From: Erysipelotrichaceae bacterium
GTDB lineage: Bacteria > Bacillota_I > Bacilli_A > RFN20 > CAG-449
NCBI GenBank assembly: GCA_015059095.1
Contig: SVBA01000008.1
Span: 21,533 to 85,532, forward strand
Direction: 5' to 3'
Length of the DNA stretch: 64,000 nt
Shown: piece by piece, positions 1-64,000 of the stretch
Position numbering within the stretch: position 1 is the stretch's first letter
How the letters are laid out: each line of letters begins with the position of its first letter
Program-made: the position numbers and the translations under genes
The notes under the pieces: generated by a model
Told to the model about the DNA's origin: nothing
Seen by the model: the letters and a program-made list of their open reading frames with translations, nothing else
Databases searched by the model: none

Positions 1-3000
1 TACTTCGCCATAAATACAAGTTCTTTCTTTAGAACCTACTTTATCAAATGTTGGTTCTTCTACAGTAGTCCATTCGCCATATGAGTGTTCTTTTAATTCA
101 CCATATTCAGCTTCACAGTGTTCACATACTGCTAATTTAGAACATGTTGATTCTCCACCTGTATGTTCTTTTGCATCAGATTTTGTACCACAACCATTAA
201 CACATAATCTTGAGTGAGTACCATCTTCGTTGTCAACATAAGCACCAGTATAATCATGACCCAATGCTTCTTGTCCTAACTTAGTTTCTTCATGACCACA
301 ACCTTCTAGACTACAAACTCTATGTAATACTTCAGCTTCAGTACAATTTGCTGGAGTTTTTTGACTCCATTCACCATATGTATGATCTGCTAATACACCA
401 TAAGATTCACCACAAACTTCACATTCAGCTTTAACTAAACAAGAAGCGGTTCCACCTTTATGGTTTTCTAATTCTAATTTTTCATCACAACCAGAACATG
501 TTTTCCAGTGAGATGATTCATCAGTTACCCATGTTTCAGAAGGAACATGGACGTGATCTAATTTTGCAATTGTTTCTTCTTTTGCATATTCACAAACTGT
601 ACATTTGAATGTTTTAATACCTGTTTCTTGTTCAGTAGCAGGTTTAGTTATAGTACCTTCATCCCATGTATGACCTTCTCTAGAAGAAACTTCTCCAGAG
701 TGTTCACATGTAGCTGCATGCCAGTGATGAGTTTCATCTTTTGACCATTCAGAAGAATATTTATGTGTATGAGGTAATACGTCACCATATTCTTGACCAC
801 ATTCAGAACATTTTGCTTTTTCTTCTTCAGTAGCAGTACCACCTTTATGAATTTCTTTTTGTGTTTTTTCTTCACAACCTTCTGCTTCACATTCATACCA
901 GTGACCTTCTGCATCATAATTTAATTTTGTTAATTTGTGACCAAGAGCAGAATTTTCAATTTCTTTAGTTTCTTCATGACCACAACCATCAATTGTACAT
1001 TTTCTAACTTGAACTTCGTTATTAATACAATCAGCTGGAGTTAATACTTCCCATTCACCATAAGTATGGTCAGTTTTTGAATCTAGGCTTTCTCTAGTAA
1101 TTGTTTCACCACAAATAGAACAAACCGCTGTTTCAGTTGCATTTTCTTGACATGTTCCATCGTTATTAGAAACAAATTCACCATATCTATGATTTAATAC
1201 TGGAGAAGCTGCATCAATAGCAACATTATAAACTCTAATATCATCATAATATGTATTAGCACCAGGATGTCCTGTACCATAGTTAGCACCAAATCCAATT
1301 GAGAATGATGGATCGATGTAAACATTCTTTTCTTCTGTTAATTCATAAACAACTGTTCCTAATAAGACTGTAAAGTCACCATTAGCATCTTGTTTATATT
1401 GAGTAATTGTTAAAGTTAATCCACTCTTTACAACTCTAATTTCAGACCATTCTAAGTCTGTCATTGAATTTGTAGGCATTCTCTTAGTAGATTGACCTAA
1501 GTTAATTCTTAATTGTCTATTTCCAGCATTTGATTTTTCAAAACCGATACTAAAGAATGGAGTTAGACAATCTTTTCCAGGTTTAGATTTTGCACCTTCA
1601 CCCCATTTTGCATCATAAATATCTGATACACTTAAACCGAATAAGTATGTTTCACTACTTGAATGACCACTACCATCAGGCTTAACTTTTACTGAAATAG
1701 TAAAGTCACCGTTATTAGAATCAACACCAGTTAATCTTAAATGATTACCAGGAGTTAATGCATTATTTACTGCGTTATGATTAATTTTAACTGTTCCATC
1801 AACATAAGGAACGTTTTCATTATTAACTGTAAAATCAGTAACTTTATTAGTAGAGTCAGTATAGAATCCACCATGATTTAATACAGCATTTGAATCTAAA
1901 CCTGTATTTTCCATTGAAGAATTGTCAAAATTATATTCAACGATAGGATTTACTACTGAAACAGTAGTTTCTGCTGTAACTGCTTCATAATCTACTTCGC
2001 CTAAAACGTTAGTAACTGTTGCAGTTAATTTTGCTTCTTTAGAAGTAACATCATTTGCTAAAGACATACCGATAACATACCATTTACCTTCTTCTTTAAC
2101 AACTTTTAATACTTTTTCATCATCTGAAGCCCATTCAACTCTATAGTTTTCAGCACCTTCAGTAACAATAGTAACTTTTAATTCGACTTTTTGTCCTTTT
2201 AATACATTAGAAGGAACTTCATCAAGTTCAACTTCTTGTACTTTAACTAGTTGTGGGATTTCTTCAGTTTCGACTTCGCCACATTCACATTTTCTTTCTT
2301 TAGAACCTGCTTGATCAAATGTTGGTTCAACTACAACCCAATCACCATAAGCATGTTCTGCTAATTCACCATAAGCTTCGCCACAAGTTGTACATACAGC
2401 TTTTTCTGTACAAGTTGCAGTACCACCTGTATGACCTAAAGCTGGGTCACCTTCTCTAGTTTCTTCGTGATTACAGTTTGGAGTGGTACATACTCTATGT
2501 TCTACTTCAGCATTTTCACAATCTGCTGGAGTCTTAGTTTCCCATTCACCATAAGCGTGGTCTGCTAATTCACCATATTCAGCTTCACAGTGTTCACATT
2601 TTGCTAATGCTTGACATGTTGCTTCTCCACCACTATGATTTTCTGTTCCAGAAGTTGTTCCACAACCATTAACACATAATCTTGAGTGAGTACCATCTTT
2701 ATTATCAACATATGCACCAACATATGAATGACCTAAAGCAGGGTCGCCTTCTCTAGTTTCTTCAAAACCACATTTTGGGTTTGAACATACTCTATGTTCT
2801 ACTTCAGCATTTTCACAATCTGCTGGTGTTTTAGTTTCCCATTCACCAAATACGTGTGTATGATCTTTTAATTCACCATAAGGTTGATTACATCCTTCAC
2901 AAACTGCTTTTTCTTCTTCAGTTGCAACACCACCAAAGTGAGCAACTTTTTCAGTTTCTTCATCGCAACCATCTCTATCACATGATGTCCAGTGATGAGT

Positions 3001-3885
3001 TTCATCAAATTTAGTTGTCATTTCATGACCTAAAGCTGCATCACCTTCTCTAGTTTCTTCATGATTACAGTTTGGAATAGTACATACTCTATGTTCTACT
3101 TCAGCATTTTCACAATCTGCTTCTGTCTTAGTTTCCCATTCGCCATAAGCGTGTTCAGCTAAATCACCATAAGGTTGATTACATTCTTCACAAACTGCTT
3201 TTTCTAGACATGTTGCTTCTCCTCCTGAGTGAGGAATTTTTTCTGTTGCTTCTTTACAACCTTCATTGTCACATTCACTCCAGTGATGAGTATTATCATA
3301 CTTATCAACCATATTATGACCTAAAGCTGCATCACCTTCTCTAGTTTCTTCTTTGTCACAATCAGGCATAGAACAAATTCTATATTCTACTTCTTTTTCT
3401 AGACATGTTGCTGGAGTTTTTGTCATCCAATCACTCCAAGTATGGCCTAATTCTTCGCCTGCAGTAAATGTTTCTGTACCTGCTTGTCCACAAGCACATG
3501 ATTTGTAGTAGACTGCTTTATTTTCACAGTCTGCTGGTGATACTAAATATTTAGCATCAACTTTTGAAACTGTATAAGCATGTTCATGTTCTTTTAGTGA
3601 TCCATATGATGCACCACACACTTCACATTTTGCTTGTTCAGTTTCAGTTGCAACACCACCAGTATGTTCTGCTTTAGAATCTACTTCATTACATGAAGAA
3701 TCTTCACAAGCATGCCAGTGGTATTCTTCATCTTTTTCCCATTCAGAACCCCAATTATGGGTATGAACAGGTTCAGAAGATGAAGAAGGAGGATTTGACG
3801 AGCTTGAACTATTAATGTTACAAGCTGCTAACATACCTACTGCACATAAGGCTAATAAATATGTTAATATCTTTTTTCCTTTCAT
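1..3885 (-). CDS. Giant Cys/His-rich tandem-repeat surface lipoprotein, 3' end beyond window. Architecture: lipoprotein signal peptide, ~6 Cys-rich ~45-aa repeats, Big_2-like Ig domain, LamG/concanavalin-like domain, then more Cys-rich repeats.
   Basis: ATG at 3885 preceded by AAGGGG. N-terminus MKGKKILTYLLALCAVGMLAAC has a lipobox. The frame stays open to position 1 (no complete ORF in the track, so it runs off the edge). Repeats of type H-x-Y-G-E-W-x-TKTPADCENAEVEHRVC-x-PNC-x-HEETREGD-ALGH. Central module is highly similar to the Big_2+LamG module of the next gene. Nucleotide-level repeats, e.g. 70-160 vs 2555-2640. Confidence 0.7.
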   Translation of the reverse strand, partial: MKGKKILTYLLALCAVGMLAACNINSSSSSNPPSSSSEPVHTHNWGSEWEKDEEYHWHACEDSSCNEVDSKAEHTGGVATETEQAKCEVCGASYGSLKEHEHAYTVSKVDAKYLVSPADCENKAVYYKSCACGQAGTETFTAGEELGHTWSDWMTKTPATCLEKEVEYRICSMPDCDKEETREGDAALGHNMVDKYDNTHHWSECDNEGCKEATEKIPHSGGEATCLEKAVCEECNQPYGDLAEHAYGEWETKTEADCENAEVEHRVCTIPNCNHEETREGDAALGHEMTTKFDETHHWTSCDRDGCDEETEKVAHFGGVATEEEKAVCEGCNQPYGELKDHTHVFGEWETKTPADCENAEVEHRVCSNPKCGFEETREGDPALGHSYVGAYVDNKDGTHSRLCVNGCGTTSGTENHSGGEATCQALAKCEHCEAEYGELADHAYGEWETKTPADCENAEVEHRVCTTPNCNHEETREGDPALGHTGGTATCTEKAVCTTCGEAYGELAEHAYGDWVVVEPTFDQAGSKERKCECGEVETEEIPQLVKVQEVELDEVPSNVLKGQKVELKVTIVTEGAENYRVEWASDDEKVLKVVKEEGKWYVIGMSLANDVTSKEAKLTATVTNVLGEVDYEAVTAETTVSVVNPIVEYNFDNSSMENTGLDSNAVLNHGGFYTDSTNKVTDFTVNNENVPYVDGTVKINHNAVNNALTPGNHLRLTGVDSNNGDFTISVKVKPDGSGHSSSETYLFGLSVSDIYDAKWGEGAKSKPGKDCLTPFFSIGFEKSNAGNRQLRINLGQSTKRMPTNSMTDLEWSEIRVVKSGLTLTITQYKQDANGDFTVLLGTVVYELTEEKNVYIDPSFSIGFGANYGTGHPGANTYYDDIRVYNVAIDAASPVLNHRYGEFVSNNDGTCQENATETAVCSICGETITRESLDSKTDHTYGEWEVLTPADCINNEVQVRKCTIDGCGHEETKEIENSALGHKLTKLNYDAEGHWYECEAEGCEEKTQKEIHKGGTATEEEKAKCSECGQEYGDVLPHTHKYSSEWSKDETHHWHAATCEHSGEVSSREGHTWDEGTITKPATEQETGIKTFKCTVCEYAKEETIAKLDHVHVPSETWVTDESSHWKTCSGCDEKLELENHKGGTASCLVKAECEVCGESYGVLADHTYGEWSQKTPANCTEAEVLHRVCSLEGCGHEETKLGQEALGHDYTGAYVDNEDGTHSRLCVNGCGTKSDAKEHTGGESTCSKLAVCEHCEAEYGELKEHSYGEWTTVEEPTFDKVGSKERTCIYGEV

Positions 3886-3977
3886 ATTTTCCCCTTTCTT
3901 TTTTATATTCAGCGGATTCCCGTTTCTTAATTATCACTACTTTTATAGAATTGAAAATCCGCTTAATACCTTTTTAT

Positions 3978-6900
3978 CTATTTGATTGCAAAGTCATAAA
4001 TTCTAATATCATCGTAATAAGTGTAATTATTTGGAGCACCATTTTGACATCCACTATTACCTGTGAATGCTAAATTACAACTTGATGTAAAGTTAATTGC
4101 TTCTGCACTAGATAAAGTAATTTCATATCCGGTTGTTAATCCACTATCTACTTCTGTAATTGCAAATTTGACATTATTACCATTTCTAACTATCATGACA
4201 TCAATCCATTCTCCATATGGAAGATATACATAGCTGTTTTCAGAATTCTTTTCATTTAATTTTGAATCAATAACAAATCTTATACGGTTTTGTCCTTCTA
4301 CAAGTTTATATGAAACATTGAAATATGGAGCTTTAACGTCTTTTACATTACCATTAGCATCAGTAGGATTACCAATACCTAATAAGTAACATGATGAATT
4401 AGAGTTAGTAACTAAACCAGAAATATTCATTCTAGCCATAATAGTGAAATCATTTGTTCCTAAGTCAATTCCATTAATTGTAAAGTGGTTTCCACCTTCT
4501 TTCTTTTGATCTAATTTAATAGCATTATTTTCTAAATCATTAGAATCTTTTCCATATACTATAGAAGCAGTAGAATCAACAACATTAGTACCCGACATTG
4601 TTGTAACCTTACCAGTAACAGTTTGATTAGTACCTGTATTAGCAATTGTTCCATTATTGAATGTGTATTCAACAATTGGATTAATTACTGTAATTTCAAA
4701 TGAATCAGTTACAGATTCATATTCTGTTTCACCTAATACATTAGTCACTTTTACAGTTAATGTTGCTTTATCACTGGTAACACTATTTGCAAGTGTTTTT
4801 GAAACAGCATAGTATTTTCCATCTTGATAAACTACTTCAATTACAGCTTCATCACTAGAAGTCCATTCGACTTTATAACTAGTTTTGCCTTCAACTAAGA
4901 TATCAACTTTTAATTCAGTTGAACTTTCTTCGATTACTTTTTCAATTGTATTAGAAATTTCGATTTCTTCAACTTTAGTTAATTTTTCAAGAGTTTCAGT
5001 TTCTACATGATTACAATCATAACATCCTCTACTTCTTTCGCCTGCTTGATCAAAAGTCGGATAAGAAACATATTCCCAATCTTTATAATCGTGACCTGCG
5101 TAAATTGTAATATTTTCAAGAGTTGTCTCTACTTTTTCTTCTGTAAAATATTTCTTACATTCACTACATTGATAATGCGCTAAATTACCAGTATCTACAC
5201 AGTTAGTTGGAACTTTTGCTTCAATTAATGTTCCATAATTATGTGCAACTATTGAATTAGGAATTTCTTTAATAATTTTAGAATTACAAATAGTGCAAGT
5301 TGCTGATTGAGTAGCATTGGTTACACAAGTTGCATTATTGTCATCAACATATTCACCATAAGTATGCTTAATTAATGCGCCTTCTTTATCAATAGCAAAG
5401 TCATATACTTGAATATCATCATAGTAAGTGTAATTATTAGGAGCACCATTTTGACATCCACTATTACCTGTGAATCCTAAGTTACAATTAGATGTAAAGT
5501 TAATTGTTTCCGCATTAGGTAGAACAATTTCATAACCACTAGAAGTACCACTATCAACTTCAGTAATAACTAATGAAACGTTATTTCCTGATCTAATAAC
5601 CATTACTTCAATCCATTCTCCATATGGAAGATATACTAGACTTCCTTCTGAATTCTTTTCATTAACCTTAGAATTGATAACAAATCTAACTCTATTCTTT
5701 TCACCGTCTAATTTATAAGAAATATTGAAATATGGAGCTTTAACGTCCTTTACATTACCAAGTTCATCAGTTGGATTACCAATACCTAATAAGTAACATG
5801 ATGAATTAGAGTTAGTAACTGCTCCAGAAATATTCATTCTAGCCATGATAGTAAAATCATTAGTTCCTAAGTCAATTCCATTAATTGTAAAGTGATTTCC
5901 GCCTTCTTTCTTTTGGCCTAATTTAATTGAGTTATTATCTAAATCATTAGAATCTTTTCCATATTCTATAGAAGCAGAAGAATCAATAACATTAGTACCC
6001 GACATTGTTGTAACCTTACCAGTAACAGTTTGATTAGTACCTGTATTAACAATTTTTGCATCATTGAAATTGTATTCAACAATTGGATTAATAACACTTA
6101 CTTCCATAGAATCATCATATGACTCATATTCAACTTCACCTAATACGTTAGTTACAGTTGCAGTTAAAGTAGTTTTTAAACTAGTTACTGAACTATCAAT
6201 GTGTTGAGCAACAGCATAATATTTACCATTTTTATAAACAACTTTAATAATATTTTCATTATTAGAAATCCATTTAACATCGTAGTTATCAGCACCTTCA
6301 GTTAGAATATCTACCTTTAATTCGATTTCTTGACCTTCGATAATTTTATTTGCACTAGTAGAAATTTCAAATTCTTCTACTTTAATTAATTTTGGAAGGA
6401 CTTCATCTTCTCTAGCAGTACAAGAGCAAACTCTATATCTTGAACCCTCCTCATCAAATGTTGGTTCAGTAGTTACCCATTCACCATAAGTGTGTTGATA
6501 TCCCTTATTTATTTCTTCATAAGGAACTTCAACTTTTTCTTCTGTAAAATAATGTTTGCAACTACTACATTGATAATGTGCTAAAACTTCTTCAACAGTA
6601 CAACTACCTTCTACAAAAGGAATTAGTTCACCATAAATATGTTCTAATTTAGTTCCTTTTATATCACGAGTATTTGTTGCATCACAATCATCACATTTAG
6701 CAGTTTCTGTACAATTAGATGAACAAGTTGGATTATTATTAGAAACATACTTTGTAAATGAGTGAGATTCTTTTGAATCAGGAATTTCTCGAGTATTTAT
6801 TGCATCACAATAATCACATATTGCAGTTTCTGTTTCATTTGAAGTACAAGTTGCATCATTATTGCTTTCATACTTTGTAAACGTATGTTCAATTTTTGAA

Positions 6901-7280
6901 TCTTTAATTACTCTAGTATCTGTTTTATTACAGCCATCACAAATTGCAGTTTCTGTACCATTTTTTGTACAAGTTGCATCATTATTACTAACATAATTAG
7001 TAAATGAGTGGGTTTGATGAGGATTAACATACTCTTTTGTTTCAGAATATCCACATTCACAAACTCTTTCCTCTAAAGTTTTATCATCATTTACTTTCCA
7101 AGAAGAAAATTCATGAGCACTTTCATTAAATCTTTCATCACATTCAAAGCATTCTCTCCAGTGATTTGTTTCATCATAATGATATCCACCCGTCAAAGAA
7201 TGATTATGAGAACAACCTGCAATAACTATTAATCCAACAGGTAATGCCAAACTTAATAATATTTTTTTAATAAGTTTCAT
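3978..7280 (-). CDS. Cys-rich repeat surface lipoprotein, paralog of the upstream gene. Architecture: lipobox, short Cys-rich ~37-aa repeats, then two near-identical copies of a [Cys-rich linker, Big_2, LamG-like] module.
   Basis: RBS AAAGGAG then ATG. MKLIKKILLSLALPVGLIVIAGC lipoprotein signal. Repeats H-x-FTKY-x-SNNDATC-x-NGTETAIC-D-x-C. Big_2-like stretch (VEEIEIS...KVDIL...YKVEWTSSDEAVIEVV...ATLTVKVTN). LamG-like stretch (NHFTINGIDLGTNDFTIMARMNISG...LPYGEWIEVMVIRSGNNV) occurs twice. Confidence 0.8.
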   Translation of the reverse strand: MKLIKKILLSLALPVGLIVIAGCSHNHSLTGGYHYDETNHWRECFECDERFNESAHEFSSWKVNDDKTLEERVCECGYSETKEYVNPHQTHSFTNYVSNNDATCTKNGTETAICDGCNKTDTRVIKDSKIEHTFTKYESNNDATCTSNETETAICDYCDAINTREIPDSKESHSFTKYVSNNNPTCSSNCTETAKCDDCDATNTRDIKGTKLEHIYGELIPFVEGSCTVEEVLAHYQCSSCKHYFTEEKVEVPYEEINKGYQHTYGEWVTTEPTFDEEGSRYRVCSCTAREDEVLPKLIKVEEFEISTSANKIIEGQEIELKVDILTEGADNYDVKWISNNENIIKVVYKNGKYYAVAQHIDSSVTSLKTTLTATVTNVLGEVEYESYDDSMEVSVINPIVEYNFNDAKIVNTGTNQTVTGKVTTMSGTNVIDSSASIEYGKDSNDLDNNSIKLGQKKEGGNHFTINGIDLGTNDFTIMARMNISGAVTNSNSSCYLLGIGNPTDELGNVKDVKAPYFNISYKLDGEKNRVRFVINSKVNEKNSEGSLVYLPYGEWIEVMVIRSGNNVSLVITEVDSGTSSGYEIVLPNAETINFTSNCNLGFTGNSGCQNGAPNNYTYYDDIQVYDFAIDKEGALIKHTYGEYVDDNNATCVTNATQSATCTICNSKIIKEIPNSIVAHNYGTLIEAKVPTNCVDTGNLAHYQCSECKKYFTEEKVETTLENITIYAGHDYKDWEYVSYPTFDQAGERSRGCYDCNHVETETLEKLTKVEEIEISNTIEKVIEESSTELKVDILVEGKTSYKVEWTSSDEAVIEVVYQDGKYYAVSKTLANSVTSDKATLTVKVTNVLGETEYESVTDSFEITVINPIVEYTFNNGTIANTGTNQTVTGKVTTMSGTNVVDSTASIVYGKDSNDLENNAIKLDQKKEGGNHFTINGIDLGTNDFTIMARMNISGLVTNSNSSCYLLGIGNPTDANGNVKDVKAPYFNVSYKLVEGQNRIRFVIDSKLNEKNSENSYVYLPYGEWIDVMIVRNGNNVKFAITEVDSGLTTGYEITLSSAEAINFTSSCNLAFTGNSGCQNGAPNNYTYYDDIRIYDFAIK

Positions 7281-7371
7281 AGTTTACTCCTTTCTTAAGA
7301 GAGTTGCCTTTTGTTTAAAGTAAATCTAATTTATTGACAAAAGACAAAAACAATAAATATAAGTTAAATAA

Positions 7372-10300
7372 TTAAATCTTATTATTATAGATTAATTCAA
7401 TTCCCTTTGAATCAATCGCTCCATCATATACTGCGATATTATCATAAGCAATCTTACCTGGATGATAAGACCAAGATTCACCAACGTATGCTCCAAAGTT
7501 CAATACATTACTTGTAAAGTTAGTATCTTCAGCAATAGTTAATGATGTAATTACTCGACCATCAACATATAAATGAACTCTATCTTTTTGACGTACTAAC
7601 ACAACATTATGCCATTCACCATAGCTCATATTTGGATCAATTACTTTAGTAGCAATATCACTATCAGAAGTTCTAATATTGTAATAGAATTTTCCATCAG
7701 CTTCTTGTCTTACTGTAACTCTAAATCCATCATTACAATCATCAACATTACTTGTACCAAAGATATATGAACTATTTCCTGAAGAAAGAGTAGAACCTAC
7801 AGGAACATTGATCCAAGTCGAGATTGTAAAGTCATTAGTACCGAAATTAAATCCATTAATATTTGTATAAGCACCTACACTATTTTGAGTTAAAATAGCA
7901 CCATTTTCATCTCCATCAATGCCTTGAGTATATTTGATAACGTCTTCATCTAAGAAATATAATCCACTAATTTTAACTGGTTTAACAATTACTTGATCAT
8001 TTGATCCTGAATTAGTAATATTTCCATTTAAGAAATCGACATAGACATCCGCTCTATCCTTATTTAGCAATACAACTTCAAATTTATATGTATTATTATC
8101 TTCAGCAACTACTTCAATTTCTTGATTGATAACTTCATTAATCGAAGCTTCTGGCACTTTTAATTGATAATAGCCTTCTGACTTTTTAACGAAATAATTG
8201 CTGTGAGATTTTATCTCTTTAATTCCATAGTCATTATTTTGATCATCTTTACAAATTAAATCAGCAACATAATTTCCATCAATTATTTGAGCATCAGTTA
8301 AATAAATATCTTCAACTGATACACTATTTGTAACATATCCTTTTTCATCAAATGTAACAAATTTACTTCTATCATGAGTATAGTAATTACTTACACCTGT
8401 TTGATTATGATATTGAGAAGTAACTAATGTATTTTTATCTTTATAATAAGAAACACATGGTAAGATATATAATTCTTCTGGAGCCTTTTCTAAACCAAAT
8501 GTACTATATGGAATGAAAATCTCCACTTGATAGCCATCACTAGTTAAATTAGTATCAGCAATAATATCTAATTTATAATCACCAGTTCTTTCAAGCCATG
8601 CCCAACCATCGCTTGCAGGAGTTTGGTAGATATAAGTTTTTGATGTATTTGAATGCGGATAACATCTAATTTGATATGTATTTCCAACCGCAATTTCTTT
8701 TCCTAATGTGAATATAGTTTCAACATGAGTTTTATTTCTAATAATTGCATCCTTAACATCGTATCCAACAAAAATACCCTTTTCACCAAAATAAGTAGAT
8801 ACTTCTTGTGAAATAATATTTTCTGATACATTAGTTAAAGTTTTATATGAACGGCCATATTTCTCATCATTTGGATTACCATCTACACAAATTTCAGAGA
8901 AATATGCTCTTGATTTTTCTTTTTTACCATTACAAATAGTATCAAACTCGATACCATCTTTAAATTTTTCAATTTCCTCTTTCTTGACTTTTGCTCTGAA
9001 CTTACCATTATTTATATTTTCAATAATCAAGTTTTCAGGAGTTTCAAAAGTAGGATTTACTAAATATTTATCAGAAGATGATTTTTCATTTAAAGTAACA
9101 AACGAAGCTTCAACTTCAAATTCATATTCATAATAACCAGTTTCTTGATTTAGCATATTAGATGTAAAGAATACATTTGGAGTATCCATTTTTCTTAATA
9201 CTGCTCCATCATTTTCCATAAAGATATAGTGTTCTTGAGGATTAGTTTGTCCTGCAACATTGGCATTAGTTACATTACAATAATCCCATGGTGCAGCTTT
9301 TTGAGATTGACTTTCGTTTTCCGCATGAATTACATTAGGTAAAACCATAACTCCATCTAATTTTGTATTTGATCCAAAACTAGTCCAAGGAATAAATATC
9401 TCAATAGTGTATCCTTCATTTTTATTACTATTTAATCCACCCAATCCATTATTATCTTGAATTGTAGTTCCTGTTAGCATATCAAATTGATCAAATGACC
9501 ATGGATATGATTCTCCAATAACACCAGAATAACCTACCTTCACATTATTAGCAGTAATTCTTAGTTGAAGACATTCTGGAGTAATCTCTGTCACTCCATA
9601 AGGTGCAAACAAGATTTCCATTCCACTATTTAAACCAATTGGTCTAACTGTTTCATCAGCATAATAAACATAGTTATCTTTAACAACAAATCCAAAATAT
9701 GCTCCTTTATCAGTCATATAAGAACTTGCTGATAATTTGACTTCTTTACCAAATGCTGTTTTATAAACAAAGTTAGCATCTTGAACTTCTGCCCAAATTG
9801 GTTCATCTAACTTACCATCAATGCTCATTGTTTCATCTTCGACAACTAAATCATTGATAATATCATCATATTGAACCATTCCTTGATTTGAAACGATTTT
9901 CCAAGTATTTGGTTTTGTTAATAAACTTCCTTGAGTACCCGCCCAAATTCTATCACCATCTAGAGATGCACTTTCAACGTGGTTAAATGCCGTATAAGTT
10001 CTAATATACTTATGATTTTCTACTCCTAATACATCCCAAGGAACAAACGCTTCACATACATAGCCTTCGCAAGAACTAGTATTCATGTTTCCTTTTACAT
10101 AAGAAGCTCCTTCCCAAGTAAATGGGGAAGTCATCCATTGCATTTTTCCTAAACCATTCAAATTAAGTCTCCAAGAAGAATCCTTATAATCAACTTTTAC
10201 TCCATCACCAGTAGGAATAATTCTAATACAATGCGCTTTGGTATCTAAATTACCAAAACCCTTAAAATGAACTTCTACTGATGTGTTTCTTGAAGGTCTT

Positions 10301-10638
10301 CTTTCTTCGTTATAATAAACTGCATAATCATCAACTATAACTCCAAAATATACACCTTTTTCTCCTATATAACACATTGATTCTAATTTAACATCCGGAG
10401 AAGCAGAGTTAACTACAGTGTATGAATTCTTTTTTGCAATCATCCACTCTTTTTCATCTAAAACCCCATCAATATCCATTCCTTCATCTTTATCTAAATT
10501 AACTTTTTGGTTATTTTGATTTTCTGGAATTGAATATTCTGGAAATTTGAATCCCTCAACAACTTTTGAACATGAAGATAAAGTAGCTAAAGCAGAAAGG
10601 ATAACTAAAATTTTTGATAGTTTTGATTTTTTCTTCAT
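7372..10638 (-). CDS. Surface lipoprotein with four CBM9-like (DOMON-type) carbohydrate-binding modules and a C-terminal LamG-like domain
   Basis: RBS AAAGGAG. N-terminus MKKKSKLSKILVILSALATLSSC has a lipobox. Repeated I/VDG-x-LDE-x-W ... YFGVIVDD ... RPSRNTSVEVHF-type CBM9 signatures. C-terminal NGFNFGTNDFTISTWINV...YGEWHNVVLVRQKDRVHLYVDG is LamG-like. Confidence 0.7.
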   Translation of the reverse strand: MKKKSKLSKILVILSALATLSSCSKVVEGFKFPEYSIPENQNNQKVNLDKDEGMDIDGVLDEKEWMIAKKNSYTVVNSASPDVKLESMCYIGEKGVYFGVIVDDYAVYYNEERRPSRNTSVEVHFKGFGNLDTKAHCIRIIPTGDGVKVDYKDSSWRLNLNGLGKMQWMTSPFTWEGASYVKGNMNTSSCEGYVCEAFVPWDVLGVENHKYIRTYTAFNHVESASLDGDRIWAGTQGSLLTKPNTWKIVSNQGMVQYDDIINDLVVEDETMSIDGKLDEPIWAEVQDANFVYKTAFGKEVKLSASSYMTDKGAYFGFVVKDNYVYYADETVRPIGLNSGMEILFAPYGVTEITPECLQLRITANNVKVGYSGVIGESYPWSFDQFDMLTGTTIQDNNGLGGLNSNKNEGYTIEIFIPWTSFGSNTKLDGVMVLPNVIHAENESQSQKAAPWDYCNVTNANVAGQTNPQEHYIFMENDGAVLRKMDTPNVFFTSNMLNQETGYYEYEFEVEASFVTLNEKSSSDKYLVNPTFETPENLIIENINNGKFRAKVKKEEIEKFKDGIEFDTICNGKKEKSRAYFSEICVDGNPNDEKYGRSYKTLTNVSENIISQEVSTYFGEKGIFVGYDVKDAIIRNKTHVETIFTLGKEIAVGNTYQIRCYPHSNTSKTYIYQTPASDGWAWLERTGDYKLDIIADTNLTSDGYQVEIFIPYSTFGLEKAPEELYILPCVSYYKDKNTLVTSQYHNQTGVSNYYTHDRSKFVTFDEKGYVTNSVSVEDIYLTDAQIIDGNYVADLICKDDQNNDYGIKEIKSHSNYFVKKSEGYYQLKVPEASINEVINQEIEVVAEDNNTYKFEVVLLNKDRADVYVDFLNGNITNSGSNDQVIVKPVKISGLYFLDEDVIKYTQGIDGDENGAILTQNSVGAYTNINGFNFGTNDFTISTWINVPVGSTLSSGNSSYIFGTSNVDDCNDGFRVTVRQEADGKFYYNIRTSDSDIATKVIDPNMSYGEWHNVVLVRQKDRVHLYVDGRVITSLTIAEDTNFTSNVLNFGAYVGESWSYHPGKIAYDNIAVYDGAIDSKGIELIYNNKI

Positions 10639-10641
10639 AAA

Positions 10642-12393
10642 CTAAATCTCCTTTCCTAATAACACTATTTCATTAATAGCAACTTTTTCTTGTCCTTTTG
10701 GACATTTAATTGTAATTGTTATCTTATTAATTTCTAATTCATCAAATTCAAATACCATTGGTGCTCCTGGTCTCATATATAGTGTACTAGTAGCATATGG
10801 TCTACCTTCATTAGAATGTGCACCAAAGTCATATTCAGCATTTTTAATTTGTGCTGTACCTACACAAGGATTTCCTTCAATCTTTTCTCTAAAAGAAAAA
10901 TTAATGCTTGAAATTTGTCTAAATGCAGAATAATAATCTGAACTATTATAAATAAGTAATGATTTTGCAGTTACAAAATTGTCAAAATCAATTGTTACTT
11001 TAATATCTTTAGTTGATTCATATTCGCCTACTTGGTCGTAACTTCTTAATTTAATTAATCCATCACTAATTAATTCACTATTATTAGAATTATTTATTGT
11101 GACTTTAGCCTTTGAAATTAAGTTTTCATATTTCAAAGAAGAATAAACTTTTGGTTGGATAGAAGTTGTTGGACCATTACAGTGTAATATTGTTTGACCT
11201 AAATCATTTTCAACAAATGCTACTCTATCGATAGCAATTCCTCTTTCAAATTGTCCTACACCAGTATAACCTTCACTTAAACGGTTTTTATCTTGGTGAT
11301 AAACAACCCACATATCTTCTCCATCGTTCACAAAACTATGGCTACCTGTACATAAAACATGGTCCCAAGCTTGTGCGCCAAATTCATTCATTTCAACACC
11401 TAGAACAACTCCACCATTTGATTCTTGAACTTTAGTGAAAGGACCTAATGGACTATCACCTAAAGCTTGCATAACTGAGTATTCTGGATCTGAAGTAGCA
11501 CATACTGAGAAAGTTAAATAATATTTACCGTCATGATAAATCATATTAGGTGCTTCATTAATTTGGTTTTCACTACCAGCACCTTCAAATCTTTCAGTAT
11601 ATTCACTTCCTCCAACAGTAGTTTTATTTACTTCTGTTAATTCAACATAAGTACTATAATCTGGAGTCATCCAGTCAATCATTTTAACCCCAGCAATAAC
11701 GTTAGATGGATGAACATTTCTTGTTCTACTCATATATAAATATTTATCTCCTGTTTCAGGATCAATAAATGGAAATGCATCAATATGGCTACTTCCTTTT
11801 TTATAGTACTTGTAGTTTTCGTCGTTTGGATCTAGTAATTCAATATCAAATAAAGGAGTTCCTACATCCATTTCCGTTCCGTTTTTATTAGTACCAACAA
11901 ATGATTTAAATGGACCAGCTGGACTATCAGAATATGCCATACCTAAATATTTTGTTTTAACATATCCATCTTCTTGATTACTATTTGTTGCACTATAGAA
12001 CAAATAATATTTACCATCTTCCTTATCATAGATACATGAAGGTGCCCATAAATCTGATACACCCCACGAACCTGCTGGAGGATTAAAACAAACAGATAAT
12101 GATTCCCAATTTGCTAAATCTTTACTTCTGTAAACGTTAACAGCTTCACTCTTAGCTAAGTACATCATGAAATAGCCTTTATGTTCACCTTCATCAATGT
12201 AAATAACTGTAGGGTCTGCTCCTTCAAAATCTAAATCATTACGATAATATAAATCTGTATTATACCCTTGAACAATATCTTCATTATCGTAATAAGGCAA
12301 ATCAACATTTCCCACAGTATAATAAGAATAACATCCAGATAAACATAATGCAGATGCTAATAATAGGAATAAACTTTTTATTTTATTTTTCAT
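10642..12393 (-). CDS. GH43-family glycoside hydrolase (xylosidase/arabinanase type) lipoprotein with C-terminal beta-sandwich domain
   Basis: Likely start is the second ATG (12393) after AAAGGAGG. MKNKIKSLFLLLASALCLSGC lipobox. GH43 motifs GADPTV..., DLWAPSCIY, and a 5-bladed propeller-like pattern. Confidence 0.8.
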   Translation of the reverse strand: MKNKIKSLFLLLASALCLSGCYSYYTVGNVDLPYYDNEDIVQGYNTDLYYRNDLDFEGADPTVIYIDEGEHKGYFMMYLAKSEAVNVYRSKDLANWESLSVCFNPPAGSWGVSDLWAPSCIYDKEDGKYYLFYSATNSNQEDGYVKTKYLGMAYSDSPAGPFKSFVGTNKNGTEMDVGTPLFDIELLDPNDENYKYYKKGSSHIDAFPFIDPETGDKYLYMSRTRNVHPSNVIAGVKMIDWMTPDYSTYVELTEVNKTTVGGSEYTERFEGAGSENQINEAPNMIYHDGKYYLTFSVCATSDPEYSVMQALGDSPLGPFTKVQESNGGVVLGVEMNEFGAQAWDHVLCTGSHSFVNDGEDMWVVYHQDKNRLSEGYTGVGQFERGIAIDRVAFVENDLGQTILHCNGPTTSIQPKVYSSLKYENLISKAKVTINNSNNSELISDGLIKLRSYDQVGEYESTKDIKVTIDFDNFVTAKSLLIYNSSDYYSAFRQISSINFSFREKIEGNPCVGTAQIKNAEYDFGAHSNEGRPYATSTLYMRPGAPMVFEFDELEINKITITIKCPKGQEKVAINEIVLLGKEI

Positions 12394-12410
12394 AAACATT
12401 TCCTCCTTTA

Positions 12411-13295
12411 TTACATCTTAATTCCTGTTGTTGCTATACCATCAATAAAGTACTTTTGTCCAAATAAGAATAAAATTAATGTAGGTAACAATGATACTGT
12501 TGCACCTGCCATAACGACAGCCCAGTCAGTAGTATAAGTTCCTCTAAAGAAATTTAATGCAATTTGTAAAGTATAATTTTCTGGTGATTGCAAATAAATT
12601 AATGGTCCTAAATATGCATTATATGTACCAACAAATGACAACAAGAATTGTGCTATTAATGCTGGACCAGAAAGTGGTAAGATTACTCTAACGAAAATTC
12701 CAAAGTTTCCTAAACCATCCATTTCAGAACATTCCATTAATTCATTTGGAATTGAATAGAAGAATTGTCTCATAAAGAATACACAAGATGCACTACCTAA
12801 CATCGCAGGTACCATTAATGGAAGGAAAGAGTCTACCCAACCAATTGAGTCAAATAAGATATAGGAAGGAATCATTGATATTGTTCCTGGAATCATCATA
12901 GTTACTAACAAAGTAGTAAATAAGAAATTTTTACTTTTATATTTAAGTTTTGAAAATGCAAATGCTGCTAAAGCTGATACAAGTGTTCCTATAATTGAAG
13001 TAGGAATACAAATAATCATTGAGTTAATAAACCCTCTAACTACAGTTGGCATTGTATCTGATGTACCAGAAGTATAAGTAAATACTTCAATATAACCGTG
13101 TAAATCAAATTCCTTTGGCCAGAATGTGAAAGAAGGATCCATTGCTTCTGCTTTTGTTTTAAACGATGTAATTAATACAACATATAGTGGAGCTAATACA
13201 CATAAAGCAACAAAAGTTAAAACAACGTAAATTCCAATTTTGGATAAAGTTTTCTTTAAATTAGCCATTCTAATCTTTTTAGTCTTCTTAGTCAT
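12411..13295 (-). CDS. Carbohydrate ABC transporter permease (LplC/MalG-like)
   Basis: Six-TM permease with a BPD_transp_1-type EAA-like loop. Overlaps the upstream permease by 8 nt. Confidence 0.85.
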   Translation of the reverse strand: MTKKTKKIRMANLKKTLSKIGIYVVLTFVALCVLAPLYVVLITSFKTKAEAMDPSFTFWPKEFDLHGYIEVFTYTSGTSDTMPTVVRGFINSMIICIPTSIIGTLVSALAAFAFSKLKYKSKNFLFTTLLVTMMIPGTISMIPSYILFDSIGWVDSFLPLMVPAMLGSASCVFFMRQFFYSIPNELMECSEMDGLGNFGIFVRVILPLSGPALIAQFLLSFVGTYNAYLGPLIYLQSPENYTLQIALNFFRGTYTTDWAVVMAGATVSLLPTLILFLFGQKYFIDGIATTGIKM

Positions 13296-14217
13296 AATTC
13301 ACCCACTTCTTGCTTAAAGCAAAGTTTAATATTGTAATTAAAATAATCATTATAGATAAGATCCATGCTACAGCAGATGCTGTACCCATATTTGAATATG
13401 TAAATGCTTCTCTATATAAATAGAAAACCATTGTTATACCTGTAGAGTTAGGTCCACCTAGTCGATCCCAAACTTGTGATCTAGTAAATTCTTGTAATAC
13501 ATCAATTAATCCTGTAACAAACAAATAGAAAATTGTTGGAGAAATTGCAGGTAATGTTACATTAATTACTTTTTCAAATGCATTTGCTCCATCCAATGAA
13601 GCTGCTTCATATAAATTCTTATTTACTGAAGTTAATGCTGCTGTTAGAATAATGATTTTATACCCTGTTGTACTCCATACAGTCATACAGATTAAACCAA
13701 ATCTATACCACTTAGAATCACCTTTCCAATTTATTCTTGTACCAGTTAGCCATTCAATAACGTTATTAGCAACTCCATATTTGTGATCTAAAATAACATT
13801 CCACATCAAAGTAACTGCTACTAAAGAACAAATAAATGGAATAAAGTATACTGTTCTATAGAATGGTTTACCTTTAATCTCTTTAGTTAATAAAATTGAA
13901 ACTAATAGTGCAATAATCATTGATATTGGCCATGACAATGCTAGATAGAAAGTATTACCAATTGATTTCCAGAAGATAGGATCTGTTAATACTTCCTTAA
14001 AGTTATTGAGTGTGAAGCCTTGTTGCATCGCACTAATAACATCAAAATTAAATTTCATTGGTAGAAATGCCATTAATAGACCAACAACTAATGGAATAAA
14101 ACCAAAAATTGCAAATCTTAATACTGGAAAGCAACTAAATACGAAGCCTTGAATATTATTTAGTTTTTTCATTTTCTTTTTACTGTAAGTTTTTCTTACA
14201 ATATTTGCTTGAGTCAT
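13288..14217 (-). CDS. Carbohydrate ABC transporter permease (LplB/MalF-like, with N-terminal extension)
   Basis: RBS AAAGGAGG. Polytopic membrane protein with a permease signature. Followed directly by the partner permease. Confidence 0.85.
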   Translation of the reverse strand: MTQANIVRKTYSKKKMKKLNNIQGFVFSCFPVLRFAIFGFIPLVVGLLMAFLPMKFNFDVISAMQQGFTLNNFKEVLTDPIFWKSIGNTFYLALSWPISMIIALLVSILLTKEIKGKPFYRTVYFIPFICSLVAVTLMWNVILDHKYGVANNVIEWLTGTRINWKGDSKWYRFGLICMTVWSTTGYKIIILTAALTSVNKNLYEAASLDGANAFEKVINVTLPAISPTIFYLFVTGLIDVLQEFTRSQVWDRLGGPNSTGITMVFYLYREAFTYSNMGTASAVAWILSIMIILITILNFALSKKWVNYD

Positions 14218-14237
14218 AGGCTACCTCCTTTATACGC

Positions 14238-14264
14238 AAAAACCCTTTCTTTAAATTGAAAGGG
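14238..14264 (-). terminator. Intercistronic hairpin with U-run between the SBP and permease genes (partial terminator / differential expression element)
   Basis: Minus-strand CCCTTTC-AATTTAAA-GAAAGGG followed by TTTTTG, 9 nt after the SBP stop. Confidence 0.5.
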
Positions 14265-14272
14265 AAAATTTT

Positions 14273-16042
14273 CTATTTTTTTGTAAAGTTATCTAATTCA
14301 GCTTGAGTCTTAGTATATTCTGGTGATTTGTAGAAATCAGATAATAACATATCGCCATTACGGACATCACCATTTAATAAGTTTGCCCAGTCATCAATCC
14401 ATTGAGATGTAGATAATAACCACCAGTCACCTGGAGTTTGATATTCACAAGCATCAATGAAGATTTCAATATTTTCTGGAGAAGCTGCTGAATTTAAGAA
14501 TACATCACTATTAGCAACACTCTTTTGAATTGGAATTGCCCAACCTTCTTCTGCTTGAATTGATTGTCCTTGAGCAGAAGCAATAAATTCAGCAAAGCAA
14601 TATGCAGCATCTTTAACTTGTGATTTAGCATTAATAGCAATACCTACAGAACCACTATGAGCAGCCATTTTACCTCTTACTAATACTGATTTTCCATCAG
14701 CACTATATTCTTTGTATTGTAACATTGGAGCAACATCCCATTCATCTTTCATGTTTGCTCTAACTTGTTTAACTGATGACATAGTGTTAACTAACATACT
14801 TACCTTACCTGAAGTAAAGTAACCTGTTTTACCATCAGAAGAGATTGTTGTTGGGTTTGGTGTAATAGCATAACCTTTAATATCTCCATTAGCATCAGCA
14901 CCATAGAAATCACTAACGCTTGGATAAACGTTTTTAACATTATCTACTGCAACTGTAGATTTTTGTGATAAGCGAACAAATTCTGTAAATGCTTCACGTT
15001 GGCTTGGTAATTCATCTAATTTACCAGCAGCGTATAAATCTTTAACTTCTTTGTTAATACCAGGAACTTTATCACCAAATACATCATCAGTGTCAATCTT
15101 ATCTTGATAAGAAATTGTTTCCCCTGATTTGTATGTTTTTCCATTAACTGTTACTGAATCAACGCCTTCTTTAACGATGTAGTTCTTTGTTGGATCGTTT
15201 AAAGTAAATTTATATCTACCTTCATTATAGTTAGGATCATCTGTTTCAATGTATTGAACACAGTTTCCACCTACAGACCAACCATAGTTAAACCACCATT
15301 CTGTAAAGTATCCGTCTTTACCTTCGTTATAAGACATTAATCTCTTACTTAAGTCGTAACATTCTTGCCAACTCATTGAGATTTTATTATTGAATACCCA
15401 TCCCTTCATACCAGTAGAAGTGAATTTACCTTCTTTATCTTCAAAGTATGCCTTAACTGGATCACCATTTAACTTCATAGTTGCTTCAGGAATACTAATA
15501 GTAGTAATACCAGCATTTTTAAAATGTGTTTTATTATAGAATACTGCTGTTGGAGCAATATCTTTTGGAACAGCCCATAATGGATCATCATCATTAGAAG
15601 TTGTTGTTACTGTATCGTATCTATAACGAGATAAGATATTTGAGAACATATCAGATTCATCTAACTTTGTATCATAAGTACTGTTTTTAACATAATCAGT
15701 TAAATCCAAACAGTATCCTAATGTTGAATATTGTTTAATAAATTTATCTTGGACATAGTAAACGTCTGGTCCTTTTCTACCATTAAGTTGAACTAATAAA
15801 GTATCAGCATAACTACCAGAAGGTCTTTGTGTATAATTAACCTTAAATTTACCACTATATTTTTCATTGAATGTATTAACAATTCTTGTAAAAACTTCTA
15901 CTTCTTCAGGATCTCCCCAGCCCCAGAAATTAACTTCTGTAACTCCATCTTGTTGAGATGTACCATTGCCACAACCAGCAAAGACAGATAAAGAAGCTAA
16001 GACTGTACAAACAGATAAGATAAAATTTTTCATTTTACTCAT
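14273..16042 (-). CDS. Extracellular solute-binding lipoprotein of a CUT1-type sugar ABC importer (LplA-like, large ~590 aa)
   Basis: Real start ATG at 16042 after AAAGGTGG; the track start at 16051 is a GTG inside the SD. MSKMKNFILSVCTVLASLSVFAGC lipobox. SBP family-1 size and composition. No ATPase gene in the operon, which is typical of Lpl/MsmX-dependent systems. Confidence 0.8.
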   Translation of the reverse strand: MSKMKNFILSVCTVLASLSVFAGCGNGTSQQDGVTEVNFWGWGDPEEVEVFTRIVNTFNEKYSGKFKVNYTQRPSGSYADTLLVQLNGRKGPDVYYVQDKFIKQYSTLGYCLDLTDYVKNSTYDTKLDESDMFSNILSRYRYDTVTTTSNDDDPLWAVPKDIAPTAVFYNKTHFKNAGITTISIPEATMKLNGDPVKAYFEDKEGKFTSTGMKGWVFNNKISMSWQECYDLSKRLMSYNEGKDGYFTEWWFNYGWSVGGNCVQYIETDDPNYNEGRYKFTLNDPTKNYIVKEGVDSVTVNGKTYKSGETISYQDKIDTDDVFGDKVPGINKEVKDLYAAGKLDELPSQREAFTEFVRLSQKSTVAVDNVKNVYPSVSDFYGADANGDIKGYAITPNPTTISSDGKTGYFTSGKVSMLVNTMSSVKQVRANMKDEWDVAPMLQYKEYSADGKSVLVRGKMAAHSGSVGIAINAKSQVKDAAYCFAEFIASAQGQSIQAEEGWAIPIQKSVANSDVFLNSAASPENIEIFIDACEYQTPGDWWLLSTSQWIDDWANLLNGDVRNGDMLLSDFYKSPEYTKTQAELDNFTKK

Positions 16043-16358
16043 ATTTACCACCTTTAACCATGTAAACGGTTTCTTTCTATATTTGCATTATATTATTAAA
16101 ATATAATATAGTAAACGTCGAATATTACCCAATAAGTGTAAAATATTCTCATAGATAAAAAATAATTATTTTTTTCGAAAATTTCGGATAAAAGAATAAT
16201 ATTATATATTATAAAGTATTATTTTTAAAAAAAATTGGTTATTTTTACCAAAATTATTTTTCTGAAAAAAGAAAAAAATTCTCAATTTATGAATTATTAT
16301 TCTTTTTTTATTTGTATTATTTTCTCTGAATGTTTAAAATGATTTTAGGAGGTGCTAT

Positions 16359-17198
16359 ATGTATATCAATTCCAATAATGAAAATATTATTTACAATTCC
16401 ATTGATAAAAACGACTTCCTTTCTATTTCAATGGCAGGTATCACTAATCCAAATCCTAATTACCACATCATTCATAATATCAACAAAAATTTCTTCTATG
16501 ATTACTATGTTTTCGAATATGTAATTAGTGGTAAAGGATACATTGAATATGAAAATAATAAAATAATTGAAGTTAACACTGGTGACTTTTATTTTCTAAA
16601 TAAGCTTTGTAAACACATATATTATTCTGATAGACGCAATCCATTTAAAAAAATATTTATCGTTGTTAAAGGTCACTTCATTGATTCACTTATTAACGCT
16701 TTTGATATTAATGAATCAGTGATAGTTACTAAAGCAAATGTTGAACCAATTATCTTAAATATTCATAGTGAGTTAACAAAAGAAGAAATTAATTACCAAA
16801 ATATATCCCATGATATATTGAATCTATTTTACTCTTTTAATAGAAACTTATATGAAGATAAAACAAACGCAATGAAATTGCCTGATTTAATTAGAAAATA
16901 CTTAGATACTTCCTTAACTCAAAAATTAACTCTTGAAAGAATAAGTGAAGAATTGAACGTTAGTAAATCACACATCGAAAGAGTCTTTAAAGAAAGATTT
17001 AATACAACTCCACTTAATTACTTTATGAAGCAAAAAATTAAATATGCGTGTGCATTATTAGTTAACACTTCTTATTCAATCAATGTTATTGCAGAACAAA
17101 CAGGTTTTACTGATTCTAAATATATGGCTAAATGCATAAAAAAAGAAACAGGTATGACCCCGCTTCAATATAGAAAATATAAAACCAATACTTATTAA
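16359..17198 (+). CDS. AraC/XylS-family transcriptional regulator (cupin N-domain + dual HTH), divergent from the glycan operon
   Basis: RBS GGAGGTG. C-terminal LTLERISEELNVSKSHIERVFKERFNTTPLNYFMKQKIKYACALL...TGFTDSKYMAKCIKKETGMTPLQYRK matches the AraC HTH signature. Confidence 0.85.
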   Translation: MYINSNNENIIYNSIDKNDFLSISMAGITNPNPNYHIIHNINKNFFYDYYVFEYVISGKGYIEYENNKIIEVNTGDFYFLNKLCKHIYYSDRRNPFKKIFIVVKGHFIDSLINAFDINESVIVTKANVEPIILNIHSELTKEEINYQNISHDILNLFYSFNRNLYEDKTNAMKLPDLIRKYLDTSLTQKLTLERISEELNVSKSHIERVFKERFNTTPLNYFMKQKIKYACALLVNTSYSINVIAEQTGFTDSKYMAKCIKKETGMTPLQYRKYKTNTY

Positions 17199-17213
17199 AG
17201 TATTGGTCTTTTT

Positions 17214-18125
17214 TTATTTAATTAAAAATCTTCCGTCAACTAGTTCTAATTCTCCCATCCATGTAGAAACAGTATTCCAAGCTATTTTTTCACACTCTTT
17301 TTTCCAACCATGGAAAAATATAATTTTTTTATCATCCTCATCAATAATCGATGGGTGACCTGCCCCTACTACTAAATCATTACTTGAAAGAGTAGGTTTG
17401 TCATATTTATACCAATTTTCTTTTAATAGTGGATCATTGCCAATTAATTTTAAAAATGATATACAATATCCTTTATCCCATGAACCAGAAGCAGAATAAG
17501 CTAAATATAATTCATTATTATAAACAAAAGCAAAAGGTCCTTCATTAATATATGGTTTTCCTTCTACATCTTCAGGAGTACATCCTATCTTTTCCCACTC
17601 ATAGGTTGGAGTAGAAATCATGACTCTTTCACTTGATAAAGTACAAGGGTCTTTTAACTTTGCAATATAAATGTTTTGTCTTACATTTCTATTACCTTCC
17701 CAACCACTCCAAAAATAGTATAGTTCTTCATTAAAGGTAATAACATTTCCATCAATCGCCCACTTATCAGTAGAGTCAGAAATTTTACCTAGCATACTAT
17801 ATTCCTTCATTGGATCGTTTGATCCATTTTCTAGAACATACATCCTATGATTATAATTATTGCCATCATCACAAGCTACATAGATATAACATTTATCATT
17901 AATAATGTGTAATTCTGGTGCCCAAATTTCACAAGAGTACATCTTATTATTAGGAATAAAAACTTTCTTTGATTCAGCAGTTGATATATCATCAATATTT
18001 TTAAAACAAGATACAGAAACAGTTTTTCCATCATCACTAAAACAATGATAATATAATCCATTATGTTTTAAAATAAACGGATCTCTAGTTTTCGCATTCA
18101 TTGTACTTGGAATAATAACTTTCAT
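17214..18125 (-). CDS. GH43-family glycoside hydrolase (cytoplasmic beta-xylosidase/alpha-L-arabinofuranosidase type)
   Basis: Start at internal ATG 18125 (GGAGAACAT-ATG). MKVIIPS... RDPFIL, CEIWAPELH, YIYVACDD motifs. Confidence 0.8.
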   Translation of the reverse strand: MKVIIPSTMNAKTRDPFILKHNGLYYHCFSDDGKTVSVSCFKNIDDISTAESKKVFIPNNKMYSCEIWAPELHIINDKCYIYVACDDGNNYNHRMYVLENGSNDPMKEYSMLGKISDSTDKWAIDGNVITFNEELYYFWSGWEGNRNVRQNIYIAKLKDPCTLSSERVMISTPTYEWEKIGCTPEDVEGKPYINEGPFAFVYNNELYLAYSASGSWDKGYCISFLKLIGNDPLLKENWYKYDKPTLSSNDLVVGAGHPSIIDEDDKKIIFFHGWKKECEKIAWNTVSTWMGELELVDGRFLIK

Positions 18126-18178
18126 ATGTTCTCCTTTCAAAAATATCCGACTTTTTAGCATTAAACAAGTATTTACTA

Positions 18179-19225
18179 TTAAATTTTATCAAAGTAATTC
18201 ATATACATAATCCAATCTTTTAATACTAATTCATGTTTTCCAGTCTTAATGTGATATGCTATATGACCTTTATTATATGAGCAATCCTCTTTTACTTTTT
18301 TTGGTAATACTAGACCATCTACATCATACAAGTTATAATATTGAGAAGCAAGTCTACATGATAATAATTCGCCATTTGGATCTGCCCAGTCATCTTCACT
18401 TGCACTTGATATATAGCAATATCTAGGCGCAATTAATCCTAATAATTGATGTTGATCAAATGGTAAACTCTCTTCATTTCCAACATAATTTCTATAGTTA
18501 TTACAGAACCAATAAGGAAAATTAGCAATGATATCTTTAATTGTTTCTCCAGTATTACCTCTTGATAAAGCTGCTCCAGAATTTCCAGAACAATTAGAAA
18601 TTACAAGATGAAACCTTTCATCCATTGCTCCTGCTAATAATGCTGTTTTGCCACCTCTTGAATGCCCAATAACAGCTACTTTATCTTTATTAAATTCTTT
18701 TCTTGTAGATAAATAATCTAATACTTTACTACATCCCCATGCCCAACTAGACAATACTCCCCAAGAATTTTCATTTTCTGTTAAATTAATTTCTTTAAAT
18801 ATTCCTGTATGCTTACCGTTTTTTGTATCTTCAGAAATAGTACCTGCAGATAATAAAACAACTGCAAAGTTACGTTTGATAATCTCATCGATTGGACAAA
18901 AATCTTTTATACAACTATAATCATCAATTAATTCTTCTCCTTTATCTCTAAGAGGATGAACAATAGTAACAAACGTTTTTAAAAAAAGATTACGTTTCTT
19001 TGGCAAATATATATAAAAATACATCGAATGATTATTATATTTCATTTCAACCTTTTCAATTTTAATTGTCTCTGTCTCTTTTTGTTTAATTATAGAATAT
19101 TTTAATTGATTATCACATTCAAAAGGTCGAACTCCATATTCATGTTCTAAAAATAAATCTAGAGTTCTTTTCCTTTGTTCTTCTATCCATTCATTAATTT
19201 TGTAAGTATTCTTGAAAATATTCAT
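18179..19225 (-). CDS. Alpha/beta-hydrolase, CE15 glucuronoyl-esterase-like
   Basis: Nucleophile motif VAVIGHSRGGKTALLAG resembles the CE15 G-C/H-S-R-x-G-K signature. Translationally coupled (4 nt) to the upstream GH43. Confidence 0.5.
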   Translation of the reverse strand: MNIFKNTYKINEWIEEQRKRTLDLFLEHEYGVRPFECDNQLKYSIIKQKETETIKIEKVEMKYNNHSMYFYIYLPKKRNLFLKTFVTIVHPLRDKGEELIDDYSCIKDFCPIDEIIKRNFAVVLLSAGTISEDTKNGKHTGIFKEINLTENENSWGVLSSWAWGCSKVLDYLSTRKEFNKDKVAVIGHSRGGKTALLAGAMDERFHLVISNCSGNSGAALSRGNTGETIKDIIANFPYWFCNNYRNYVGNEESLPFDQHQLLGLIAPRYCYISSASEDDWADPNGELLSCRLASQYYNLYDVDGLVLPKKVKEDCSYNKGHIAYHIKTGKHELVLKDWIMYMNYFDKI

Positions 19226-19228
19226 ATA

Positions 19229-20146
19229 TTAATCTCTTACCACTTTTAATGTATTTCCTTTAATAATTAATTTTCCAATTCTCATATTTCTATTATCATA
19301 TGGAACACTCTCATCTTCAATATCTCTTCCATGATATATCACATACCATTCATTTTTATATTTAATAATAGAATTATGGCCTGTTCCACTTTCAAATTCA
19401 TTCTTTGATAAAAGTGGTGAATATCCTTTGCTTGAAGGATATTTATTATAAGAAATTTTTGTTAAGTCTTTTTCCTTCGAATTAGAAACAGAATATCCTA
19501 CAAAGTAATATTCATTTTCATAACAATTTGCAGAATACATTAAATAATGAATGCCATTTTCATAAAAATAGCATGCTCCTTCAATGGTGTACCAATCTTG
19601 TCCTTCTTTAAATCTATTCTTCATAAAGATTTCTTGTTCAATACTAGGTTCAACAACAACTTTTGGTTTTCCTTGTAATTCCATTGGACTAATCATTTTA
19701 TCAACAACAATCCTAGTTCCTGCTAATTCTGATTCATAATCATTAATTGAATAGAATAAATATAATCCACTTTCATTTAAAACTGGATGAGCATCAATAG
19801 AAAAAGGAGAAGTTAAATCTCTAACATATTCATATGGTCCTAATATATTTTTAGATGTTGCTACTGTTAGTCTTTGTTCATGAACATCAGTGGAGTTTTT
19901 AGGCATAAACGACACATATAGATAATACGTATCATCAATTTTAATAACCGCTGGAGCCCAATATTCTTTATATTCTTTCAAAGAAAATACAATACCAAAA
20001 TGTTTGTAAGTGCCATGTAATTCATTTGAATAATAACAATGAACTCCATCTACACCAGTAGTAAAAATATAAAAATCGTCATTATCCTTTACTATAAATG
20101 GATCCGGTTGACATAATTGATCACATTTTTCTATTTTTAATTTCAT
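19229..20146 (-). CDS. GH43-family glycoside hydrolase
   Basis: RBS AAGAGGT. QPDPFIVKDN, EYWAPAVIK, YLYVSF motifs. Confidence 0.8.
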   Translation of the reverse strand: MKLKIEKCDQLCQPDPFIVKDNDDFYIFTTGVDGVHCYYSNELHGTYKHFGIVFSLKEYKEYWAPAVIKIDDTYYLYVSFMPKNSTDVHEQRLTVATSKNILGPYEYVRDLTSPFSIDAHPVLNESGLYLFYSINDYESELAGTRIVVDKMISPMELQGKPKVVVEPSIEQEIFMKNRFKEGQDWYTIEGACYFYENGIHYLMYSANCYENEYYFVGYSVSNSKEKDLTKISYNKYPSSKGYSPLLSKNEFESGTGHNSIIKYKNEWYVIYHGRDIEDESVPYDNRNMRIGKLIIKGNTLKVVRD

Positions 20147-20359
20147 AAAAAAATACCTCTTAATGAAATACTATCATTACATATAAAAATAATAAATAGA
20201 TAAAATTATCAAAAAGGTGGAAATTATTATCTTCAATTGCTTAATTAATGAACTTATTATATTTTTTCTATCTAAATTAAATCGATGCATTTATCGAATT
20301 TATTGTAAACATATTGCATTAATGTTATACTTTTTTCATAAAAAAAGGAGGAAAGAATA

Positions 20360-20905
20360 ATGGAATTTAAAGCCTATATTTTATTAGAAGATTCAAATTA
20401 TCAAGACTCTTTAAATAATATTATTGAACAATTATTCCCTTCTTATTTATTATCTTGGAACGACACTATTGCTTCTATAGTTGTTAATGATGATCCAGCG
20501 TTTCAACTAAAATTAGAAAAATTACATACAAGTGCATTCTTTGATTTAAATATTTTATTATCTATATTAATTGTTCCTACTTTTAATAAAATTTTTATTA
20601 AATATCTAAAAAAATTAAAGCATGAAGTATTAACTGCATATGAAATATTTTCTCGTTTATCTCATAATAAAGAAACAAAAAAAGATGCTGATACAATTAA
20701 AGAATCGATAGGTGAAGATAATATAAATACTATAAGAGCATACCTAAAATGCAATATAAACGCTAATGCGGCTGCAGAGGAATTATTTTTACATAAAAAT
20801 TCCTACGCTTACCGAATAAAAAAATTTACTAATGAAACAACTTATGACTATAATGATTTTAATACATTATTATTTTTAAAACTCATATTAACAATTACTA
20901 ATTAA
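20360..20905 (+). CDS. Short PucR/CdaR-type C-terminal HTH domain protein (putative regulator)
   Basis: RBS AAAGGAGG. C-terminal NANAAAEELFLHKNSYAYRIKKFTNETTYDYNDFNTLLFLKLIL resembles the PucR-family HTH_30. Confidence 0.45.
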   Translation: MEFKAYILLEDSNYQDSLNNIIEQLFPSYLLSWNDTIASIVVNDDPAFQLKLEKLHTSAFFDLNILLSILIVPTFNKIFIKYLKKLKHEVLTAYEIFSRLSHNKETKKDADTIKESIGEDNINTIRAYLKCNINANAAAEELFLHKNSYAYRIKKFTNETTYDYNDFNTLLFLKLILTITN

Positions 20906-20914
20906 GGAGAAAAC

Positions 20915-21544
20915 ATGGAAAAGAAAAGTAATATCATTACTAAATGGAAAACTAAATGGAAAGAATTTGAAGAAAAGAAACCAAAGCTATCCAAATTTCT
21001 ATATCAATTCTTCTACTTCTTTGTTTTTTCTAATGGAGTAACAATATGGCAATATCTAGTAATGCTATTTTTACCTCATTTAATGGGTATTAAACTTGCT
21101 TCTATTCCTTTTGTTTGGCCTAGTATTACTCTTTGGACTTGGAAAGATGGTAGTGAAGCAATTTTTGGTATTTTTAATGAACCAGTATTATATAACTCTT
21201 TAGGTGAAGCTATAATTGGAGGAGGATTAGGAAACTTTATCGCTTTTGAAATCGCCGTATTCACTGCCCAATGCATTAACTTCCCTCTTCAAAGAAATAT
21301 CACCTTCAAATCAAAAAGAAATCCATACTATCAAGCTTTATGGTATTTCATTGGTTGGGTACTAATCTCAATTTTTGTCAATGCTCTATGGGGATTTATC
21401 AATATCTTCATCATTCACTTTAATTTAGTTCCTGCTCTATCTAATTTAATTAAAACTATGGTAACAGGAGGATTATCATTTATCATCTTCTTCTTTATTT
21501 TTAAAATTATATTTCCAGAAGGAGAAAAAAAAGAAACAAAATAA
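20915..21544 (+). CDS. Polytopic membrane protein (possibly GtrA-like)
   Basis: RBS AAGGAGA. 4-5 predicted TM helices. No catalytic motif recognised. Confidence 0.45.
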   Translation: MEKKSNIITKWKTKWKEFEEKKPKLSKFLYQFFYFFVFSNGVTIWQYLVMLFLPHLMGIKLASIPFVWPSITLWTWKDGSEAIFGIFNEPVLYNSLGEAIIGGGLGNFIAFEIAVFTAQCINFPLQRNITFKSKRNPYYQALWYFIGWVLISIFVNALWGFINIFIIHFNLVPALSNLIKTMVTGGLSFIIFFFIFKIIFPEGEKKETK

Positions 21545-21567
21545 AATACTGTTTGTACAGTATTTTT

Positions 21568-22308
21568 TTATTCTAAAAATTGAGGTAAAAAGTAAGTATA
21601 TTGTTTCTTCCACCAATACCAGTGATGATCAACATCCTTACCCCATACATCCATAGTAGCCTTTATTCCTAATCTATTAATCGCATTTTGAAGTTTATAG
21701 AAAGACCAATCTACAAAATATTCATAATTACCTTGGCCTACCACAAAGACCATCTTCTTTTGATTATATAAATTAATATAATGATGATTAATATCCATAT
21801 TTTGTAGGAATAAAGCTGGAGAATTATTATAAACATGTTCATTAGTCCACCAATTCCAGAAATAAGACATATCATAACATCCAGAAAGAGCTAGAATACC
21901 AGAAAATAAATCAGGTCTTCTAAAAAACATAATCGCAGCCTGACTTGCACCCATTGAACAACCAGTAACAACAGGTAAAGTAAATCCACCATTTTCCTTA
22001 TAAATAAAAGGCATAACCTCATTAATTATATAATAGTAATATTGTTCTTGCATGTACGCTCTATGTTCATAAGAATTAAATTGATTAGAAAAAGATTCAT
22101 GATCGATTGCATCGACACAAATCAATTTCATTTTTCCTTCTTCAATTAAAGGAGCAAAGAATTCAATCATTCCATTTTTATCATAATCATCAGATTGACC
22201 ATCTTGACATGGAAACACTAGAAAAGTACGACCATAATGTCCATAGACTCTTATGTTCATATCTCTTTCTAAACATTGACTATAATGAGTGTGAATATAA
22301 TATCTCAT
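21568..22308 (-). CDS. Putative esterase (esterase-D/feruloyl-esterase-like alpha/beta hydrolase)
   Basis: GCSMGASQAA (G-x-S-x-G) nucleophile elbow. Overall esterase family pattern. Confidence 0.6.
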   Translation of the reverse strand: MRYYIHTHYSQCLERDMNIRVYGHYGRTFLVFPCQDGQSDDYDKNGMIEFFAPLIEEGKMKLICVDAIDHESFSNQFNSYEHRAYMQEQYYYYIINEVMPFIYKENGGFTLPVVTGCSMGASQAAIMFFRRPDLFSGILALSGCYDMSYFWNWWTNEHVYNNSPALFLQNMDINHHYINLYNQKKMVFVVGQGNYEYFVDWSFYKLQNAINRLGIKATMDVWGKDVDHHWYWWKKQYTYFLPQFLE

Positions 22309-22309
22309 A

Positions 22310-23146
22310 TTAAGCTTCTACTTCATAAGTTAATACATCTAATACTGTTTCTCCATCAATTTGAAGAGGAGTTGGTCTATCAAATGTAACTTTAATTTTC
22401 TTTCCAATAGCAACTTTTACCATATTTTTCTTTTTGTAGTGTTCCCCTTTAAAAATTGAAGGGAATACAATAAGCGCTGCTAATTTTGACCATGATTTAT
22501 ATACAACATTAGTAACTGTTCTCTCAGGATTTAATCTATCTTGGTTAGGCGCCATATTCATACCACCGCCATAATATCTACCATTCATTGTAGGAGCAAT
22601 CCAAACGTTTTTATAATTATAAACTTGTCCATCAACTTCAATAGTAGCCTTAACTTTTTTAAAATGGAATAATAAACCTTTAATCGCAATACTTGTATAA
22701 TCGATTTTAGATTCAGATTGTGCTTTTAATTTGTCACCTTGTTCACAACAATATCCATCAATACCAAATCCGACCCCATTAATAAAATATGATGTTTTTC
22801 CTTTAACTGTAACTTTTGGTAAATTTACTAAATATTTATTTAGTAAAAATAAACCACCTTCATAACCTACATCTTTTAAGAAATCATTACCAGTACCTGC
22901 AGGATAAATATAAACATTATTTGAAGGAATCTTACCTTCTAACTTGTTAACAAAATTATTAATAGTTCCATCTCCACCAACTAAGATGATTTCATCATTT
23001 TCATTTAATTTACTAACAAAATCAACTAAATTAATATGAGTTACTTTAATAACTTCAACTTCTTCTTTTACTAGTTCTAAAACTTTATCTAGAGCCTCTT
23101 CTCCTCTACTATTGTTTGATAATGGATTTACTAAAATATACTTCAT
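22310..23146 (-). CDS. DagK/YegS-family lipid kinase
   Basis: DAGK_cat motif EIILVGGDGTINNFVNKL. Overlaps the upstream esterase stop by 1 nt. Confidence 0.8.
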   Translation of the reverse strand: MKYILVNPLSNNSRGEEALDKVLELVKEEVEVIKVTHINLVDFVSKLNENDEIILVGGDGTINNFVNKLEGKIPSNNVYIYPAGTGNDFLKDVGYEGGLFLLNKYLVNLPKVTVKGKTSYFINGVGFGIDGYCCEQGDKLKAQSESKIDYTSIAIKGLLFHFKKVKATIEVDGQVYNYKNVWIAPTMNGRYYGGGMNMAPNQDRLNPERTVTNVVYKSWSKLAALIVFPSIFKGEHYKKKNMVKVAIGKKIKVTFDRPTPLQIDGETVLDVLTYEVEA

Positions 23147-23147
23147 A

Positions 23148-24005
23148 CTACTTTTCTCCTTTTTCTAAACTATATTTTCCTTTTAAATCTATCACATTTT
23201 CTTTTAAAATATTTTCTACTTTAAGTGCTAATGATTGTGAATCCAAATCCTTATAATCTTCATATGGAATTACTTCACAAATTCTTATATACACATGAGT
23301 TCTTTTTAAAATAAAATTCTTCACAACTTTATCTGTATTAATAACACTCATTACTACAATCGGTTTTTTTGATAAGTAAGCTATTTTCATTGATCCGGCC
23401 TTACAAGGAAGAATTGGATCATCAGTATTATTTCTTGTACCTTCTGGATAAATACCAACAGAACATTGATCTTCATCTAGATACTTTACCGCTTGTTTAA
23501 TCACCTTTAAACTTTGTTTAAGATCTTCTCTATCGATAGGCATAAAACAAATTTTATATAAATAACGATTAATTAAAGGCATTGAGAATAAAGATCTTTT
23601 ACCAATCCAAGAAATATCATAACCTTTTAAAATTGAATTACACGTCATAGGATCAAATTTAGAAATATGATTTGACATAAAAATAAGTCTTTCTTTTTTA
23701 CTAGGCAATTTATCTTTTCCTTCAATATGAACTTTAATTCTTAAGAAATAATTAATAAATATTAATCCTTCTTCAAAAAAGAAGCGATAAAATCTACTAT
23801 GCTTTTCACCAAAATCACCTTTTCTTTTTATTGGTAAGGTGACTAAGAATAGACTAATAAAAGTAAGTAGGAAACAAACAAATAGAAAACCTAAAAAGAT
23901 TAAAACTATCAACCAAAAGGACGCTGGTCTTTCATAAATTTTATCTATAAAAATAGATAATAATGTTAAAATTAATGCTATAAGATAATCAATAACAACT
24001 AACAT
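23148..24005 (-). CDS. plsC: 1-acyl-sn-glycerol-3-phosphate acyltransferase
   Basis: N-terminal TM helices. Acyltransferase motifs FMSNHISKFD (NHxxxxD) and YPEGTR. Confidence 0.8.
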   Translation of the reverse strand: MLVVIDYLIALILTLLSIFIDKIYERPASFWLIVLIFLGFLFVCFLLTFISLFLVTLPIKRKGDFGEKHSRFYRFFFEEGLIFINYFLRIKVHIEGKDKLPSKKERLIFMSNHISKFDPMTCNSILKGYDISWIGKRSLFSMPLINRYLYKICFMPIDREDLKQSLKVIKQAVKYLDEDQCSVGIYPEGTRNNTDDPILPCKAGSMKIAYLSKKPIVVMSVINTDKVVKNFILKRTHVYIRICEVIPYEDYKDLDSQSLALKVENILKENVIDLKGKYSLEKGEK

Positions 24006-24083
24006 AATTTATTTCCTCACCAAAAAATATTGTACCACTTGATATTCAAATAGTACATATTTTTTATCTTACTTACCTTATTT

Positions 24084-25703
24084 TTACTTTATTTCAACAA
24101 CAAAAGATTCAAAAGGTTCTAATAATAATTTATTAGAAAAATAGTCTTTTTTATAATTTGAAAGAAGAACTTTACTATATTTAAAAGGTAATTCTACCTC
24201 TACATTTTTATTTGTCATATTAGTAATTACACCTAAAGAATAATTATTATCAGTTCTAGAATAAACAAATACATCAGTAGAATCATCTAAATATGAATCA
24301 AATTTTCCATATACAAAAGTAGGAGAATATTCACTATGTTTTCTTAAAGATAATAACTTTTTATAGAAATTTAGTATAGAAGAAGGATCTTTACTTTCCT
24401 TTTCGACATTTATATCTACATAATTTGGATGAACTTTAATCCAAGGCGTATCACCAGTAGTAAATCCGGCATTTTTAGAATCATCCCATTGAACAGGAAT
24501 TCTATTATTGTCTCTAGCCTCTTTATATGCTCCATCCATAAATTCTTCATGAGTCAATAAACCAGTTTTAACTAAATCATCATATTTACCATATACTTCA
24601 ACATCACGATAATCTTCTAATTTATCCATTTTGATATTCATCATACCAATTTCTTGACCTTGATAAATATATGGAGTTCCTTTTAATAAGAAATTCATTG
24701 TTGCAATAGCCTTACTAGATTCTACTCTAAAATTTTCATCACCAAATCTATTAATACATCTACCTAAATCATGATTTTCAACCATCAAAGCATTCCAAGA
24801 ACAATCATTTAATCCATATTGATATTTACTTAAAGTGTCTTTAACAAATTTCATATCAATTGGTCGAGGAGTAAATTTTCCATGTCTAGAATGATCATTA
24901 GTATAAGAAGTACATTCAAATTGGAATACCATATCTAATTCTTTTCTTTCTGGTAAAGTGAAATCTTTAGCCTGTTCTAAATTTCCCCAAGCTTCACCAA
25001 CTGTAACAATATCGTAATTACCATAAGAATTTCTATAAAGTTCTTGAACTCTTTCATGTAATTTAGGACCATATCCATAAATATCATTTTCAATTTCTTT
25101 ACCAATATGATGAATTACATCAAATCTAATACCTTTAACACCCTTTTCCATCCAAAAATTAATCGCGTTAGCAATTTCTTCTCTAACTTTAGGATTATCC
25201 CAGTTTAAATCAGGTTGTTCAATTGCAAATTCATGAAAATAATATTCATTTAAAGAAGGAACATATTCCCAAGCACTACCACCAAAACAAGATTGATGAT
25301 CATTACATGGTTTATCTTTAAAAATATAATAATCTCTAAATGGATTATCTTTACCTTTTAAAGCTTCTTTAAACCATCTATGTTCACTTGAAGTATGATT
25401 CGCGACTATATCAATCATGATATACATATCTCTTTTTTTAGTTTCTTCAAGTAATTTGTCCATATCTTCCATCGTACCAAAAAGAGGATTGATATCACAA
25501 AAATCTGCTACATCATAACCATTATCAACCATAGGTGAAGTAAAAAATGGAGTTAACCATAAAATATCTACACCTAGATCTTTTAAGTAGTCCAATTTTT
25601 CAATAATACCATTAATATCGCCTACTCCATCTCCATTTGAATCTTTAAAACTTTTAGGATATATTTGATATACAATTTTATCATGCCACCATTTATTAAC
25701 CAT
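24084..25703 (-). CDS. GH13 alpha-glucosidase / oligo-1,6-glucosidase
   Basis: RBS AAAGGAG. N-terminus WWHDKIVYQIYPKSFKDSNGDGVGDINGIIEKLDYLKDLGVDILWLTPFF. GH13 catalytic regions GIRFDVIHH, GEAW, NHD. Confidence 0.9.
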   Translation of the reverse strand: MVNKWWHDKIVYQIYPKSFKDSNGDGVGDINGIIEKLDYLKDLGVDILWLTPFFTSPMVDNGYDVADFCDINPLFGTMEDMDKLLEETKKRDMYIMIDIVANHTSSEHRWFKEALKGKDNPFRDYYIFKDKPCNDHQSCFGGSAWEYVPSLNEYYFHEFAIEQPDLNWDNPKVREEIANAINFWMEKGVKGIRFDVIHHIGKEIENDIYGYGPKLHERVQELYRNSYGNYDIVTVGEAWGNLEQAKDFTLPERKELDMVFQFECTSYTNDHSRHGKFTPRPIDMKFVKDTLSKYQYGLNDCSWNALMVENHDLGRCINRFGDENFRVESSKAIATMNFLLKGTPYIYQGQEIGMMNIKMDKLEDYRDVEVYGKYDDLVKTGLLTHEEFMDGAYKEARDNNRIPVQWDDSKNAGFTTGDTPWIKVHPNYVDINVEKESKDPSSILNFYKKLLSLRKHSEYSPTFVYGKFDSYLDDSTDVFVYSRTDNNYSLGVITNMTNKNVEVELPFKYSKVLLSNYKKDYFSNKLLLEPFESFVVEIK

Positions 25704-25789
25704 AATAAGAATCTCCTTTTTATCTCATTATTAATATGATATTCATTTTTTTATATAAGTAAAGATATTTTAACTAAAAGTTAAAAAAG

Positions 25790-25826
25790 TATACATAATA
25801 AAAGCACATTAGAGTAATAATGTGCT
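25790..25826 (-). terminator. Rho-independent terminator after addA
   Basis: Minus-strand AGCACATTA-TTACTC-TAATGTGCT followed by a T-rich tract. Confidence 0.5.
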
Positions 25827-25831
25827 AATAA

Positions 25832-28800
25832 TTATTTAATTTCTCGATAAGTTCCTTCAATTATAGAATACAAATATAATCTAATCGGTAAAGAAGAAAT
25901 TTTACTAATATAATCTCTATAAATCTTCACTTGATTATCATATTCTAAATCATCAATATTTTTAGTTTTATAGTCAATGATATCAATATGATCATCATAT
26001 ACTAACATAAGGTCAATAATACCTCTTATTTCATCATCTATAAATTCATATTCTTTGAAGATTTTCGCATTATTTACGTCTTTTAATAATGAAGAATTAA
26101 TAAATTTATAGACTCTAGATTTATAAAAATTATTATCGATAAATGAATAATCTGGATTTTTAAAATCAATAACTTCTAAAATCTCATGAAGATCAGTACC
26201 ACGCTTTAATGCTAATTTATTTGTTCCTATTTTTAGTTCTTTTGAGGCTCTAGTTTTTTCTATTACTTCATGATTAAAATTAGGAGAATGAATAATTAAC
26301 TTCTCATGATTAATCATACTATTAACAATATTTAATGGCTTAACTTTTTCAAAATAATCATAAGGATAATGATTAAACTTTTTATAAACATGATTGAGTA
26401 TTTCTTGGAAAGATTTAACTTCATCTAATTCTTTATCTTTACTATCTGTATTACAAATAAAAATCATTTTTTCTTTTGCTCTAGTTAAAGCAACATACAA
26501 TAATCTAATTCTTTCAGAAATTTCATCAATATTTTTATAATAATTTTCTAAAGTTCTTGTAGGTCCATGATCAATAGAATTAAGTGGTAAAATTAAACCA
26601 AATCTAGAACAAACACTATACTTACTAGTCTTCTCTATTTTATTAAATTCACTATCTAATCTTGGGAAGTAAACTACTGGGAACTCTAATCCTTTCGATT
26701 TATGGATATTCATAATTTTTACTGAGTCTAATGATGAACCAGTCGCAGGTAAAGTAATCTTTAAATTATATTCATCAATATGATCAAAATACGAAATAAA
26801 ATCTTCAAGCGAATAATCTAAATCACTCATTTGTTTAAAATACTTCATAAATTCATCAAGATAAATTTCATTTTTCTTTACATCACCAATTAATACTAAT
26901 TTCGAATAAACTTGTAATTCATCTAATACTTTTTCTAATAATAAATATGATGATAATTCTTTAGAATTATTAATAATATCACTCAACGTTTTAATTAAAG
27001 GTGTATTATCATAATCCTTTTCTTTTACAATTCTATATATTTTTTCATCATTATAATTACAAACAAAAGACCTACTAACAGAAAGGAAAGATAAAATAAA
27101 CTCATTATCTTTTTCTTTTGTATTTATAAGATAATCGATCAATACTAAAAGATTTTTTAATAATCTAACAATTACATTCTCTTTAATGTTTTCATCTTGT
27201 TCGATATATAAAGGTATTTTATATTGTGTAAAAATCTTTTTGAATCTTTCAAAATCTCTACCTCTATCAATCAAAATACAAAAATCTTTAAATGATGCTT
27301 TTCTTAAATGTGCTGGCACTTCATTTCCATCTTTATCTTTTTTAGGTGGAACAAATACTTCATACCCATTATTTATTTTTTTAATAATGTCTTTAGCGAT
27401 AATCACAATTTCATAATCAACTTTTTCTTGTCCTTTAACTCCATCATAAAGAATAAATTCTGAGTCATAGTTTTGTTGACTTGCTTCTAAAGAAGAATAC
27501 ATTTTATTACCAAAATCGATGATATGATCTTTTTTATAATTTGCCCCACCAAGTTCATCGCTCATAATGATAGAAAACATTTTATTAATGTCTTGTAAAA
27601 CATTATTTCTCGAACGGAAATTAGTATTCATATCAATCGCTTCTGGAGATTCTTTAATTTCCCTATTCATAATAGAAAAGACCTTAGTTTCTTTTCCAAG
27701 TTTATAAGAATCATATTTATCTTTAAAAATATCACTTCTCGCATTTCTAAAAGCATAGATACTTTGCTTTATATCTCCTACCATATATACATTATTATTT
27801 TGAATATATGAAACAAAATATTCTTGAAGTAAGGAAGTATCTTGATATTCATCAATCATAATCATTTTATACTTAGAAGTTAATTCATCTCTTACATCTT
27901 TATTTTCTTTTACTAATTTTAAAGCAAATTTAGCAATATCATTAAATTCAAAAACTTGTTTTTCTAATTTATATTCCCATTGTCTTTCATCTAGTTCTTT
28001 AGTAATAGAAATGAGTACTTCTGCATATTCTTTTTGCTTTCTTAAAACAGAAATAACTTCATTTTTAGAAGAAGGAATTTTCTTTATAAAATTCTTTTTT
28101 AGATTTTCTAAAAATAATTTAGATCCTTCTACAGTAGATTTATCTTCTTCACAATCTTTTGGCCATCTAGGAAATTTAAATGTATTAAAAGCACTAAGTA
28201 AGGAATCATAAGTATAAGCATTTCTTAACACTTCAGCATTATCTAAAGAAACACTATAAAAAGTGGCTTGTGTTTTAGCATTTACTATTACATCTGGTAA
28301 ATTTTCTAGAGATTCTAAAAATACTTTTTTCTTTAATAGTAATATCTCTTCAAATTTACTAATCATATATTCCATAAATTCATCAGAATAATATTTTTCA
28401 ATAAAATTATTTAAGAATTCTTCTTTATCTAATTCAAGTTCACTAGTATCATGAATCTTAAGAATTAATTCTTTAATATCTTCATCATCTTTAAAACATA
28501 AATCACTAATCATTTTTTCAAATGGAGCATTATGTTCTTGATATAATCTAGAGAAAATATCTTCAATAATACTACGTTTTTTTATTGACATGACAGTAGA
28601 ATCTACATTAGTTAATTTTGGTGATAAATTTAATAAGAAGTGGTATTTTTTTACAATAGAAGCTGCAAAACTATCAAATGTACCAATATCTGCAGTATCT
28701 ACATCATTACTTGCTTCTTTCAACCCATTAGAATCTAATTTTTGTCTAATTCTTTCTTTCATTTCTGCTGCTGCTAAATTAGTAAAAGTAAGAATTAAGA

Positions 28801-28948
28801 ATTGATCAATACGATAAGAATGATTTTTGACAAACTCTAAAACACGTTCAGATAAAACCGCCGTTTTTCCTGAACCTGCTCCAGCAGAAACAATGATGTT
28901 ATGACCACTAGTATATATCGCTTTTTCTTGTTGCTTTGTCCAACCCAT
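25832..28948 (-). CDS. addA: ATP-dependent helicase/nuclease subunit A (AddA/RexA, UvrD-like helicase + C-terminal nuclease)
   Basis: Walker A SAGAGSGKT. UvrD/PcrA helicase motifs. 1038 aa. Directly downstream of addB. Confidence 0.85.
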   Translation of the reverse strand: MGWTKQQEKAIYTSGHNIIVSAGAGSGKTAVLSERVLEFVKNHSYRIDQFLILTFTNLAAAEMKERIRQKLDSNGLKEASNDVDTADIGTFDSFAASIVKKYHFLLNLSPKLTNVDSTVMSIKKRSIIEDIFSRLYQEHNAPFEKMISDLCFKDDEDIKELILKIHDTSELELDKEEFLNNFIEKYYSDEFMEYMISKFEEILLLKKKVFLESLENLPDVIVNAKTQATFYSVSLDNAEVLRNAYTYDSLLSAFNTFKFPRWPKDCEEDKSTVEGSKLFLENLKKNFIKKIPSSKNEVISVLRKQKEYAEVLISITKELDERQWEYKLEKQVFEFNDIAKFALKLVKENKDVRDELTSKYKMIMIDEYQDTSLLQEYFVSYIQNNNVYMVGDIKQSIYAFRNARSDIFKDKYDSYKLGKETKVFSIMNREIKESPEAIDMNTNFRSRNNVLQDINKMFSIIMSDELGGANYKKDHIIDFGNKMYSSLEASQQNYDSEFILYDGVKGQEKVDYEIVIIAKDIIKKINNGYEVFVPPKKDKDGNEVPAHLRKASFKDFCILIDRGRDFERFKKIFTQYKIPLYIEQDENIKENVIVRLLKNLLVLIDYLINTKEKDNEFILSFLSVSRSFVCNYNDEKIYRIVKEKDYDNTPLIKTLSDIINNSKELSSYLLLEKVLDELQVYSKLVLIGDVKKNEIYLDEFMKYFKQMSDLDYSLEDFISYFDHIDEYNLKITLPATGSSLDSVKIMNIHKSKGLEFPVVYFPRLDSEFNKIEKTSKYSVCSRFGLILPLNSIDHGPTRTLENYYKNIDEISERIRLLYVALTRAKEKMIFICNTDSKDKELDEVKSFQEILNHVYKKFNHYPYDYFEKVKPLNIVNSMINHEKLIIHSPNFNHEVIEKTRASKELKIGTNKLALKRGTDLHEILEVIDFKNPDYSFIDNNFYKSRVYKFINSSLLKDVNNAKIFKEYEFIDDEIRGIIDLMLVYDDHIDIIDYKTKNIDDLEYDNQVKIYRDYISKISSLPIRLYLYSIIEGTYREIK

Positions 28949-28949
28949 T

Positions 28950-31223
28950 TTATTCTTCCTCTTCTAAATCTTCTTGATCTATTTTTATATATCGATTATC
29001 ATCGTCATCTTTAAAACATACTGCTTTTAAAGGACAATTATCACAAGCTTTATTTACTCCATTAATATAAATCGGAGAAATATCAAATACACCTTTTCTA
29101 ATTTTAGAAATAGTATTTTTAATTACTGAATCAGCCTCTTTAACTAAACTTTCAAATTCATCATTAGTAATTAATCTAGATGTTTCTTGATATCCATTTT
29201 TTGTTTTTCTTAATCCTTGAACATATTTACTGTAATTACTTAATGCATGTTCTAAATGTTCTAATTTTTCATTTTCATTAATAGTAATACCTGATAGTTT
29301 ATACATCTTATCAATATTATCCTCATTAGATAAAACATTTTGAATATATATACCAACTTGAGAATATTCAGGATAATTATTCTTTACCAATAAACTATAC
29401 ACTAATAATTGTAAGGATAATCCATGAGGAATGTATGCTTTATTAAATGATTCTCCACCTGTTTTATAATCAACAATAATAACTTCTTTATCATCTTCAT
29501 TAATAATTAATTTATCAATTATTCCTCTTAGAATAGTGTTTTCATCATAATAATAGGACATATTTTGCTCACCATAACTATTTTTAAAAGAAGAAATAAT
29601 TTTAAAATTTTCATTTTTATTTATTACTTCTAAGATTTGAGAAAACAATTTTTCTACAAAGAATTTTTCTTTATCAGTTATAAACTTTTCATTTATTTCT
29701 TGTTCATAATCCTCTTTCTTAACTTCTTTTTTCAATGAATCTTCTAATACTTTATGAAATAACTCTCCTAATTTCATTTCAAAAGTCATTTCAAAATCAT
29801 CCACTTTACAAATTCTTTTAATAAAATAACTAAATGGACATTTATTATATTCATTAATTTGTGAATAAGAAATCTTCATCTCTTTATCAAATTCAAATAA
29901 AGGAGAAGGATAAAATTTGTGATTATATTTTTTATATGAAAAAGAATGAGGATCTATCCCATAAAGATATTTATTGTCAATTCCATAATTAAATAACAAA
30001 TCTTGATAAGATGCTACTTCTAATTGAGATAAAGGCAAACTATATCTTTCATTATCTAATATTGGTTTTACTTTTTTATAACCTAATCTATTAATTAATA
30101 AAGAATCAAAATATACTTTCTTACCTATCTTATTTTTTAAAGAAATATGGAGGTTTTTGTTATTAAACAAGAACTTTTCTAGTTTTTCATAACTCATACT
30201 ATTTTCTATTTTAGAAGTATTTAGCTCGCAGATTTCTTTTTCTTTATCTAATAAAAAATCGGTATCTTTTTTTATAGGAGGATAACTACCTAAAGAAAAA
30301 CCTAAAACAAAAATATGTTTATTTCCTCTATATGAAGAAGATACAATATCAATTCCATATTTATATTTTTTATTTGATAACTTAATATTTCTAGCCTTAT
30401 TTTTAATCAAAGAAATTTTTAAATCTATACTATAGTTTAAATCTAAAATATCATTAACTAAATTAATGATTTTAGGTAAAACATTTAATTTATCTTCTTT
30501 TTCTTTAATACTTTCAAAAGCATCTTCAAAAGATTCTTTTTCTTTAACTAAAGAAATATATTCATTAAATAAAGGTGATTCACTTAATTTCATGTCTAAA
30601 GGAAAATTGATTGGCATGTTATAGAATTTAGAATATTTTCTTAAAATCATTTCATATTCACTAGGATAATTTAAAATACCAATATCTAGTAAGCTTTCAA
30701 CTTCTTTATTATTAACTAACTTACATATTTGATTAAACATATATGTAACTTCATCTTCAATATTTTCAAATTCTAAAACTTGATGTTCGTATCTTTTATT
30801 ATCTTCATCGATAAATTCATAGTCCTTTAAAAGGCTTGTTATTTCTCTATCTTCTTTTGAATATCCATAGATGTATACTTTTTTATTTTCAATTTGTTTT
30901 TTTAATAATGGTCGATACTTTAATAAATTATTACTTATTAATTCTTCTTTGATACTAAATAATAAATCAAGCTTATCATTACCTTTTTTTATGAAATTTA
31001 AATTATTTAAAATCTCTAATGCATTATCAAAACTATACCCTTTATTTAACAAATAAAGGATTGCCTCGTCATCATAAGAAAAAGTTAAAGAAGATATTAA
31101 TTCATTTTTAGACAAATACTTAATAGAGTAATCTAAAGATGAGGAAAATAATTTAATTAATTCTTCTTTCTTTTCATTAGGACATATAATAATACAATTT
31201 TGATCAATTAATTTAATATCCAT
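28950..31223 (-). CDS. addB: Helicase/nuclease subunit B (AddB-type, short form) with C-terminal PD-(D/E)xK nuclease and Fe-S cysteine cluster
   Basis: C-terminal ...GIIDKLII..DYKTG... and CDNCPLKAVC Cys motif. No N-terminal Walker A. The track start at 31229 is a GTG inside the SD, so the start is more likely ATG 31223. Confidence 0.7.
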   Translation of the reverse strand: MDIKLIDQNCIIICPNEKKEELIKLFSSSLDYSIKYLSKNELISSLTFSYDDEAILYLLNKGYSFDNALEILNNLNFIKKGNDKLDLLFSIKEELISNNLLKYRPLLKKQIENKKVYIYGYSKEDREITSLLKDYEFIDEDNKRYEHQVLEFENIEDEVTYMFNQICKLVNNKEVESLLDIGILNYPSEYEMILRKYSKFYNMPINFPLDMKLSESPLFNEYISLVKEKESFEDAFESIKEKEDKLNVLPKIINLVNDILDLNYSIDLKISLIKNKARNIKLSNKKYKYGIDIVSSSYRGNKHIFVLGFSLGSYPPIKKDTDFLLDKEKEICELNTSKIENSMSYEKLEKFLFNNKNLHISLKNKIGKKVYFDSLLINRLGYKKVKPILDNERYSLPLSQLEVASYQDLLFNYGIDNKYLYGIDPHSFSYKKYNHKFYPSPLFEFDKEMKISYSQINEYNKCPFSYFIKRICKVDDFEMTFEMKLGELFHKVLEDSLKKEVKKEDYEQEINEKFITDKEKFFVEKLFSQILEVINKNENFKIISSFKNSYGEQNMSYYYDENTILRGIIDKLIINEDDKEVIIVDYKTGGESFNKAYIPHGLSLQLLVYSLLVKNNYPEYSQVGIYIQNVLSNEDNIDKMYKLSGITINENEKLEHLEHALSNYSKYVQGLRKTKNGYQETSRLITNDEFESLVKEADSVIKNTISKIRKGVFDISPIYINGVNKACDNCPLKAVCFKDDDDNRYIKIDQEDLEEEE

Positions 31224-31260
31224 AACCACCTAAATAAAAACGATAGTCTTCACTATCGTT

Positions 31261-31548
31261 TTAAATCCTATACAATACTACCAATAAGAAAATAATAAAA
31301 CCTGCTAATGAAGTAAAACCAAATATCTTTAACGCTGTTTTTTCTTCTTTTCTAGCACAATGTTTAATTTCTAATAAGCATGCAAGTGCATTAAGTAAAA
31401 AGAAAAGTGAAGTACAAACAAATACTAAAGTTAAAAATAATTCATTATTCTTAACCCAGAATAAAATAATAAATACAATTGCAGGTAAAGTAACTACATA
31501 TTTAATAATTGCAAGTACCTTACTAATTTTTGATTCATAATCTATCAT
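31261..31548 (-). CDS. Small membrane protein (3 TM), translationally coupled to ccpA
   Basis: Start 3 nt after the ccpA stop. Hydrophobic. No recognisable family. Confidence 0.4.
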   Translation of the reverse strand: MIDYESKISKVLAIIKYVVTLPAIVFIILFWVKNNELFLTLVFVCTSLFFLLNALACLLEIKHCARKEEKTALKIFGFTSLAGFIIFLLVVLYRI

Positions 31549-31550
31549 AA

Positions 31551-32537
31551 TTATTCTTTAGTTGAAGCTCTTTGTACGAACGAACCTTTAAATTCATATT
31601 CTCTATTCTTCAACTCTCCCTTTAATAATTTTGTTAGCATTCTCATTGCAATTGATCCTACATCATACATATCTAAATCAAACGAAGAAATAGTAGGTCT
31701 AGCAATTGAAGAATACTTAGTACCAATAATTGAAAGAACTTGAACATCTTCTGGAACTCTTAATCCAATATCAATCGCTGCATTTTGGATCGCACAAGCA
31801 ATTGAGTCTCTTGGACAAATAAAATATCCTTTTTTAATTGCTTTAAAATAATCTACAAAATAAGAATATGTTTCATGATATGAGTTAGGCATTTGAACTA
31901 CTTCAAATTGTTCTTTACCAACAACATTTTCAACAATATCTTCTAAAGATGCTATTAGCTTACCTTCGTTAGAAACTCTAACAAATTTAATTTCTTGATT
32001 CGCTGTATGTTTTTTAATAAACTTTTCTAATGCTTCAGCAAAATTCAAAGTAATAGAAGCAATCTTTTCACCTTGAACTTTATTACCAATAATAACGGAA
32101 GGTACGTTATAAGAAGCAATAGATTTAATATCTTTTTCATCTAATTCATCATCAAAAATAATCGCACCATCAACATGGGAAGTAATTAATTTTGAAATAA
32201 CATCTTGAACTTCATCTTGAGAATGTTTTGTAACAAATAATGTTGTTTGATAACCATAAATCTTACCGATATCAATCATACCTGATAATAAATTAGAGAT
32301 ATGAACATAGTTAGTATTTGGAATTACAATACCAATATTAGTTGTTCTAGAAGTTGCTAAACCTTGAGCTAAAGCATTAGGACGGTATCCTAATCTTTTA
32401 ATAGTTTCTTCAACTCTTTCTTTAGTTTCTTGAGTTACATTAGATTGTTTATTGATTACTCTTGATACTGTTGCAAGAGATACTCCTGCCGCTTTTGCTA
32501 CTTCATAAATTGTAACTCTATCCTTATAAACACCCAT
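31551..32537 (-). CDS. ccpA: LacI-family regulator, CcpA-like catabolite control protein
   Basis: RBS GGAGG. VTIYEVAKAAGVSLATVSRVINKQSNVTQETKERVEETIKRLGYRPNALAQGLATSRTTNIGIVIP and C-terminal AMRMLTKLL closely follow the CcpA pattern. Confidence 0.7.
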   Translation of the reverse strand: MGVYKDRVTIYEVAKAAGVSLATVSRVINKQSNVTQETKERVEETIKRLGYRPNALAQGLATSRTTNIGIVIPNTNYVHISNLLSGMIDIGKIYGYQTTLFVTKHSQDEVQDVISKLITSHVDGAIIFDDELDEKDIKSIASYNVPSVIIGNKVQGEKIASITLNFAEALEKFIKKHTANQEIKFVRVSNEGKLIASLEDIVENVVGKEQFEVVQMPNSYHETYSYFVDYFKAIKKGYFICPRDSIACAIQNAAIDIGLRVPEDVQVLSIIGTKYSSIARPTISSFDLDMYDVGSIAMRMLTKLLKGELKNREYEFKGSFVQRASTKE

Positions 32538-32550
32538 AAATTACCTCCAA

Positions 32551-32578
32551 AATAAATAAAAAGCGCTTTGCCGCGCTT
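32551..32578 (-). terminator. Rho-independent terminator of the small Cys-rich gene
   Basis: Minus-strand AAGCGC-GGCAAA-GCGCTT followed by TTTTATTTATT. Confidence 0.65.
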
Positions 32579-32603
32579 CTTAATGTGAAATAGTTGACCT
32601 TTA

Positions 32604-32888
32604 TTATAAATGTATACTTAAGACTTTTTGTTTGATTTGACCTAAAGCTTCTTTGGTTTTAGTTTTCACATCTTCCATTTCTAATTTTTCAATATCAGAA
32701 ACGATTTGTGAAATCTTTTCTTTTGCCTTAGTCATTACCTTTTCTTTTCCTTGCTCTTTTGAACAAGTATTACATTCTTCTTTTAAGCATTCGGATTCTG
32801 ATGTACAAGATTTCATGCAAATCATTTTCATTACAATCATCCCGATACCCATACCTAAACATAAAGGCATAACTTTAATTTGCATCAT
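32604..32888 (-). CDS. Small (95 aa) membrane-anchored Cys-rich protein with K/E-rich coiled-coil tail
   Basis: Start ATGATG at 32888 after AAGGGAG; the track's longer ORF is an N-terminal over-extension. Sequence MMQIKVMPLCLGMGIGMIVMKMICMKSCTSESECLKEECNTCSKEQ... Has its own consensus promoter and terminator. Confidence 0.55.
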   Translation of the reverse strand: MMQIKVMPLCLGMGIGMIVMKMICMKSCTSESECLKEECNTCSKEQGKEKVMTKAKEKISQIVSDIEKLEMEDVKTKTKEALGQIKQKVLSIHL

Positions 32889-32928
32889 TACCACTCCCTT
32901 ATGAAAGTGTGTTTCAAAGCGCACTTTC

Positions 32929-32957
32929 ATTATAAATGAAAATATTTTCATAGTCAA
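32929..32957 (-). promoter_or_regulatory. Consensus sigma-A promoter (TTGACT-17-TATAAT) whose spacer and downstream region are palindromic operators
   Basis: -35 TTGACT (32952-57), -10 TATAAT (32929-34). The spacer ATGAAAATATTTTCAT is a perfect palindrome. Downstream inverted repeat ATGAAAGTG-N12-CACTTTCAT (32901-32930) sits between -10 and the RBS. Confidence 0.6.
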
Positions 32958-33077
32958 CATTACATACAAAATTGTAAAAATAATGAAGCTAGAAAAATGG
33001 TCAACTGATTAATTAGTTCCTTAATACTTCACACAATCATTATTATATCCTAAGTTTATAGAATTATTATTTTTTCA

Positions 33078-33105
33078 AATAAAAAGGAGATGACTACTCA
33101 TCTCC
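33078..33105 (-). terminator. Rho-independent terminator after deoC
   Basis: GGAGATGA-GTAG-TCATCTCC followed by TTTTTATTT on the minus strand. Confidence 0.75.
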
Positions 33106-33117
33106 AAGTAAAAATTA

Positions 33118-33774
33118 TTAATTATTTTCCTTTAATTCTTGTATGATTCTAATACCAGCAGATGCGCCAACTCTAGAGGCACCAGCTTTAATCATTGCTA
33201 AGAAGTCTTCAGCAGTTCTTACTCCACCACTTGCTTTAACTCCCATTTTCTTACCTACTGTTTTTCTCATTAATTTAACATCATGAACAGTTGCTCCGCC
33301 TGTAGAAAAGCCAGTAGAAGTTTTAACAAATGTTGCTTTTGCTTTTTTAGACAATTTACATGCTCTAACTTTTTCTTCATCAGTTAATAAACAAGTTTCA
33401 ATAATTACTTTTAATGTATGGCCTTTACATGCTCTTCTAATAGCTCTAATTTCATTTAAGATATATTCATCATCATTTTCTTTTAATCTAGAAACGTTGA
33501 TTACCATATCAATTTCAGTAGCACCATCTTTAATTGCTTGTTTTGTTTCAAACACTTTAGATTCTGTTGAAGTAGCACCTAATGGGAAGCCAACAACAGT
33601 ACAAACATCAACTCCACTATCTTTTAATAATTCTGCACACATTTTAATATATCCAGGATTAACACATACAGAAGCAAAATTATAAGATTTAGCCTCTTCA
33701 CATAATAATTTAATTTGAGCATCAGTACAATCTGGTTTTAATAATGTATGATCAATATATTTACTGTAATTCAT
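33118..33774 (-). CDS. deoC: Deoxyribose-phosphate aldolase
   Basis: Start at internal ATG (AAAGGAGAA-N7-ATG). [14 protein letters not shown]...VCVNP...VVGFPLGA...KASGG match the DeoC signature. Confidence 0.85.
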
Positions 33775-33858
33775 AAAATTTTCTCCTTTATTAATTATAA
33801 GTATAACATCAAAAAAGAATAAAAAAAAGACTTCATTTAGAAGTCTAATTTTCATCTC

Positions 33859-34038
33859 TTATTTTTTTACTTCAACAACTTGTTTACCATTGTAGTATCC
33901 ACATTCTGGACAGACGCGGTGTGAAACAATTGTTGCTCCACAATGACCACATTTAACTAAACCAGTAACGTTTAATTTGAAATGAGTTCTACGCATTCTT
34001 TTTGTTGTTTTTGAAGTTCTTCTTGCTGGAACTGCCAT
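33859..34038 (-). CDS. rpmF: 50S ribosomal protein L32
   Basis: Not in the ORF track (59 aa). AGGAGG then [62 protein letters not shown]. Confidence 0.85.
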
Positions 34039-34373
34039 ACTTACACACCTCCTACGGTTTTATAGCCTTCTTTGACACGGATATTATTTTATATGAAAAT
34101 TCCATAAGTGTCAATTAAAATTTCATCATTAAGTAATTTTACTTACTTTTATAAAAAATAAAAGTTCGATTTATAAAATAAAAAATTTTCCAATGTTATT
34201 AGCAATTTATTTTTTTTGAAAAAAATCAAGTTAAATTTTAATATACTTCTAATAAATATTTTTATAAATTTATCAAGGTTTGTTTGAATTATTTATCAAC
34301 ACAAAATACTAAACTTGAAAAATATTTCATTCACTCAAGTTTTGCTTATATTTAACTTATAAGGAGCATTTTT

Positions 34374-34664
34374 ATGAGATTAAAAGAATTAAGAAAGAAA
34401 GCAGATATTTCTCAAGCAGAACTAGGAAAGATACTAGGAGTTACAGGTCAAACAGTACTAAACTGGGAAAGTGGCATTTATGAACCAAAAATCGAACATT
34501 TAATTAAACTAGCAGATTTCTTTAATGTATCAATCGATTATTTAGTAGAAAGACCAAAAGAAGTTTCTAAAGCCGATGAAATATATAACGAATTATCAAA
34601 AATTTCTTATGATGATTTATTAAAATACATTAAAGAAAAATTAAAAGAAAATGATAAGCAATAA
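34374..34664 (+). CDS. XRE-family HTH transcriptional regulator
   Basis: RBS AAGGAG. ISQAELGKILGVTGQTVLNWESGIYEPKIEHLIKLADFFNVSIDYLV is a Cro/C1-type HTH. Confidence 0.7.
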   Translation: MRLKELRKKADISQAELGKILGVTGQTVLNWESGIYEPKIEHLIKLADFFNVSIDYLVERPKEVSKADEIYNELSKISYDDLLKYIKEKLKENDKQ

Positions 34665-34669
34665 AGAAA

Positions 34670-34699
34670 AACACGTTCAAATGAACGTGTTCTTTTTAT
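34670..34699. terminator. Bidirectional rho-independent terminator between the XRE gene and the flotillin gene
   Basis: AACACGTTC-AAAT-GAACGTGTT flanked by T-runs on both strands. Confidence 0.75.
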
Positions 34700-34706
34700 T
34701 TACTAA

Positions 34707-36185
34707 CTATTTTTCGCTTTCGTCTTTACCTTTTGCAAGTAATTTACCACCTAAATAACCTGCTAATAAAGATTTAATATCTAATCCTGTAGCTTTTTCT
34801 AAGCCTTCAAAGATTTGTGAACTGTTTTTAGTAATTTCTTCTGTTAACTTAGCTGAATTACCTTCACCATACATAGTGATTGAATCAATCTTAGATAATG
34901 CTTCTGCCATAGGTTGGCTATATGCAGAGATAATTTGAGGTAAAACACCTGAATCTAAAATTAATTGTAATGTTGCAGCTTCACCATATTGTTTCATAGC
35001 ATCTGCTTTAGCTTTAATTGCATCAGCTTCTGCTTTACCTTTTGCTTCAATACCAGCAGCTTCAGCAAGAGCAGCTTCTTTTAAAGCGTTAGCTTTAGTA
35101 ATAGCAGCATGAGCTTCTGCTTCAGCAGCAATTCTTAATGCTTCTGCTTCTTGTTGTTTTTCATATCTTTCAGCTTCTGCAGCTTTTTGACGAGTGAATA
35201 AATCAGCTTCTGCTTCTTGTAATGCAGCATATTTTTTAGAGTCTGCTACTTTATTAATTTCAGCTTGAAGTTTCATTTCTTGAATTTCAACTTCACGATT
35301 TTCAAGTTCAACCATTCTTTCACGTTTAGCAATATCTGCATTGATTTGAGCGATGTTGATTTCTTGTTGACGTTTTTGTTCCTCAATTTTATAAGCAGCA
35401 TCAGCTTGAGCTTTAGCTGTATCAGTTTGTTGTTTTAAAGCTGATTCTTTTAAAGATAATTCAGTATTTTGTTCAATAATTTTTTGATTTGCATTAACTC
35501 TAGACCTGTTAGCAGCTTCTTCAGCTTCAGATTTAGCGATTGTTACGTCTCTATCTGCATTTGCTTTAGCAATAGCAGCATCCTTTGAAATTTGAGCAAT
35601 GTTATCGATACCTAAGTTTTCAATAACATGGTTGTCATCAGAGAATGATTGAATGTTGAAGTTTACAACTTCAATACCCATTTTAGCCATATCAGGAACA
35701 ACGTTTTCTTTTACAGAGTTAGCAACACCTTGACGATCTTGAACTAATTGTTTGATATCAACTGTACCGATAATTTCACGCATATTACCTTGTAATACTT
35801 GTTGAACTTGAGCGATTAAGTTAGATTCTGACATATTAAGAATAGATTCTGCTGCTCTATTTAATAATTCAGGATCACTAGAAATCTTTAAGTTAGCAAC
35901 ACCATCAACACGGATGTTAATGAAATTAGAAGTAGGAATAGCTTCATCAGTTTTAATGTCTACTTGGAAAACTCTTAAAGATAATTTATCGATTCTTTGT
36001 AAGAATGGCCATCTAAATCCAGCCTTACCAATTAAAATTTTTCTTTTTCCTAAACCAGAAATGATAATTGCAGTATCAGGTGCAGCCTTTACATAACCTG
36101 CTGCAAAAATAACAACTCCAATAATTACTACTGCAATAATTACTGCAATTAGTCCACCTGGGACAAATGAACTTAAAATATTCAT
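34707..36185 (-). CDS. floT: Flotillin-like SPFH/band-7 membrane protein (FloT/YuaG-type)
   Basis: N-terminal TM helix. SPFH domain. Long Ala/Glu/Lys-rich coiled coil (EAEALRIAAEAEAHAAITKANALKEAALAEAAGIEAKGKAEADAIKAKADA). Confidence 0.8.
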   Translation of the reverse strand: MNILSSFVPGGLIAVIIAVVIIGVVIFAAGYVKAAPDTAIIISGLGKRKILIGKAGFRWPFLQRIDKLSLRVFQVDIKTDEAIPTSNFINIRVDGVANLKISSDPELLNRAAESILNMSESNLIAQVQQVLQGNMREIIGTVDIKQLVQDRQGVANSVKENVVPDMAKMGIEVVNFNIQSFSDDNHVIENLGIDNIAQISKDAAIAKANADRDVTIAKSEAEEAANRSRVNANQKIIEQNTELSLKESALKQQTDTAKAQADAAYKIEEQKRQQEINIAQINADIAKRERMVELENREVEIQEMKLQAEINKVADSKKYAALQEAEADLFTRQKAAEAERYEKQQEAEALRIAAEAEAHAAITKANALKEAALAEAAGIEAKGKAEADAIKAKADAMKQYGEAATLQLILDSGVLPQIISAYSQPMAEALSKIDSITMYGEGNSAKLTEEITKNSSQIFEGLEKATGLDIKSLLAGYLGGKLLAKGKDESEK

Positions 36186-36324
36186 AATTTACCCTCCTAT
36201 AGTTTTGTGCTAATACTTAGGATATTAACGACATAATTTTAACACATGTATATAAAATAATAAATATTTTGATAAAATTTATTATTTAAATAAAAGAAAA
36301 ATACCACTTTTCAGTGATATTTAA

Positions 36325-37596
36325 CTACTTTTCATATTTTACTTTAATATATTTACCCAAAATATTTTCTTCACTTCTAATCTTAACATCGATATAGTTA
36401 TCAGAATATCCATGATACATTTTTTCTTTTGGATTATATGTTTCTACAATTACATTTAATTCTTTACCAATAAACTTATTTTCATATTCTTCTTTTAAAT
36501 TTTCACCGAAAGAAATTAATCTATGAACTCTTTCATTTTTTATTTTAGGATCAATTTGATTTTCCATTTTACTCGCTGGAGTTCCTGGTCTAATTGAATA
36601 AGGGAAAACATGTAAATAATGGAATCCACATTCTTTAATAAAGTCCATACATTCTACAAATTCTTCTTCCGTTTCACCCGGGAAACCAACAATAACATCA
36701 CACGCTAAAGCGATATTAGGAACCGCTTCTTTAATTTTATTTATTGTTGAAAGAAATTGTTCTTTATTATATTTTCTTCTCATCCTTTTTAAGACACCTT
36801 CAGAACCAGATTGGAGAGGAATATGTAAATGAGGTGCAACAACTGGATTATTTTTTAATATTTCTATAAATTCATCATCTAGTTCGCTTTCTTCCATGGA
36901 AGAAATTCTAATTCTTTTTAATCTTGGCTCTCTTTGAATTATTTCTTTTAATAAGTCATTAAACCTATACTTTTCTTCTTTAAATTCCTTACCATATCCT
37001 GCAGAATCAATACCAGTTAAAACGATTTCTAAAAATCCTCTATCACACAAGTTTTTAATCTCTGAAAAGATTTCTTCTTTTGGACGAGATCTAAAATTAC
37101 CTCTAGTATAAGGAATAATACAGTAAGAGCAGAAATTATTACATCCATCTTGTATTTTAATAAATGCTCTAGTGTTTTCTGAATAAGAAGTAATTTTTAA
37201 ACATTCATATTCTTCATTTCTATTTTCTTTATTAACACAGACAATTTGAGAATTATTTTTAATAAAGTCTTCAAGAAATTCAACGATTTTACTTCTGTTA
37301 GAAGTACCTAAAACTATATCTACTCCTTCAATAGATTCAACAATTTCTGGATGTAATTGAGAATAACACCCCATAACAATTGTTATTGCATTAGGATACT
37401 TAGAAATTGATTTTCTAATCATTTGACGAGATTTTTGTTCACCAACTTGAGTTACCGCACAAGTATTAATGATAAAAACATCACATTTATCATCATGTGA
37501 TTCAATATAACCTTTTTCATTTAATAATTCTTTAATTGCTTGAATTTCATATGTATTAACTTTGCATCCAAGAGATAATGTCTTATAATATTTCAT
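36325..37596 (-). CDS. mtaB: MiaB/RimO-family radical-SAM methylthiotransferase, likely MtaB (YqeV)
   Basis: N-terminal MTTase domain LSLGCKVNTYE...INTCAV. Radical SAM C-x3-C-x2-C (CNNFCSYC). C-terminal TRAM domain. Synteny with rsmE as in yqeU-yqeV. Confidence 0.75.
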   Translation of the reverse strand: MKYYKTLSLGCKVNTYEIQAIKELLNEKGYIESHDDKCDVFIINTCAVTQVGEQKSRQMIRKSISKYPNAITIVMGCYSQLHPEIVESIEGVDIVLGTSNRSKIVEFLEDFIKNNSQIVCVNKENRNEEYECLKITSYSENTRAFIKIQDGCNNFCSYCIIPYTRGNFRSRPKEEIFSEIKNLCDRGFLEIVLTGIDSAGYGKEFKEEKYRFNDLLKEIIQREPRLKRIRISSMEESELDDEFIEILKNNPVVAPHLHIPLQSGSEGVLKRMRRKYNKEQFLSTINKIKEAVPNIALACDVIVGFPGETEEEFVECMDFIKECGFHYLHVFPYSIRPGTPASKMENQIDPKIKNERVHRLISFGENLKEEYENKFIGKELNVIVETYNPKEKMYHGYSDNYIDVKIRSEENILGKYIKVKYEK

Positions 37597-37598
37597 TT

Positions 37599-38372
37599 TT
37601 ATTCACCAACTTTATTTTTAAAAATATTTTTAATTGTCATCTTTTTTAATAATTTTTTATACATCTTAAAAGAAATAAATTTATTAACATACAAAGATTT
37701 TATAAATAAACTTCTATCATTGTTATAAAAATTAGTAATGACTTCCAATAATCTATCATTAAAATTTTGATATTCACGCGTTTTTAAATACTTATCAAAC
37801 AAACGAATAGAAATATCTAATCTCCCTTGTTTATTAATAATATAAATTGTTTCAAATTCAGGATGATAAAATGCAGAACTAGTCTTATCATCTTTAATTT
37901 TAATTAAGTTTGTAAAAGAAGAATTGTACAAATTTAAATTATACATATCAAATAAATCAATACAAGAAGAAGATGGATCATCCTTTAATTCATCATAAGG
38001 ATATCCCAATAGCTTATGAGGAGTATCGTAATAAATATAATTTAATCCTTTAGAATAAATAGGAACATAAATTTTACTTCCTTCACTTTCAAAATATGGT
38101 CTTTCTTTATTAATCAATAAATCCCATAATTCTTTTTTATTAAAAGAAGACACCTTATTTACATAATCTTCGATAATGCTTTTGTTAATCATCGCTTTAA
38201 TTAATATATTAACTTGAATAATCTTAAAAGTTTTCTCATCGTAACTTCTCAATTTATAATTAGATAAAATTTTAGAAATTAGACGGTAGTTTTCAGCAAA
38301 AAACTCGTACTCTGAAGTATGAGAGTATATCTTATCTTTCCTCGAATTTATCGACTTAAAAATCGTACGCAT
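37599..38372 (-). CDS. Hypothetical protein (no recognisable domain)
   Basis: 257-aa ORF tightly packed between rsmE and mtaB. Composition matches neighbouring genes. Confidence 0.4.
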   Translation of the reverse strand: MRTIFKSINSRKDKIYSHTSEYEFFAENYRLISKILSNYKLRSYDEKTFKIIQVNILIKAMINKSIIEDYVNKVSSFNKKELWDLLINKERPYFESEGSKIYVPIYSKGLNYIYYDTPHKLLGYPYDELKDDPSSSCIDLFDMYNLNLYNSSFTNLIKIKDDKTSSAFYHPEFETIYIINKQGRLDISIRLFDKYLKTREYQNFNDRLLEVITNFYNNDRSLFIKSLYVNKFISFKMYKKLLKKMTIKNIFKNKVGE

Positions 38373-38374
38373 AA

Positions 38375-39091
38375 TTAATTCCTTTCAAGTAATAATGCAA
38401 AGGAAGTTAAACTGTAGAATACTGCTGTTTCACTTCTTAAAATTCTTTTACCTAGAGAAATAGATTGATAGTTATTTAAAATCGCATAATCAACTTCTTT
38501 TCTAGAGAATCCACCTTCTGAACCAATAATAATTCCAATAGTTTCTCCTTCTTTAATTTGTTCTATTTTATCTTTAAAAGATATTTCTCCTTCATCTTCA
38601 TATGCTATAAAACTATGATCAAATTTAAATTTTGAGATATCTTTAAAATCAATTACTTTATCAATAGTAGGAACGATTGTTCTTTTTGATTGCTCACTTG
38701 CCTCTAAGGCAATTTTATTAAATCTAAGAAGTTTCTTTTCTTTATTTTCTTTAGTAATTTTTGCAATACATCTTTCTGATTGAACCAAAATAATTTCACT
38801 TACCCCAAGTTCAGTAGCCTTTTGAATAACTAAATCAAGTTTTTCTCCTTTAGGTATACAATATAGTAAAGTAATATGATTATTTAATTCATGATCTTCA
38901 TGTAAATTTTCAATAATTTTAACTTTTAAAGGATTAGTCGATTCTAGAGCCACTAAAAAAGCTTCACCATTATAAACAACAGTGATTTGATCATTCACTC
39001 TCATTCTCATTACATTAACAATGTGATGAATTTGATCTTTTTCAAATATTACTTCATCATTTACTATATCTTTAACAAAATATCTTTGCAT
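38375..39091 (-). CDS. rsmE: 16S rRNA (uracil1498-N3)-methyltransferase
   Basis: MQRYFV...HHIVNVMRMRVNDQITVV... and C-terminal SPOUT fold pattern. 238 aa. Confidence 0.8.
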   Translation of the reverse strand: MQRYFVKDIVNDEVIFEKDQIHHIVNVMRMRVNDQITVVYNGEAFLVALESTNPLKVKIIENLHEDHELNNHITLLYCIPKGEKLDLVIQKATELGVSEIILVQSERCIAKITKENKEKKLLRFNKIALEASEQSKRTIVPTIDKVIDFKDISKFKFDHSFIAYEDEGEISFKDKIEQIKEGETIGIIIGSEGGFSRKEVDYAILNNYQSISLGKRILRSETAVFYSLTSFALLLERN

Positions 39092-39093
39092 AC

Positions 39094-39930
39094 TTATTCT
39101 CCTTTATAAAGTTCTTTTAATAAATTAACTTCATATTTATAACCATCTAATTCGTTTGGAGTTTCTAAATAAATTGGTATTCCTTTAAGTTTAGGATGAT
39201 TGATAATATATTCAATTGCATCTAAACCAATATATCCTTTTCCTAAAACTTCATGTCGATCTTTATGTGCTCCTACAGGATTTTTAGAATCGTTCAAATG
39301 GATAGCTTTTAATCTATCTAATCCAATAATTCTATCAAATTCTTCTAACACTTTATCAAAAGCAAAGACTATATCATATCCTCCATCATGGATATGACAA
39401 GTATCTAAAGTGACACCAAGTAAATGTGATAATTTAACTCCATCAATAATTTCTTTTATTTCTTCAAAACTAGAGCCTACTTCACTACCTTTACCTGCCA
39501 TAGTTTCTAATAACACTAAAGTCTCTTGATCTTCTTCTAAAACTTCATTTAATGCATCAATAATATATTTAATTCCTATTTCTTTTCCTTGACCTACATG
39601 ACTTCCAGGATGAAAATTATACATCGAATTAGGTACTCTTTTTAATATTTTTAAATCTTGTTTAAATACATCAATAGCAAATTCTCTTACACTTTCTTTA
39701 TCTGAACAACAATTTAATGTATAAGGAGCATGCGCTAAAAAAGGACCAAAGTTATTTTCTTTAGCAAGTTCTATAAATTTATTTAAATCTTCTTCATTAA
39801 TTTCCTTAGCTTGACATCCTCTAGGATTTCTAGTAAACCATTGAAATACGTTCCCACCAATATACTTAGTATCATTAAGCATAGAAACATATCCCCCACT
39901 TGAAGAAACATGACATCCAATTTTTAACAT
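39094..39930 (-). CDS. nfo: Endonuclease IV (apurinic/apyrimidinic endonuclease)
   Basis: [14 protein letters not shown]...HAPY...ETMAGKG...HLNDSK match the Nfo pattern. Confidence 0.85.
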
Positions 39931-39991
39931 AAATATTCCTCCTACCTAGTTATAATAACATAAAAAAGAAAAAAAGATGTATAAAATACAT

Positions 39992-40252
39992 CTAATCGTT
40001 TTGATATTTTTTTGAAAGATCCATCAAATAAACAACAAGTTTTAAATAATATTCCTCTAAATCTTTATTTTTTATTCTTTTTTTTGCTTTATTTAATACT
40101 ATTTCTTCTCTAGAAGCATCTAAAATATCTAAATTATGTTCCTTTTTATATTGTCCAATTGCTTTAGCAATTTCCATTCTATTTTCAAATAGTTCACATA
40201 ATTTAGTATCTATTTCATCAATTTTTTTTCTTAATAATTCTAATTCGTTCAT
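39992..40252 (-). CDS. Chorismate mutase (AroQ class, CM_2), divergent from the aro operon
   Basis: Start ATG 40252 after AAAGGTG; the track start is a GTG inside the SD. LRKKIDEIDTKLCELFENRMEIAKAIGQYKK matches the CM_2 helix pattern. Confidence 0.7.
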   Translation of the reverse strand: MNELELLRKKIDEIDTKLCELFENRMEIAKAIGQYKKEHNLDILDASREEIVLNKAKKRIKNKDLEEYYLKLVVYLMDLSKKYQND

Positions 40253-40465
40253 AAGATTCACCTTTTATATACATAATTTTAACCAATTTTTATGAAAAAT
40301 CCATTGTTTTATTTGATATTAAGAACAATTAGAGTTAAGATAATAACAAGGATGGACAGTATTATGAAAACTCTAATTTTTTCTTCATATTACTTTTATT
40401 ACTTTAGATAGAACCCTATAAAGTATTCTAATAGGATATTTTAGTTTTGAATAGGGTTAGGTAGG

Positions 40466-40493
40466 CATCATTAAAACAAAATGATGTTTTTTT
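40466..40493 (+). terminator. Leader terminator (attenuator) 7 nt upstream of the aroB RBS
   Basis: CATCATT-AAAACAA-AATGATG followed by TTTTTTT. Preceded by two further hairpins (40328-40382 with U-run; 40412-40458). Confidence 0.6.
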
Positions 40494-40510
40494 ATTTAAA
40501 GGAGGACGTT

Positions 40511-41539
40511 ATGGAAATTAAAATCACATTACAAGAAAGTTCATATTCAATATTTACCGGTAGAAATATATTAAAAGATATCGCTTCTTTTTATAATTTT
40601 TCAAGTCACAAAGTATTGATTGTTACTGATTCTAATATTCCTAGTGAATATTATTCTTTAATAAAAGAAAAAATTAATGTAGTTGATACTTTAATTTTAA
40701 GTCCAGGAGAAGATAGTAAATCTTTTAATTCATATTTAAAAATTCAAGAAAAGTTATTAGAACACAACTTTTCAAGAAAAGATATAGTTATTGCTCTTGG
40801 AGGAGGAGTTATTGGAGACTTGGTAGGATTTGCTTCTTCTACATATAAAAGAGGTTTAACATTTATCAATATTCCAACTTCTACTCTATCGATGATTGAT
40901 TCATCTATTGGAGGAAAGACTGCTATTAACTTTAATGGAATTAAAAATGTCATCGGAACATTCTATCAACCTTCTTTAGTCTTAATTGATTTTGATTTAC
41001 TAAAATCATTACCACAAAGACATTTCAATAATGGATTAATTGAAGCTTTAAAAGCAGGATATATCTATGACCCAAGTATTTTAGATTTATTTTCACAAGA
41101 CATTAATTCCAATTTAGAAGAAATTATAATTAAATCAATAATTGTTAAAAAGCATTTTGTTGAAGAAGATGAAAAAGAACAAAATATTAGAAAAATACTA
41201 AATTATGGTCACACTTTTGGACATGGATTTGAATCTCTAGGTGGATTTAATGATAGTTTATATCATGGTGAAGCAGTTGGACTAGGAATGTTAGTAGTTT
41301 CTAAAGACAAAGAAAAATTGATATCTTATTTAAATAAATTAGATATTAAATACGATTTTGAAATATCTTCACAAGAATTAATAAAAATAATACTAAATGA
41401 TAAAAAAGTAGATGGTAAATATATAGATTTAATCTTAGTAGATAATATCGGAGAAAGTTATATTAAAAAAACATCTATTGAAGACTTAGTTTCTATTTTA
41501 GAAGGAGGACTTGAATATGTCAGACGTTTTAGGAAATAG
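40511..41539 (+). CDS. aroB: 3-dehydroquinate synthase
   Basis: Start ATG 40511 after GGAGGA; the track start lies inside the terminator stem. GGGVIGDLVGFASSTYKRG, NIPTSTLSMIDSSIGGKTAIN, HTFGHGFE motifs. Confidence 0.9.
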   Translation: MEIKITLQESSYSIFTGRNILKDIASFYNFSSHKVLIVTDSNIPSEYYSLIKEKINVVDTLILSPGEDSKSFNSYLKIQEKLLEHNFSRKDIVIALGGGVIGDLVGFASSTYKRGLTFINIPTSTLSMIDSSIGGKTAINFNGIKNVIGTFYQPSLVLIDFDLLKSLPQRHFNNGLIEALKAGYIYDPSILDLFSQDINSNLEEIIIKSIIVKKHFVEEDEKEQNIRKILNYGHTFGHGFESLGGFNDSLYHGEAVGLGMLVVSKDKEKLISYLNKLDIKYDFEISSQELIKIILNDKKVDGKYIDLILVDNIGESYIKKTSIEDLVSILEGGLEYVRRFRK

Positions 41540-42578
41540 TTTAAAATTAATGGTATTTGGTGAATCTCATGGTCCATTAGTAGGCGCTACTATCTCAGGT
41601 TTACCAAGTGGAATTAAAATTGATGAAAATTTTATTACTTCTCAATTAAATAAAAGAAAAGCTAATGATGAATTATCAACTCAAAGACAAGAAGATGATT
41701 CTTTCCATATTGTTTCTGGAGTATTTAATGGTTACACTACTGGAACTGCATTAACTATTTTAATTGAAAATAACAAACAACATTCATCTGATTATAAAGA
41801 AAAATCTTTTAGACCAGGACATGCTGATTATACTGGTGAAGTTAAATATAATGGTTATCAAGATTATCGAGGAGGAGGTCACTTCTCAGGAAGATTAACT
41901 GCTCCTATAGTTGCAATTTGTTCGATCATTATTTCTTATTTAAAATCAAAAAATATTGAAATCGGTTCTAGAATATTAGAAATTCATGGTGTTAAGGATG
42001 ATGAAGTAAAAGATATTAATTCTGCTATAAGTAAATTTAATTCTGAAGTTTTCCCGACCATTAGTGGAAAGAAGAAAGGTTTGATGAAAGAAGAAATAAT
42101 TAAAGCAAAAGAAAACTTAGATTCAGTTGGAGGAGTTATTGAAACTTATGTAACTGGTATTGAAGGAGGCATTGGTAATCCTTTCTTTGATTCTCTTGAA
42201 TCTAGTATCGCTCATTCTTTATTTTCTATTCCAGGGGTTAAAGGTGTTGAATTTGGTTTAGGATTCAACTTTAAAGATTATTATGGAAGTGAAGTTAACG
42301 ATCAATTAAGAGTTGACAATAATAAAATCATCACTTCAACTAATAATAATGGAGGTATTAATGGAGGTATTAGTAATGGTATGCCGCTTATTCTTAGAAG
42401 TGTAATTAAACCTACTCCATCAATTGGAAAAAAACAAAATTCTATTACTTTAAATCCACTTGAAAATACTACTCTTGAAATTAAAGGTAGACACGATCCA
42501 TGCATCGTTAGACGTGCTAGAGTTGTCATTGATTCTTTAGTTGCCTTCTCTATCTTAGATTCAATGTTATCGAGGTAA
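41517..42578 (+). CDS. aroC: Chorismate synthase
   Basis: ATG 41517 after GGAGGA. MVFGESHGPLVGATISGLPSG...RPGHADYTG...GRHDPC motifs. Confidence 0.9.
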   Translation: MSDVLGNSLKLMVFGESHGPLVGATISGLPSGIKIDENFITSQLNKRKANDELSTQRQEDDSFHIVSGVFNGYTTGTALTILIENNKQHSSDYKEKSFRPGHADYTGEVKYNGYQDYRGGGHFSGRLTAPIVAICSIIISYLKSKNIEIGSRILEIHGVKDDEVKDINSAISKFNSEVFPTISGKKKGLMKEEIIKAKENLDSVGGVIETYVTGIEGGIGNPFFDSLESSIAHSLFSIPGVKGVEFGLGFNFKDYYGSEVNDQLRVDNNKIITSTNNNGGINGGISNGMPLILRSVIKPTPSIGKKQNSITLNPLENTTLEIKGRHDPCIVRRARVVIDSLVAFSILDSMLSR

Positions 42579-42582
42579 GATT

Positions 42583-43830
42583 ATGAAGTATGGATTAATT
42601 GGAAAAAGTTTATCTCATTCTTATTCAAAATTAATTCATGAACAATTAGATTCAAAGCCTTACGAATTACTTTCTTTTAGTGAAGACGAACTTGACTCAT
42701 TCTTAAAAACAAAGGACTTTTTAGGAATAAACGTCACTATTCCTTATAAAGAAACTGTAATTAAGTATCTAGATGAAATAGATGAAATTGCTAAAGAAAT
42801 TGGTTCTGTTAATACTATTATAAATACTAATGGATTATTAAAAGGTTACAACACTGATTATTATGGATTAAAGAGATTATTTATTAAATCAAAGATTGAT
42901 GTTAAAAACAAAAATTGTTTTATTTTAGGAAGCGGTGGAACAAAAAACACTGCTTATAAACTATTAAAAGATTTAGGTGCTAAATCTATTCACATTGTTT
43001 CAAGAAATAAATCAAATAACACAATTACTTATGATGAATTAAATAAAAGAGATGATGTTGAAATTATCATTAACACTACTCCAGTAGGAATGTATCCTAA
43101 TATTGAAGGATCATTACTAGATTTATCTTTATTCACTTCTTTAGAAGGAATAGTTGATGTAGTTTATAATCCTTATCAAACTAGACTTGTTACTCAAGCA
43201 AAATTATTAGGAATTAAAGCTATCGGCGGATTAGAGATGTTGGTCGAACAAGGTATAAAGGCTAGTGAATTATTTTTATCTACTCAATATGATTCAACAA
43301 TATTTAATAAAGTATATTCTTCCTTATATTATTCAAGAAGAAATATCATATTAATCGGTTTACCAATGAGTGGCAAAACAACTATTGGTAAAGAATTAAG
43401 TGATAAATTAAATAAAAAGTTTATTGATTTAGACGAAGAAATTGAAAAAGAAACTAATATGTCTATTAATGATATCTTTTCTAAATATGGTGAATCATAT
43501 TTTAGAAAATTAGAAAAAGATATAACTTTAAAATATTCAAAAGAAACAAATTTAGTTATCTCTACTGGTGGAGGAATAATTAAAGATAAAGAAAACATGT
43601 TTAATTTAATGTCTAATGGATTAGTTATTTACTTAACTAGAGATTATGATAAATTAATTTATTCTTCTTCTCGTCCATTAACTAAAACTAAAGATGATTA
43701 TTTAAAATTAAAAGAAGAAAGAGATAGTTTATATAAACTATACTCTGACTATCAAGTTGATAATTCTTCTTCCAAAGAAGAATGTATAAATAAAATTAAG
43801 GAGATATTTTATGAGAGTATTAATTATTAA
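42583..43830 (+). CDS. aroE-aroK: Bifunctional shikimate dehydrogenase (AroE) / shikimate kinase (AroK) fusion
   Basis: N-terminal MKYGLIGKSLSHSYSKLIH ... GSGGTKNTAYKL (AroE). C-terminal RRNIILIGLPMSGKTTIGKELSDKLNKKFIDLDEEIEK (AroK P-loop). Confidence 0.8.
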   Translation: MKYGLIGKSLSHSYSKLIHEQLDSKPYELLSFSEDELDSFLKTKDFLGINVTIPYKETVIKYLDEIDEIAKEIGSVNTIINTNGLLKGYNTDYYGLKRLFIKSKIDVKNKNCFILGSGGTKNTAYKLLKDLGAKSIHIVSRNKSNNTITYDELNKRDDVEIIINTTPVGMYPNIEGSLLDLSLFTSLEGIVDVVYNPYQTRLVTQAKLLGIKAIGGLEMLVEQGIKASELFLSTQYDSTIFNKVYSSLYYSRRNIILIGLPMSGKTTIGKELSDKLNKKFIDLDEEIEKETNMSINDIFSKYGESYFRKLEKDITLKYSKETNLVISTGGGIIKDKENMFNLMSNGLVIYLTRDYDKLIYSSSRPLTKTKDDYLKLKEERDSLYKLYSDYQVDNSSSKEECINKIKEIFYESINY

Positions 43831-44236
43831 TGGTCCTAATCTAAATATGTTAGGAATAAGACAACCTGAAGTATATGGATATGATACATATTCTGATTTA
43901 GTTAGATATTGTCATAATCAAGCAGAATTATTAGATATCGACTTAGTTTGTTTTCAATCAAATCATGAAGGAGAAATAATTGATAAAATTCAAGATGCTT
44001 ATAAAAAGTTTGATGGAATCATCATTAATGCAGGAGCATATACTCACTATTCAATCGCGATTATGGATGCATTAAAAAGTGTTAACATTCCATCTATTGA
44101 AGTACATTTATCAGATATATATCAAAGAGAATCTTATCGTCATGTTTCATATATTAAAGAAGCATGCATTAAATCAATTGTAGGACTAGGTTTTGAAGGA
44201 TATAAACTCGCCCTAGAAACATTAAAGAATTTATAA
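43811..44236 (+). CDS. aroQ: 3-dehydroquinate dehydratase, type II
   Basis: MRVLIINGPNLNMLGIRQPEVYG...INAGAYTHYSIAI match the type II DHQase signature. Confidence 0.9.
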   Translation: MRVLIINGPNLNMLGIRQPEVYGYDTYSDLVRYCHNQAELLDIDLVCFQSNHEGEIIDKIQDAYKKFDGIIINAGAYTHYSIAIMDALKSVNIPSIEVHLSDIYQRESYRHVSYIKEACIKSIVGLGFEGYKLALETLKNL

Positions 44237-44250
44237 AGGAGACAAAAAAT

Positions 44251-45264
44251 ATGATAATTACAATGAAAAATAAGGCTACAAAAGCTGAAATTGAAGAAAT
44301 ATTAGAACTAGTAAATAAACATGGATTAAAAGCTTTACCAATACATGGTGATGACTATCGCGTATTTGGCATTGTTGGTGATACATCCAAATTAGATATT
44401 GAAATGATCAACGCTTATTCATGTGTTGATAATGTTTTAAGAGTATCTACTCCATTTAAAAAAGTTTCAAGAACATTCCATCCAGAAAATACTATTATTA
44501 AAGTTGGTAACTTAGAAATTGGTGGAAATAAAGTTGTTATGATTGGTGGTCCTTGCTCTATTGAAGGAAAAGATCAAATCGTAAGAATTGCTCATGGTAT
44601 TAAAGAAAATGGTGGAGACGCTATTAGAGGTGGCGCTTATAAACCAAGAACTTCCCCTTATGCTTTCCAAGGTTTAGCCACTGAAGGTATCTTAAATATG
44701 GTTGAAGCAAGAAATCAAACTGGTTTACCAATCGTCACAGAAATTATGGATGCTTCTAAAATCGATGAATTCGTTAAACATGTTGATATTATTCAAGTTG
44801 GGGCAAGAAATATGCAAAACTTCGAATTATTAAAAGCATTAGGTAAAATCGATAAACCAATATTATTGAAAAGAGGTTTAGCTAATACTATCGAAGAATG
44901 GTTAATGTCAGCAGAATATATTATGGCCGGTGGAAATAACAAAGTAATATTATGTGAAAGAGGCATTAGAACTTTTGAAAAATATACTCGTAATACACTA
45001 GATTTAAGTGTTATTCCTTTAGTAAAAAAATTATCACACTTACCAATTGTTATCGATCCAAGCCATGCAACTGGTAAAGCAGATTTAGTAGAATCTATGT
45101 GTTTAGCAGCAGTAGCAGCAGGTGCAGATGGATTAATCATTGAAGCTCATTATGATCCTAGAAAGGCTTGGTCTGATGCTTCTCAAACTATCACATTAGA
45201 AGCATTTGGTAAAATCAAAGAAAAATGTAAAAAAATCGCAGAAGTTATCGGAAGAGAAATGTAA
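44251..45264 (+). CDS. aroF: DAHP synthase, type I-beta (KDO8PS-like) with N-terminal ferredoxin-like regulatory domain
   Basis: RBS AAAGGAG. N-terminal ~65-aa extension, then VGNLEIGGNKVVMIGGPCSIEGKDQ ... catalytic core. Confidence 0.8.
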   Translation: MIITMKNKATKAEIEEILELVNKHGLKALPIHGDDYRVFGIVGDTSKLDIEMINAYSCVDNVLRVSTPFKKVSRTFHPENTIIKVGNLEIGGNKVVMIGGPCSIEGKDQIVRIAHGIKENGGDAIRGGAYKPRTSPYAFQGLATEGILNMVEARNQTGLPIVTEIMDASKIDEFVKHVDIIQVGARNMQNFELLKALGKIDKPILLKRGLANTIEEWLMSAEYIMAGGNNKVILCERGIRTFEKYTRNTLDLSVIPLVKKLSHLPIVIDPSHATGKADLVESMCLAAVAAGADGLIIEAHYDPRKAWSDASQTITLEAFGKIKEKCKKIAEVIGREM

Positions 45265-45266
45265 TT

Positions 45267-46517
45267 ATGATTAGTTTACCTAAAAGAGAATATGGAGGAA
45301 CAATAAAAGCTCCAAGTTCAAAATCAGATGGACATAGAGCTTTAATTGCAGCAGCATTAGTTAAAGAAGGCGTTTCAAAAATATCAAACGTCTACTTTTC
45401 TAATGACATTAAAGCAACCATTTCTTCTTTAGAATCATTAGGAGCAAAATTCACTATCGATAATGACATAGTTTATGTTAAAGGCATTTCTTTTTCAAAT
45501 GATAACCCTATTTTAAATTGTGAAGAATCTGGTTCTACTTTAAGATTCTTACTTCCTCTTGCCACTCATTTTTCTAATTCTTCAACCTTTATTACAAAAG
45601 GCAAATTAGGTTCTAGACCATTAGATGTTTATGAAGAATTATTCTCTATTTCCAGAACTTTACAATTTACAAAAAGTGAAGGTAAGTTAGAAGGTGGAAT
45701 CTTAGAAATTGATGGATCTATATCAAGTCAATTCATTTCCGGCTTACTTTTTATATTACCATTATTAAAAAATGACTCAACAATCATTATTAAAAATAAA
45801 ATAGCAAGTCTATCATATATATTAATGACTATTAAATTATTAAAAGAATTTAATGTTAATATAAATTTTGATATTGAAAGTAAAAGAATTACAATACCTG
45901 GTAATCAAGAATATAAAAAAGTTGAATACGTTGTAGAAAATGATTTTTCTCAAGCTAGTTTTTTCTTATCTTTAGGAGCAATATCATCTTTACCAATTAC
46001 CGTTGAAGGATTAGATATGAATTCTCTTCAACCAGATAAAAATATTATTTCGATATTACAATCTATGGGAGTTAGTTTAAAAATTGAGAACGATCAAATA
46101 ACTACAAAAAAATCTTTAATCAAAAAAACGACTGTTTCTTTAGATGAAAATCCAGATTTAGGTCCAATACTAATGGGAATAAGTGCATTTGCAGAAGAAG
46201 ATATAACTTTTACCAATATATCTAGATTACGCATTAAAGAATCTGATCGAGTAGAAGCAATGAGAGATAATCTAGAAAAATTAGGTGTCACTTTAGAATT
46301 AATCGATACAGATACTTGTATAGTACATCCTTCCAAATTAAAAACCCCTTCAAAAACATTATCATCATATAACGATCATCGAATTTTTATGACTTTAGTA
46401 TTAATAACTCATGAACTAAAAGAAGTAACTATAGATGATGAAAAATGCGTTAATAAATCTTATCCTACTTTCTTAGAAGATTTAAAAACAATAGAAAAGG
46501 AGACTACATATGAATAA
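45267..46517 (+). CDS. aroA: 3-phosphoshikimate 1-carboxyvinyltransferase (EPSP synthase)
   Basis: KAPSSKSDGHRALIAAAL motif. 416 aa. Confidence 0.85.
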   Translation: MISLPKREYGGTIKAPSSKSDGHRALIAAALVKEGVSKISNVYFSNDIKATISSLESLGAKFTIDNDIVYVKGISFSNDNPILNCEESGSTLRFLLPLATHFSNSSTFITKGKLGSRPLDVYEELFSISRTLQFTKSEGKLEGGILEIDGSISSQFISGLLFILPLLKNDSTIIIKNKIASLSYILMTIKLLKEFNVNINFDIESKRITIPGNQEYKKVEYVVENDFSQASFFLSLGAISSLPITVEGLDMNSLQPDKNIISILQSMGVSLKIENDQITTKKSLIKKTTVSLDENPDLGPILMGISAFAEEDITFTNISRLRIKESDRVEAMRDNLEKLGVTLELIDTDTCIVHPSKLKTPSKTLSSYNDHRIFMTLVLITHELKEVTIDDEKCVNKSYPTFLEDLKTIEKETTYE

Positions 46518-47355
46518 AGATTTAAATTATTTAGTAGTTGGACTAGGATTAATGGGTGGTAGTGTTGCTAAAGCCTTATCATTAAAAGGTTATCAAGTAT
46601 ATGGATATGATACTAATCTTTCATCAATTGAATTTGGTTACCAAAATGGAATAATTAAAAATAACATAGTTAGTGAAGAATTAATAAAAAATGCTGATGT
46701 TATTATTTTAGGACTTTATCCTTCTATCATTGTTTCATGGATTAAAGAACATAAACATCTATTCAAACAAAATGTATTAATCACAGATTTAACAGGTATT
46801 AAAACAAATATTGTTAATCCAATTCAAAAAGAATTAATTGGGATAGGTGAATTTATATCATTGCATCCAATGTGTGGTAAAGAAACTAGTGGTGTCGAAC
46901 ATTCTAATATTGAGATGTTTAGAGTGGCCAACTTAATTATTGTTCCAACAGAATCAAATTCAAAAGAATCAATTGATTTTGCTAGAGATTTTGGCGAAAA
47001 TCTCGAATTTAATAACATTGAAATCTTATCCATTGATGAACATGATAAAATGATTTCTTTCTTATCTCAACTACCCCATGTTATTGCAGTAGCATTAATG
47101 AATTCTCATGAAAGTGATTCTCTTGTTAGATATACTGGTGACTCATTTAGAGATTTAACTAGAATTGCAAAAATTAATCCTTATCTTTGGAGTGAATTAT
47201 TCATTATGAATAAAGAAAACTTAATTCATGATATTGATGAATTTATTAAAATTATGGAATTACTAAAAGAATCAATTAATAATGAAGATACTGTAGTTCT
47301 TCATTCTTTATTTAAAGAATCAAAAAGAAGAAGAGAAAATTTCGACAAAAAATAA
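46510..47355 (+). CDS. tyrA: Prephenate dehydrogenase
   Basis: RBS AAAGGAG. VVGLGLMGGSVAKAL Rossmann motif. 281 aa. Confidence 0.75.
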   Translation: MNKDLNYLVVGLGLMGGSVAKALSLKGYQVYGYDTNLSSIEFGYQNGIIKNNIVSEELIKNADVIILGLYPSIIVSWIKEHKHLFKQNVLITDLTGIKTNIVNPIQKELIGIGEFISLHPMCGKETSGVEHSNIEMFRVANLIIVPTESNSKESIDFARDFGENLEFNNIEILSIDEHDKMISFLSQLPHVIAVALMNSHESDSLVRYTGDSFRDLTRIAKINPYLWSELFIMNKENLIHDIDEFIKIMELLKESINNEDTVVLHSLFKESKRRRENFDKK

Positions 47356-47356
47356 A

Positions 47357-47377
47357 AAGGGCATTGCCCTTTTTTTA
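47357..47377. terminator. Rho-independent terminator ending the aro operon
   Basis: AAGGGC-ATT-GCCCTT followed by TTTTTT. Confidence 0.75.
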
Positions 47378-47406
47378 GTTATGACCTACTAAATCGACTT
47401 AATTTA

Positions 47407-48234
47407 CTATACAAATTCGTACCTAATAGTGTCTTGTTCTTTGATGATTTTAATGAGATATTTCAATTTTAACTGGTTGTCTTTAAAATCGACTCTTACA
47501 TAATCTCCTTCTTCATTGCTATAAAAAGTGAAATTGTATTCTCTTTCTTTTCCTTCAATCTCACTAGAAAATTCCAATTCTACTACACCAGAGATTGACT
47601 TTTCATAACTTACTTCAGTTTCAAAAACTTCTTGTCCATTTTCGAATTTTGTATAAGAATATTCTTTTTCTCCTTTTTCAGTTTCTTCTTCAATCACAAC
47701 ATAATTTCGATCATCCATTTTTACAACAAATTGAATTTCTTCTTCATTTCCCTCTTTTTCTCTATTGCCTTGAATTTTGTATTCGGTTTCTTCAAGAAGA
47801 ACAATTCCATCTAATCTCCATTCTTTCTCATCAAACTCATCTGTCTTTAATTCTGTCTCATTATAATAGAAATCATATATTTTATTGTCTCCAGATAAAT
47901 CTTGACTAGATATAGTATATGAATATTGATACCCCTCTATTTTTGAATCTTTAATTTCAGATTTCACAACATCTCCAGTAATCATATTTTGCGCTATTTT
48001 AAGATTATTTAATATATTTTCTTCTTCTGCTGTTGGTGATTTACTTCTTCTTATAAAATTACTTTCCATTCCAATAGAAACCGATGAATCAAACGAATTT
48101 AATAATCCAATTCCACCCAAAATAGAATAATCAAAACTATTTTTAAGTGATACTTTAGTATTATTATTTACCTTGCATCCACTTAAAACTAGAATCCCTA
48201 ATAACAGCAAACTTATATTTCTAATTTTTTTCAT
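47407..48234 (-). CDS. Glu/Tyr-rich lipoprotein, paralogous to the ectodomain of the adjacent anti-sigma-like protein
   Basis: MKKIRNISLLLLGILVLSGC lipobox. Acidic repeats (EFSSEIEGKEREYNFTFYSNEEGDY). Confidence 0.5.
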   Translation of the reverse strand: MKKIRNISLLLLGILVLSGCKVNNNTKVSLKNSFDYSILGGIGLLNSFDSSVSIGMESNFIRRSKSPTAEEENILNNLKIAQNMITGDVVKSEIKDSKIEGYQYSYTISSQDLSGDNKIYDFYYNETELKTDEFDEKEWRLDGIVLLEETEYKIQGNREKEGNEEEIQFVVKMDDRNYVVIEEETEKGEKEYSYTKFENGQEVFETEVSYEKSISGVVELEFSSEIEGKEREYNFTFYSNEEGDYVRVDFKDNQLKLKYLIKIIKEQDTIRYEFV

Positions 48235-48343
48235 AAAAATTTCCTCCTTTTTTACTTTCTACTTATAATACAATCAAATCATATTTTTTATTGGTAAATT
48301 TTTCGATTCTTTTATAAGTTACAAATAAAAGAGAAAATAATAT

Positions 48344-49345
48344 TTATTTTTTGTTTAATTTAACTTGAGTTTTATCTTTAAAAACATACAAATAATATTC
48401 GTCATGAACAAATATTTGCATCTCAGTTTCTAAAAGATCAGATTCATATTCACATTCAATAGTATCATCAAAATATTCAAATTCATAAGAAACAGTAGAA
48501 TCATTTTCAATAATAGTTATTTCAGTTTCTTTTCTTCCATTTTCCACTTCATAGGAAAACTCTACTCCTCTAACTATTACACCATATTCAACATATTTAT
48601 ATTCATATTCATTTTCATTAACTTCCGTTTCATTAGAAATACTAATATATGTATTTTCTTTAATATAAACCTTCAATTCTAATTCCACTTCTTCACCATA
48701 TTTTTTTTGTTCACCCATTAAAACATAATCTTTATCATCAATTACAAATACCCCTTCTATTTCAACTTCAAAAGAGGAAATTTCTTTTCGATTAAAATAT
48801 GATAGATAAGAAATTTCATATTGCTTATGATCAACATAAGATACACTCATCTTATAATCATATGAACTATATTTTTCATCTTTATTATTTTCAAATGTTA
48901 CATTAATTTCTTCTTGATAGATAAATGCTTCACCCGTCAAAAGGTAATGATTACAATCTTCTGCTATTTTTTGATAATTAATAGTTTCTTGATTGCTTTT
49001 TCTTAAACTTCTTTTATTATTGACACTAACTTCTTCATTAGTAGTTAATAGATTACCAAGGGCAAGTAGTTCTTTAGATAATACTATTTCAGATTTATTT
49101 ATTTCTAATCCTTTATTTCCAGAAAAACCATCAAATACTCCAAGAGGAACACAAATTGCTATTGTTGTAGCAATTGCAATCGCTCCTGATAAAGGAAGGA
49201 ACCATGATTTAGAATTCTTTTCTTCTTTTTCCAAAATTATATGAGAAGTAGAATTTAAAATTTCAGAAGAAAAATCTTTAATTTCAATTTTTTCAATTTT
49301 AGATTTAAGTAACTTCTTAAATTTCTTATTATTCATATATTTCAC
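48344..49345 (-). CDS. Single-pass membrane protein co-translated with the ECF sigma factor (putative anti-sigma factor) with Glu/Tyr-rich ectodomain
   Basis: 17-nt overlap with the sigma gene. Cytoplasmic N-terminus, TM helix (AIAIATTIAICVPLGVF), acidic repeat ectodomain. Confidence 0.5.
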   Translation of the reverse strand: MKYMNNKKFKKLLKSKIEKIEIKDFSSEILNSTSHIILEKEEKNSKSWFLPLSGAIAIATTIAICVPLGVFDGFSGNKGLEINKSEIVLSKELLALGNLLTTNEEVSVNNKRSLRKSNQETINYQKIAEDCNHYLLTGEAFIYQEEINVTFENNKDEKYSSYDYKMSVSYVDHKQYEISYLSYFNRKEISSFEVEIEGVFVIDDKDYVLMGEQKKYGEEVELELKVYIKENTYISISNETEVNENEYEYKYVEYGVIVRGVEFSYEVENGRKETEITIIENDSTVSYEFEYFDDTIECEYESDLLETEMQIFVHDEYYLYVFKDKTQVKLNKK

Positions 49346-49838
49346 CTATCCTTTCTTTTAAATATTTCATCGCCTTATTATACTTCCATAAAACGGTTCC
49401 TAGTGGTTTTTTTATTATTTTCGCAATATCTTTAAATTTATAATCCAATAGAACGTGATATATAATGATTTCTCTATCTTCTTGAGAATCCAAATAAGAT
49501 AATATTTGATCCACATCACTATATTGATTCTTATCAGTTTGATACGTTATATTCCTCATAATATCTTCATCAAATACCAATCTTTTATTCTCCTTTAGTA
49601 AATTTAAACTTTTATTACGTGCAATCATAGTTAAATAAGCATATATATTTTGATTTTCTTTTACATTATCAATGTTATTTAAAAATGTAACATAAGTATC
49701 TTGCAAAATATCTTCTGCTAACGAATGATCTTTTAAAACACCTAAAGCAGTAAAATATACTTGTTTAGAAGTCATTTTATAAAATTCATTAAACATCGAA
49801 TAATCGTTTACCTTAAATTTTAATATAAAATCTTTCAT
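49329..49838 (-). CDS. ECF-type sigma-70 family RNA polymerase sigma factor
   Basis: Region 2 (YAYLTMIARNKSLNLLK) and region 4 HTH (FKDIAKIIKKPLGTVLWKYNKAMKYLKE). Confidence 0.75.
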   Translation of the reverse strand: MKDFILKFKVNDYSMFNEFYKMTSKQVYFTALGVLKDHSLAEDILQDTYVTFLNNIDNVKENQNIYAYLTMIARNKSLNLLKENKRLVFDEDIMRNITYQTDKNQYSDVDQILSYLDSQEDREIIIYHVLLDYKFKDIAKIIKKPLGTVLWKYNKAMKYLKERIGEIYE

Positions 49839-49902
49839 TTTTATTCCATCCTATTATTAATACAATTATACAATAATTTTTATTGGTAAAAATATTTATT
49901 TT

Positions 49903-49939
49903 AAAAAGCTCACCTATTTAAAGTGAGCGTTTTATTTTT
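49903..49939. terminator. Bidirectional terminator hairpin
   Basis: GCTCAC-CTATTTAAA-GTGAGC with T-runs on both strands. Confidence 0.6.
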
Positions 49940-50000
49940 AATAAGTTTTTGTATCTTTCTTAAATTCTTTCATAGCTTCATATTATGCTTTTACATCATA

Positions 50001-51203
50001 CTATCTATTTAATCTAATGATTGAATATGGTTCAATTTTTTTATTTGTTTTAATTCTTATTACTTGTTTACCAATAGTAGCAACTTCCATAGGCATAATA
50101 TATTCACCTATAGCGTTTTGTTTCATCATTTCATCAATTAATATTACATAATCTTCTTCTATTGGAGAATGTACTATATAAGTATGATTTAGTTCCATCT
50201 TATTATGGATTTCTACGTAAGCATATTCTTCCGTTGAATCTAACACTAATCCCACATAGTCTCCAATTTTAATTAATCTTTCATCAAGATTATATAACAT
50301 TTGTTCAATTTTAACATTTCCATGTAAAAAGCCAGTTGATGTCAATCTATTTTCACACTTATAAATATCTTCTCTATATTTAGAAAACTTCATTTCTCTT
50401 TGAGCATAATAATCGTCAATTGCTTGTCGATATGCTTTTACAACACATGCTATATAATTAGAAGCTTTTCTTCTTCCTTCAATCTTTAATGAATCAACAC
50501 CATATTCAATGAGTTGAGGTATTTCATTAATCGCACATAGGTCTCTAGAAGACATTTTAAAATATTCATCACCTTTAGTAATTAATTCATCTCCTTGATG
50601 GATATTATATTTCCAACGGCAAGAATAAGCACATCCACCACGATTAGCATCTCTATTACACATAACATTAGATAACATGCACTTGCCTGAATATGAAGAA
50701 CACATACCTCCATGAATAAAAGTTTCTATCTCACAAGGTTTATCTTTACAAATACTCTTAATATCTTCTAAAGAAACTTCTCTTCCTAAAACGACTCGAT
50801 CTGCCCCGCATTCTTTAAAGAACTTAACCGCTTCAGAATTTAAAACTGATTGTTGAGTAGAAATATGACATTCTAAAGAAGTAAATTCTTTAGCAAGTTT
50901 CACCATATGTAAAGAAGAAGTAATAATCGCATCTACTCCAATTTTATCTAACGCTAATAAATATTCTTTTAATGGTTCAACATCGTTATTGTGCATAACA
51001 ATATTGCAAGTCACATGAACTTTCTTATTGAGTTTATGCGCAAAATCCACGCCCTCTTTAATTTCTTCTAAAGTAAAATTACTTGCTTTTGATCTTAAAG
51101 AAAATTCTCTTCCACCAATAAATACAGCATCTGCTCCATAAACTAAAGCAACTTTTAATTTTTCTAAATCTCCTGCAGGAGCCAATAACTCAATTCTTTT
51201 CAT
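50001..51203 (-). CDS. Peptidase U32 family protein (YrrO/RlhA-like, tRNA/rRNA hydroxylation-associated)
   Basis: MKRIELLAPAGDLEKLKVALVYGADAVFIGG. CEIETFIHGGMCSSYSGKC (E-x-F-x-HG...C motif). Confidence 0.8.
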   Translation of the reverse strand: MKRIELLAPAGDLEKLKVALVYGADAVFIGGREFSLRSKASNFTLEEIKEGVDFAHKLNKKVHVTCNIVMHNNDVEPLKEYLLALDKIGVDAIITSSLHMVKLAKEFTSLECHISTQQSVLNSEAVKFFKECGADRVVLGREVSLEDIKSICKDKPCEIETFIHGGMCSSYSGKCMLSNVMCNRDANRGGCAYSCRWKYNIHQGDELITKGDEYFKMSSRDLCAINEIPQLIEYGVDSLKIEGRRKASNYIACVVKAYRQAIDDYYAQREMKFSKYREDIYKCENRLTSTGFLHGNVKIEQMLYNLDERLIKIGDYVGLVLDSTEEYAYVEIHNKMELNHTYIVHSPIEEDYVILIDEMMKQNAIGEYIMPMEVATIGKQVIRIKTNKKIEPYSIIRLNR

Positions 51204-51205
51204 AT

Positions 51206-52078
51206 TTATTCAAACTCCTTTGGATTATATACCGAATCAACATCCATAAATTGATTATTGATAGTCAAATTTAAAGAGGAAATAACTTTTAACCCTTCTT
51301 CTTTAGAAATCAAATTATTAACAACATTAAAATATGTTTCTAAAACAGTTAAATATTTATTTTCATCAACAAATATACTATCTAAATATAAATATTTGAC
51401 ATTTTCTAATAATTCTATTTTTTCTAAATTAGATATTACGCCATTTCTAAAAACAATGGTTCCATATTTATTTTCAATTATAGGACATCTATCATTTTCT
51501 CTAGTCGCTTCTTGAAGCATCAAATTATCATTAGTAAAATTTAATCCACTATGTTCTTTATATAAGCTTAATAAATATCTATAAGTTTGATACATTGGGT
51601 GATAGCCAAAACCTAAATAGAAAATATTTTTAAAATAAGTAGAACATAATTCAACATCTTTTAATGGTATTTCATTACTTAAAGAAACTGCATCTAAAGA
51701 AAAACTTTCATAAGCTTGAATGTCTCTATAATTAGTAATCATAGTTAACGGATTATAAATTCCATATTTAGATTTATTTAAAGAAGAAAGAATTCTTAAT
51801 ATTCCTAGATCTTGGAATATAAAATAAACTTCATCGTTTTTAAATTCTTCAATAAAGTTTTTAACATCATCAATATCATTTTCATGCATAATAAAATTTA
51901 ATAAAATATATGTTTTTACATTATTTTTCGATAATATTTGATAAATACCTTTAATTTCTTCTACGCTATAAGTACCATCAGAATAAGAAGAAAATTGACA
52001 TCCCAAAGCAATCCCATCAACAAATGGAATTATTTTATTTATCATCTCTTCATTTTTCAAAGTACTAATTATTTTCAT
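51206..52078 (-). CDS. U32-family partner protein (YrrN-like)
   Basis: Adjacent to and co-oriented with the U32 peptidase. TIM-barrel-like N-terminal pattern. Pairing as in yrrN-yrrO. Confidence 0.5.
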   Translation of the reverse strand: MKIISTLKNEEMINKIIPFVDGIALGCQFSSYSDGTYSVEEIKGIYQILSKNNVKTYILLNFIMHENDIDDVKNFIEEFKNDEVYFIFQDLGILRILSSLNKSKYGIYNPLTMITNYRDIQAYESFSLDAVSLSNEIPLKDVELCSTYFKNIFYLGFGYHPMYQTYRYLLSLYKEHSGLNFTNDNLMLQEATRENDRCPIIENKYGTIVFRNGVISNLEKIELLENVKYLYLDSIFVDENKYLTVLETYFNVVNNLISKEEGLKVISSLNLTINNQFMDVDSVYNPKEFE

Positions 52079-52754
52079 CTTCGTTCATCACTTTCATATC
52101 TTTAATAATAATTGGTTTATTAACTTCTAGTCCCAATTTACCACCATTTACTGCTTTTATTAACACTACATTAGAGTTCTTTTTATTTACATTATAAACA
52201 AACTTCATAACTTTAATTTTAAACTTGTATTTATTAAATACTTCAATTAATTCTTGAAGTCTAGAAGATTGATATACAAAAAATAATTTGCCTTCTTGCT
52301 TTAAATTTTTCTTAATTGTTTTAATTAAATTATCTAATGGCAAAGAATCTTCATGTTTTGCTAAAACAAAATTTTTCGAAGAATTAATACTATCTTTAGT
52401 AGATTTAAAATATGGTGGATTACAAACAATTACATCAACTTTTTCACCAACATAAGTATTCGCATCAGTATGAATTAGTTCATAGTTTGTAATATTATTA
52501 AGTTCCATATTCTTTTTTGCAATCTCTAATGCTTCTTTATTAATATCAATCCCAATTAATTTTTTAGGAGAAAATCTATTCGCATACAATAATAACGATC
52601 CATTATTAGTACCAATATCTAAAATTGTATCATAGCGATATACTTCTAAAAATTCACCAAGAACCATAGTATCTGTATTAATACAAATCATATCTTTATC
52701 TTGATATAATTTAATTTCTGGATAATTTGGTAAAAAATCTAGTTTTAAGTTCAT
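52065..52754 (-). CDS. Class I SAM-dependent methyltransferase with NPPY motif (TrmN6/YfiC-like tRNA m6A37 methyltransferase)
   Basis: DIGTNNGSLLLYA (SAM motif I). VIVCNPPYF (motif IV). Confidence 0.65.
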   Translation of the reverse strand: MNLKLDFLPNYPEIKLYQDKDMICINTDTMVLGEFLEVYRYDTILDIGTNNGSLLLYANRFSPKKLIGIDINKEALEIAKKNMELNNITNYELIHTDANTYVGEKVDVIVCNPPYFKSTKDSINSSKNFVLAKHEDSLPLDNLIKTIKKNLKQEGKLFFVYQSSRLQELIEVFNKYKFKIKVMKFVYNVNKKNSNVVLIKAVNGGKLGLEVNKPIIIKDMKVMNEDENN

Positions 52755-52846
52755 GATGTTTCCTCCGCTTATTTATTTTATCATTTGTTTAAATGATAAT
52801 AAAGAAATTAAAAGCGAGTTTTAATAAACCCGCTTCTTTTTAAGTA

Positions 52847-55402
52847 TTAATTAAATATGAATTCACCTTTAATAAAATCTATCTTAACTAAAGATTTTTC
52901 TTTTACTGTACCTTTTATTATTTCTCTAGCAAGAGGAGTTTCAATATTCTTTTGAATAAATCTCTTTAGTGGTCTAGCACCATAAATTTTATCAAAACCT
53001 TCTGAAACAATTTCTTCTAATGCTTTATCACTTACTTCAAGAGTAATTTGTAGCTTAGATAATCTAGTTTCTAACTCTTTAATAAACTTATTAACAATCT
53101 TTTTAATAACTGTAACATCTAAAGAATTAAAATATACTATATCATCGATACGATTAATAAATTCTGGTTTAAAATGATTTTTCAATTCATTTTCAACTTT
53201 CTTTTGATTTGCTTTGTTATTACCATCCATTAAGAATTCACTACCAATATTTGAAGTCATAATTAAAATAGTATTTTTAAAATCTACAACTCTACCATGG
53301 GAATCAGTTAATCTTCCATCATCTAATACTTGAAGTAAGATATTAAATACATCTGGATGAGCCTTTTCAATTTCATCTAATAAAACAATTGAATAAGGTT
53401 TTCTTCTTACTTGTTCAGTTAATTGACCACCTTCATCATATCCAACATATCCTGGAGGTGCTCCTACTAATCTAGAAACAGCAAATTTTTCCATATATTC
53501 AGACATATCAATTCTTACAATTTGATTTTCTGAATCAAACAAATTAGCTGCTAAAGCTTTAGCAATTTCTGTTTTACCAACACCAGTTGGACCTAAAAAT
53601 AAGAATGAACCAATTGGTCTATTTTCATCATTAATGCCTGCTCTTGAACGTAAAATTGCATCAGTCACTTTTTCAATAGCCTCATCTTGACCAATAACTC
53701 TAGAAGCAAGAGTTTTACTTAAACTTAATATTTTATTTGTTTCACTTTGCTTTAATTTAGAAACTGGGATTCCTGTCCATTTTGAAACAACTTGAGCAAT
53801 ATTTTCTTCTTCAACAATTTCGTTTAAGACTTTACCTTTTTTATCTTGTTCTTCAAATTCTTTGATCTTTTTTTCAAGTTCTGGAATGACAGAATATTGT
53901 AATCTACTAGCTTCTTTATAATCAGCATTTTGCATTGCTTTATTTAAATCTAACTTTGCTTTTTCCAATCTCTCTTTAGCAGTTTTTGAATCTTTTAAAG
54001 CATCTTTTTCTAGTTGCCATTTGCTAGTGAATTCCTTTTGTTTTTCGCGTAAATCCGCGATTTCTTTATCCATTACTTCTAATCTTTCTTTTGATACTTC
54101 ACTATCTTCTTTTGATAATGAAACTCTTTCAATTTCTAATAACATAATCCTACGATTAATTTCATCTAATTCAATAGGTAGAGAGTCAATTTGCATTCTA
54201 ACTGCAGCGCAAGCTTCATCAACTAAATCAAGAGCCTTATCTGGTAAAAATCTATCAGAAATATATCTATGAGATAATGTTGCTGCACTTACTAAAGCAG
54301 AGTCTAAAATTTGAACTCCATGATGGGATTCATATCTTTCTTTTAAACCTCTTAATATAGTAATTGTATCTTCTAATGATGGTTCATCTACTTGAACTTT
54401 TTGCATTCTTCTTTCAAAAGCTGCATCCTTTTCAATATATTTTCTATATTCATCTAAAGTAGTCGCACCAATACAATGTAATTCACCACGTGCTAACATT
54501 GGTTTCAATAAATTAGCAGCATCCATTGCTCCATCAGTTTTACCTGCACCAATTAAAGTATGAATTTCATCAATAAATAAAATAATATTACCATTTGATT
54601 CTTTAATTTCTTTTAATACTGCTTTTAATCTATCTTCAAATTCACCACGATATTTAGCGCCTGCAATCAAAGCACCTAAATCTAATTCATAAATAGTTTT
54701 TTCTTTCAATGAAAAAGGTACATCACCTTTAAATATTCTCCAGGCTAACCCTTCAACAATCGCAGTTTTACCAACACCTGGTTCACCTATTAATACAGGA
54801 TTATTTTTTGTTTTTCTTGAAAGAATTTGAATAACTCTTCTAATTTCATCATCTCTACCAATAACTGGATCAATTTTACCTCTAGCAACATCTAAAGTTA
54901 AATCTCTACCATATTTAGTTAAAGCTTCATATTTATCTTCAGGATTTTTATCTTCCACTTTAAACGCCCCCCTTAACTCTTTAATTACTTTCTCAATTTT
55001 TCCTTTTTCAAAATTCGGAATTTTAAGTAATTGATTTAATATTGTATGTTTTGTATCAAAGATTGATAAAATAAGATGTTCGACACTAATATACTTGTCC
55101 CCATAACTCTTCATATGCTTTTCAGCATTTTTAATCATATTATTAACATCTACTGATACATATACATTATCAATATTACTTGATTTTGCCTTATTATTAA
55201 TAAAGCCATCTACTGTCTGTTCAAATAAATTAACACTACAAGATGCTTTTGCTAATACATTTTTAAGCATTGATTGTTCATCGTTAAGCATTGATTTAAT
55301 AACATGTGTTACATCAATTTCACTAGAATAATTATCTTTAGCGACATCTTGAGAAGCATTAATTATCTTAACAACTTTATCTGTCATAATATTATAGTCC
55401 AT
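52847..55402 (-). CDS. clpB: ClpB chaperone (AAA+ disaggregase)
   Basis: Start ATG 55402 after AAAGGAGGG. Two AAA+ modules ([15 protein letters not shown]; [15 protein letters not shown]) separated by a long coiled-coil M-domain. Confidence 0.9.
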
Positions 55403-55416
55403 AAACAACCCTCCTT

Positions 55417-55443
55417 TTAGCACTCTTTTTGATAGACTGCTAA
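55417..55443 (-). promoter_or_regulatory. CIRCE-like HrcA operator 1 (proximal, over the 5'UTR)
   Basis: TTAGCACTC-N9-GACTGCTAA. One mismatch to the TTAGCACTC-N9-GAGTGCTAA consensus. Confidence 0.6.
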
Positions 55444-55447
55444 TTAT

Positions 55448-55475
55448 AGTATACACCATTTTTTAGCACTGTCAA
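55448..55475 (-). promoter_or_regulatory. Putative sigma-A promoter of clpB (TTGACA-16-TATACT)
   Basis: Minus strand TTGACAGTGCTAAAAAATGGTGTATACT. The -35 overlaps CIRCE 2. Confidence 0.5.
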
Positions 55476-55489
55476 TAAAAGAGTGCTAA
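55463..55489 (-). promoter_or_regulatory. CIRCE-like HrcA operator 2 (distal, overlapping -35)
   Basis: TTAGCACTG-N9-GAGTGCTAA. One mismatch to the CIRCE consensus. Confidence 0.65.
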
Positions 55490-55567
55490 CTTTTTTTCTT
55501 AATTAAAAAAAATAAAACTTAATAGAATTAACTACTAAGTTTCTTAATTAATATTTATCTACTTTCT

Positions 55568-56074
55568 TTAAAACTTTTCTTCCATTATTCTTCTACTAGC
55601 AACATATAGAGGTATACCAATAGAATATACTGCGATTAATTCACCTATACCTACAATCATAAATTCATACCAATATATTCCCCAATTCAAATCTGGAATA
55701 TTTAAAATTAAAACAATTGGAACTAATATAGCATTTGTTAATCCTAGTCCTATTCCAAAAGTAGATAATCTTACTTTTTCATTTTTAATATATTTTTTGA
55801 TTAATAAAACAAACATGCCGCCTAAGATAGTTGCTAGAGTACCAACTAAAGCATCAATAATTCCAAAACCAAAAAATAGATTATTCATAAAGCAACCTAA
55901 AGCTAAACCAAATATTGTTTCAGGAACAAAAAAGGCAAATACTATTAATCCTTCAGCGAATCTAATATTTGCAGCAGGTCCACTTGCTAAATACCCTTCT
56001 ATAAGGCATAAAACAAAATATACTGCTGCTATCATAGATGCGAAGGTCATTCTTTTAATCATTTTATTTTTCAT
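55568..56074 (-). CDS. queT: QueT-family queuosine-precursor transporter (ECF S-component-like)
   Basis: Start ATG 56074 after GGGAGA. ~5 TM helices. IRFAEGL, FGLALGCFMNNL, DALVGTLATIL resemble PF06177 conserved segments. Confidence 0.6.
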   Translation of the reverse strand: MKNKMIKRMTFASMIAAVYFVLCLIEGYLASGPAANIRFAEGLIVFAFFVPETIFGLALGCFMNNLFFGFGIIDALVGTLATILGGMFVLLIKKYIKNEKVRLSTFGIGLGLTNAILVPIVLILNIPDLNWGIYWYEFMIVGIGELIAVYSIGIPLYVASRRIMEEKF

Positions 56075-56199
56075 AAAAAAATCTCCCTGCACCATACTAA
56101 AACAAGGAGATATATTTCTATATTCTGTCCGAGTTTTGTTTAAAGGAAGGATGGTTCATGAACTCCCTACCATTTTAAATGGTAAGTTTATTTTAATGA

Positions 56200-56228
56200 G
56201 TTTTAAAAATAAATGCAATCTTTATTTT
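56200..56228 (-). promoter_or_regulatory. Putative promoter of queT (TTGCAT-17-TAAAAT) giving a ~115-nt leader
   Basis: Minus strand TTGCAT-ttatttttaaaactcat-TAAAAT. Confidence 0.45.
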
Positions 56229-56260
56229 ATTAATGAATATATTTTATAGAGGTGAAAAAC

Positions 56261-57511
56261 ATGTTTATATATACAGTTAAAAAAGGAGATAGTGTTAGTA
56301 AACTTTCAAAAGAATTTAATATTAATCAAATAAATATTATAACTGACAATAATTTAATCGCTCCTTACACTTTATTAATAGGTCAAACATTAATAATAGA
56401 TGTCGATAGATTAAATTATATAGTCAAAGAGAATGATACATTTCAAAGTTTAGAAGAAGAATACGATATTCCAATCAGCAAAATTAAAAGTATCAATAAC
56501 ATATCCAAATTAACTATAGGAGAAACTATTACATTTGATTATAAAACGAATAAATATAAAGGATATGTAAATGGTTATTGTTATCAAAATCTTTCTGAAG
56601 GAACATTAAATAAATATAATAAATATCTATCCACCATTTCTCCATTTGCATACAAGGTAAAAGAAGATGGAACATTAGATAACTTTATTATAGGTAATAA
56701 CATTAAAAATGATAATTTACCTAAAGTAATGGTGATTGCAAATATTAAAGAAAAAGGCGGGTTTTCAGCAGAAATCACCCATAAAATATTAAATGACAGA
56801 AGAATAAAATCTATATTAATTAATAATATCATTACTGAAATTAAGAAAGAAAATTATAAGCTTTTAAATGTTGACTTTGAATATGTAAAAGAAGATGATA
56901 AAGAGGCATTTATTGAATTTATTATCGATATGAAAGCAAAACTAAATGAAATCAATAAAGAACTAAGTGTATGTCTTGCTCCTAAAACTTCTTCTTTCCA
57001 AAAAGGATTATTATATGAAGCACATGATTATCAAAAAATCGGTAAGATTGCAGACTACTTAATCATTATGACTTATGAATGGGGATATACTTATGGAGAA
57101 CCAATGGCGATTTCTCCTCTTCCGCAAGTTAAAGATGTCATTAAATATGCTAAAACTGTAATTTCAAAAGAAAAAATCATTATGGGTATTCCAAATTATG
57201 GATATGATTGGACTCTACCTTATAAAAAAGGAACAGCAGCAGATTCTTTATCAATTACTGAAGCAATGGAACTTGCATTAGAAGAAAAAGTAGAAATTAA
57301 ACATTCTAAAGCTTACTTAACTCCTTATTTTAATTACAAAAAAGATAATGTAAACCATGTAGTACATTTTGATGATGCTCTCTCTTATAAAGAAAAAATA
57401 GAATTAGCAATAAAAGAAAATATTGGCGGTATTTCTATTTGGACTTTATCATCTAGTAATGTAACTTTAACAAAACTAATCGATAATTACTTTGAAATTA
57501 GAAATTTTTAA
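56261..57511 (+). CDS. Two-LysM-domain GH18-family glycosyl hydrolase (SleL/YaaH/YdhD-like peptidoglycan hydrolase)
   Basis: Start ATG 56261 after GAGGTG. Two LysM repeats (YTVKKGDSVSKLSKEF...; YIVKENDTFQSLEEEY...). GH18 catalytic stretch LLNVDFEYV and TIM-barrel pattern. Confidence 0.75.
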   Translation: MFIYTVKKGDSVSKLSKEFNINQINIITDNNLIAPYTLLIGQTLIIDVDRLNYIVKENDTFQSLEEEYDIPISKIKSINNISKLTIGETITFDYKTNKYKGYVNGYCYQNLSEGTLNKYNKYLSTISPFAYKVKEDGTLDNFIIGNNIKNDNLPKVMVIANIKEKGGFSAEITHKILNDRRIKSILINNIITEIKKENYKLLNVDFEYVKEDDKEAFIEFIIDMKAKLNEINKELSVCLAPKTSSFQKGLLYEAHDYQKIGKIADYLIIMTYEWGYTYGEPMAISPLPQVKDVIKYAKTVISKEKIIMGIPNYGYDWTLPYKKGTAADSLSITEAMELALEEKVEIKHSKAYLTPYFNYKKDNVNHVVHFDDALSYKEKIELAIKENIGGISIWTLSSSNVTLTKLIDNYFEIRNF

Positions 57512-57528
57512 TTTACAATAAGAATGAC

Positions 57529-57603
57529 GCCGGATTAGCTCAGTGGTAGAGCAACTGCCTCGTAATCAGTAGGTCGTAAGTTCGATTCTTATATCCGGCA
57601 CCA
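57529..57603 (+). tRNA. tRNA-Thr (anticodon CGU)
   Basis: Acceptor stem GCCGGAT/ATCCGGC. D-arm GCTCAGTGGTAGAGC. Anticodon loop CU-CGU-AA. T-arm GTAAGTTCGATTCTTAT. 3' ACCA encoded. Closely resembles Bacillus tRNA-Thr. Confidence 0.85.
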
Positions 57604-57610
57604 TTCTATC

Positions 57611-57639
57611 GGTCTTGAAAATCAATCAAGACCTTTTTA
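57611..57639 (+). terminator. Rho-independent terminator after the tRNA
   Basis: GGTCTTGA-AAATCAA-TCAAGACC followed by TTTTTAT. Confidence 0.8.
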
Positions 57640-57690
57640 TTATTTATTTTTTAAATTAATGCAGTATAATTAATTTAAGGAGAAATTCAC

Positions 57691-58632
57691 ATGAAGTACG
57701 ACTATAAATCTTATCAAGTTACATCTGGTAAAAAATTACTAAAAAACTATAGAAAAGGAAAAATCTTATGGTTTTTTCTAGAAAAACACACAGATAAAAT
57801 ATTGAACGAATTAGAACAAGAAATAACAGGAGACGATATCGATCAATGCTGTTATGTTAGTATTATCATGAAAGAAAACGAAGCAAGAGCATTTACAATC
57901 CTCCATTCATTAATGCACAACAACTTCCCTCTTGCCTATTATTTCTATGGTCATTTACTTAAATATGGAAAAACTTTTTCTAAAGATCCAAAGGAAATTG
58001 TGTCTTATTATAATAAAACTCTCGAGTTAATTCCTAATTTTGCTCCTTCACTTTATGAATTAGGACTATGTTATCTAGAAGGATATGGTGTTAAGAAAAA
58101 TATATCTACTGGGATAGATTTAATCACAAAAGCTAGTAAATTAGGTTATGCAACATCATCAATCTTCCTAAGCAATGTTTATTCAAAAGGAGAATATGGT
58201 TATAAAATAAATCATAAAATGTCATATAAAATTCTTAAGAAAATTTATAAATATAGTTATGAAGGTCGTTTCAAATTAGCATACAAACAAATTTATAGTC
58301 TAGGATGCACTAACAAACGTAGACAAGGAGTTAAAAATTATGAATATTTAATCAAAAAATATAATGATATTGATTGTGCATTAAATTTAGGGATTATATT
58401 ATCAGATGATAGATTTAGTCTAAAAAATCTTAATAAAGCAGAAAAATATTTAAGAATAGCAGCAAATGCTGGTAAGTCAGGTGCAATGTTCACATTAGCA
58501 GAAATACTCATGGTCGAATATGGACGTAATGCTGCTTTAAGAGAACAAGGTATAGAATGGTTAAAAAAATCAGCTAGACTTGGAAATGAAAATGCTCAAA
58601 AAGTAGCTAATGAACTAAATATTAAATATTAA
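57691..58632 (+). CDS. Sel1-repeat (TPR-like) protein, paralog 1
   Basis: RBS AAGGAGA. Repeated A-x-x-Y/L-G-x-x-Y-x-x-G-x-G-V Sel1 pattern. C-terminal EGIEWLKKSARLGNENAQKVANELNIKY is shared with paralog 2. Confidence 0.75.
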   Translation: MKYDYKSYQVTSGKKLLKNYRKGKILWFFLEKHTDKILNELEQEITGDDIDQCCYVSIIMKENEARAFTILHSLMHNNFPLAYYFYGHLLKYGKTFSKDPKEIVSYYNKTLELIPNFAPSLYELGLCYLEGYGVKKNISTGIDLITKASKLGYATSSIFLSNVYSKGEYGYKINHKMSYKILKKIYKYSYEGRFKLAYKQIYSLGCTNKRRQGVKNYEYLIKKYNDIDCALNLGIILSDDRFSLKNLNKAEKYLRIAANAGKSGAMFTLAEILMVEYGRNAALREQGIEWLKKSARLGNENAQKVANELNIKY

Positions 58633-58640
58633 TTTATTGA

Positions 58641-58668
58641 TAGGACTTATTTTAAGTCCTATTTTTTC
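58641..58668 (+). terminator. Terminator between the two Sel1 paralogs
   Basis: TAGGACTTA-TTT-TAAGTCCTA followed by TTTTTTC. Confidence 0.7.
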
Positions 58669-58718
58669 TTGTCTTATTAATAAAATAAACTTTATAATAT
58701 AAAAAAGGAGGTAAATTT

Positions 58719-59672
58719 ATGAGATATGATTACAAAGGATGGTGGATTAATGACGCTAGTCAATATCTATCAAATTATAGAATGGGTTCAATATGTGTGA
58801 CTTATAGTAAAAGTGACGTCGAAAAAATGTTTAAAGATTTACCTAAATTAATTACCTCTAGTGATATTGATCAATATGCATATGGTACTTTCTTATATAA
58901 AAATTATCGAAATAATGATGATTTAAAAAAAGCACTAGCGATCGCTAAAAATTTAATGAACAATGGAAATGTACTTGGAAATTATCTATATGCACATTTA
59001 ATTTTTGATGGAGTTGTGTTACAAAAAATAGAATCTATTGCCGTTCAACATCTCGAAAGAGTTTTAAGAGATATCCCAGATTTTGCTCCTGCTTTATACA
59101 ATTTAGGTTATTGCTATTATTATGGTAATGGTGTTAGTAAAAATACAACTCTTGCAATGCAATACATAAATAAAGCCAAAGACTTAGGATTAAACTCTGC
59201 GATTAACTATGTTGGTCTTTGTTATTATAATGGAAAAGATGGATATCCTCAAGATTATCAAAAAGCACTTGAATGCTTCAAAGAATCATCTTTTAGAGGA
59301 GATGAAAAAGGATATTTTTATTTGGCAACTTTATATGCGTTAGGCAAAGGATGTCCTAGAGACTATCAAAGAGCAGTTGAATGTTACTCTTTAGCAGGCA
59401 CCAAGGGCCATATAGATTCTGCATATAACGCTGGTAGAATGTACTTTTTTGGAACACAAGTATCAAAAAATATTGGAGCAGCAGCATACTCTTTAGAAAT
59501 AGCAGCAAAAGGAGATAAAGTTGAAGCTATGTATCTTCTTTCTCTTCTTTATCTAAAAGAAAGTGAATATTACTATAAAAAAGATGAAGGTATAGAATGG
59601 CTTAAAAAAGCTTGTAAATTAGGTTATGAAGATGCTATTAAATTAGCAAATAAAATGAATATAAGGTATTAA
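58719..59672 (+). CDS. Sel1-repeat (TPR-like) protein, paralog 2
   Basis: RBS AAAGGAGG. N-terminal MRYDYKGW and C-terminal EGIEWLKKACKLGYEDAIKLANKMNIRY parallel paralog 1. Confidence 0.75.
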   Translation: MRYDYKGWWINDASQYLSNYRMGSICVTYSKSDVEKMFKDLPKLITSSDIDQYAYGTFLYKNYRNNDDLKKALAIAKNLMNNGNVLGNYLYAHLIFDGVVLQKIESIAVQHLERVLRDIPDFAPALYNLGYCYYYGNGVSKNTTLAMQYINKAKDLGLNSAINYVGLCYYNGKDGYPQDYQKALECFKESSFRGDEKGYFYLATLYALGKGCPRDYQRAVECYSLAGTKGHIDSAYNAGRMYFFGTQVSKNIGAAAYSLEIAAKGDKVEAMYLLSLLYLKESEYYYKKDEGIEWLKKACKLGYEDAIKLANKMNIRY

Positions 59673-59674
59673 TT

Positions 59675-60166
59675 ATGAACAAACTAGAAATTTTAAATAA
59701 ATATGAAGATGCATTAAATCTTCTAGATCAATACGATCATCAAGAAGTAGAAGAAATAAAAGGTAATCCAGCCACTTCAACATTAAATTATCAAGAAGCA
59801 AGAGATATTATTAATTCGTTGAATTTTAATGATACTTCTTCTGTTTTTGGTGTAGAAAAGGAAGAAGGAAAGTTAAACGGAATTCTAGAAGCAATTGAAC
59901 AAACTGCATTTGGTCAAGAAGTCTATTCTTCTTTAGAAGAAAAGGCTAGTAATTTACTCTATTTTTTAGTCAAAGATCATCCATTCGTTGATGGTTGTAA
60001 AAGAATTGCAGCTTCTTTATTCATCATCTATCTTCATAAAAACAATTCTCTATATATTTCTAATGGGACTCTAGTTTCATTAGTTCTATTAATCGCAGAA
60101 TCTAAACCAGAAGAAAAAGACATAATGATCAAAGTCATCATGTCTATCCTATTTAAAAAGTTATAA
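59675..60166 (+). CDS. Fic/Doc-family (Fido) protein with variant motif HPFVDGCKR
   Basis: Starts 3 nt after the Sel1 paralog 2 stop. Core DHPFVDGCKRIAASLFIIYL aligns to the Doc/Fic H-x-F-x-D-G/A-N-K/G-R motif with Asn replaced by Cys. Confidence 0.6.
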   Translation: MNKLEILNKYEDALNLLDQYDHQEVEEIKGNPATSTLNYQEARDIINSLNFNDTSSVFGVEKEEGKLNGILEAIEQTAFGQEVYSSLEEKASNLLYFLVKDHPFVDGCKRIAASLFIIYLHKNNSLYISNGTLVSLVLLIAESKPEEKDIMIKVIMSILFKKL

Positions 60167-60745
60167 TTATAAAGCGTAAAATAATATTCCTAAAATACCA
60201 GATAGTAAAATAAGTAGAATTGGAGACACTGCTTTCTTTACTATCTTTTTATATAGTAAAGAAATTAAAACAGTAATTCCAAAAATAATTAATCCTTGAT
60301 AAGAAAAACTAAATTGAGTAGATTCAATATCACTAATAGAAAAAATAGTAGACAAGAATAAAGTAACAAATGTCGCAGATATTAATCCAACAATCGTTGG
60401 CTTAATTCCATCAATAAACGCTTGTACTCCTTTAATTTTTAATAAATTATTTAATACCATTGCAATAATTAAAATGATAATAAATGAAGGTAAAACAACT
60501 CCTAAAGTTGCACATACTGAACCAAGAATACCACCTTGAGAAGAACCAACAAATGTTGCCATATTAATTGCAATTGGACCTGGAGTAGATTCACATATTG
60601 CAACAAAGTTTAATACTTCACCTTCACTTAACCAATTCTTACTAACGCAAGTTTCCATTACTAAGGAAATCATCGCGTATCCTCCACCAAAAGTAAATAA
60701 TCCTATTTTAAAGAAGGCTAAGAATAATTCTAAATAAATATTCAT
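60167..60745 (-). CDS. chrA: Chromate transporter (CHR) family short-chain half protein
   Basis: FGGGYAMISL ... ESTPGPIAINMATFVGS match the CHR signature. Paired with the adjacent half as in ywrA/ywrB. Confidence 0.75.
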   Translation of the reverse strand: MNIYLELFLAFFKIGLFTFGGGYAMISLVMETCVSKNWLSEGEVLNFVAICESTPGPIAINMATFVGSSQGGILGSVCATLGVVLPSFIIILIIAMVLNNLLKIKGVQAFIDGIKPTIVGLISATFVTLFLSTIFSISDIESTQFSFSYQGLIIFGITVLISLLYKKIVKKAVSPILLILLSGILGILFYAL

Positions 60746-60746
60746 A

Positions 60747-61352
60747 TTATTCTTCCTCCTTTTTTTCTTTAATTTCTTTTTTATCTTTATTTTTAATATA
60801 TCCTATTAAATAAACTAGTAAGCCTAAACATCCACTAATTAAAATATAAAAAATAGAAGAAAAAGTAACGTTAAATAAACTAAATAAAATAACAATAACA
60901 AAAGTAACACTCATAACAATAATGTTAAAAGCGTTCTTTTCCATCTTTTTAAATAATTTAATTCCTGCTTGTAAAATTAAGAAAATAACACAAGCTTGAA
61001 TCCCTTTAAAAGCTGCTGCTACATATTTATTTTCTAATAAGTTATTAAAAAATAAAGAAATAATAAAAATAATAGTAAATGAAGGTAATACCATTCCCAA
61101 AGTAGAAAATATTGAACCAATAATTTTGTTTTGCTTATATCCAATATATGTTGCCATATTAATTGCAACTGGACCTGGAGTAGATTCTGCAATTACTAAA
61201 ATATTCATAAATTCATCGTGTTCAAGCCATTTCTTTTTAGAAACGAATTCATTTTCAAACACACTAATCATCGCGTATCCACCACCAAAAGTGAATAAGC
61301 CTATTTTAAACATCGAAATAAATAAAATAAATAACTCTTTAATCTTTTTCAT
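60747..61352 (-). CDS. chrA: Chromate transporter (CHR) family short-chain half protein
   Basis: FGGGYAMISV ... ESTPGPVAINMATYIGY. 2-nt gap to its partner. Confidence 0.75.
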   Translation of the reverse strand: MKKIKELFILFISMFKIGLFTFGGGYAMISVFENEFVSKKKWLEHDEFMNILVIAESTPGPVAINMATYIGYKQNKIIGSIFSTLGMVLPSFTIIFIISLFFNNLLENKYVAAAFKGIQACVIFLILQAGIKLFKKMEKNAFNIIVMSVTFVIVILFSLFNVTFSSIFYILISGCLGLLVYLIGYIKNKDKKEIKEKKEEE

Positions 61353-61437
61353 ACTTGATATATTATATCATTTTCTTTATAAATTATATAAAATTTATAA
61401 AATTATGTTAAAATCTAATTAATAAATGGAGAAAATT

Positions 61438-62226
61438 ATGAAAGTATTAATAACAGGTATTGCTAGTGGAATAGGTCAAGCGACTGCAAATAAATTTTTA
61501 GAGAATAATCATATCGTCTATGGTATCGATGTTCAAACTATCGAAAGTAAAGAAAATCTTTACACATATAAAGTAGATATCACAGATGAAACATCTTTAA
61601 TAAATATCAAACAAGAATTACTCAACAATAATGTCACTTTTGATATCATTATTAATGTTGCCGGAATCCATAAAATGGCATCCTTAATTGAAGAAGACTA
61701 TTCTACTTTAAAAAGACTAATTGATATTAATTTGTTAGGGACAATGCTAGTAAATAAAACATTCCATTCTCTATTAAAAAAAGATGGAAGAATTATTATT
61801 GTTACAAGTGAAGTTGCACCTCTTGATCCAATGCCATTTAATGGTCTATATAATGTCTCTAAAACAGCTTTAGATAGTTATTCGCAAGCATTAAGACAAG
61901 AATTAAATTTAATTGGACAAAAAGTCATTACAATTAGACCAGGGGCCATTAAAACTCCTTTAGCAAATAATTCTTTAGAAGATACAAAAAGACTGCAAGA
62001 ACAAACCATCCTTTATAAAAAGCAATCCCATAAATTTTATAATCTAGTAAGTAAATTTATGGGAATACCTATAGAACCAATTAAAATAGGAAAATTAATA
62101 TATAAAGCAGGAATATCTAAAAATCCAAAATTAATATATCAAAAAAATAGAAATTTAGGACTAATGTTACTAAATATTTTACCTAAAAGATTTCAATGCT
62201 TTATCATCAAGGGATTATTAAAATAA
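61438..62226 (+). CDS. Short-chain dehydrogenase/reductase (SDR)
   Basis: Start ATG 61438 after GGAGAA. MKVLITGIASGIGQA (TGxxxGxG). YNVSK (YxxxK catalytic). Confidence 0.8.
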   Translation: MKVLITGIASGIGQATANKFLENNHIVYGIDVQTIESKENLYTYKVDITDETSLINIKQELLNNNVTFDIIINVAGIHKMASLIEEDYSTLKRLIDINLLGTMLVNKTFHSLLKKDGRIIIVTSEVAPLDPMPFNGLYNVSKTALDSYSQALRQELNLIGQKVITIRPGAIKTPLANNSLEDTKRLQEQTILYKKQSHKFYNLVSKFMGIPIEPIKIGKLIYKAGISKNPKLIYQKNRNLGLMLLNILPKRFQCFIIKGLLK

Positions 62227-62227
62227 T

Positions 62228-62986
62228 ATGAACAAGGAACAAATTAAGATAAATATAAAAGATTATCCCAGTGAAATTAGACACTATTTAAAAGATGTCG
62301 AAGTATATGATTGCTCCTCATCAAAAGAATTTCAAGTGTTATATCTTTCTAGTGGACATTATTTAAAAAGTGGAAAGAAAAATTCACTTTTTTTAGAAAA
62401 CAAATTAACTAGACAACTACACAAAAAAATGATTTCTGTAAAAGTAATAAAATACGCTTCTAGAAAAAAAGACTTTCTATTGACCGAAGAAGCAAAAGGT
62501 AAAAGTAGCCTCAACTATTTAGATAATCCTACTGCACTAATAAGGGTTCTTGCTTATTATATGAAACATCTTCATTCTATAGACACATATGGTTTTCCCT
62601 TCTCTGAAATAATGAATATTTATTTTAATTCAAAAAAAGAAAATTATAATATAAATTATGCATTATTGAAATATAGAAATATGACTAAAGAGGATGCAAT
62701 AAGAATAAGAAAAGAAAGACTACATAAATTAAAAAATGATTCACTTATCCATGGAGATTTTTGTTTACCAAATATTATTTTAAACAACTATCTTCCTAGT
62801 GCAATGATAGATTTAGGAAACGCAGGTATTGGTGATCATCATATAGATATTTATTGGTTATTATGGTCATTAGAATACAACCTAAAAACCGACAAATATA
62901 ATGAATATTTTTTAGAATTATACGGAAAAGAAAATGTTGATGAAGAAATATTAGAATTAATAGCAGCACTAGAGATTTTAGGCTAA
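62228..62986 (+). CDS. APH(3')-family aminoglycoside O-phosphotransferase-like kinase
   Basis: LHSIDTYGFPF ... LIHGDFCLPNIILNN ... IDLGNAGIGDHHIDI parallels the APH(3') catalytic-loop and DFG-equivalent regions. 252 aa. Confidence 0.6.
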   Translation: MNKEQIKINIKDYPSEIRHYLKDVEVYDCSSSKEFQVLYLSSGHYLKSGKKNSLFLENKLTRQLHKKMISVKVIKYASRKKDFLLTEEAKGKSSLNYLDNPTALIRVLAYYMKHLHSIDTYGFPFSEIMNIYFNSKKENYNINYALLKYRNMTKEDAIRIRKERLHKLKNDSLIHGDFCLPNIILNNYLPSAMIDLGNAGIGDHHIDIYWLLWSLEYNLKTDKYNEYFLELYGKENVDEEILELIAALEILG

Positions 62987-63061
62987 AAAGCCCATTATTT
63001 TTAACAATAATTTGCATTTTTCTTAAATTTAGTATATTCTAAAATTAAGGAGGATATTTTT

Positions 63062-63886
63062 ATGGAAAAAACAGTAGTAGCTATTTGTTATGACTTTGAT
63101 AAAACTTTGGCAACAAATGACATGCAAGCATTTTCTTTTATCCCAAACTTAGGATTAACAACTGAAGAATTCTGGGACTTATGTGCAGACTTTAGAAAAA
63201 AAGAAGGGGTCGACAATATTATTTCGTTCCTTTATGTTATGATTGATGAATGCAAGAAAAAAGGGATCAAGTTAACTAAAGAATATCTTAATTCTCTAGG
63301 TAGAGACGTCAAATTCTTTGATGGAGTAACAACATGGTTTAAAAGATTAAATCAACATGCAGATTCTTTAGGTATCCAATTAGAACATTACATTATTTCA
63401 AGTGGTAATAAAGAAATCATTGAAGGTAGCTCAATTGCTAAAGAATTTAAAGGTATTTACGGATGTGAATTCTTATACAATGAAGAAGGAGAAGCATTCT
63501 GGCCTAAAGTTGCAATTAATTACACATTAAAAACTCAATACTTATTTAGAATTGTTAAAGGTGCTATTGAAGACGAAAACAAGGTTAACGATAGAATTGA
63601 AAAGAAACATGTAGAATTTAGAAATTTAATTTACATTGGTGATGGATTAACCGATGTTCCATGTATGACTCTTGTTAAAGAAAAAGGTGGTTATGCAATT
63701 TCTGTTTACCCTACTAACAAAAAAGAAGGAAGTATTAAACTTCTTCAAGACAATCGTGTAAATTATGCTTGTAAGAGTGATTTTGGATCAAATTCACAAT
63801 TAGAAAAATTAGTTAAACTAATTTTAGAATCCATTTCTATCAAAGAAAAATTATTTGATAAAGAAAATTCTCAACAAATAAAATAA
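63062..63886 (+). CDS. HAD-superfamily hydrolase
   Basis: RBS AAGGAGG. Motif I CYDFDKTL (DxDxT). Later IYIGDGLTDV (motif IV-like). Confidence 0.65.
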   Translation: MEKTVVAICYDFDKTLATNDMQAFSFIPNLGLTTEEFWDLCADFRKKEGVDNIISFLYVMIDECKKKGIKLTKEYLNSLGRDVKFFDGVTTWFKRLNQHADSLGIQLEHYIISSGNKEIIEGSSIAKEFKGIYGCEFLYNEEGEAFWPKVAINYTLKTQYLFRIVKGAIEDENKVNDRIEKKHVEFRNLIYIGDGLTDVPCMTLVKEKGGYAISVYPTNKKEGSIKLLQDNRVNYACKSDFGSNSQLEKLVKLILESISIKEKLFDKENSQQIK

Positions 63887-63893
63887 TCACTTA

Positions 63894-63919
63894 GAAACAC
63901 TTCATGTGTTTCTTTTTTT
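63894..63919 (+). terminator. Rho-independent terminator (first of two tandem)
   Basis: GAAACAC-TTCAT-GTGTTTC followed by TTTTTTT. Confidence 0.75.
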
Positions 63920-63930
63920 ATTAAAAATAG

Positions 63931-63970
63931 GGGCTGTTAAGAAACTAAAAAGTTTCTAACGCCCTTTTTT
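63931..63970 (+). terminator. Second tandem terminator hairpin
   Basis: GGGCTGTTAAGAAACT-AAAA-AGTTTCTAACGCCC (imperfect) followed by TTTTTT. Confidence 0.55.
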
Positions 63971-64000
63971 GATGCATATTTTTATATAAATCCTTCAATA

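Follow-up and report, generated by a model that had tools for sequence, protein, structure and literature searches.

The closest described relatives of the repeats reported here lie in the M64 IgA protease (IgAse) of Thomasclavelia ramosa (UniProt Q9AES2, PDB 9qa6), in which ZBD1 and ZBD2, also designated CTD2 and CTD4, were interpreted as rod-like stalk domains with putative structural zinc (PMC12237041, PMC12415215). Their fold was termed uncharacterised, was supported by AlphaFold models and SAXS only, and carried its putative metal sites at the subdomain interfaces of the predicted models (PMC12237041, PMC12415215). CTD2 was a fully extended rod by SAXS and was named a "metal-associated periscope domain" (PMC12415215; for periscope proteins, Whelan 2022, as cited in PMC12415215). 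Two further comparisons are more distant. The G5-E repeats of SasG and Aap have no sequence relationship to the units described below, and in Aap Zn bridges two protomers via His, Asp and Glu, whereas four Cys/His ligands per site are predicted here within one chain. SusE and SusF, from the PULs of Bacteroidota, are lipid-anchored, apparently non-catalytic multi-domain proteins whose genes lie beside a glycan importer and enzymes.

We analysed a 64,000-nt window from the genome of an uncultured gut bacterium of the Erysipelotrichaceae (GCA_015059095.1, contig SVBA01000008.1, positions 21,533 to 85,532), at one end of which lie two genes, termed A and B (Table 1). Both had been proposed in the initial annotation as paralogous lipoprotein genes at 1-3885 and 3978-7280; both ORFs were found there on the minus strand, and their products are indeed paralogous, with Ig-LamG cassettes that are 47% identical over one 481-residue alignment. 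NCBI names the products "hypothetical protein" (MBE6143152, gene A) and "LamG domain-containing protein" (MBE6143153, gene B). Full-length A comprises 2533 aa (L001:13396-20997). Each protein begins with a signal peptide and a lipobox of the form [LVI][ASTVI][GAS]C (LAAC22 in A, IAGC23 in B), read directly from the sequence rather than called by a predictor; lipobox-type ends read in the same way occur in the 1088-aa protein (LSSC), GH43 protein (LSGC) and SBP (FAGC) encoded upstream. The repeats had been described as interleaved with other domains, but it is whole arrays that alternate with Ig plus LamG cassettes.

Table 1. Positions of the features of genes A and B and of the neighbouring genes in the window
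Feature	Position	Strand	Description	Basis
Gene A	1..3885	minus	N-terminal 1295 aa of a 2533-aa lipoprotein; C-terminus beyond window	translation
A signal peptide and lipobox	3820..3885	minus	MKGKKILTYLLALCAVGMLAAC22	direct sequence reading
A Ser/Pro-rich linker	3772-3819	minus	directly after lipobox segment	
A array 1	2245..3765	minus	residues 41-547, 15 Cys/His units	unit HMMs, composition, TRF, AF2
A Ig-like beta-sandwich	1945..2244	minus	residues 548-647	alignment with B cassettes
A divergent ConA-like/LamG module	1207..1944	minus	residues 648-893	alignment with B cassette
A array 2	1..1191	minus	residues 899-1295, 12 units, last cut by window edge	unit HMMs
Gene B	3978..7280	minus	1100-aa lipoprotein	
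B signal peptide and lipobox	7212..7280	minus	…GLIVIAGC23	direct sequence reading
B array 1	6384..7208	minus	residues 25-299, 7 units (alpha, epsilon', gamma x4, epsilon)	unit HMMs, TRF
B cassette 1	5385..6383	minus	Ig-like (residues 300-399), ConA-like/LamG (residues 400-632)	
B array 2	4974..5366	minus	residues 639-769, 3 units (gamma, long gamma, epsilon)	unit HMMs
B cassette 2	3981..4973	minus	Ig-like (residues 770-867), LamG (residues 868-1100)	Pfam, alignment
Upstream 1088-aa lipoprotein	7372..10638	minus	…ATLSSC; C-terminal LamG 31% identical to B's	
GH43 lipoprotein	10642-12399	minus		Pfam, N-terminus
Two ABC permeases	12411-14217	minus		Pfam
SBP lipoprotein	14273-16051	minus		Pfam, N-terminus
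AraC-family regulator	16359..17198	plus	divergent	Pfam HTH_18/AraC_binding

The arrays are strongly biased in composition, with 6-7.5% Cys and 4-6% His compared with 1.17% and 1.6% in the 42 other ORFs of the window. Unit HMMs counted 27 units in the part of A within the window (~32 in the full protein) and 10 in B, so that the "dozens" of repeats claimed for each protein hold for A and not for B. The two example motifs quoted in the initial annotation were located at A 443-485 and B 91-158, while its uniform repeat of ~37-45 aa with 3-4 Cys gave way to some five subtypes, 26-50 aa long, with 2-3 Cys apiece and a His at every unit boundary. The shortest, the beta unit, has 26 aa and the pattern GGxAT[C/E]x5CxxC. 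In array 1 of A the order of units is alpha, beta, delta, gamma, alpha, beta, gamma, alpha, beta, gamma, alpha', beta, gamma, beta, epsilon. At the DNA level, TRF detected two periods: 297 bp (x3.3) at 2430-3393 in gene A, the length of a 99-aa tri-unit, and 123 bp (x2.7) at 6667-7004 in gene B, the length of a 41-aa unit. Strictly defined periscope genes have near-identical DNA repeats and vary in length among strains; the TRF matches here were only 73% and 77%, and the full-length cluster members, a small sample, were all 2533 aa and 1100 aa with no length variants of either protein.

Precedent for the repeats emerged from a profile search only. Single-sequence phmmer searches of PDB sequences with A, B, the C-terminal half of A and the 1088-aa protein returned nothing useful, and a keyword search of the literature found nothing relevant on the repeats. 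A profile built from 49 tri-units (A1), searched against 177,635 PDB sequences, gave a sole match, 9qa6_A "IgA protease" (E 6.9e-10), whose matched stretches 861-972 and 1071-1139 are ZBD1 and ZBD2; the 2025 papers were reached only via this match. BLASTP against the IgAse ZBDs gave 36-37% identity (37% over 65 aa at E 4e-9) with a shared order of units, and A 1041-1103 is 37% identical to ZBD1. These sequence comparisons show homology between the Cys/His repeats and ZBD1/ZBD2 (CTD2/CTD4) of the T. ramosa protease. The long gamma, alpha and epsilon unit types and the His/Cys ligand pattern are common to both systems, both are extracellular and surface-anchored, zinc is putative in both, the role proposed for the ZBDs is likewise that of a rigid metal-stabilised stalk, and T. 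ramosa also belongs to the order Erysipelotrichales. The IgAse, however, has 3+2 units beside a sortase anchor and carries a protease, whereas A has 27 units (~32 at full length) and B has 10, next to an N-terminal lipid anchor; A and B further differ in an additional beta unit of 26 aa, an additional delta unit, arrays that alternate with Ig-LamG cassettes, and a place in a glycan-utilisation operon.

The initial annotation could not assign the repeats to a named family. Pfam and NCBIfam, searched with whole proteins and unit by unit (E<=10), indeed hold no family for them, although the IgAse ZBDs now provide a precedent. Gamma, alpha-beta, tri-unit, delta and epsilon units matched none of the classical zinc-ribbon/zinc-finger Pfam families (E<=0.05), and whole-protein matches to HNH_5 and zf-DBF were under the Pfam cut-offs. 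No database lists the unit family, whose first description, in one IgA protease, dates from 2025. Among 1.84 billion representatives, the A1 profile nevertheless detected 26,956 protein clusters (defined at 50% identity) at E<=1e-3, with arrays of up to ~60 matched stretches and with cohesin, dockerin, SLH, Flg_new, LRR/LRR_5 and CBM26 modules as fusion partners. Family size and diversity of partners speak against the tie between repeat and glycan loci that had been suggested, and the unit is most likely a general-purpose stalk or spacer rather than the glycan-capturing part. Relatives of protein A itself, found in MAGs of Oscillospiraceae, Christensenellaceae and Clostridia with the source species absent, were only 25-31% identical.

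Conservation of the Cys residues in homologues had been set beforehand as a check, and the Cys proved invariant: the homologue alignment has invariant columns C14, C24, C29, H43, H54, C58, C85 and C88, and position 72 exchanges His and Cys. Covariation at such positions follows a simple rule. Among 582 distinct beta-unit instances, 508 of the 514 with Cys79 had one boundary His only, while 61 of the 68 lacking Cys79 had an extra His within three residues, mostly as HxH (Fisher p 2.6e-67 for the compensation, the instances not being phylogenetically independent). Gamma and epsilon units also showed compensation: a single His followed the top Cys in 491/542, and of the 84 units lacking the top Cys, 60 either closed their array (48) or preceded a doubled His (12), giving p 2e-33 from counts that again are not phylogenetically independent. 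These ligand counts fit four-ligand sites at unit interfaces and the compensation crosses unit boundaries, which supports a model in which four-ligand metal sites bridge consecutive units. Each unit (26-50 aa) would be a small up-down-up beta-meander flanked at start and end by a boundary His. Its first turn would supply a "top" ligand, which is Cys in gamma, His in alpha and Cys in most beta units, and its base a C-x(1-4)-C knuckle. Units would then be joined end to end by tetrahedral sites to which unit n contributes its top ligand and unit n+1 its knuckle, together with the boundary His, as 3Cys+1His or 2Cys+2His ligand sets. All 38 Cys of A 41-547 (38/38) fit this scheme across the 15 units. 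Only one His opens the arrays that follow a LamG module (H899 in A, H639 in B), and under the model the first site of these arrays is one ligand short.

Two intra-unit schemes, in which a unit starts or ends with His, were rejected because the AF2 strand layout puts the top ligand and boundary His opposite the unit's own CxxC knuckle, and because the top Cys is also missing from epsilon units at array ends. For the inter-unit geometry we rely on strand topology, covariation and the interface placement in the two IgAse papers; the bound metal would most likely be zinc. Ligand conservation and Cys/His covariation lend support to the metal stabilisation that the initial annotation had raised as a possibility, and its overall observation is confirmed with the corrections given here, its interpretation in part. 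The ligand-swap rule, either a top Cys or a second boundary His, amounts to a concrete, testable metal-site model that might also inform mutagenesis and structural studies of the IgA protease.

AF2 predicted the tri-unit as all-beta (pLDDT 95.8), with DSSP strands at 7-10, 19-24, 32-36, 45-49 and 53-58 plus short bridges. The model contains small three-stranded up-and-down antiparallel sheets as in the IgAse subdomains, the third strand of the beta unit being inferred, and has no match among solved folds. Scaling the published value (~110 Å for 129 aa) would give rods of ~43 nm for the first array of A and ~23 nm for that of B. The units probably form long, rigid zinc-stapled rods, which would carry the Ig and ConA-like/LamG cassettes across and past the cell wall, starting from the membrane anchor, and most likely hold these lectin-like modules away from the cell.

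Of the Big_2 and LamG modules initially assigned to both proteins, Big_2 fell short (20.7 bits against a Pfam cut-off of 22.8, at B 770-835) and LamG held for B, in which Laminin_G_3 scored 34.7 bits (cut-off 27.6) and a beta-jelly-roll fold was also found. The Ig-like domain of B is all-beta in AF2 (pLDDT ~80-90), and B 770-867 is accordingly described, from its model, as Ig-like and not as a certified Big_2 domain. Pfam found neither Laminin_G_3 nor a match of any other kind for the LamG module in the window cassette of A; in alignment A2, this cassette (residues 511-897) and that of B share 37% identity, and the equivalent Ig domain of A's second cassette gave weak aBig_2/I-set matches. The two B cassettes are 72% identical to each other. 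The cassettes have a ConA-like fold, as in the ConA-like lectin/glucanase superfamily (Pfam Laminin_G_3; for example AbnA domain 4, PDB 5hon), of which no solved member exceeds ~15% sequence identity to them. At this identity, conservation of ligand sites cannot be transferred, and a homologue search with the Ig+LamG cassette of B retrieved 2 proteins only, too few for a transfer of function.

Upstream of B and A, on the same strand, lie in order the SBP, two permeases, GH43 and the 1088-aa lipoprotein. This agrees with what had been reported, except that the 1088-aa protein, previously called a CBM9 protein, matches Laminin_G_3 only; the locus encodes three LamG lipoproteins. The gaps between the 1088-aa gene and B and between B and A are 91-92 nt, each with a good ribosome-binding site, and on the minus strand from 10638 to 1 no terminator-like site was found other than a hairpin at 10259-10235, which lies inside the coding sequence of the 1088-aa gene and has no T-run. 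We infer that A and B are co-transcribed with the transporter genes. SASA and AP_endonuc_2 genes lie downstream, and GH43, CE15 and GH43 genes in the neighbouring region. This gene content supports a hemicellulose-type utilisation locus beside an ABC importer, with arabinoxylan or arabinan probably the substrate. The locus of the best named relative, P0005, has the order AraC, Big_2, GH3, unknown, P0005, SASA, unknown, SASA. Like SusE and SusF, then, A and B are apparently non-catalytic lipoproteins encoded beside an importer and enzymes, but they are unrelated in sequence and fold, belong to a monoderm cell, sit beside an SBP-dependent ABC system rather than SusCD, and have a long stalk; no SusE/F family was among the Pfam matches of the scanned genes of this Erysipelotrichaceae host, and the comparison is a functional analogy only.

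Taken together, we read A and B as surface lipoproteins whose zinc-stapled stalks project lectin-like modules in a Gram-positive hemicellulose/polysaccharide-utilisation locus, with a probability of roughly 0.6. Glycan binding by the LamG cassettes, and a specificity for hemicellulose chains, is plausible; the bound chains would putatively stay close to the GH43 lipoprotein, the importer's SBP and the secreted SASA esterase. Catalytic cassettes of a PL7, PL20, GH16 or GH131 type (lyase or glycosidase) would instead make A and B stalk-mounted enzymes, which we consider unlikely. Similarly improbable is a function for the arrays themselves, as adhesive or ligand-binding elements or in metal-dependent cell-cell self-association like the Zn "zipper" of Aap/SasG. 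With four protein ligands, each predicted site would be fully coordinated, leaving no open position for bridging (the same point is made in PMC12415215); moreover, the unit is joined to many unrelated "head" domains, as expected of a spacer, and the ZBDs are dispensable for catalysis in the IgAse.

Two other views of the arrays carry very little weight. The number of predicted sites (~37 in the window part of A plus B) and their Cys and His ligands might suggest zinc storage or buffering at the surface, or redox chemistry at iron sites. We regard this as highly improbable, as the ligand sets are typical of structural Zn, not of Fe-S or exchangeable sites, the family combines its units with a variety of surface "heads", and the Pfam-scanned genes, which cover part of the window, include no metal transporter or regulator. 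Metal-free, disulfide-knotted modules of EGF/TSR type have an equally slight chance: the Cys number is odd (3) in gamma units and in Cys-type beta units, His is invariant at four positions, compensation between Cys and His is observed, and the named family members are all MAGs of Clostridia, Oscillospiraceae, Christensenellaceae, Bacilli and Erysipelotrichaceae. For the IgAse, in addition, an absence of disulfides and better behaviour with DTT were reported (PMC12237041). The sequence evidence thus supports metal sites, and not disulfide modules, as the nature of the units.

For fibre degradation, A and B suggest a route by which a membrane-anchored lipoprotein could reach substrate beyond the cell wall. 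Extracellular Cys/His zinc sites are rare among textbook bacterial surface proteins; they appear standard for long rods without a hydrophobic core in many gut and rumen Firmicutes. More tentatively, and with the odds somewhat against it, the ZBD-type unit could represent one of the largest unannotated extracellular metal-binding families of anaerobic Firmicutes. Its inter-unit Zn staples would then tie stalk rigidity, and hence the reach of surface enzymes, lectins and cohesins, to zinc supply and a reducing environment, and A and B would be the first proteins to link such a stalk to lipoprotein glycan capture in a Gram-positive PUL. The family is absent from Pfam and NCBIfam and is known from predicted structure only, and some of its members exceed the Pfam cut-offs of the unrelated Zn_ribbon_PaaD and Med16_C families through repeated weak matches, which makes mis-annotation a practical risk.

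In the window, ORF calls placed all genes of the repeat-lipoprotein locus on the minus strand. Two of them encode the paralogues A and B, in which arrays of Cys/His-rich units alternate with cassettes consisting of an Ig-like and a ConA-like/LamG domain. Both N-termini consist of a signal peptide and a lipobox (…MLAAC22 in A; …VIAGC23 in B), as was also found for the upstream 1088-aa protein, a 585-aa GH43 and the SBP; the LamG module is common to A, B and the 1088-aa lipoprotein. The segmentation listed in the table was also recovered by unit HMMs cut from the alignment, which gave no significant match to other ORFs of the window. The arrays contain 6-7.5% Cys and 4-6% His (1.17% and 1.6%, respectively, in the rest of the window), and their DNA repeats with periods of 297 bp, equal to a tri-unit of 99 aa, and 123 bp, equal to one unit of 41 aa, with a match of 73-77%. 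The initial annotation of A and B as paralogous repeat lipoproteins was thus right in substance, except that the "dozens" of repeats claimed for each do not apply to B and that the units are heterogeneous. They comprise γ (H-x12-C-x9-C-x2-4-C…GH), α (H…HW-x2-C-x1-4-C-x8-H), β (H-x-GG-x-AT-[C/E]-x5-C-x2-C-x9-H), ε, which is without the first Cys, and a further subtype, δ.

Coordinates of the features of the locus and its surroundings
Feature	Position	Strand	Description
Gene A	window 1-3885	-	first 1295 residues (translation); remainder beyond window edge
A, first array	residues 41-547		15 units; then Ig, LamG (to 893)
A, second array	residues 899-1295		12 units
A beyond window	L001:13396-20997 (metagenome contig), residues 1296-2533		third Ig-LamG cassette, further Cys/His units
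ORF within A	window 648-917	-	89 aa, other frame
Gene B	window 3978-7280	-	1100 aa
B, first array	residues 25-299		7 units; then Ig-LamG
B, second array	residues 639-769		3 units; then Ig-LamG
LamG lipoprotein	window 7372-10638	-	1088 aa
Terminator-like hairpin	window 14243-14264		right after SBP gene
GH43, CE15, GH43	window 17214-20146	-	beyond AraC regulator; CE15 glucuronoyl esterase (GCE_fung, 4.3e-34)
GH13	window 24084-25703	-	alpha-glucosidase-like enzyme
UvrD-like	window 25832-28948	-	AddAB-type helicase-nuclease pair
PD-(D/E)XK	window 28950-31229	-	AddAB-type helicase-nuclease pair

Exact-match contigs from four metagenomes gave A a full length of 2533 aa. The NCBI copies of A ('hypothetical protein') and B ('LamG domain-containing protein') come from one MAG labelled Erysipelotrichaceae bacterium. 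Beyond the window, further units of A lie near residues 1645, 1685, 1975, 2030 and 2057; a ~230-aa aromatic-rich segment (~1740-1970) is CBM-like by eye, and a Gly/Thr/Asn-rich stretch with a β-helix-like look (~2100-2290) precedes a final LamG-like module. Pfam gave no match for the cassette, CBM-like, β-helix-like or LamG-like parts of residues 1296-2533, and phmmer against the PDB returned chance matches only for this portion. The small ORF within gene A is almost certainly spurious.

A profile of 49 γ-α-β tri-units, when scored against all PDB chain sequences, matched one entry only, 9qa6_A 'IgA protease' (E 6.9e-10; stretches 861-972 and 1071-1139), which is the M64 IgA protease of Thomasclavelia ramosa (order Erysipelotrichales). 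The two stretches correspond to the domains ZBD1 (E879-T1008) and ZBD2 (G1101-T1171) (PMC12237041), regions elsewhere named CTD2 and CTD4 (PMC12415215). BLASTP aligned ZBD1 subdomains II-III with A 1041-1103 (37% identity over 65 residues) and subdomains I-II with A 1987-2051 (36% identity), with matching unit order in both alignments. From AlphaFold3 models and not experimental density, the ZBD was described as an elongated domain of ~110 Å built of three-stranded up-and-down β-sheet subdomains, with 'putative' structural zinc sites (2His+2Cys or 3Cys+1His) at the subdomain interfaces (PMC12237041). Isolated CTD2 was a fully extended rod by SAXS, and CTD2 and CTD4 were proposed to extend the protease outward from the cell (PMC12415215). 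Taken together, we put the probability that the arrays are homologous to these ZBDs and are stalks at about 0.85. Prior knowledge of the repeat amounts to five units in one protein, with putative metal binding. The AF2 model of one tri-unit (A 245-343; 49-row alignment) had a pLDDT of 95.8 and short β-strands only. Foldseek found no match to this model below E = 1, in agreement with the statements in PMC12237041 and PMC12415215 that structural homologues are absent; this result also suggests that no deposited entry includes modelled ZBDs.

Given the ZBD homology, the repeat has a precedent. The initial failure to assign it to a named family was borne out: Pfam and NCBIfam recognized nothing in the arrays, whether whole proteins or single units (E<=10) were scanned. 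A word-seeded search with A 41-546 yielded >3,261 proteins among the matches listed, from at most 8,000 candidates, the named ones all being 'hypothetical'. Partner domains of these homologues (precomputed or rescanned) include cohesin, dockerin, SLH, Flg_new, Big_2 and CBM26, and C-terminal membrane anchors also occur. Such counts under-represent long members, because word-seeded searches returned nothing longer than ~890 aa (paralogue A was missed with a B-cassette query), whereas the exhaustive profile search gave many giants. Against 1.84 billion cluster representatives, the tri-unit profile matched 26,956 proteins at an E threshold of 1e-3, 10,586 at 1e-10 and 1,570 at 1e-30, the largest reaching 7,583 aa and 61 matched stretches. 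Named sources of the family were MAGs of Clostridia, Oscillospiraceae/Ruminococcaceae, Christensenellaceae, Bacilli and Erysipelotrichaceae. In homologues P0167, P0163, P0018 and P0026, the Cys/His units gave many weak matches to unrelated Pfam families, no stretch being significant by itself, and the summed whole-protein scores exceeded the cut-offs (Zn_ribbon_PaaD, 64.4 vs 27 bits; Med16_C, 83.6 vs 21; Phage_TAC_13, 31.6 vs 28.8), which probably misleads automatic annotation of this family. A and B are new, extreme representatives of a domain type first published in 2025 for one enzyme and still absent from family databases. New here are arrays with tens of tandem units, the β and δ types, lipid anchoring at the N-terminus, the combination with LamG cassettes within a glycan locus, the family size and a Cys/His ligand-swap rule.

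In the tri-unit alignment, C14, C24, C29, H43, H54, C58, C85 and C88 are invariant, position 72 holds His (43 rows) or Cys (6), and position 63 holds Cys (44 rows) or Asp/Asn (5). Among 582 distinct β units from 306 proteins, those with Cys at position 79 had a single boundary His in 508 instances and an extra His within 3 residues (mostly HxH) in 6, while those with another residue (mostly Glu) had 7 and 61, respectively (Fisher p 2.6e-67, which overstates independence since the instances are related by descent). Within A, the rule held in 8/8 units. Likewise, among 626 distinct γ/ε units, a top-loop Cys was accompanied by a single His in 491, a doubled His in 27 and no His (array end) in 24; the corresponding numbers where it was absent were 24, 12 and 48 (p 2e-33, with the same overstatement of independence), some of the first 24 being regex false positives or 'C-x-H' variants at the boundary. 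Such exchange is expected of a four-ligand metal site but not of disulfides, and the compensation points to metal sites. The metal is probably zinc.

The AF2 strand layout puts the top ligand, together with the C-terminal boundary His, where each hairpin opens, ~five strand residues from the unit's own CxxC knuckle, and an inter-unit site therefore fits. Each site would join the top ligand of unit n and the boundary His to the knuckle of unit n+1, a proposed geometry that we consider rather likely and that agrees with the published interface location (PMC12237041). This scheme accounts for all 38 Cys in A 41-547, for the loss of the top Cys in terminal ε units and for the HxH with which arrays directly after the lipobox begin (A H41-T-H43; B H25-N-H27). 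It leaves unexplained the single His that starts arrays directly after a LamG module (A H899, window 1195-1191 region; B H639, 5366), where the first site is one (fourth) ligand short; the LamG C-terminus or water may supply the missing ligand.

Of the modules initially annotated as Big_2 and LamG, the former scored below its Pfam cut-off. Laminin_G_3 passed the cut-off in both B and the 1088-aa protein, and the LamG fold is secure. The AF2 model of B 263-640 (ε, Ig and LamG; 5-row alignment) had a pLDDT of 71, with ε and Ig better than LamG. Glycan binding by the cassettes is predicted at even odds, and their activity may instead be catalytic. Three repeats with a 'DG.LDE..W' motif in the 1088-aa lipoprotein had been read as CBM9, a reading that Pfam did not uphold: it reports only the C-terminal Laminin_G_3, and no family for the N-terminal 850 aa.

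To reach polymeric substrate, a lipid-anchored protein of a monoderm cell has to extend across the wall. Extrapolation from the published 129 aa per ~110 Å gave rod lengths of ~43 and ~34 nm for the first and second arrays of A, and ~23 and ~11 nm for those of B. The arrays could act as Zn-stapled rigid spacers that would present successive Ig-LamG cassettes at growing distance from the membrane, and the cassettes would hold hemicellulose close to the GH43 lipoprotein, SASA esterase and SBP. As a whole, this proposal of Zn-stapled spacers presenting glycan-binding cassettes is somewhat favored.

Read along the minus strand, the genes begin with the SBP and the two permeases, continue with the GH43 lipoprotein and the 1088-aa LamG lipoprotein, and end in the window with B and then A. 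On the metagenome contigs, genes for an AP_endonuc_2 protein and a secreted esterase of the SASA family come after A, and the gene for an AraC regulator diverges from this series. The locus resembles a Gram-positive PUL directed at arabinoxylan or arabinan. We infer co-transcription; the gaps on both sides of B measure 91-92 nt and carry strong ribosome-binding sites, and the minus strand below 10638 has no terminator-like site save an in-gene hairpin lacking a T-run. The hairpin ahead of the permease genes could be an intra-operon attenuator raising SBP relative to the permeases. The GH43/CE15/GH43 cluster, whose products are without signal peptides, suggests that imported glucurono-arabinoxylan oligosaccharides are processed in the cytoplasm. 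Among homologues, the P0005 locus holds GH3 and SASA genes and P0108 lies among housekeeping genes, so the repeat as such is not restricted to glycan loci. The GH13 gene and the AddAB-type pair (24084-31229) are unrelated to the arrays.

Follow-up and report, generated by a model that had tools for sequence, protein, structure and literature searches.

A probable self-regulated ccpA-like operon with a shrunken YtxH-like leader gene in low-GC gut and rumen Bacilli

Negative autoregulation of ccpA through a cre in its own promoter is known from Lactobacillus pentosus, L. casei and Staphylococcus xylosus, and hairpins of the 5' UTR that sequester the Shine-Dalgarno sequence, including the fourU-type RNA thermometers, are known as well. 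CcpA autoregulation has also been mentioned for group A Streptococcus (PMC8359418). Two departures from the canonical cre have been experimentally established, namely creCD of C. difficile, RRGAAAANGTTTTCWW, a CcpA site devoid of the central CG (PMC3510511), and the cre_var sites of C. acetobutylicum, TGTAAA-Yx-TTTACA, which are split palindromes with variable spacers reported as 0-40 nt (PMC5263246). YtxH (PF12732) is an uncharacterised protein encoded in the ytxGH-brxC general-stress operon of B. subtilis (PMC8113031).

The locus presented here lies in a 64,000-nucleotide stretch of DNA (the window) and is, on balance, probably a self-regulated ccpA-like operon with a mini-YtxH leader gene, a leaky terminator and an anti-Shine-Dalgarno element. 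In common with autoregulated genes of the LacI family and of CcpA, it carries a palindromic cre-type site over the core promoter of the regulator, with half-sites TGAAAR/YTTTCA. It differs from them in the centre of this putative site, which is TA in the window and never CG in relatives, and in the insertion of a membrane-protein gene and a terminator between promoter and regulator gene.

The promoter and the regulator gene downstream

Inspection of the sequence recovered all the elements listed in the initial annotation of this DNA, every one of them on the minus strand. The promoter consists of a -35 hexamer TTGACT (32957-32952) and, after a 17-nt spacer, a -10 hexamer TATAAT (32934-32929). 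It is real, but the perfection ascribed to it is not, and it was graded near-consensus because 11 of the 12 hexamer positions match. The spacer was correctly described as a perfect palindrome: ATGAAAATATTTTCAT, 16 bp long and without strand (32951-32936), fills 16 of its 17 positions. With a GC content of 27.6 % in the window, no single element is rarer there than chance allows, as indicated by the observed against expected numbers of promoters with at least 11/12 matches (9 vs 7.1), perfect 16-bp palindromes (6 vs 3.9) and inverted repeats with 9-bp arms (42 vs 23). The elements are judged real because they are conserved among relatives, and not from single-sequence statistics.

Relatives were reached via a search with the regulator protein. 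Sequence conservation begins exactly at the -35 hexamer: the block from there to the start codon (72 nt in the window) is 92-99 % identical across relatives, whereas the 70 nt upstream of it reach only 50-66 %. In relatives with dS of 0.8-1.7, whose synonymous sites are near saturation, 68-71 of the 72-76 positions of the block are identical. The -35 hexamer reads TTGAC(T/A) in nearly all lineages (TTGTTT in L021) and the -10 hexamer TATAAT in most (TAAAAT in L020, TATACT in L021).

The order deoC, small ORF, LacI-family gene and, where the contig reaches, an ORF of about 95-98 aa recurs in every locus examined, and the small ORF, where present, always sits between this promoter and the CcpA-like regulator gene. 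It is absent from nine other lineages, whose regulator gene has the same promoter immediately before it; the arrangement TTGACT-ATGAAAATATTTTCAT-TATAAT is seen there in L022-L025 and L029. An exact-pattern metagenome scan for the palindrome with the -10 hexamer returned 15 loci, four of which (L040, L047, L049, L050) immediately precede CcpA-like genes, among them one (L047) whose regulator is only 50 % identical to that of the window and whose upstream neighbours are entirely different. No match was obtained in the metagenome scan with the full -35, palindrome and -10 pattern, nor in the scan of genome contigs with peptide patterns of the small protein. Judged by the company it keeps across lineages, the near-consensus promoter is that of the CcpA-like regulator gene downstream. 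The small gene, formerly taken to be stand-alone, is the first cistron of the regulator unit, as promoter and palindrome follow the regulator even where the ORF is missing.

The regulator gene itself (32537-31551, minus strand; 328 aa) has a Shine-Dalgarno sequence GGAGG at 32548-32544. Its product scores 215.6 bits against TIGR01481 (ccpA), below the curated equivalog cutoff of 442 and with the next family at 111.6, and it carries the LacI helix-turn-helix (PF00356, 7e-20) and the periplasmic-binding-protein-like core (PF13377, 2.3e-14). The six best PDB matches are all CcpA (E 3e-51 to 4e-43; the next at 4e-23). Helix IX of CcpA contacts HPr-Ser46-P through Y295, D296, R303 and K307 (B. megaterium numbering). 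The helix YDxGxxxMRxLTK is kept in the window regulator, where MYDVGSIAMRMLTK aligns with LYDIGAVGMRLLTK of S. aureus CcpA, and counterparts of these contact residues are present in that alignment; the L047 regulator lacks counterparts of R303 and K307. Another gene (31548-31261, minus strand) starts 2 nt after the regulator stop codon and is probably, from this spacing, part of the same operon; its product, 95 aa long and conserved, has some three hydrophobic segments and no family match.

Between the stop codon of the small ORF and its terminator lies a conserved motif, AAAGGTCAAC...TCACAT (32602-32583, minus strand), which is partly kept in distant lineages. The terminator reported for the small ORF was found at 32582-32549 (minus strand) as an intrinsic one: a stem AAGCGC/GCGCTT with four G-C pairs and an A-U extension, ten pairs in all, runs into the T-tract TTTTTATTTATTTT. 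Its AGCGC..GCGCT stem is conserved in nearly all lineages with the small ORF and reads AGCGT..ACGCT in L013 and L015. Two candidate internal promoters of the regulator gene were rejected, TTCACA-17-AAAAAT (32712-32684) being not conserved and a TATAAT at the stop codon having no -35 hexamer. Since about 8 nt, with no promoter among them, separate the end of the terminator from the ribosome-binding site of the regulator, transcripts for the regulator must read through and the terminator must be leaky; read-through into the regulator gene is, to this extent, inferred from the layout.

The spacer palindrome as a candidate operator

Across all lineages the half-sites WTGAAAR/YTTTCAW of the spacer palindrome are kept while its central dinucleotide varies (TA, CA/TG, AA, TC, TT), and its two-fold symmetry is preserved in more than 25 lineages, which supports the operator-like character proposed for it at the outset. 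The 14-mer TGAAAATATTTTCA agrees with the canonical cre TGWAANCGNTNWCA at 12 of 14 positions, both mismatches being central, and has what marks a cre, TGWAA/WWCA half-sites in a 14-bp palindrome near a promoter. The central CG of canonical cre is replaced by TA in the window palindrome and was seen there in no relative. Similarity to the creCD motif extends to 14 of 16 positions, and the central CG is absent from both. A second perfect copy of the palindrome is found 30 bp upstream, outside the spacer, in L026 and L027, and an additional CG-centred cre-like site adjoins the -35 hexamer in L030-L034. On these grounds we infer that the spacer palindrome is an autoregulatory operator which would be bound by the CcpA-like protein.

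It is very improbable that the palindromes bind nothing and that their conservation reflects constraint on promoter strength through spacer composition and the initial transcribed sequence. The unremarkable single-sequence statistics would agree with this, as would the fact that a regulon was not detectable in the 64-kb window, where the motif search suggested earlier was carried out: neither the exact or degenerate palindrome nor the creCD motif nor the second repeat gave anything beyond the site itself, and near-matches did not exceed chance. The palindrome is accordingly unique in the window. Such constraint does not account, however, for two-fold symmetry that is kept while the centre varies, for the second perfect copies outside the spacer, or for retention of the palindrome across regulators only 50 % identical. 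A canonical CG-centred cre does occur in the window at 16060-16075, before a sugar operon, and the regulator may for that reason prefer CG-centred sites.

Control of both the regulator and ytxH by some other factor, such as an ArgR/AhrC-like protein or another global regulator, is unlikely but has points in its favour. A central TA is non-canonical for the LacI family; an identical palindrome lies in the promoter (TTGACA...TATAAT) of a gene for an unrelated secreted protein (L044, L045, L048); and TATGAAAATATTTTCATT agrees at 16 of 18 positions, by our own reading, with the ARG-box consensus, TNTGAATWWWWATTCANW, the nearest of the boxes considered. Both ARG-box mismatches fall, however, at conserved T/A positions of that motif, the half-sites equal those of cre, and the palindrome accompanies the CcpA-like gene even where the synteny differs, as is usual for autoregulated genes. 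Nor does the nearby XRE gene speak for a shared factor: the similar palindrome that precedes it, TGAAAAATATTTCA (34316-34329), is not conserved as a TGAAA motif and was rejected as a common element. The boxes of Rex, CodY, Fur/PerR, CRP/FNR and TnrA were also rejected, as none of them fits the palindrome. The feature which is conserved before the XRE gene is a different repeat, AAACTTGA-N16-TCAAGTTT.

The second inverted repeat and the leader RNA

A second inverted repeat, placed at 32901-32930 by the initial annotation, is present with 12 nt between its arms (12-14 nt in relatives). Its 5' arm ATGAAAGTG (32930-32922, minus strand) contains a third ATGAAA half-site and overlaps both the -10 hexamer and the predicted start of transcription, which from the -10 position would lie near G32922. 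The predicted 5' end of the mRNA follows (32921-32910, minus strand), with the conserved CGCTTTGAAA and then a stretch of variable length (2-4 nt). The 3' arm CACTTTCAT (32909-32901, minus strand) is a putative anti-Shine-Dalgarno element, and the Shine-Dalgarno sequence GGGAGTG of the small ORF (32898-32892, minus strand) comes directly after the repeat.

In the predicted folds, CACUUUC pairs with GGGAGUG at -7.8 kcal/mol and an outer helix joins the CGCTTTGAAA region to that of the start codon. The Shine-Dalgarno sequence was mostly or fully paired (4-6 of the six scored positions) in all 14 small-ORF UTRs that were folded, compared with 0-4 of six in three UTRs where the promoter stands directly on the regulator gene. 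RNAalifold returned an 8-bp consensus hairpin whose closing pair is UA in five sequences, CG in four and UG in three; UTR folds have z-scores of -1.1 to -4.0, and with real covariation at that one pair only, support for the hairpin is modest. The Rfam search gave no RNA family in 31000-34500 and only one tRNA in the whole window. Judged from the modelled pairing, the 3' arm resembles a brake on translation more than it does a second operator. The two operators assumed previously are, in the case of this repeat, better replaced by an anti-Shine-Dalgarno role for the 3' arm, while the 5' arm is conserved alone in some lineages: its string TATAATGAAA(G/T) is kept in the absence of both the small ORF and the 3' arm (e.g. 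L050, L040, L029). The perfect 9-bp complementarity of the arms is not fully explained, being only partly covered by the anti-Shine-Dalgarno model.

It is possible, though not the likelier case, that the second repeat is a true split-palindrome DNA operator of the cre_var kind and that the CcpA-like protein binds both sites for two-site repression. The 9-bp arms, the 12-14-nt spacer and the shared TGAAAR core would suit this, an architecture NxTGTAAA-Yx-TTTACAMx with variable spacers has been experimentally described (PMC5263246), a transcription start at the usual distance from the promoter would leave the 5' arm outside the RNA, and L029 has ATGAAAA-N13-TTTTCAT before the regulator ribosome-binding site. 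However, many lineages that retain the first palindrome (L020-L025) have a degenerate second repeat or none, L050 conserves the 5' arm without the 3' arm, and the 3' arm shows covariation with the flank of the Shine-Dalgarno sequence. The two-site arrangement is compatible with our favoured model of an autoregulated operon with a translational brake, to which it could be added as an extra layer.

A miniaturised, YtxH-like membrane protein

The small ORF (32885-32604, minus strand) encodes 93 aa plus stop, with a TM helix, a Cys-rich acidic linker and a C-terminal helical hairpin. An ORF at 32604-32888 had been noted as 95 aa; it is real, but the length was wrong, for the alternative ATG at 32888 gives 94 aa and relatives conserve the second ATG (32885), giving 93. 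An N-terminally extended ORF running through the promoter (a 121-aa ORF from TTG; 118 aa in P0001 and P0004) was rejected because 1-2-nt indels in relatives break its frame. As first proposed, it is a real gene for a small membrane protein, and it is conserved in relatives under purifying selection (dN/dS 0.14-0.33). The cysteine spacing is C-x3-C-x5-C-x4-C-x2-C and not the C-x4-C-x3-C-x2-C given before; Cys9 and Cys23 are the only invariant cysteines among close homologues, and across homologues the linker keeps 2-5 cysteines at shifting positions. The AlphaFold2 model (pLDDT 65, pTM 0.37) is essentially a TM helix followed by a helical hairpin, with helices at residues 8-27, 38-67 and 75-92.

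The family comprises 42 clusters, is without match in Pfam and NCBIfam, and is annotated as 'hypothetical protein' where the source gives an annotation. The homology search proposed initially, once run, disclosed a remote relatedness to YtxH. PF12732 (gathering threshold 37.5 bits) gave no hit to the window protein, and 2 of 18 family members reached E = 0.024. The family profile, in turn, found the true PF12732 proteins P0050, P0053 and P0055 (66-69 bits on PF12732 themselves) by hmmsearch at E 1.2e-5 to 2.3e-4, with homology along the full length, and hhalign of the family against YtxH gave 91 % and 80 % probability. Both proteins share a Gly-rich N-terminal TM helix (LGxGIG; LGMGIGM in the window) and a helical K/E-rich domain with (F/L)(D/E)M(D/E)D(F/V)K.(T)T(K/R)E.L. 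In L035 the place of the small ORF before a CcpA-like gene is taken by a canonical YtxH (gene order murC, a 100-aa transmembrane protein, ytxH, ccpA). Linkage of ytxH and ccpA is known from B. subtilis too. The window protein differs in being about half as long and below the Pfam threshold, in the replacement of the APKKGSELRE motif by the Cys-rich acidic linker, and in the terminator that separates its gene from the regulator gene. Sequence and position together suggest a remote, divergent and shrunken positional homologue of YtxH.

We regard it as quite unlikely that the gene is an autonomous toxic or stress-specific one kept off through two operators by a dedicated ATGAAA-recognising repressor. 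A strong promoter, palindromes sharing ATGAAA, its own terminator and a narrow protein family fit such a gene, and in B. subtilis the YtxH family is represented in a sigma-B stress operon (PMC8113031). Yet promoter and palindrome stay with the regulator gene where the ORF is missing, the regulator lies downstream of the terminator without a promoter of its own, and in the predicted folds the Shine-Dalgarno sequence is paired with the 3' arm of the second repeat, whose arm spacing varies from 12 to 14 nt. PHROG and PADLOC searches for toxin, defence or phage relatives of the protein produced no meaningful match. Type I toxins are short hydrophobic peptides, usually below 60 aa, with an overlapping antisense RNA; the 93-aa protein with its conserved soluble helical domain is atypical of them, as is its dN/dS, and the sole antisense -35-like box, TTGACC (32594-32599, plus strand), was rejected as a promoter for its 13-nt spacer to the nearest -10-like hexamer. 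Together with the YtxH relatedness, these observations tell against the toxin-like nature suggested earlier.

More speculative, and in our estimate doubtful, is the idea that mini-YtxH is a membrane-anchored thiol or metal sensor that works with the CcpA-like regulator, for instance by tethering or modulating it, and that the repeat arms add a promoter-dependent translational switch. If true, the role of YtxH would be to couple membrane or redox state to catabolite control, as hinted by the linkage of YtxH and ccpA here and in L035; under the switch, transcripts from an upstream start would carry the 5' arm and free the Shine-Dalgarno sequence.

Overall, the autoregulatory model treats 32957-31261 (minus strand) as one transcription unit of promoter, mini-ytxH, leaky terminator, ccpA-like gene and 95-aa membrane-protein gene. 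The CcpA-like protein would bind the TA-centred cre-type palindrome, occlude RNA polymerase and set its own level, with the ATGAAAG half-site at -10/+1 perhaps contributing to the repression. A start near G32922 would leave the 5' arm of the second repeat outside the RNA, whereas the 3' arm CACUUUC could pair with GGGAGUG and damp translation of the first cistron, whose product would be a membrane-anchored, Cys-rich, miniaturised YtxH-like protein, and the short terminator stem would pass only a fraction of transcripts into the regulator gene. An uncultured clade of gut and rumen Bacilli with low GC content thereby gains a candidate operator for its divergent CcpA-like regulator, a clean and conserved cre variant that lacks the CG, WTGAAAR-NN-YTTTCAW, and an unannotated small-protein family is assigned to the YtxH superfamily. 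As YtxH genes adjoin ccpA-like genes in more than one lineage, a testable lead is also provided for this uncharacterised protein family.

Set against the described systems, the second repeat has the geometry of cre_var but a TGAAAR core in place of TGTAAA; creCD and cre_var come from other organisms, and the helix-turn-helix of the window regulator, about 64 % identical to that of S. aureus CcpA when counted by eye, resembles the Bacillus/Staphylococcus type more closely. As in fourU-type hairpins, a U-rich CACUUUC/CAUUUUC just upstream is predicted to pair with the Shine-Dalgarno sequence through G-U-rich pairs, and in the window this modelled hairpin may do no more than keep translation at a low constitutive level. 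A repressor that controls its own gene, a terminator that leaks and an occluded ribosome-binding site are familiar parts, and their assembly is tidy and conserved rather than a new kind of system.

Organization of the regulator operon

The locus is a putatively autoregulated operon of a CcpA-like regulator, comprising a mini-YtxH leader cistron, a predicted-occluded ribosome-binding site and a leaky terminator; it is assembled from known kinds of parts and is of modest interest. The sequence elements described in the initial annotation are present, all on the minus strand, and its interpretation was partly right (operator, strong promoter, small membrane protein), but the autonomy it ascribed to the gene was wrong. 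Wherever the contigs reach, the order deoC, small ORF, LacI-family regulator gene (31551-32537), ORF of ~95-98 aa, usually followed by addB, is fixed. A hairpin with T-tract (32582-32549, minus strand) ends ~8 nt from the GGAGG of the regulator gene (ATG 32537); it has only 4 G-C pairs plus an A-U extension, and its AGCGC..GCGCT stem is conserved in nearly all distant lineages. Since this terminator ends so close to the regulator ribosome-binding site and no conserved promoter was found after it or within the small ORF, regulator transcripts must cross it.

The regulator scores 215.6 bits on TIGR01481 (next family 111.6), below the equivalog cutoff of 442, and each of its top six PDB matches is a CcpA. 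It also keeps, as MYDVGSIAMRMLTK, the helix through which CcpA contacts HPr-Ser-P. These matches identify the regulator as CcpA-like.

Two further features were observed here. A conserved AAAGGTCAAC...TCACAT lies between the small-ORF stop and the terminator (32602-32583). The 95-aa protein (31261-31548), starting 2 nt past the regulator stop, has ~3 hydrophobic segments and no known family, and measures 96-98 aa in relatives whose contigs run past the regulator gene.

Promoter and first palindrome

The promoter consists of TTGACT (32957-32952) and TATAAT (32934-32929), both on the minus strand and 17 nt apart; it has 11/12 consensus matches and is not the perfect consensus first described. 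The perfect palindrome ATGAAAATATTTTCAT (32951-32936) fills 16 of the 17 spacer nucleotides. Given the 27.6 % GC of the window, no single DNA feature of this region is unusual: observed against expected numbers were 9 and 7.1 for promoters with at least 11/12 matches, 6 and 3.9 for perfect 16-bp palindromes, and 42 and 23 for inverted repeats with 9-bp arms.

Among close relatives, 68-71 of 72-76 positions are identical from the -35 to the start codon, identity in the 70 nt 5' of the -35 is 50-66 %, and synonymous sites are near saturation. All lineages share the core WTGAAAR-NN-YTTTCAW, whose centre is TA, CA/TG, AA, TC or TT and never CG. Two relatives' loci (L026, L027) carry an extra perfect palindrome copy 30 bp upstream, and L030-L034 an additional CG-centred cre-like site abutting the -35.

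Querying genomes with the regulator protein recovered 11 loci in MAGs of uncultured Bacilli/'Erysipelotrichaceae' (63-76 % identity), six with a diverged small ORF and terminator. The remaining five (L022-L025, L029) lack the small ORF and place TTGAC(T/A)-(A/T)TGAAAA-NN-TTTTCAT-TATAAT directly 5' of the regulator gene. Scanning JGI metagenomes by the exact pattern ATGAAAATATTTTCAT-N-TATAAT gave 15 loci, among which four independent ones (L040, L047, L049, L050) lie immediately 5' of CcpA-like genes. The L047 protein (8824-9834) is 50 % identical to the window regulator, amid wholly different neighbours (methyltransferase, M42 peptidase, a quinolinate phosphoribosyltransferase N-terminal-domain match). 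As the palindrome accompanies CcpA-like genes even at this identity and among foreign neighbours, it follows the transcription-factor gene, and this comparative sequence evidence assigns the promoter to the regulator. Autoregulation typically shows itself in this way, by an operator that stays with its transcription-factor gene. The L047 protein has lost the residues equivalent to those contacting HPr-Ser-P (MRMLTK to MYMLID), and the palindrome may mark a LacI subfamily wider than true CcpA.

The identical palindrome also occurs within a TTGACA...TATAAT promoter in L044, L045 (1970-1992) and L048, ~130-160 nt 5' of a gene for a 512-aa secreted protein without Pfam family, adjoining a PLP-dependent decarboxylase gene; this could place the gene in the regulon of a related organism or be coincidence. 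A palindrome motif search, proposed as the route to a regulon, made none visible in the 64-kb window, related motifs included.

Second inverted repeat and small ORF

The second repeat, initially taken as another operator, has its 5' arm ATGAAAGTG (32930-32922) 12 nt before its 3' arm CACTTTCAT (32909-32901), followed by the Shine-Dalgarno GGGAGTG (32898-32892), all on the minus strand; in relatives the spacing becomes 12 to 14 nt via indels. The 5' arm overlaps the -10 hexamer and should therefore sit mostly upstream of the predicted start near G32922; it persists as TATAATGAAAG/T even in loci such as L050, L040 and L029, which have neither the 3' arm nor the small ORF. In RNA folded from that start, CACUUUC of the 3' arm pairs with GGGAGUG (-7.8 kcal/mol). 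Such occlusion is predicted in all 14 small-ORF lineages folded, including L021 (CCCU with GGGG) and L020 (CCAUU with AGUGG), and is largely missing in three UTRs whose promoter lies directly on the regulator gene; RNAalifold gives an 8-bp consensus hairpin whose closing pair is UA in 5, CG in 4 and UG in 3 sequences.

From the pairing, the occlusion across lineages and the independent conservation of the 5' arm, the repeat is read as two elements, probably not an operator: the 5' arm would be a DNA-level ATGAAAG half-site at -10/+1, and the 3' arm an RNA-level anti-Shine-Dalgarno element throttling translation of the first cistron. This does not fully explain the perfect complementarity of the 9-bp arms, and a cre_var-like DNA role of the whole repeat remains a live rival; C. 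acetobutylicum CcpA binds split palindromes with variable spacers, of reported span 0-40 nt (PMC5263246).

Upstream, beyond the deoC terminator (33105-33086), relatives conserve a -10-like TATAAT and, after it, TTGTG(T)GA (33047-33028), and a partly conserved TTGACC lies ~47 nt 5' of the main -35 (33004-32999). These may form a second promoter, whose transcripts would carry both palindromes. Elsewhere, L007 and L008 share the inverted repeat AAACTTGA-N16-TCAAGTTT (34311-34342) found 5' of the XRE-family gene (34374-34664), though the TGAAAAATATTTCA inside it is not conserved; the repeat probably forms a hairpin in the 5' UTR or serves as operator for the XRE regulator itself.

The small ORF opens with two adjacent ATG codons (32888, 32885) and stops at TAA 32606-32604 (minus strand), encoding 94 aa, or 93 from the relatives' conserved ATG, instead of 95, with cysteines spaced C-x3-C-x5-C-x4-C-x2-C and not C-x4-C-x3-C-x2-C. 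Among 5.8 billion proteins, the suggested homology search picked out 14 homologues, all metagenomic and 61-99 % identical; a family profile raised the total to 42 clusters, while HMMER, run exhaustively against 1.84 billion representatives, detected just 24 members. With dN/dS of 0.14-0.33 (dS 0.8-1.7) against eight relatives, it is a real gene of a narrow family; nothing supports the suggested toxicity. The N-terminus MQxKVMPLCLGMGIGM and the C-terminal KAKEKIxQIVSDIEKLEMxDVKxKTKEALGQIKxKILSIHL are conserved, and the linker retains 2-5 cysteines at unfixed positions. AlphaFold2 (mean pLDDT 65) models residues 8-27 as a helix and residues 38-67 and 75-92 as a helical hairpin, joined by a linker of low confidence; Pfam, NCBIfam, PHROGs and PADLOC gave no match. 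An upstream-extended frame through the promoter (32969-32889; public gene calls P0001, P0004, P0031, P0032; N-termini like MLTMKIFSFIMKVRFETHFHKGVV) was rejected as an annotation artefact because 1-2 nt indels in relatives break it.

Comparison with CcpA sites and YtxH

The 14-mer TGAAAATATTTTCA differs from canonical cre (TGWAANCGNTNWCA) at the central CG only, and we infer that the CcpA-like regulator would bind the first palindrome. In C. difficile, CcpA sites without central CG are established by experiment (PMC3510511); the palindrome matches that creCD motif, RRGAAAANGTTTTCWW, at 14/16 positions. Counting against such binding is a canonical CG-centred cre, ATGTAAACGGTTTCTT (16060-16075; 15/16 matches to WTGNNARCGNWWWCAW), within the 5' UTR and just 5' of the ribosome-binding site of a minus-strand sugar operon (16051 to 3978) that codes for an ABC sugar transporter, for GH43 enzymes and for ConA-like proteins. 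As the window holds this site too, the TA-centred one may be weak, which would suit homeostatic feedback. An AraC-family regulator gene (16359-17198) diverges from the sugar operon, and two paralogues in tandem, 1100 and 1088 aa long (3978-10638), close the GH43 locus; apart from a C-terminal Laminin_G_3/ConA-like domain in each, they are unassigned.

The family profile matches three true YtxH proteins (66-69 bits on PF12732) over full length, at library-wide E values of 1e-5 to 2e-4; hhalign against YtxH gives 91 % and 80 % probability, pairing LGMGIGM with LGLGIGA and IEKLEMEDVKTKTKEAL with VDEFDMDDFKETTREKL. One of these canonical ytxH genes lies in locus L035, in the order murC, a 100-aa transmembrane protein, ytxH and a CcpA-like gene (260 bits on TIGR01481) whose ATG lies 2 nt past the ytxH stop. 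By the remote profile match and this position, considered decisive, the small ORF is homologous to ytxH, remotely in sequence and also by its place in the operon. The B. subtilis ytxGH-brxC operon adjoins aroA-ccpA. There YtxH, of unknown function, belongs to this sigma-B/sigma-H operon together with a bacilliredoxin (PMC8113031). Compared with YtxH, the window protein has about half the length and a Cys-rich acidic linker instead of the APKKG motif.

Follow-up and report, generated by a model that had tools for sequence, protein, structure and literature searches.

A candidate Tyr/Phe leader-peptide attenuator upstream of the shikimate/tyrA operon of an Erysipelotrichaceae bacterium

The leader of the shikimate/tyrA operon in a 64,000-nucleotide stretch of Erysipelotrichaceae DNA (contig SVBA01000008.1, hereafter the window) contains a short open reading frame (ORF) rich in Tyr and Phe codons, followed by a hairpin and an intrinsic terminator. 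The best explanation for this leader is a ribosome-sensed attenuator, of a kind rare in Bacillota, that lacks detectable antiterminator pairing. We propose that it probably acts as a ribosome-mediated leader-peptide attenuator, reporting the charging of tRNA-Tyr, and secondarily of tRNA-Phe, to the aroB-aroC-aroEK-aroQ-aroF-aroA-tyrA operon. Leader peptides that sense amino acids belong to the textbook repertoire of Proteobacteria and are regarded as rare in Bacillota. T-boxes, riboswitches and RNA-binding proteins prevail in the latter phylum, and transcription there is generally believed to run ahead of translation. The occurrence of comparable leaders in 27 of 77 sampled species genomes, besides the window's lineage, points to a family of Tyr/Phe leader peptides, widespread and uncurated, ahead of the shikimate operon in Erysipelotrichales-like bacteria. 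This family offers a natural setting in which to study how ribosome and polymerase are coordinated in Bacillota, and its members should be annotated as attenuators, rather than as T-boxes or hypothetical small proteins.

The aroB leader and its short ORF

Pfam assignments place a divergent CM_2 chorismate mutase beside a gene series of aroB, aroC, an aroE-aroK fusion, aroQ, a DAHP synthase gene, aroA and tyrA, in agreement with the gene context described in a first-pass annotation of this DNA. The genes from aroB to tyrA are tightly packed, with a strong terminator at the end of the operon, and homologues of aroB start at the equivalent Met. The 251-nt stretch folds with −47.4 kcal/mol (z = −2.58; 2 of 200 shuffles were equally good), and the two hairpins and the terminator that had been noted in it are all present in the sequence where they were placed (Table 1).

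Table 1. Features of the aroB leader (positions in the window).
Feature	Position	Strand	Details
Conserved block TCCATTGTTTTATTTGATA	40300..40318	+	−35 hexamer at its end; near-invariant in the 12/12 orthologous loci read, including loci without the leader ORF
Predicted sigma-70-type promoter	40313..40341	+	−35 TTGATA 40313-18, 17-nt spacer, −10 TAAGAT 40336-41; consensus scan
Hairpin 1 repeat ATTAGAGTT/AACTCTAAT	40329-37 and 40369-77		Followed by T6; within a 22-nt, 82% complementary pair (I1)
5′ UTR with Shine-Dalgarno-like AAGGATGGA	40348..40363	+	GGA 7 nt ahead of ATG 40364
5′ hairpin, start-codon region AGTATTATGAA with Ser-Tyr-Tyr codons TTCATATTACT	40358..40394 (40358-68 / 40384-94)	+	Inverted repeat I2, 91% complementary
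Leader ORF MKTLIFSSYYFYYFR	40364..40411	+	15 codons; stop TAG 40409-11
Putative regulatory codons TAT TAC TTT TAT TAC TTT (Y Y F Y Y F)	40388..40405	+	Run kept, N-terminal codons vary
Hairpin 2	40412..40458	+	Outer helix AACCCTAT 40412-19 / ATAGGGTT 40451-58, 8/8 complementary (I4)
Purine-rich linker AGGTAGG	40459..40465	+	From hairpin 2 to terminator; sequence variable
Intrinsic terminator CATCATT-N7-AATGATG	40466..40493	+	Arms 40466-72 / 40480-86, T7 40487-93 (I6); two extra G-U pairs possible
aroB RBS AAAGGAGG and start codon	40498..40513	+	Shine-Dalgarno AGGAGG 40500-05, ATG 40511

The leader ORF ends in SSYYFYYFR, and its stop codon adjoins the 5′ arm of hairpin 2. Of its Tyr codons, 50% are TAC, compared with 13% in the genes of the window. 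We infer that the ORF is translated from AAGGAUGGA, in which a GGA stands 7 nt before the AUG; the 5′ UTR sequence CAAGGATGGA is invariant in five orthologues. Both the aromatic run and the reading frame are kept in five of six orthologous leaders (AroB 71–82% identical), and in these five the run is always preceded by eight codons and the stop position is kept. Orthologous leader ORFs read MKTIKTSSYYFYYFR, MKTYISNSYYYYFR, MKTIFSNSYYYYFR, MKKVSFNSFYFYYFI and MKINHNNSFYFYYFI, and the sole indel among them is 3 nt long and in frame. The N-terminal codons, the hairpin loops and the linker have diverged, and in the sixth orthologue (L090) decay of the run has left only a short aromatic tail, MNCILKNTIHFSIIYF. 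Longer ORFs from ATG 40292 or 40352 were rejected: their upstream part is unconserved, and in L082 the aromatic run is in a different frame from 40352. The 5′ hairpin is present in the RNAalifold consensus of seven leaders as well as in single-sequence minimum free energy folds, and would be opened by a ribosome positioned on the Tyr codons.

Transcription is expected to start at about 40348, and the promoter hexamers and their spacing are kept in orthologues (TTGATA/TTGAAA/TTGATT-17-TAATAT). The near-invariant block that runs into the −35 hexamer is possibly an UP element or a regulator site, common to the divergent chorismate mutase promoter. Hairpin 1, described in the first-pass annotation as part of the leader RNA, has its repeat at the position given, but its 5′ arm lies between the conserved −35 and −10 hexamers and thus upstream of the predicted transcription start, and its 3′ arm is not conserved in the orthologue comparison. 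It was discarded as an RNA element on these grounds and is a lineage-specific DNA repeat rather than a part of the RNA.

Hairpin 2, the terminator and the search for an antiterminator

Hairpin 2 and the terminator are as described previously, and both are kept in orthologues. Hairpin 2 has a fold energy of −13.4 kcal/mol. Its outer helix begins 0 nt past the leader stop codon, and within it lie an inner hairpin (40419-29 / 40433-43) and a 3′ strand rich in U (40439-48). Six leaders share the 3′ strand sequence AGGAYATTTTAGTTTTGAA without change. Every orthologue has retained the outer helix, which in L090 shows a change on both sides. At an unchanged position, it is replaced by unrelated complementary sequences in L005/6/9, L039, L042, L055 and L023, and Merdibacter has a post-stop helix of unrelated sequence at the equivalent place. 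All lineages with leaders of the window's kind (type II, see below) are alike in that the last Tyr codon lies at stop−9 and the helix runs from stop+3, with 0 nt between; the stop codon is thus placed as in an attenuator, such that a terminating ribosome, not a stalled one, would mask the next segment.

The unpaired stretch before the terminator measures 5–7 nt in the window family and 5–12 nt across all type II leaders. The terminator itself has an energy of −6.6 to −7.4 kcal/mol, compared with −10 to −14 kcal/mol for gene-end terminators in the window, and its stem is invariant and its loop variable among nine orthologous loci. We dismissed a reading of CATCATT..AATGATG as a DNA operator on account of its variable spacing (3–8 nt). 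Among sister lineages, L083 and L084/85 carry the same terminator straight after the promoter, without an ORF, and L087/88, L091/92 and L093 are without any terminator; the terminator probably leaks, and the module can probably be dispensed with.

No antiterminator was detected in the window: complementarity of the leader to the terminator (z = +0.75) or to the linker and 5′ arm (z = +0.73) was not in excess over shuffles, and in 11 of the 13 other type II leaders no part was more complementary to the terminator, to the linker with the 5′ arm or to the aroB RBS than were shuffles. In constrained folds, the terminator hairpin persisted without a ribosome, with one stalled and with one on the stop codon; the classical step in which an antiterminator excludes the terminator is therefore not found in the window. 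Antiterminators mutually exclusive with the terminator are found in L089, L090 and all 20 type I leaders; those of the two window-family orthologues are significant, at −14.6 kcal/mol in L089 (z = −3.9) and −14.2 kcal/mol in L090 (z = −3.2).

Several specific pairings were examined and rejected. Pairing of the 5′ UTR GAUG with the terminator CAUC yields a net gain of 0.8 kcal/mol in the window, L081 and L082 and of 1.5 kcal/mol in L086, and is strong in L089 only; pairing of the ORF end UUAGAUAG with CAUCAUUUAA amounts to −2 to −5 kcal/mol and is strong in L090 only. The U-rich strand of hairpin 2 pairs with the terminator loop and 3′ arm no better than shuffles do. ‘Helix X’ of the RNAalifold consensus, between the ORF end and the U-tract with the pre-Shine-Dalgarno region, has uncompensated mismatches in L089 and L094 and would form too late to influence termination, and the pair TACTTTA/TAAAGTA is window-specific and unconserved. 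TRAP- or HutP-like UAG repeats were set aside for their irregular spacing. Excess complementarity of the leader to the aroB RBS was likewise not found, and sequestration of this site was dropped for that reason. The window's subtype therefore presents a puzzle, in which the sensor geometry is all conserved while the terminator is structurally insulated from the sensor, implying either a non-canonical coupling mechanism or an output other than termination.

Type I and type II leaders in related genomes

Short aromatic-tailed ORFs with a stop codon 96–127 nt upstream of aroB are present in 27 of 77 related species genomes, mostly of Erysipelotrichaceae type, against 4 of 77 in an antisense control. 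Twenty of the 27 leaders are of type I; the leader of the window is of type II. Type I leaders, found in Erysipelotrichaceae, Bulleidia, Solobacterium and Galactobacillus, resemble the window in the gene they precede (aroB), the kind of peptide (e.g. MKNVVSNKYFYYYFR), the ORF end UUUAGAUA(G/A), the geometry of run, one codon, stop and hairpin, and the distance to aroB. They differ in having an extra segment, GGCAUUAUCU, which type II leaders such as the window's do not have; it can pair alternatively with the first hairpin, with the end of the ORF or with the terminator apex, and so yields an antiterminator supported by covariation.

In type I leaders, the segment after the first hairpin pairs with the terminator apex: 94.8% of cells are paired, four pairs show two-sided changes and none of 500 shuffles was as good. 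The same segment also pairs with the 3′ half of the first hairpin (82% paired), the terminator stem covaries, and excess leader-terminator complementarity is seen in 20 of 20 leaders (z from −2 to −4.1). Type I leaders show a complete predicted alternative-pairing cascade, with covariation, and together with L089 and L090 they clearly appear to use regulated termination. Of two pattern scans of JGI metagenomes, the first returned nothing and the second chance matches only; the N-terminally truncated homologues P0013, P0021 and P0031 were of no use for leaders.

Proposed mechanism, alternatives and known systems

In the mechanism that we propose, transcription would start near 40348 at the conserved promoter, and a ribosome would load at AAGGAUGGA/AUG 40364 and translate the 15-codon ORF. 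When Tyr or Phe is scarce, the ribosome would stall on the six aromatic codons; since its leading edge would reach no further than the stop codon, the helix starting at the next base, 40412, could close, and hairpin 2 would form. When both Tyr and Phe are plentiful, the ribosome would arrive at the UAG and, with a footprint of ~12 nt beyond the A-site codon, cover ~12 nt further, unwinding the 5′ arm of hairpin 2. The state of hairpin 2 would then set the stopping frequency at the weak terminator, with readthrough in starved cells and termination in replete cells, a direction of regulation that we infer.

Hairpin 2 and the terminator do not overlap in type II leaders. A specific version of the mechanism, which we put forward as tentative and on balance unlikely, is that type II is an attenuator without antiterminator pairing, in which hairpin 2, folded only with a ribosome held on the Tyr/Phe codons, suppresses the weak terminator 5–12 nt downstream by a non-overlapping route. 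A possible route is steric exclusion, the closed helix tethering the polymerase and the nascent terminator against the stalled ribosome; another is that the hairpin acts on RNA polymerase or NusA in the manner of put. Under this version, RNA polymerase would pause at the invariant U-rich strand and so be kept in step with the ribosome, in a phylum in which the two are generally believed to be uncoupled.

The peptide might also sense Tyr/Phe with an output other than regulated termination. Stabilisation of mRNA by stalled ribosomes, of the ermC/ermA type, is known in Bacillota, and a ribosome stalled ~40 nt from the 5′ end would shield the mRNA from 5′-to-3′ decay; the terminator would then be either an attenuator that leaks constitutively or a stem-loop that stabilises the 5′ end. 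The lack of a detectable antiterminator in the window, the weakness of the terminator relative to genuine terminators there and the existence of terminator-only relatives are in line with this; we nevertheless hold it to be improbable, as it leaves unexplained why the helix of every type II lineage starts exactly at the stop codon and why one strand of hairpin 2 is invariant, and as regulated termination seems clear in type I relatives and in L089/L090. Alternatively, a trans-acting factor (a protein or small ligand) might bind hairpin 2 and so control the terminator, with the short ORF incidental or secondary: the 25-nt 3′ strand AGGAYATTTTAGTTTTGAATAGGG is invariant in six leaders even as its pairing partner varies, and the invariant terminator stem, together with the recurrence of GCATC/GATGC in distant type II lineages, suggests sequence-specific recognition. 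Yet no Rfam family matches, the motif has a single occurrence in the window and is otherwise absent from 214 fetched loci, and L090 is entirely without the conserved strand. Moreover, other type II lineages combine a wholly different hairpin-2 sequence with the same ORF geometry, which argues for a ribosome-sensed structure over a specific aptamer, and we judge a trans-acting factor to be quite improbable.

That the leader is unregulated, with an ORF that arose by chance in AT-rich sequence and hairpins that form a constitutive leader structure, appears very improbable. Chance aromatic-codon runs are indeed common (six runs of at least 6 in a six-frame translation of the AT-rich 64-kb window), and some relatives have lost the leader; against this, frame, run, start and stop are conserved across orthologues with an in-frame indel, the ORFs lie at a fixed distance from aroB in far more genomes in sense than in antisense, type I leaders covary, and a comparison between strains gives 0 differences in 252 leader positions versus 24 in 1029 of aroB.

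In Bacillota, T-box leaders of amino-acid genes choose between terminator and antiterminator by tRNA charging, and they are the usual sensor of aromatic amino acids. The first-pass annotation had suggested a T-box-like leader that senses tRNA-Tyr, -Phe or -Trp, citing the partial likeness to the consensus of AATAGGGTTAGGTAGGC, 5′ of the terminator. In such a leader, the uncharged tRNA would bind a Stem I specifier codon and stabilise an antiterminator containing the T-box sequence. When the search against RF00230 and all riboswitch models that it recommended was run with cmscan (Rfam 15), no T-box was found in the window at the gathering score (93 bits for RF00230), and at E ≤ 10 region 40200-40560 matched no T-box or riboswitch among all 4227 Rfam families, nor any amino-acid leader family (Phe_leader, Trp_leader, His_leader, Leu/phe leader and others). 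T-boxes of 113–117 bits were recovered in three related loci (L012, L025 and L029), demonstrating that the search works. Only the ATAGGGT part of AATAGGGTTAGGTAGGC is conserved, as the 3′ arm of hairpin 2, which wholly accounts for ATAGGGTT; the bases beyond it vary among six orthologues (TAAACGAGG, TAACGAGG, TAGTAAG, ATGGTA). At ~165 nt from the predicted start, the leader is too short for Stem I and an antiterminator, and the pre-terminator transcript is only ~120 nt, half of which is ORF. T-boxes recognise uncharged tRNA directly, by means of Stem I and the T-box bulge, whereas the window leader is without these features. We consider the T-box reading already refuted at the sequence level and assign it next to no probability. 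What stands is the general idea of an attenuator that controls the whole aro/tyrA operon in response to aromatic amino acids; the fallback offered with it, a different attenuation mechanism, was the right one, with the overlooked Tyr/Phe-rich leader peptide as the proposed sensor.

The leader-peptide attenuator that we favour can be compared with E. coli trpL, pheL-pheA and hisL, the classical attenuators of Proteobacteria (Rfam Trp_leader, Phe_leader and His_leader). Like these, the window leader has consecutive codons for end products of the pathway within a short ORF, a stop codon that lets a terminating ribosome cover the next RNA segment and an intrinsic terminator directly ahead of the first biosynthetic gene. 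Unlike them, it has mainly Tyr codons and a low-GC, Bacillota-type host, shows no sequence or covariance-model similarity, and keeps its ribosome-sensed hairpin clear of the terminator, with no 2:3 antiterminator.

Leader peptides for His have precedent in Erysipelotrichales and bacilli (PMC9413887, PMC2965389). Among published systems, as far as the sources describe them, the closest analogues appear to be aroR-aroF of Corynebacterium glutamicum and the candidate uORFC-13-1 of Acholeplasma. In the former, ribosome stalling on a Phe-Tyr-Phe leader peptide controls a DAHP synthase operon (Neshat et al. 2014, in PMC11802643), with a reported response to Phe, not Tyr (PMC11802643). By that account it shares with the window mixed aromatic codons and an operon containing DAHP synthase, but belongs to Actinobacteria, is unrelated in sequence and has a three-codon run, whereas the window's lineage has 5–6 codons, dominated by Tyr, and an operon that also includes tyrA. 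The description of uORFC-13-1, upstream of aroF, gives a candidate uORF with a promoter, RBS, start codon and U-rich Phe codons, directly upstream of an intrinsic terminator and with ‘another base-paired substructure’, in 24 published representatives, and works out no mechanism (Brewer et al. 2021, PMC8632094). As described there, it differs from the window leader in preceding aroF, not aroB, and in emphasising Phe over Tyr; both belong to a shikimate-pathway gene, in the case of uORFC-13-1 in an AT-rich relative of Erysipelotrichales. Compared by text description only, the uORF with Phe codons, the adjoining terminator and the extra paired substructure fit the window leader qualitatively.

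A tyrosine- and phenylalanine-rich leader ORF upstream of aroB

The sequence elements that the first-pass annotation had claimed between the divergent chorismate mutase gene and aroB, namely two inverted repeats, a terminator and the aroB ribosome-binding site, were all found in the sequence, and the leader stretch has a more stable fold than its shuffles (z = -2.58). The claimed gene context was borne out by Pfam, with a divergent type II chorismate mutase on the minus strand and, on the plus strand in this order, aroB, aroC, an aroE-aroK fusion, a class II dehydroquinase, DAHP synthase, aroA and prephenate dehydrogenase; genes of this aroB-tyrA operon overlap or are separated by gaps of at most 14 nt, and a strong GC-rich terminator lies 3' of tyrA.

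Features of the leader in window coordinates, and leader peptides of orthologous contigs
Feature	Position	Strand	Detail
Promoter	40313-41	+	TTGATA-17-TAAGAT; consensus scan and conservation
Hairpin 1 inverted repeat	40329-37 / 40369-77	+	9 bp, then T6
Leader ORF	40364-40411	+	MKTLIFSSYYFYYFR, then stop; from translation
Six consecutive Tyr/Phe codons	40388-40405	+	
Hairpin 2 arms	40412-19 / 40451-58	+	AACCCTAT/ATAGGGTT; 8-bp perfect inverted repeat
Terminator	40466-93	+	CATCATT-N7-AATGATG-T7
aroB Shine-Dalgarno	40500-05	+	
aroB ATG	40511	+	
L086 leader peptide			MKTIKTSSYYFYYFR
L081 leader peptide			MKTYISNSYYYYFR
L082 leader peptide			MKTIFSNSYYYYFR
L094 leader peptide			MKKVSFNSFYFYYFI
L089 leader peptide			MKINHNNSFYFYYFI
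L090 leader peptide			MNCILKNTIHFSIIYF; decayed

The annotation had proposed that these elements form a T-box-like attenuator. With Rfam 15, a tRNA was the sole match at gathering score in the whole window, and a search of 40200-40560 at E<=10 returned three chance matches only, none of them a T-box. The same search detected T-boxes at 113-117 bits in 3 of 16 related loci, so it was sensitive enough. The string thought to resemble the T-box sequence is conserved only within the 3' arm of hairpin 2, and the bases beyond it vary freely among orthologues; together with the lack of an Rfam match, this rules out a T-box. Support shifted instead to the annotation's fallback of a different attenuation mechanism, best represented by a Tyr/Phe leader-peptide attenuator. 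The T-boxes of the related loci (L012:3592-3828, L025:3616-3852 and L029:3597-3803) lie on the minus strand beside aroB in Lachnospiraceae-type relatives; being on the strand opposite to aroB, they control the divergent gene.

The annotation had overlooked the leader ORF, whose UAG stop (40409-11) abuts the 5' arm of hairpin 2 with zero gap. At a GC content of 26%, the six-frame translation of the window contains six runs of six aromatic codons; such a run alone is not rare here, and the case for the ORF therefore depends on comparison with related sequences. The source is an uncultured, low-GC bacterium of Bacillota type; its closest named AroB relatives come from MAGs labelled 'Bacillales' or Erysipelotrichaceae, and no AroB above 68% identity was found among GTDB species genomes. 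In contigs encoding AroB 71-82% identical, synteny is preserved and leader ORFs are present; five of these leaders (L086, L081, L082, L094 and L089) retain start, stop and aromatic run, with eight codons ahead of the run in each. Codons 3-7 diverge, as do the linker and the loops of the hairpins, and length variation within the run is limited to one 3-nt indel. Tyr codons in the leader alternate between UAU and UAC, although the window's genes use UAC for only 13% of their Tyr residues, and UAG is the stop in 7/7 leaders compared to 21% genome usage. In another strain, the 252-nt leader (L215:943-1203 against window 40262-40513) is identical while aroB differs at 24/1029 positions (2.3%), which suggests either that purifying selection acts along the entire intergenic sequence or that recombination was recent.

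All orthologous loci, whether or not they carry the ORF, have a conserved promoter of the form TTGAxx-17-TAATAT, and its position predicts a transcription start near 40348. This would leave the 5' arm of hairpin 1 outside the transcript; the 3' arm is not conserved, and we rejected the annotation's hairpin 1 as a regulatory element of the leader RNA. A separate, conserved 5' hairpin pairs the start-codon region (40358-68) with the Ser-Tyr-Tyr codons (40384-94). Just 5' of the -35 hexamer, and overlapping it, a block TCCATTGTTTTATTTGA (40300-40318) is almost invariant across all orthologous loci (L081-L094), even where leader ORF and terminator have been lost; it may serve as an UP element, or as a regulator site that the chorismate mutase promoter shares with the divergent aro promoter.

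Two leader architectures upstream of aroB

Scanning 260-450 nt 5' of aroB in 77 related species genomes, we found aromatic-tailed short ORFs with stops 96-127 nt before aroB in 27 (antisense control, 4/77); the corresponding distance in the window is 102 nt. Examples are MKTVKYYYYYYFR, MKNVVSNKYFYYYFR, MKRINRYYFYFYFR, MTYIVRFFFFK and MHTSKFYYFYYE, from hosts comprising Erysipelotrichaceae MAGs, Bulleidia, Solobacterium, Galactobacillus and Merdibacter. Six type I loci scanned gave no gathering-score Rfam match. By this comparison, aromatic leaders upstream of aroB form a widespread uncurated family, to which the window element belongs.

Type I comprises 20 loci (L010, L013, L014, L016, L018, L021, L022, L026, L027, L030, L032-34, L037, L046-48, L050, L054 and L056), with the element ~110-130 nt upstream of aroB. 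Downstream of the stop codon come a GC-rich hairpin bearing a short run of U, the segment GGCAUUAUCU(AAA), a ~20 nt spacer and a terminator, GCCAUAYGG-AUAAUG-CCRUAUGGC, whose stem covaries. The middle segment has two alternative partners, the first hairpin's 3' half (82% of cells paired; slid controls, 35-48%) and the terminator apex (94.8% paired, four pairs showing two-sided changes, 0/500 shuffles as good). On visual inspection, the 3' end of this segment can pair with the ORF end UUUAGAUA as well, and L013 and L048 carry compensatory changes there. On starvation, ribosome stalling at the aromatic codons would let the first hairpin form, leaving the middle segment free to disrupt the terminator; when replete, a ribosome at the stop codon would melt the first hairpin, whose 3' half would capture the middle segment so that the terminator forms. 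With three alternative pairings and evident covariation, type I is a complete his-like cascade whose logic runs in the right direction, and Erysipelotrichaceae-type genomes seem to hold in it a well-defined RNA family that has not been curated.

Type II comprises the window family, Merdibacter L005/6/9, L039, L042, L055 and L023. The 5' arm of an outer helix begins 0 nt after the stop codon; enclosed in this helix are a small hairpin and then a U-rich 3' strand, and a 5-12 nt linker leads to a weak terminator, usually with a GCAUC/GAUGC stem. The outer helix keeps its position despite unrelated sequences across lineages, strong comparative evidence that the structure itself is selected. In the window, the leader terminator reaches -6.6 to -7.4 kcal/mol, compared to -10 to -14 for gene-end terminators. 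Among sister lineages with shortened leaders (AroB 68-71% identical), L083 and L084/L085 (2400-2500) carry a promoter, ~25 nt and a CATCATT..AATGATG-T6 terminator with no ORF, and L087, L088, L091, L092 and L093 have no terminator. The leader module appears to be quickly gained or lost, and the weak energy and the persistence of the terminator alone after the promoter suggest that it is probably leaky.

All type II terminators contain an AUG in the 3' arm. In the window, an ATGATG there opens a frame through the T-tract (40481-40513, MMFFYLKEDV) that joins aroB in frame, so that the ORF listing extends aroB to 40481-41539; this frame relation is unconserved in orthologues and the start has no Shine-Dalgarno, so it is probably unused.

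Possible signal transmission to the terminator

Duplex energies between leader and terminator, compared with shuffles, were significant in 20/20 type I leaders (z -2.0 to -4.1). The alternative antiterminator that the annotation had envisaged did not emerge in the window, where leader-terminator pairing was not above shuffles (z = +0.75), nor was it significant in 12/13 other type II leaders. The outcome was no different for hairpin 2 interior against terminator, for the upstream part against linker plus 5' arm, or for leader against aroB ribosome-binding site. Exceptions are L090, in which the ORF end and helix arm pair with the terminator 5' arm (-14.2 kcal/mol, z = -3.2), and L089, in which the 5' UTR does so (-14.6 kcal/mol, z = -3.9). 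Constrained folds of the window, modelled without a ribosome, with one stalled and with one at the stop codon, all retained the terminator hairpin; the window thus has the sensor of a classical attenuator and lacks its antiterminator.

We consider it fairly probable that the window leader mediates ribosome-dependent attenuation sensing Tyr/Phe-tRNA charging. A ribosome protects ~12 nt beyond the A-site codon. With a hungry Tyr codon in the A site, protection would reach the stop codon at most and hairpin 2 would fold; a ribosome at UAG would cover 40412-21 and prevent folding, the same geometry as in trpL. By analogy with type I, L089 and L090, the type II read-out would act on the terminator, perhaps through weak cooperative pairings, e.g. 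5' UTR GAUG with CAUC, possible once a stalled ribosome frees the 5' UTR from the Tyr codons. Alternatively, the folded hairpin might act without overlap, by steric exclusion beside the stalled ribosome or via an effect on polymerase or NusA, or the stalled ribosome might stabilise the mRNA. Like a pause signal that depends on a hairpin, the invariant U-rich strand lies 3' of the inner hairpin; speculatively, a pause there could let the ribosome catch up with polymerase.

Known systems and the surrounding locus

Proteobacteria and Actinobacteria have long been known to use leader-peptide attenuators. In C. glutamicum, aroF is under the control of aroR, with Phe-Tyr-Phe (PMC11802643). The occurrence of such attenuators in Bacillota has been remarked on as unusual (PMC2965389), and histidine leader-peptide attenuators have been predicted in B. 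cereus, Peptostreptococcaceae and six Erysipelotrichales species (PMC9413887). Brewer et al. list a uORF candidate, uORFC-13-1, that lies upstream of Acholeplasma aroF, with Phe codons, an adjoining terminator and an additional paired substructure; as described, it is qualitatively like the window leader (PMC8632094). Our literature search turned up neither Tyr-rich leader peptides ahead of aroB in Erysipelotrichales nor the type I and type II architectures. From its sequence, the window element would be a Tyr/Phe leader-peptide attenuator.

The aroE-aroK fusion (42583-43830) encodes one 415-aa protein with a shikimate dehydrogenase N-terminal domain and shikimate kinase, kept in orthologous contigs. 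Downstream, a strong bidirectional terminator AAAAAGGGCATTGCCCTTTTTTT (47355-47376, ~-13 kcal/mol) separates the aro/tyrA operon from a convergent gene (47407-48234) with no Pfam match. Beside the chorismate mutase gene, 39094-39930 (minus) encodes a xylose-isomerase-like TIM-barrel protein (AP_endonuc_2), whose synteny with the aro locus is kept in all relatives; dehydroshikimate dehydratases are members of this fold, making a link to the shikimate pathway possible. The 52 long ORFs of the window end in TAA (41) or TAG (11) and never in TGA (0), which neither ends nor interrupts any of them and, as far as the window shows, is avoided rather than reassigned.
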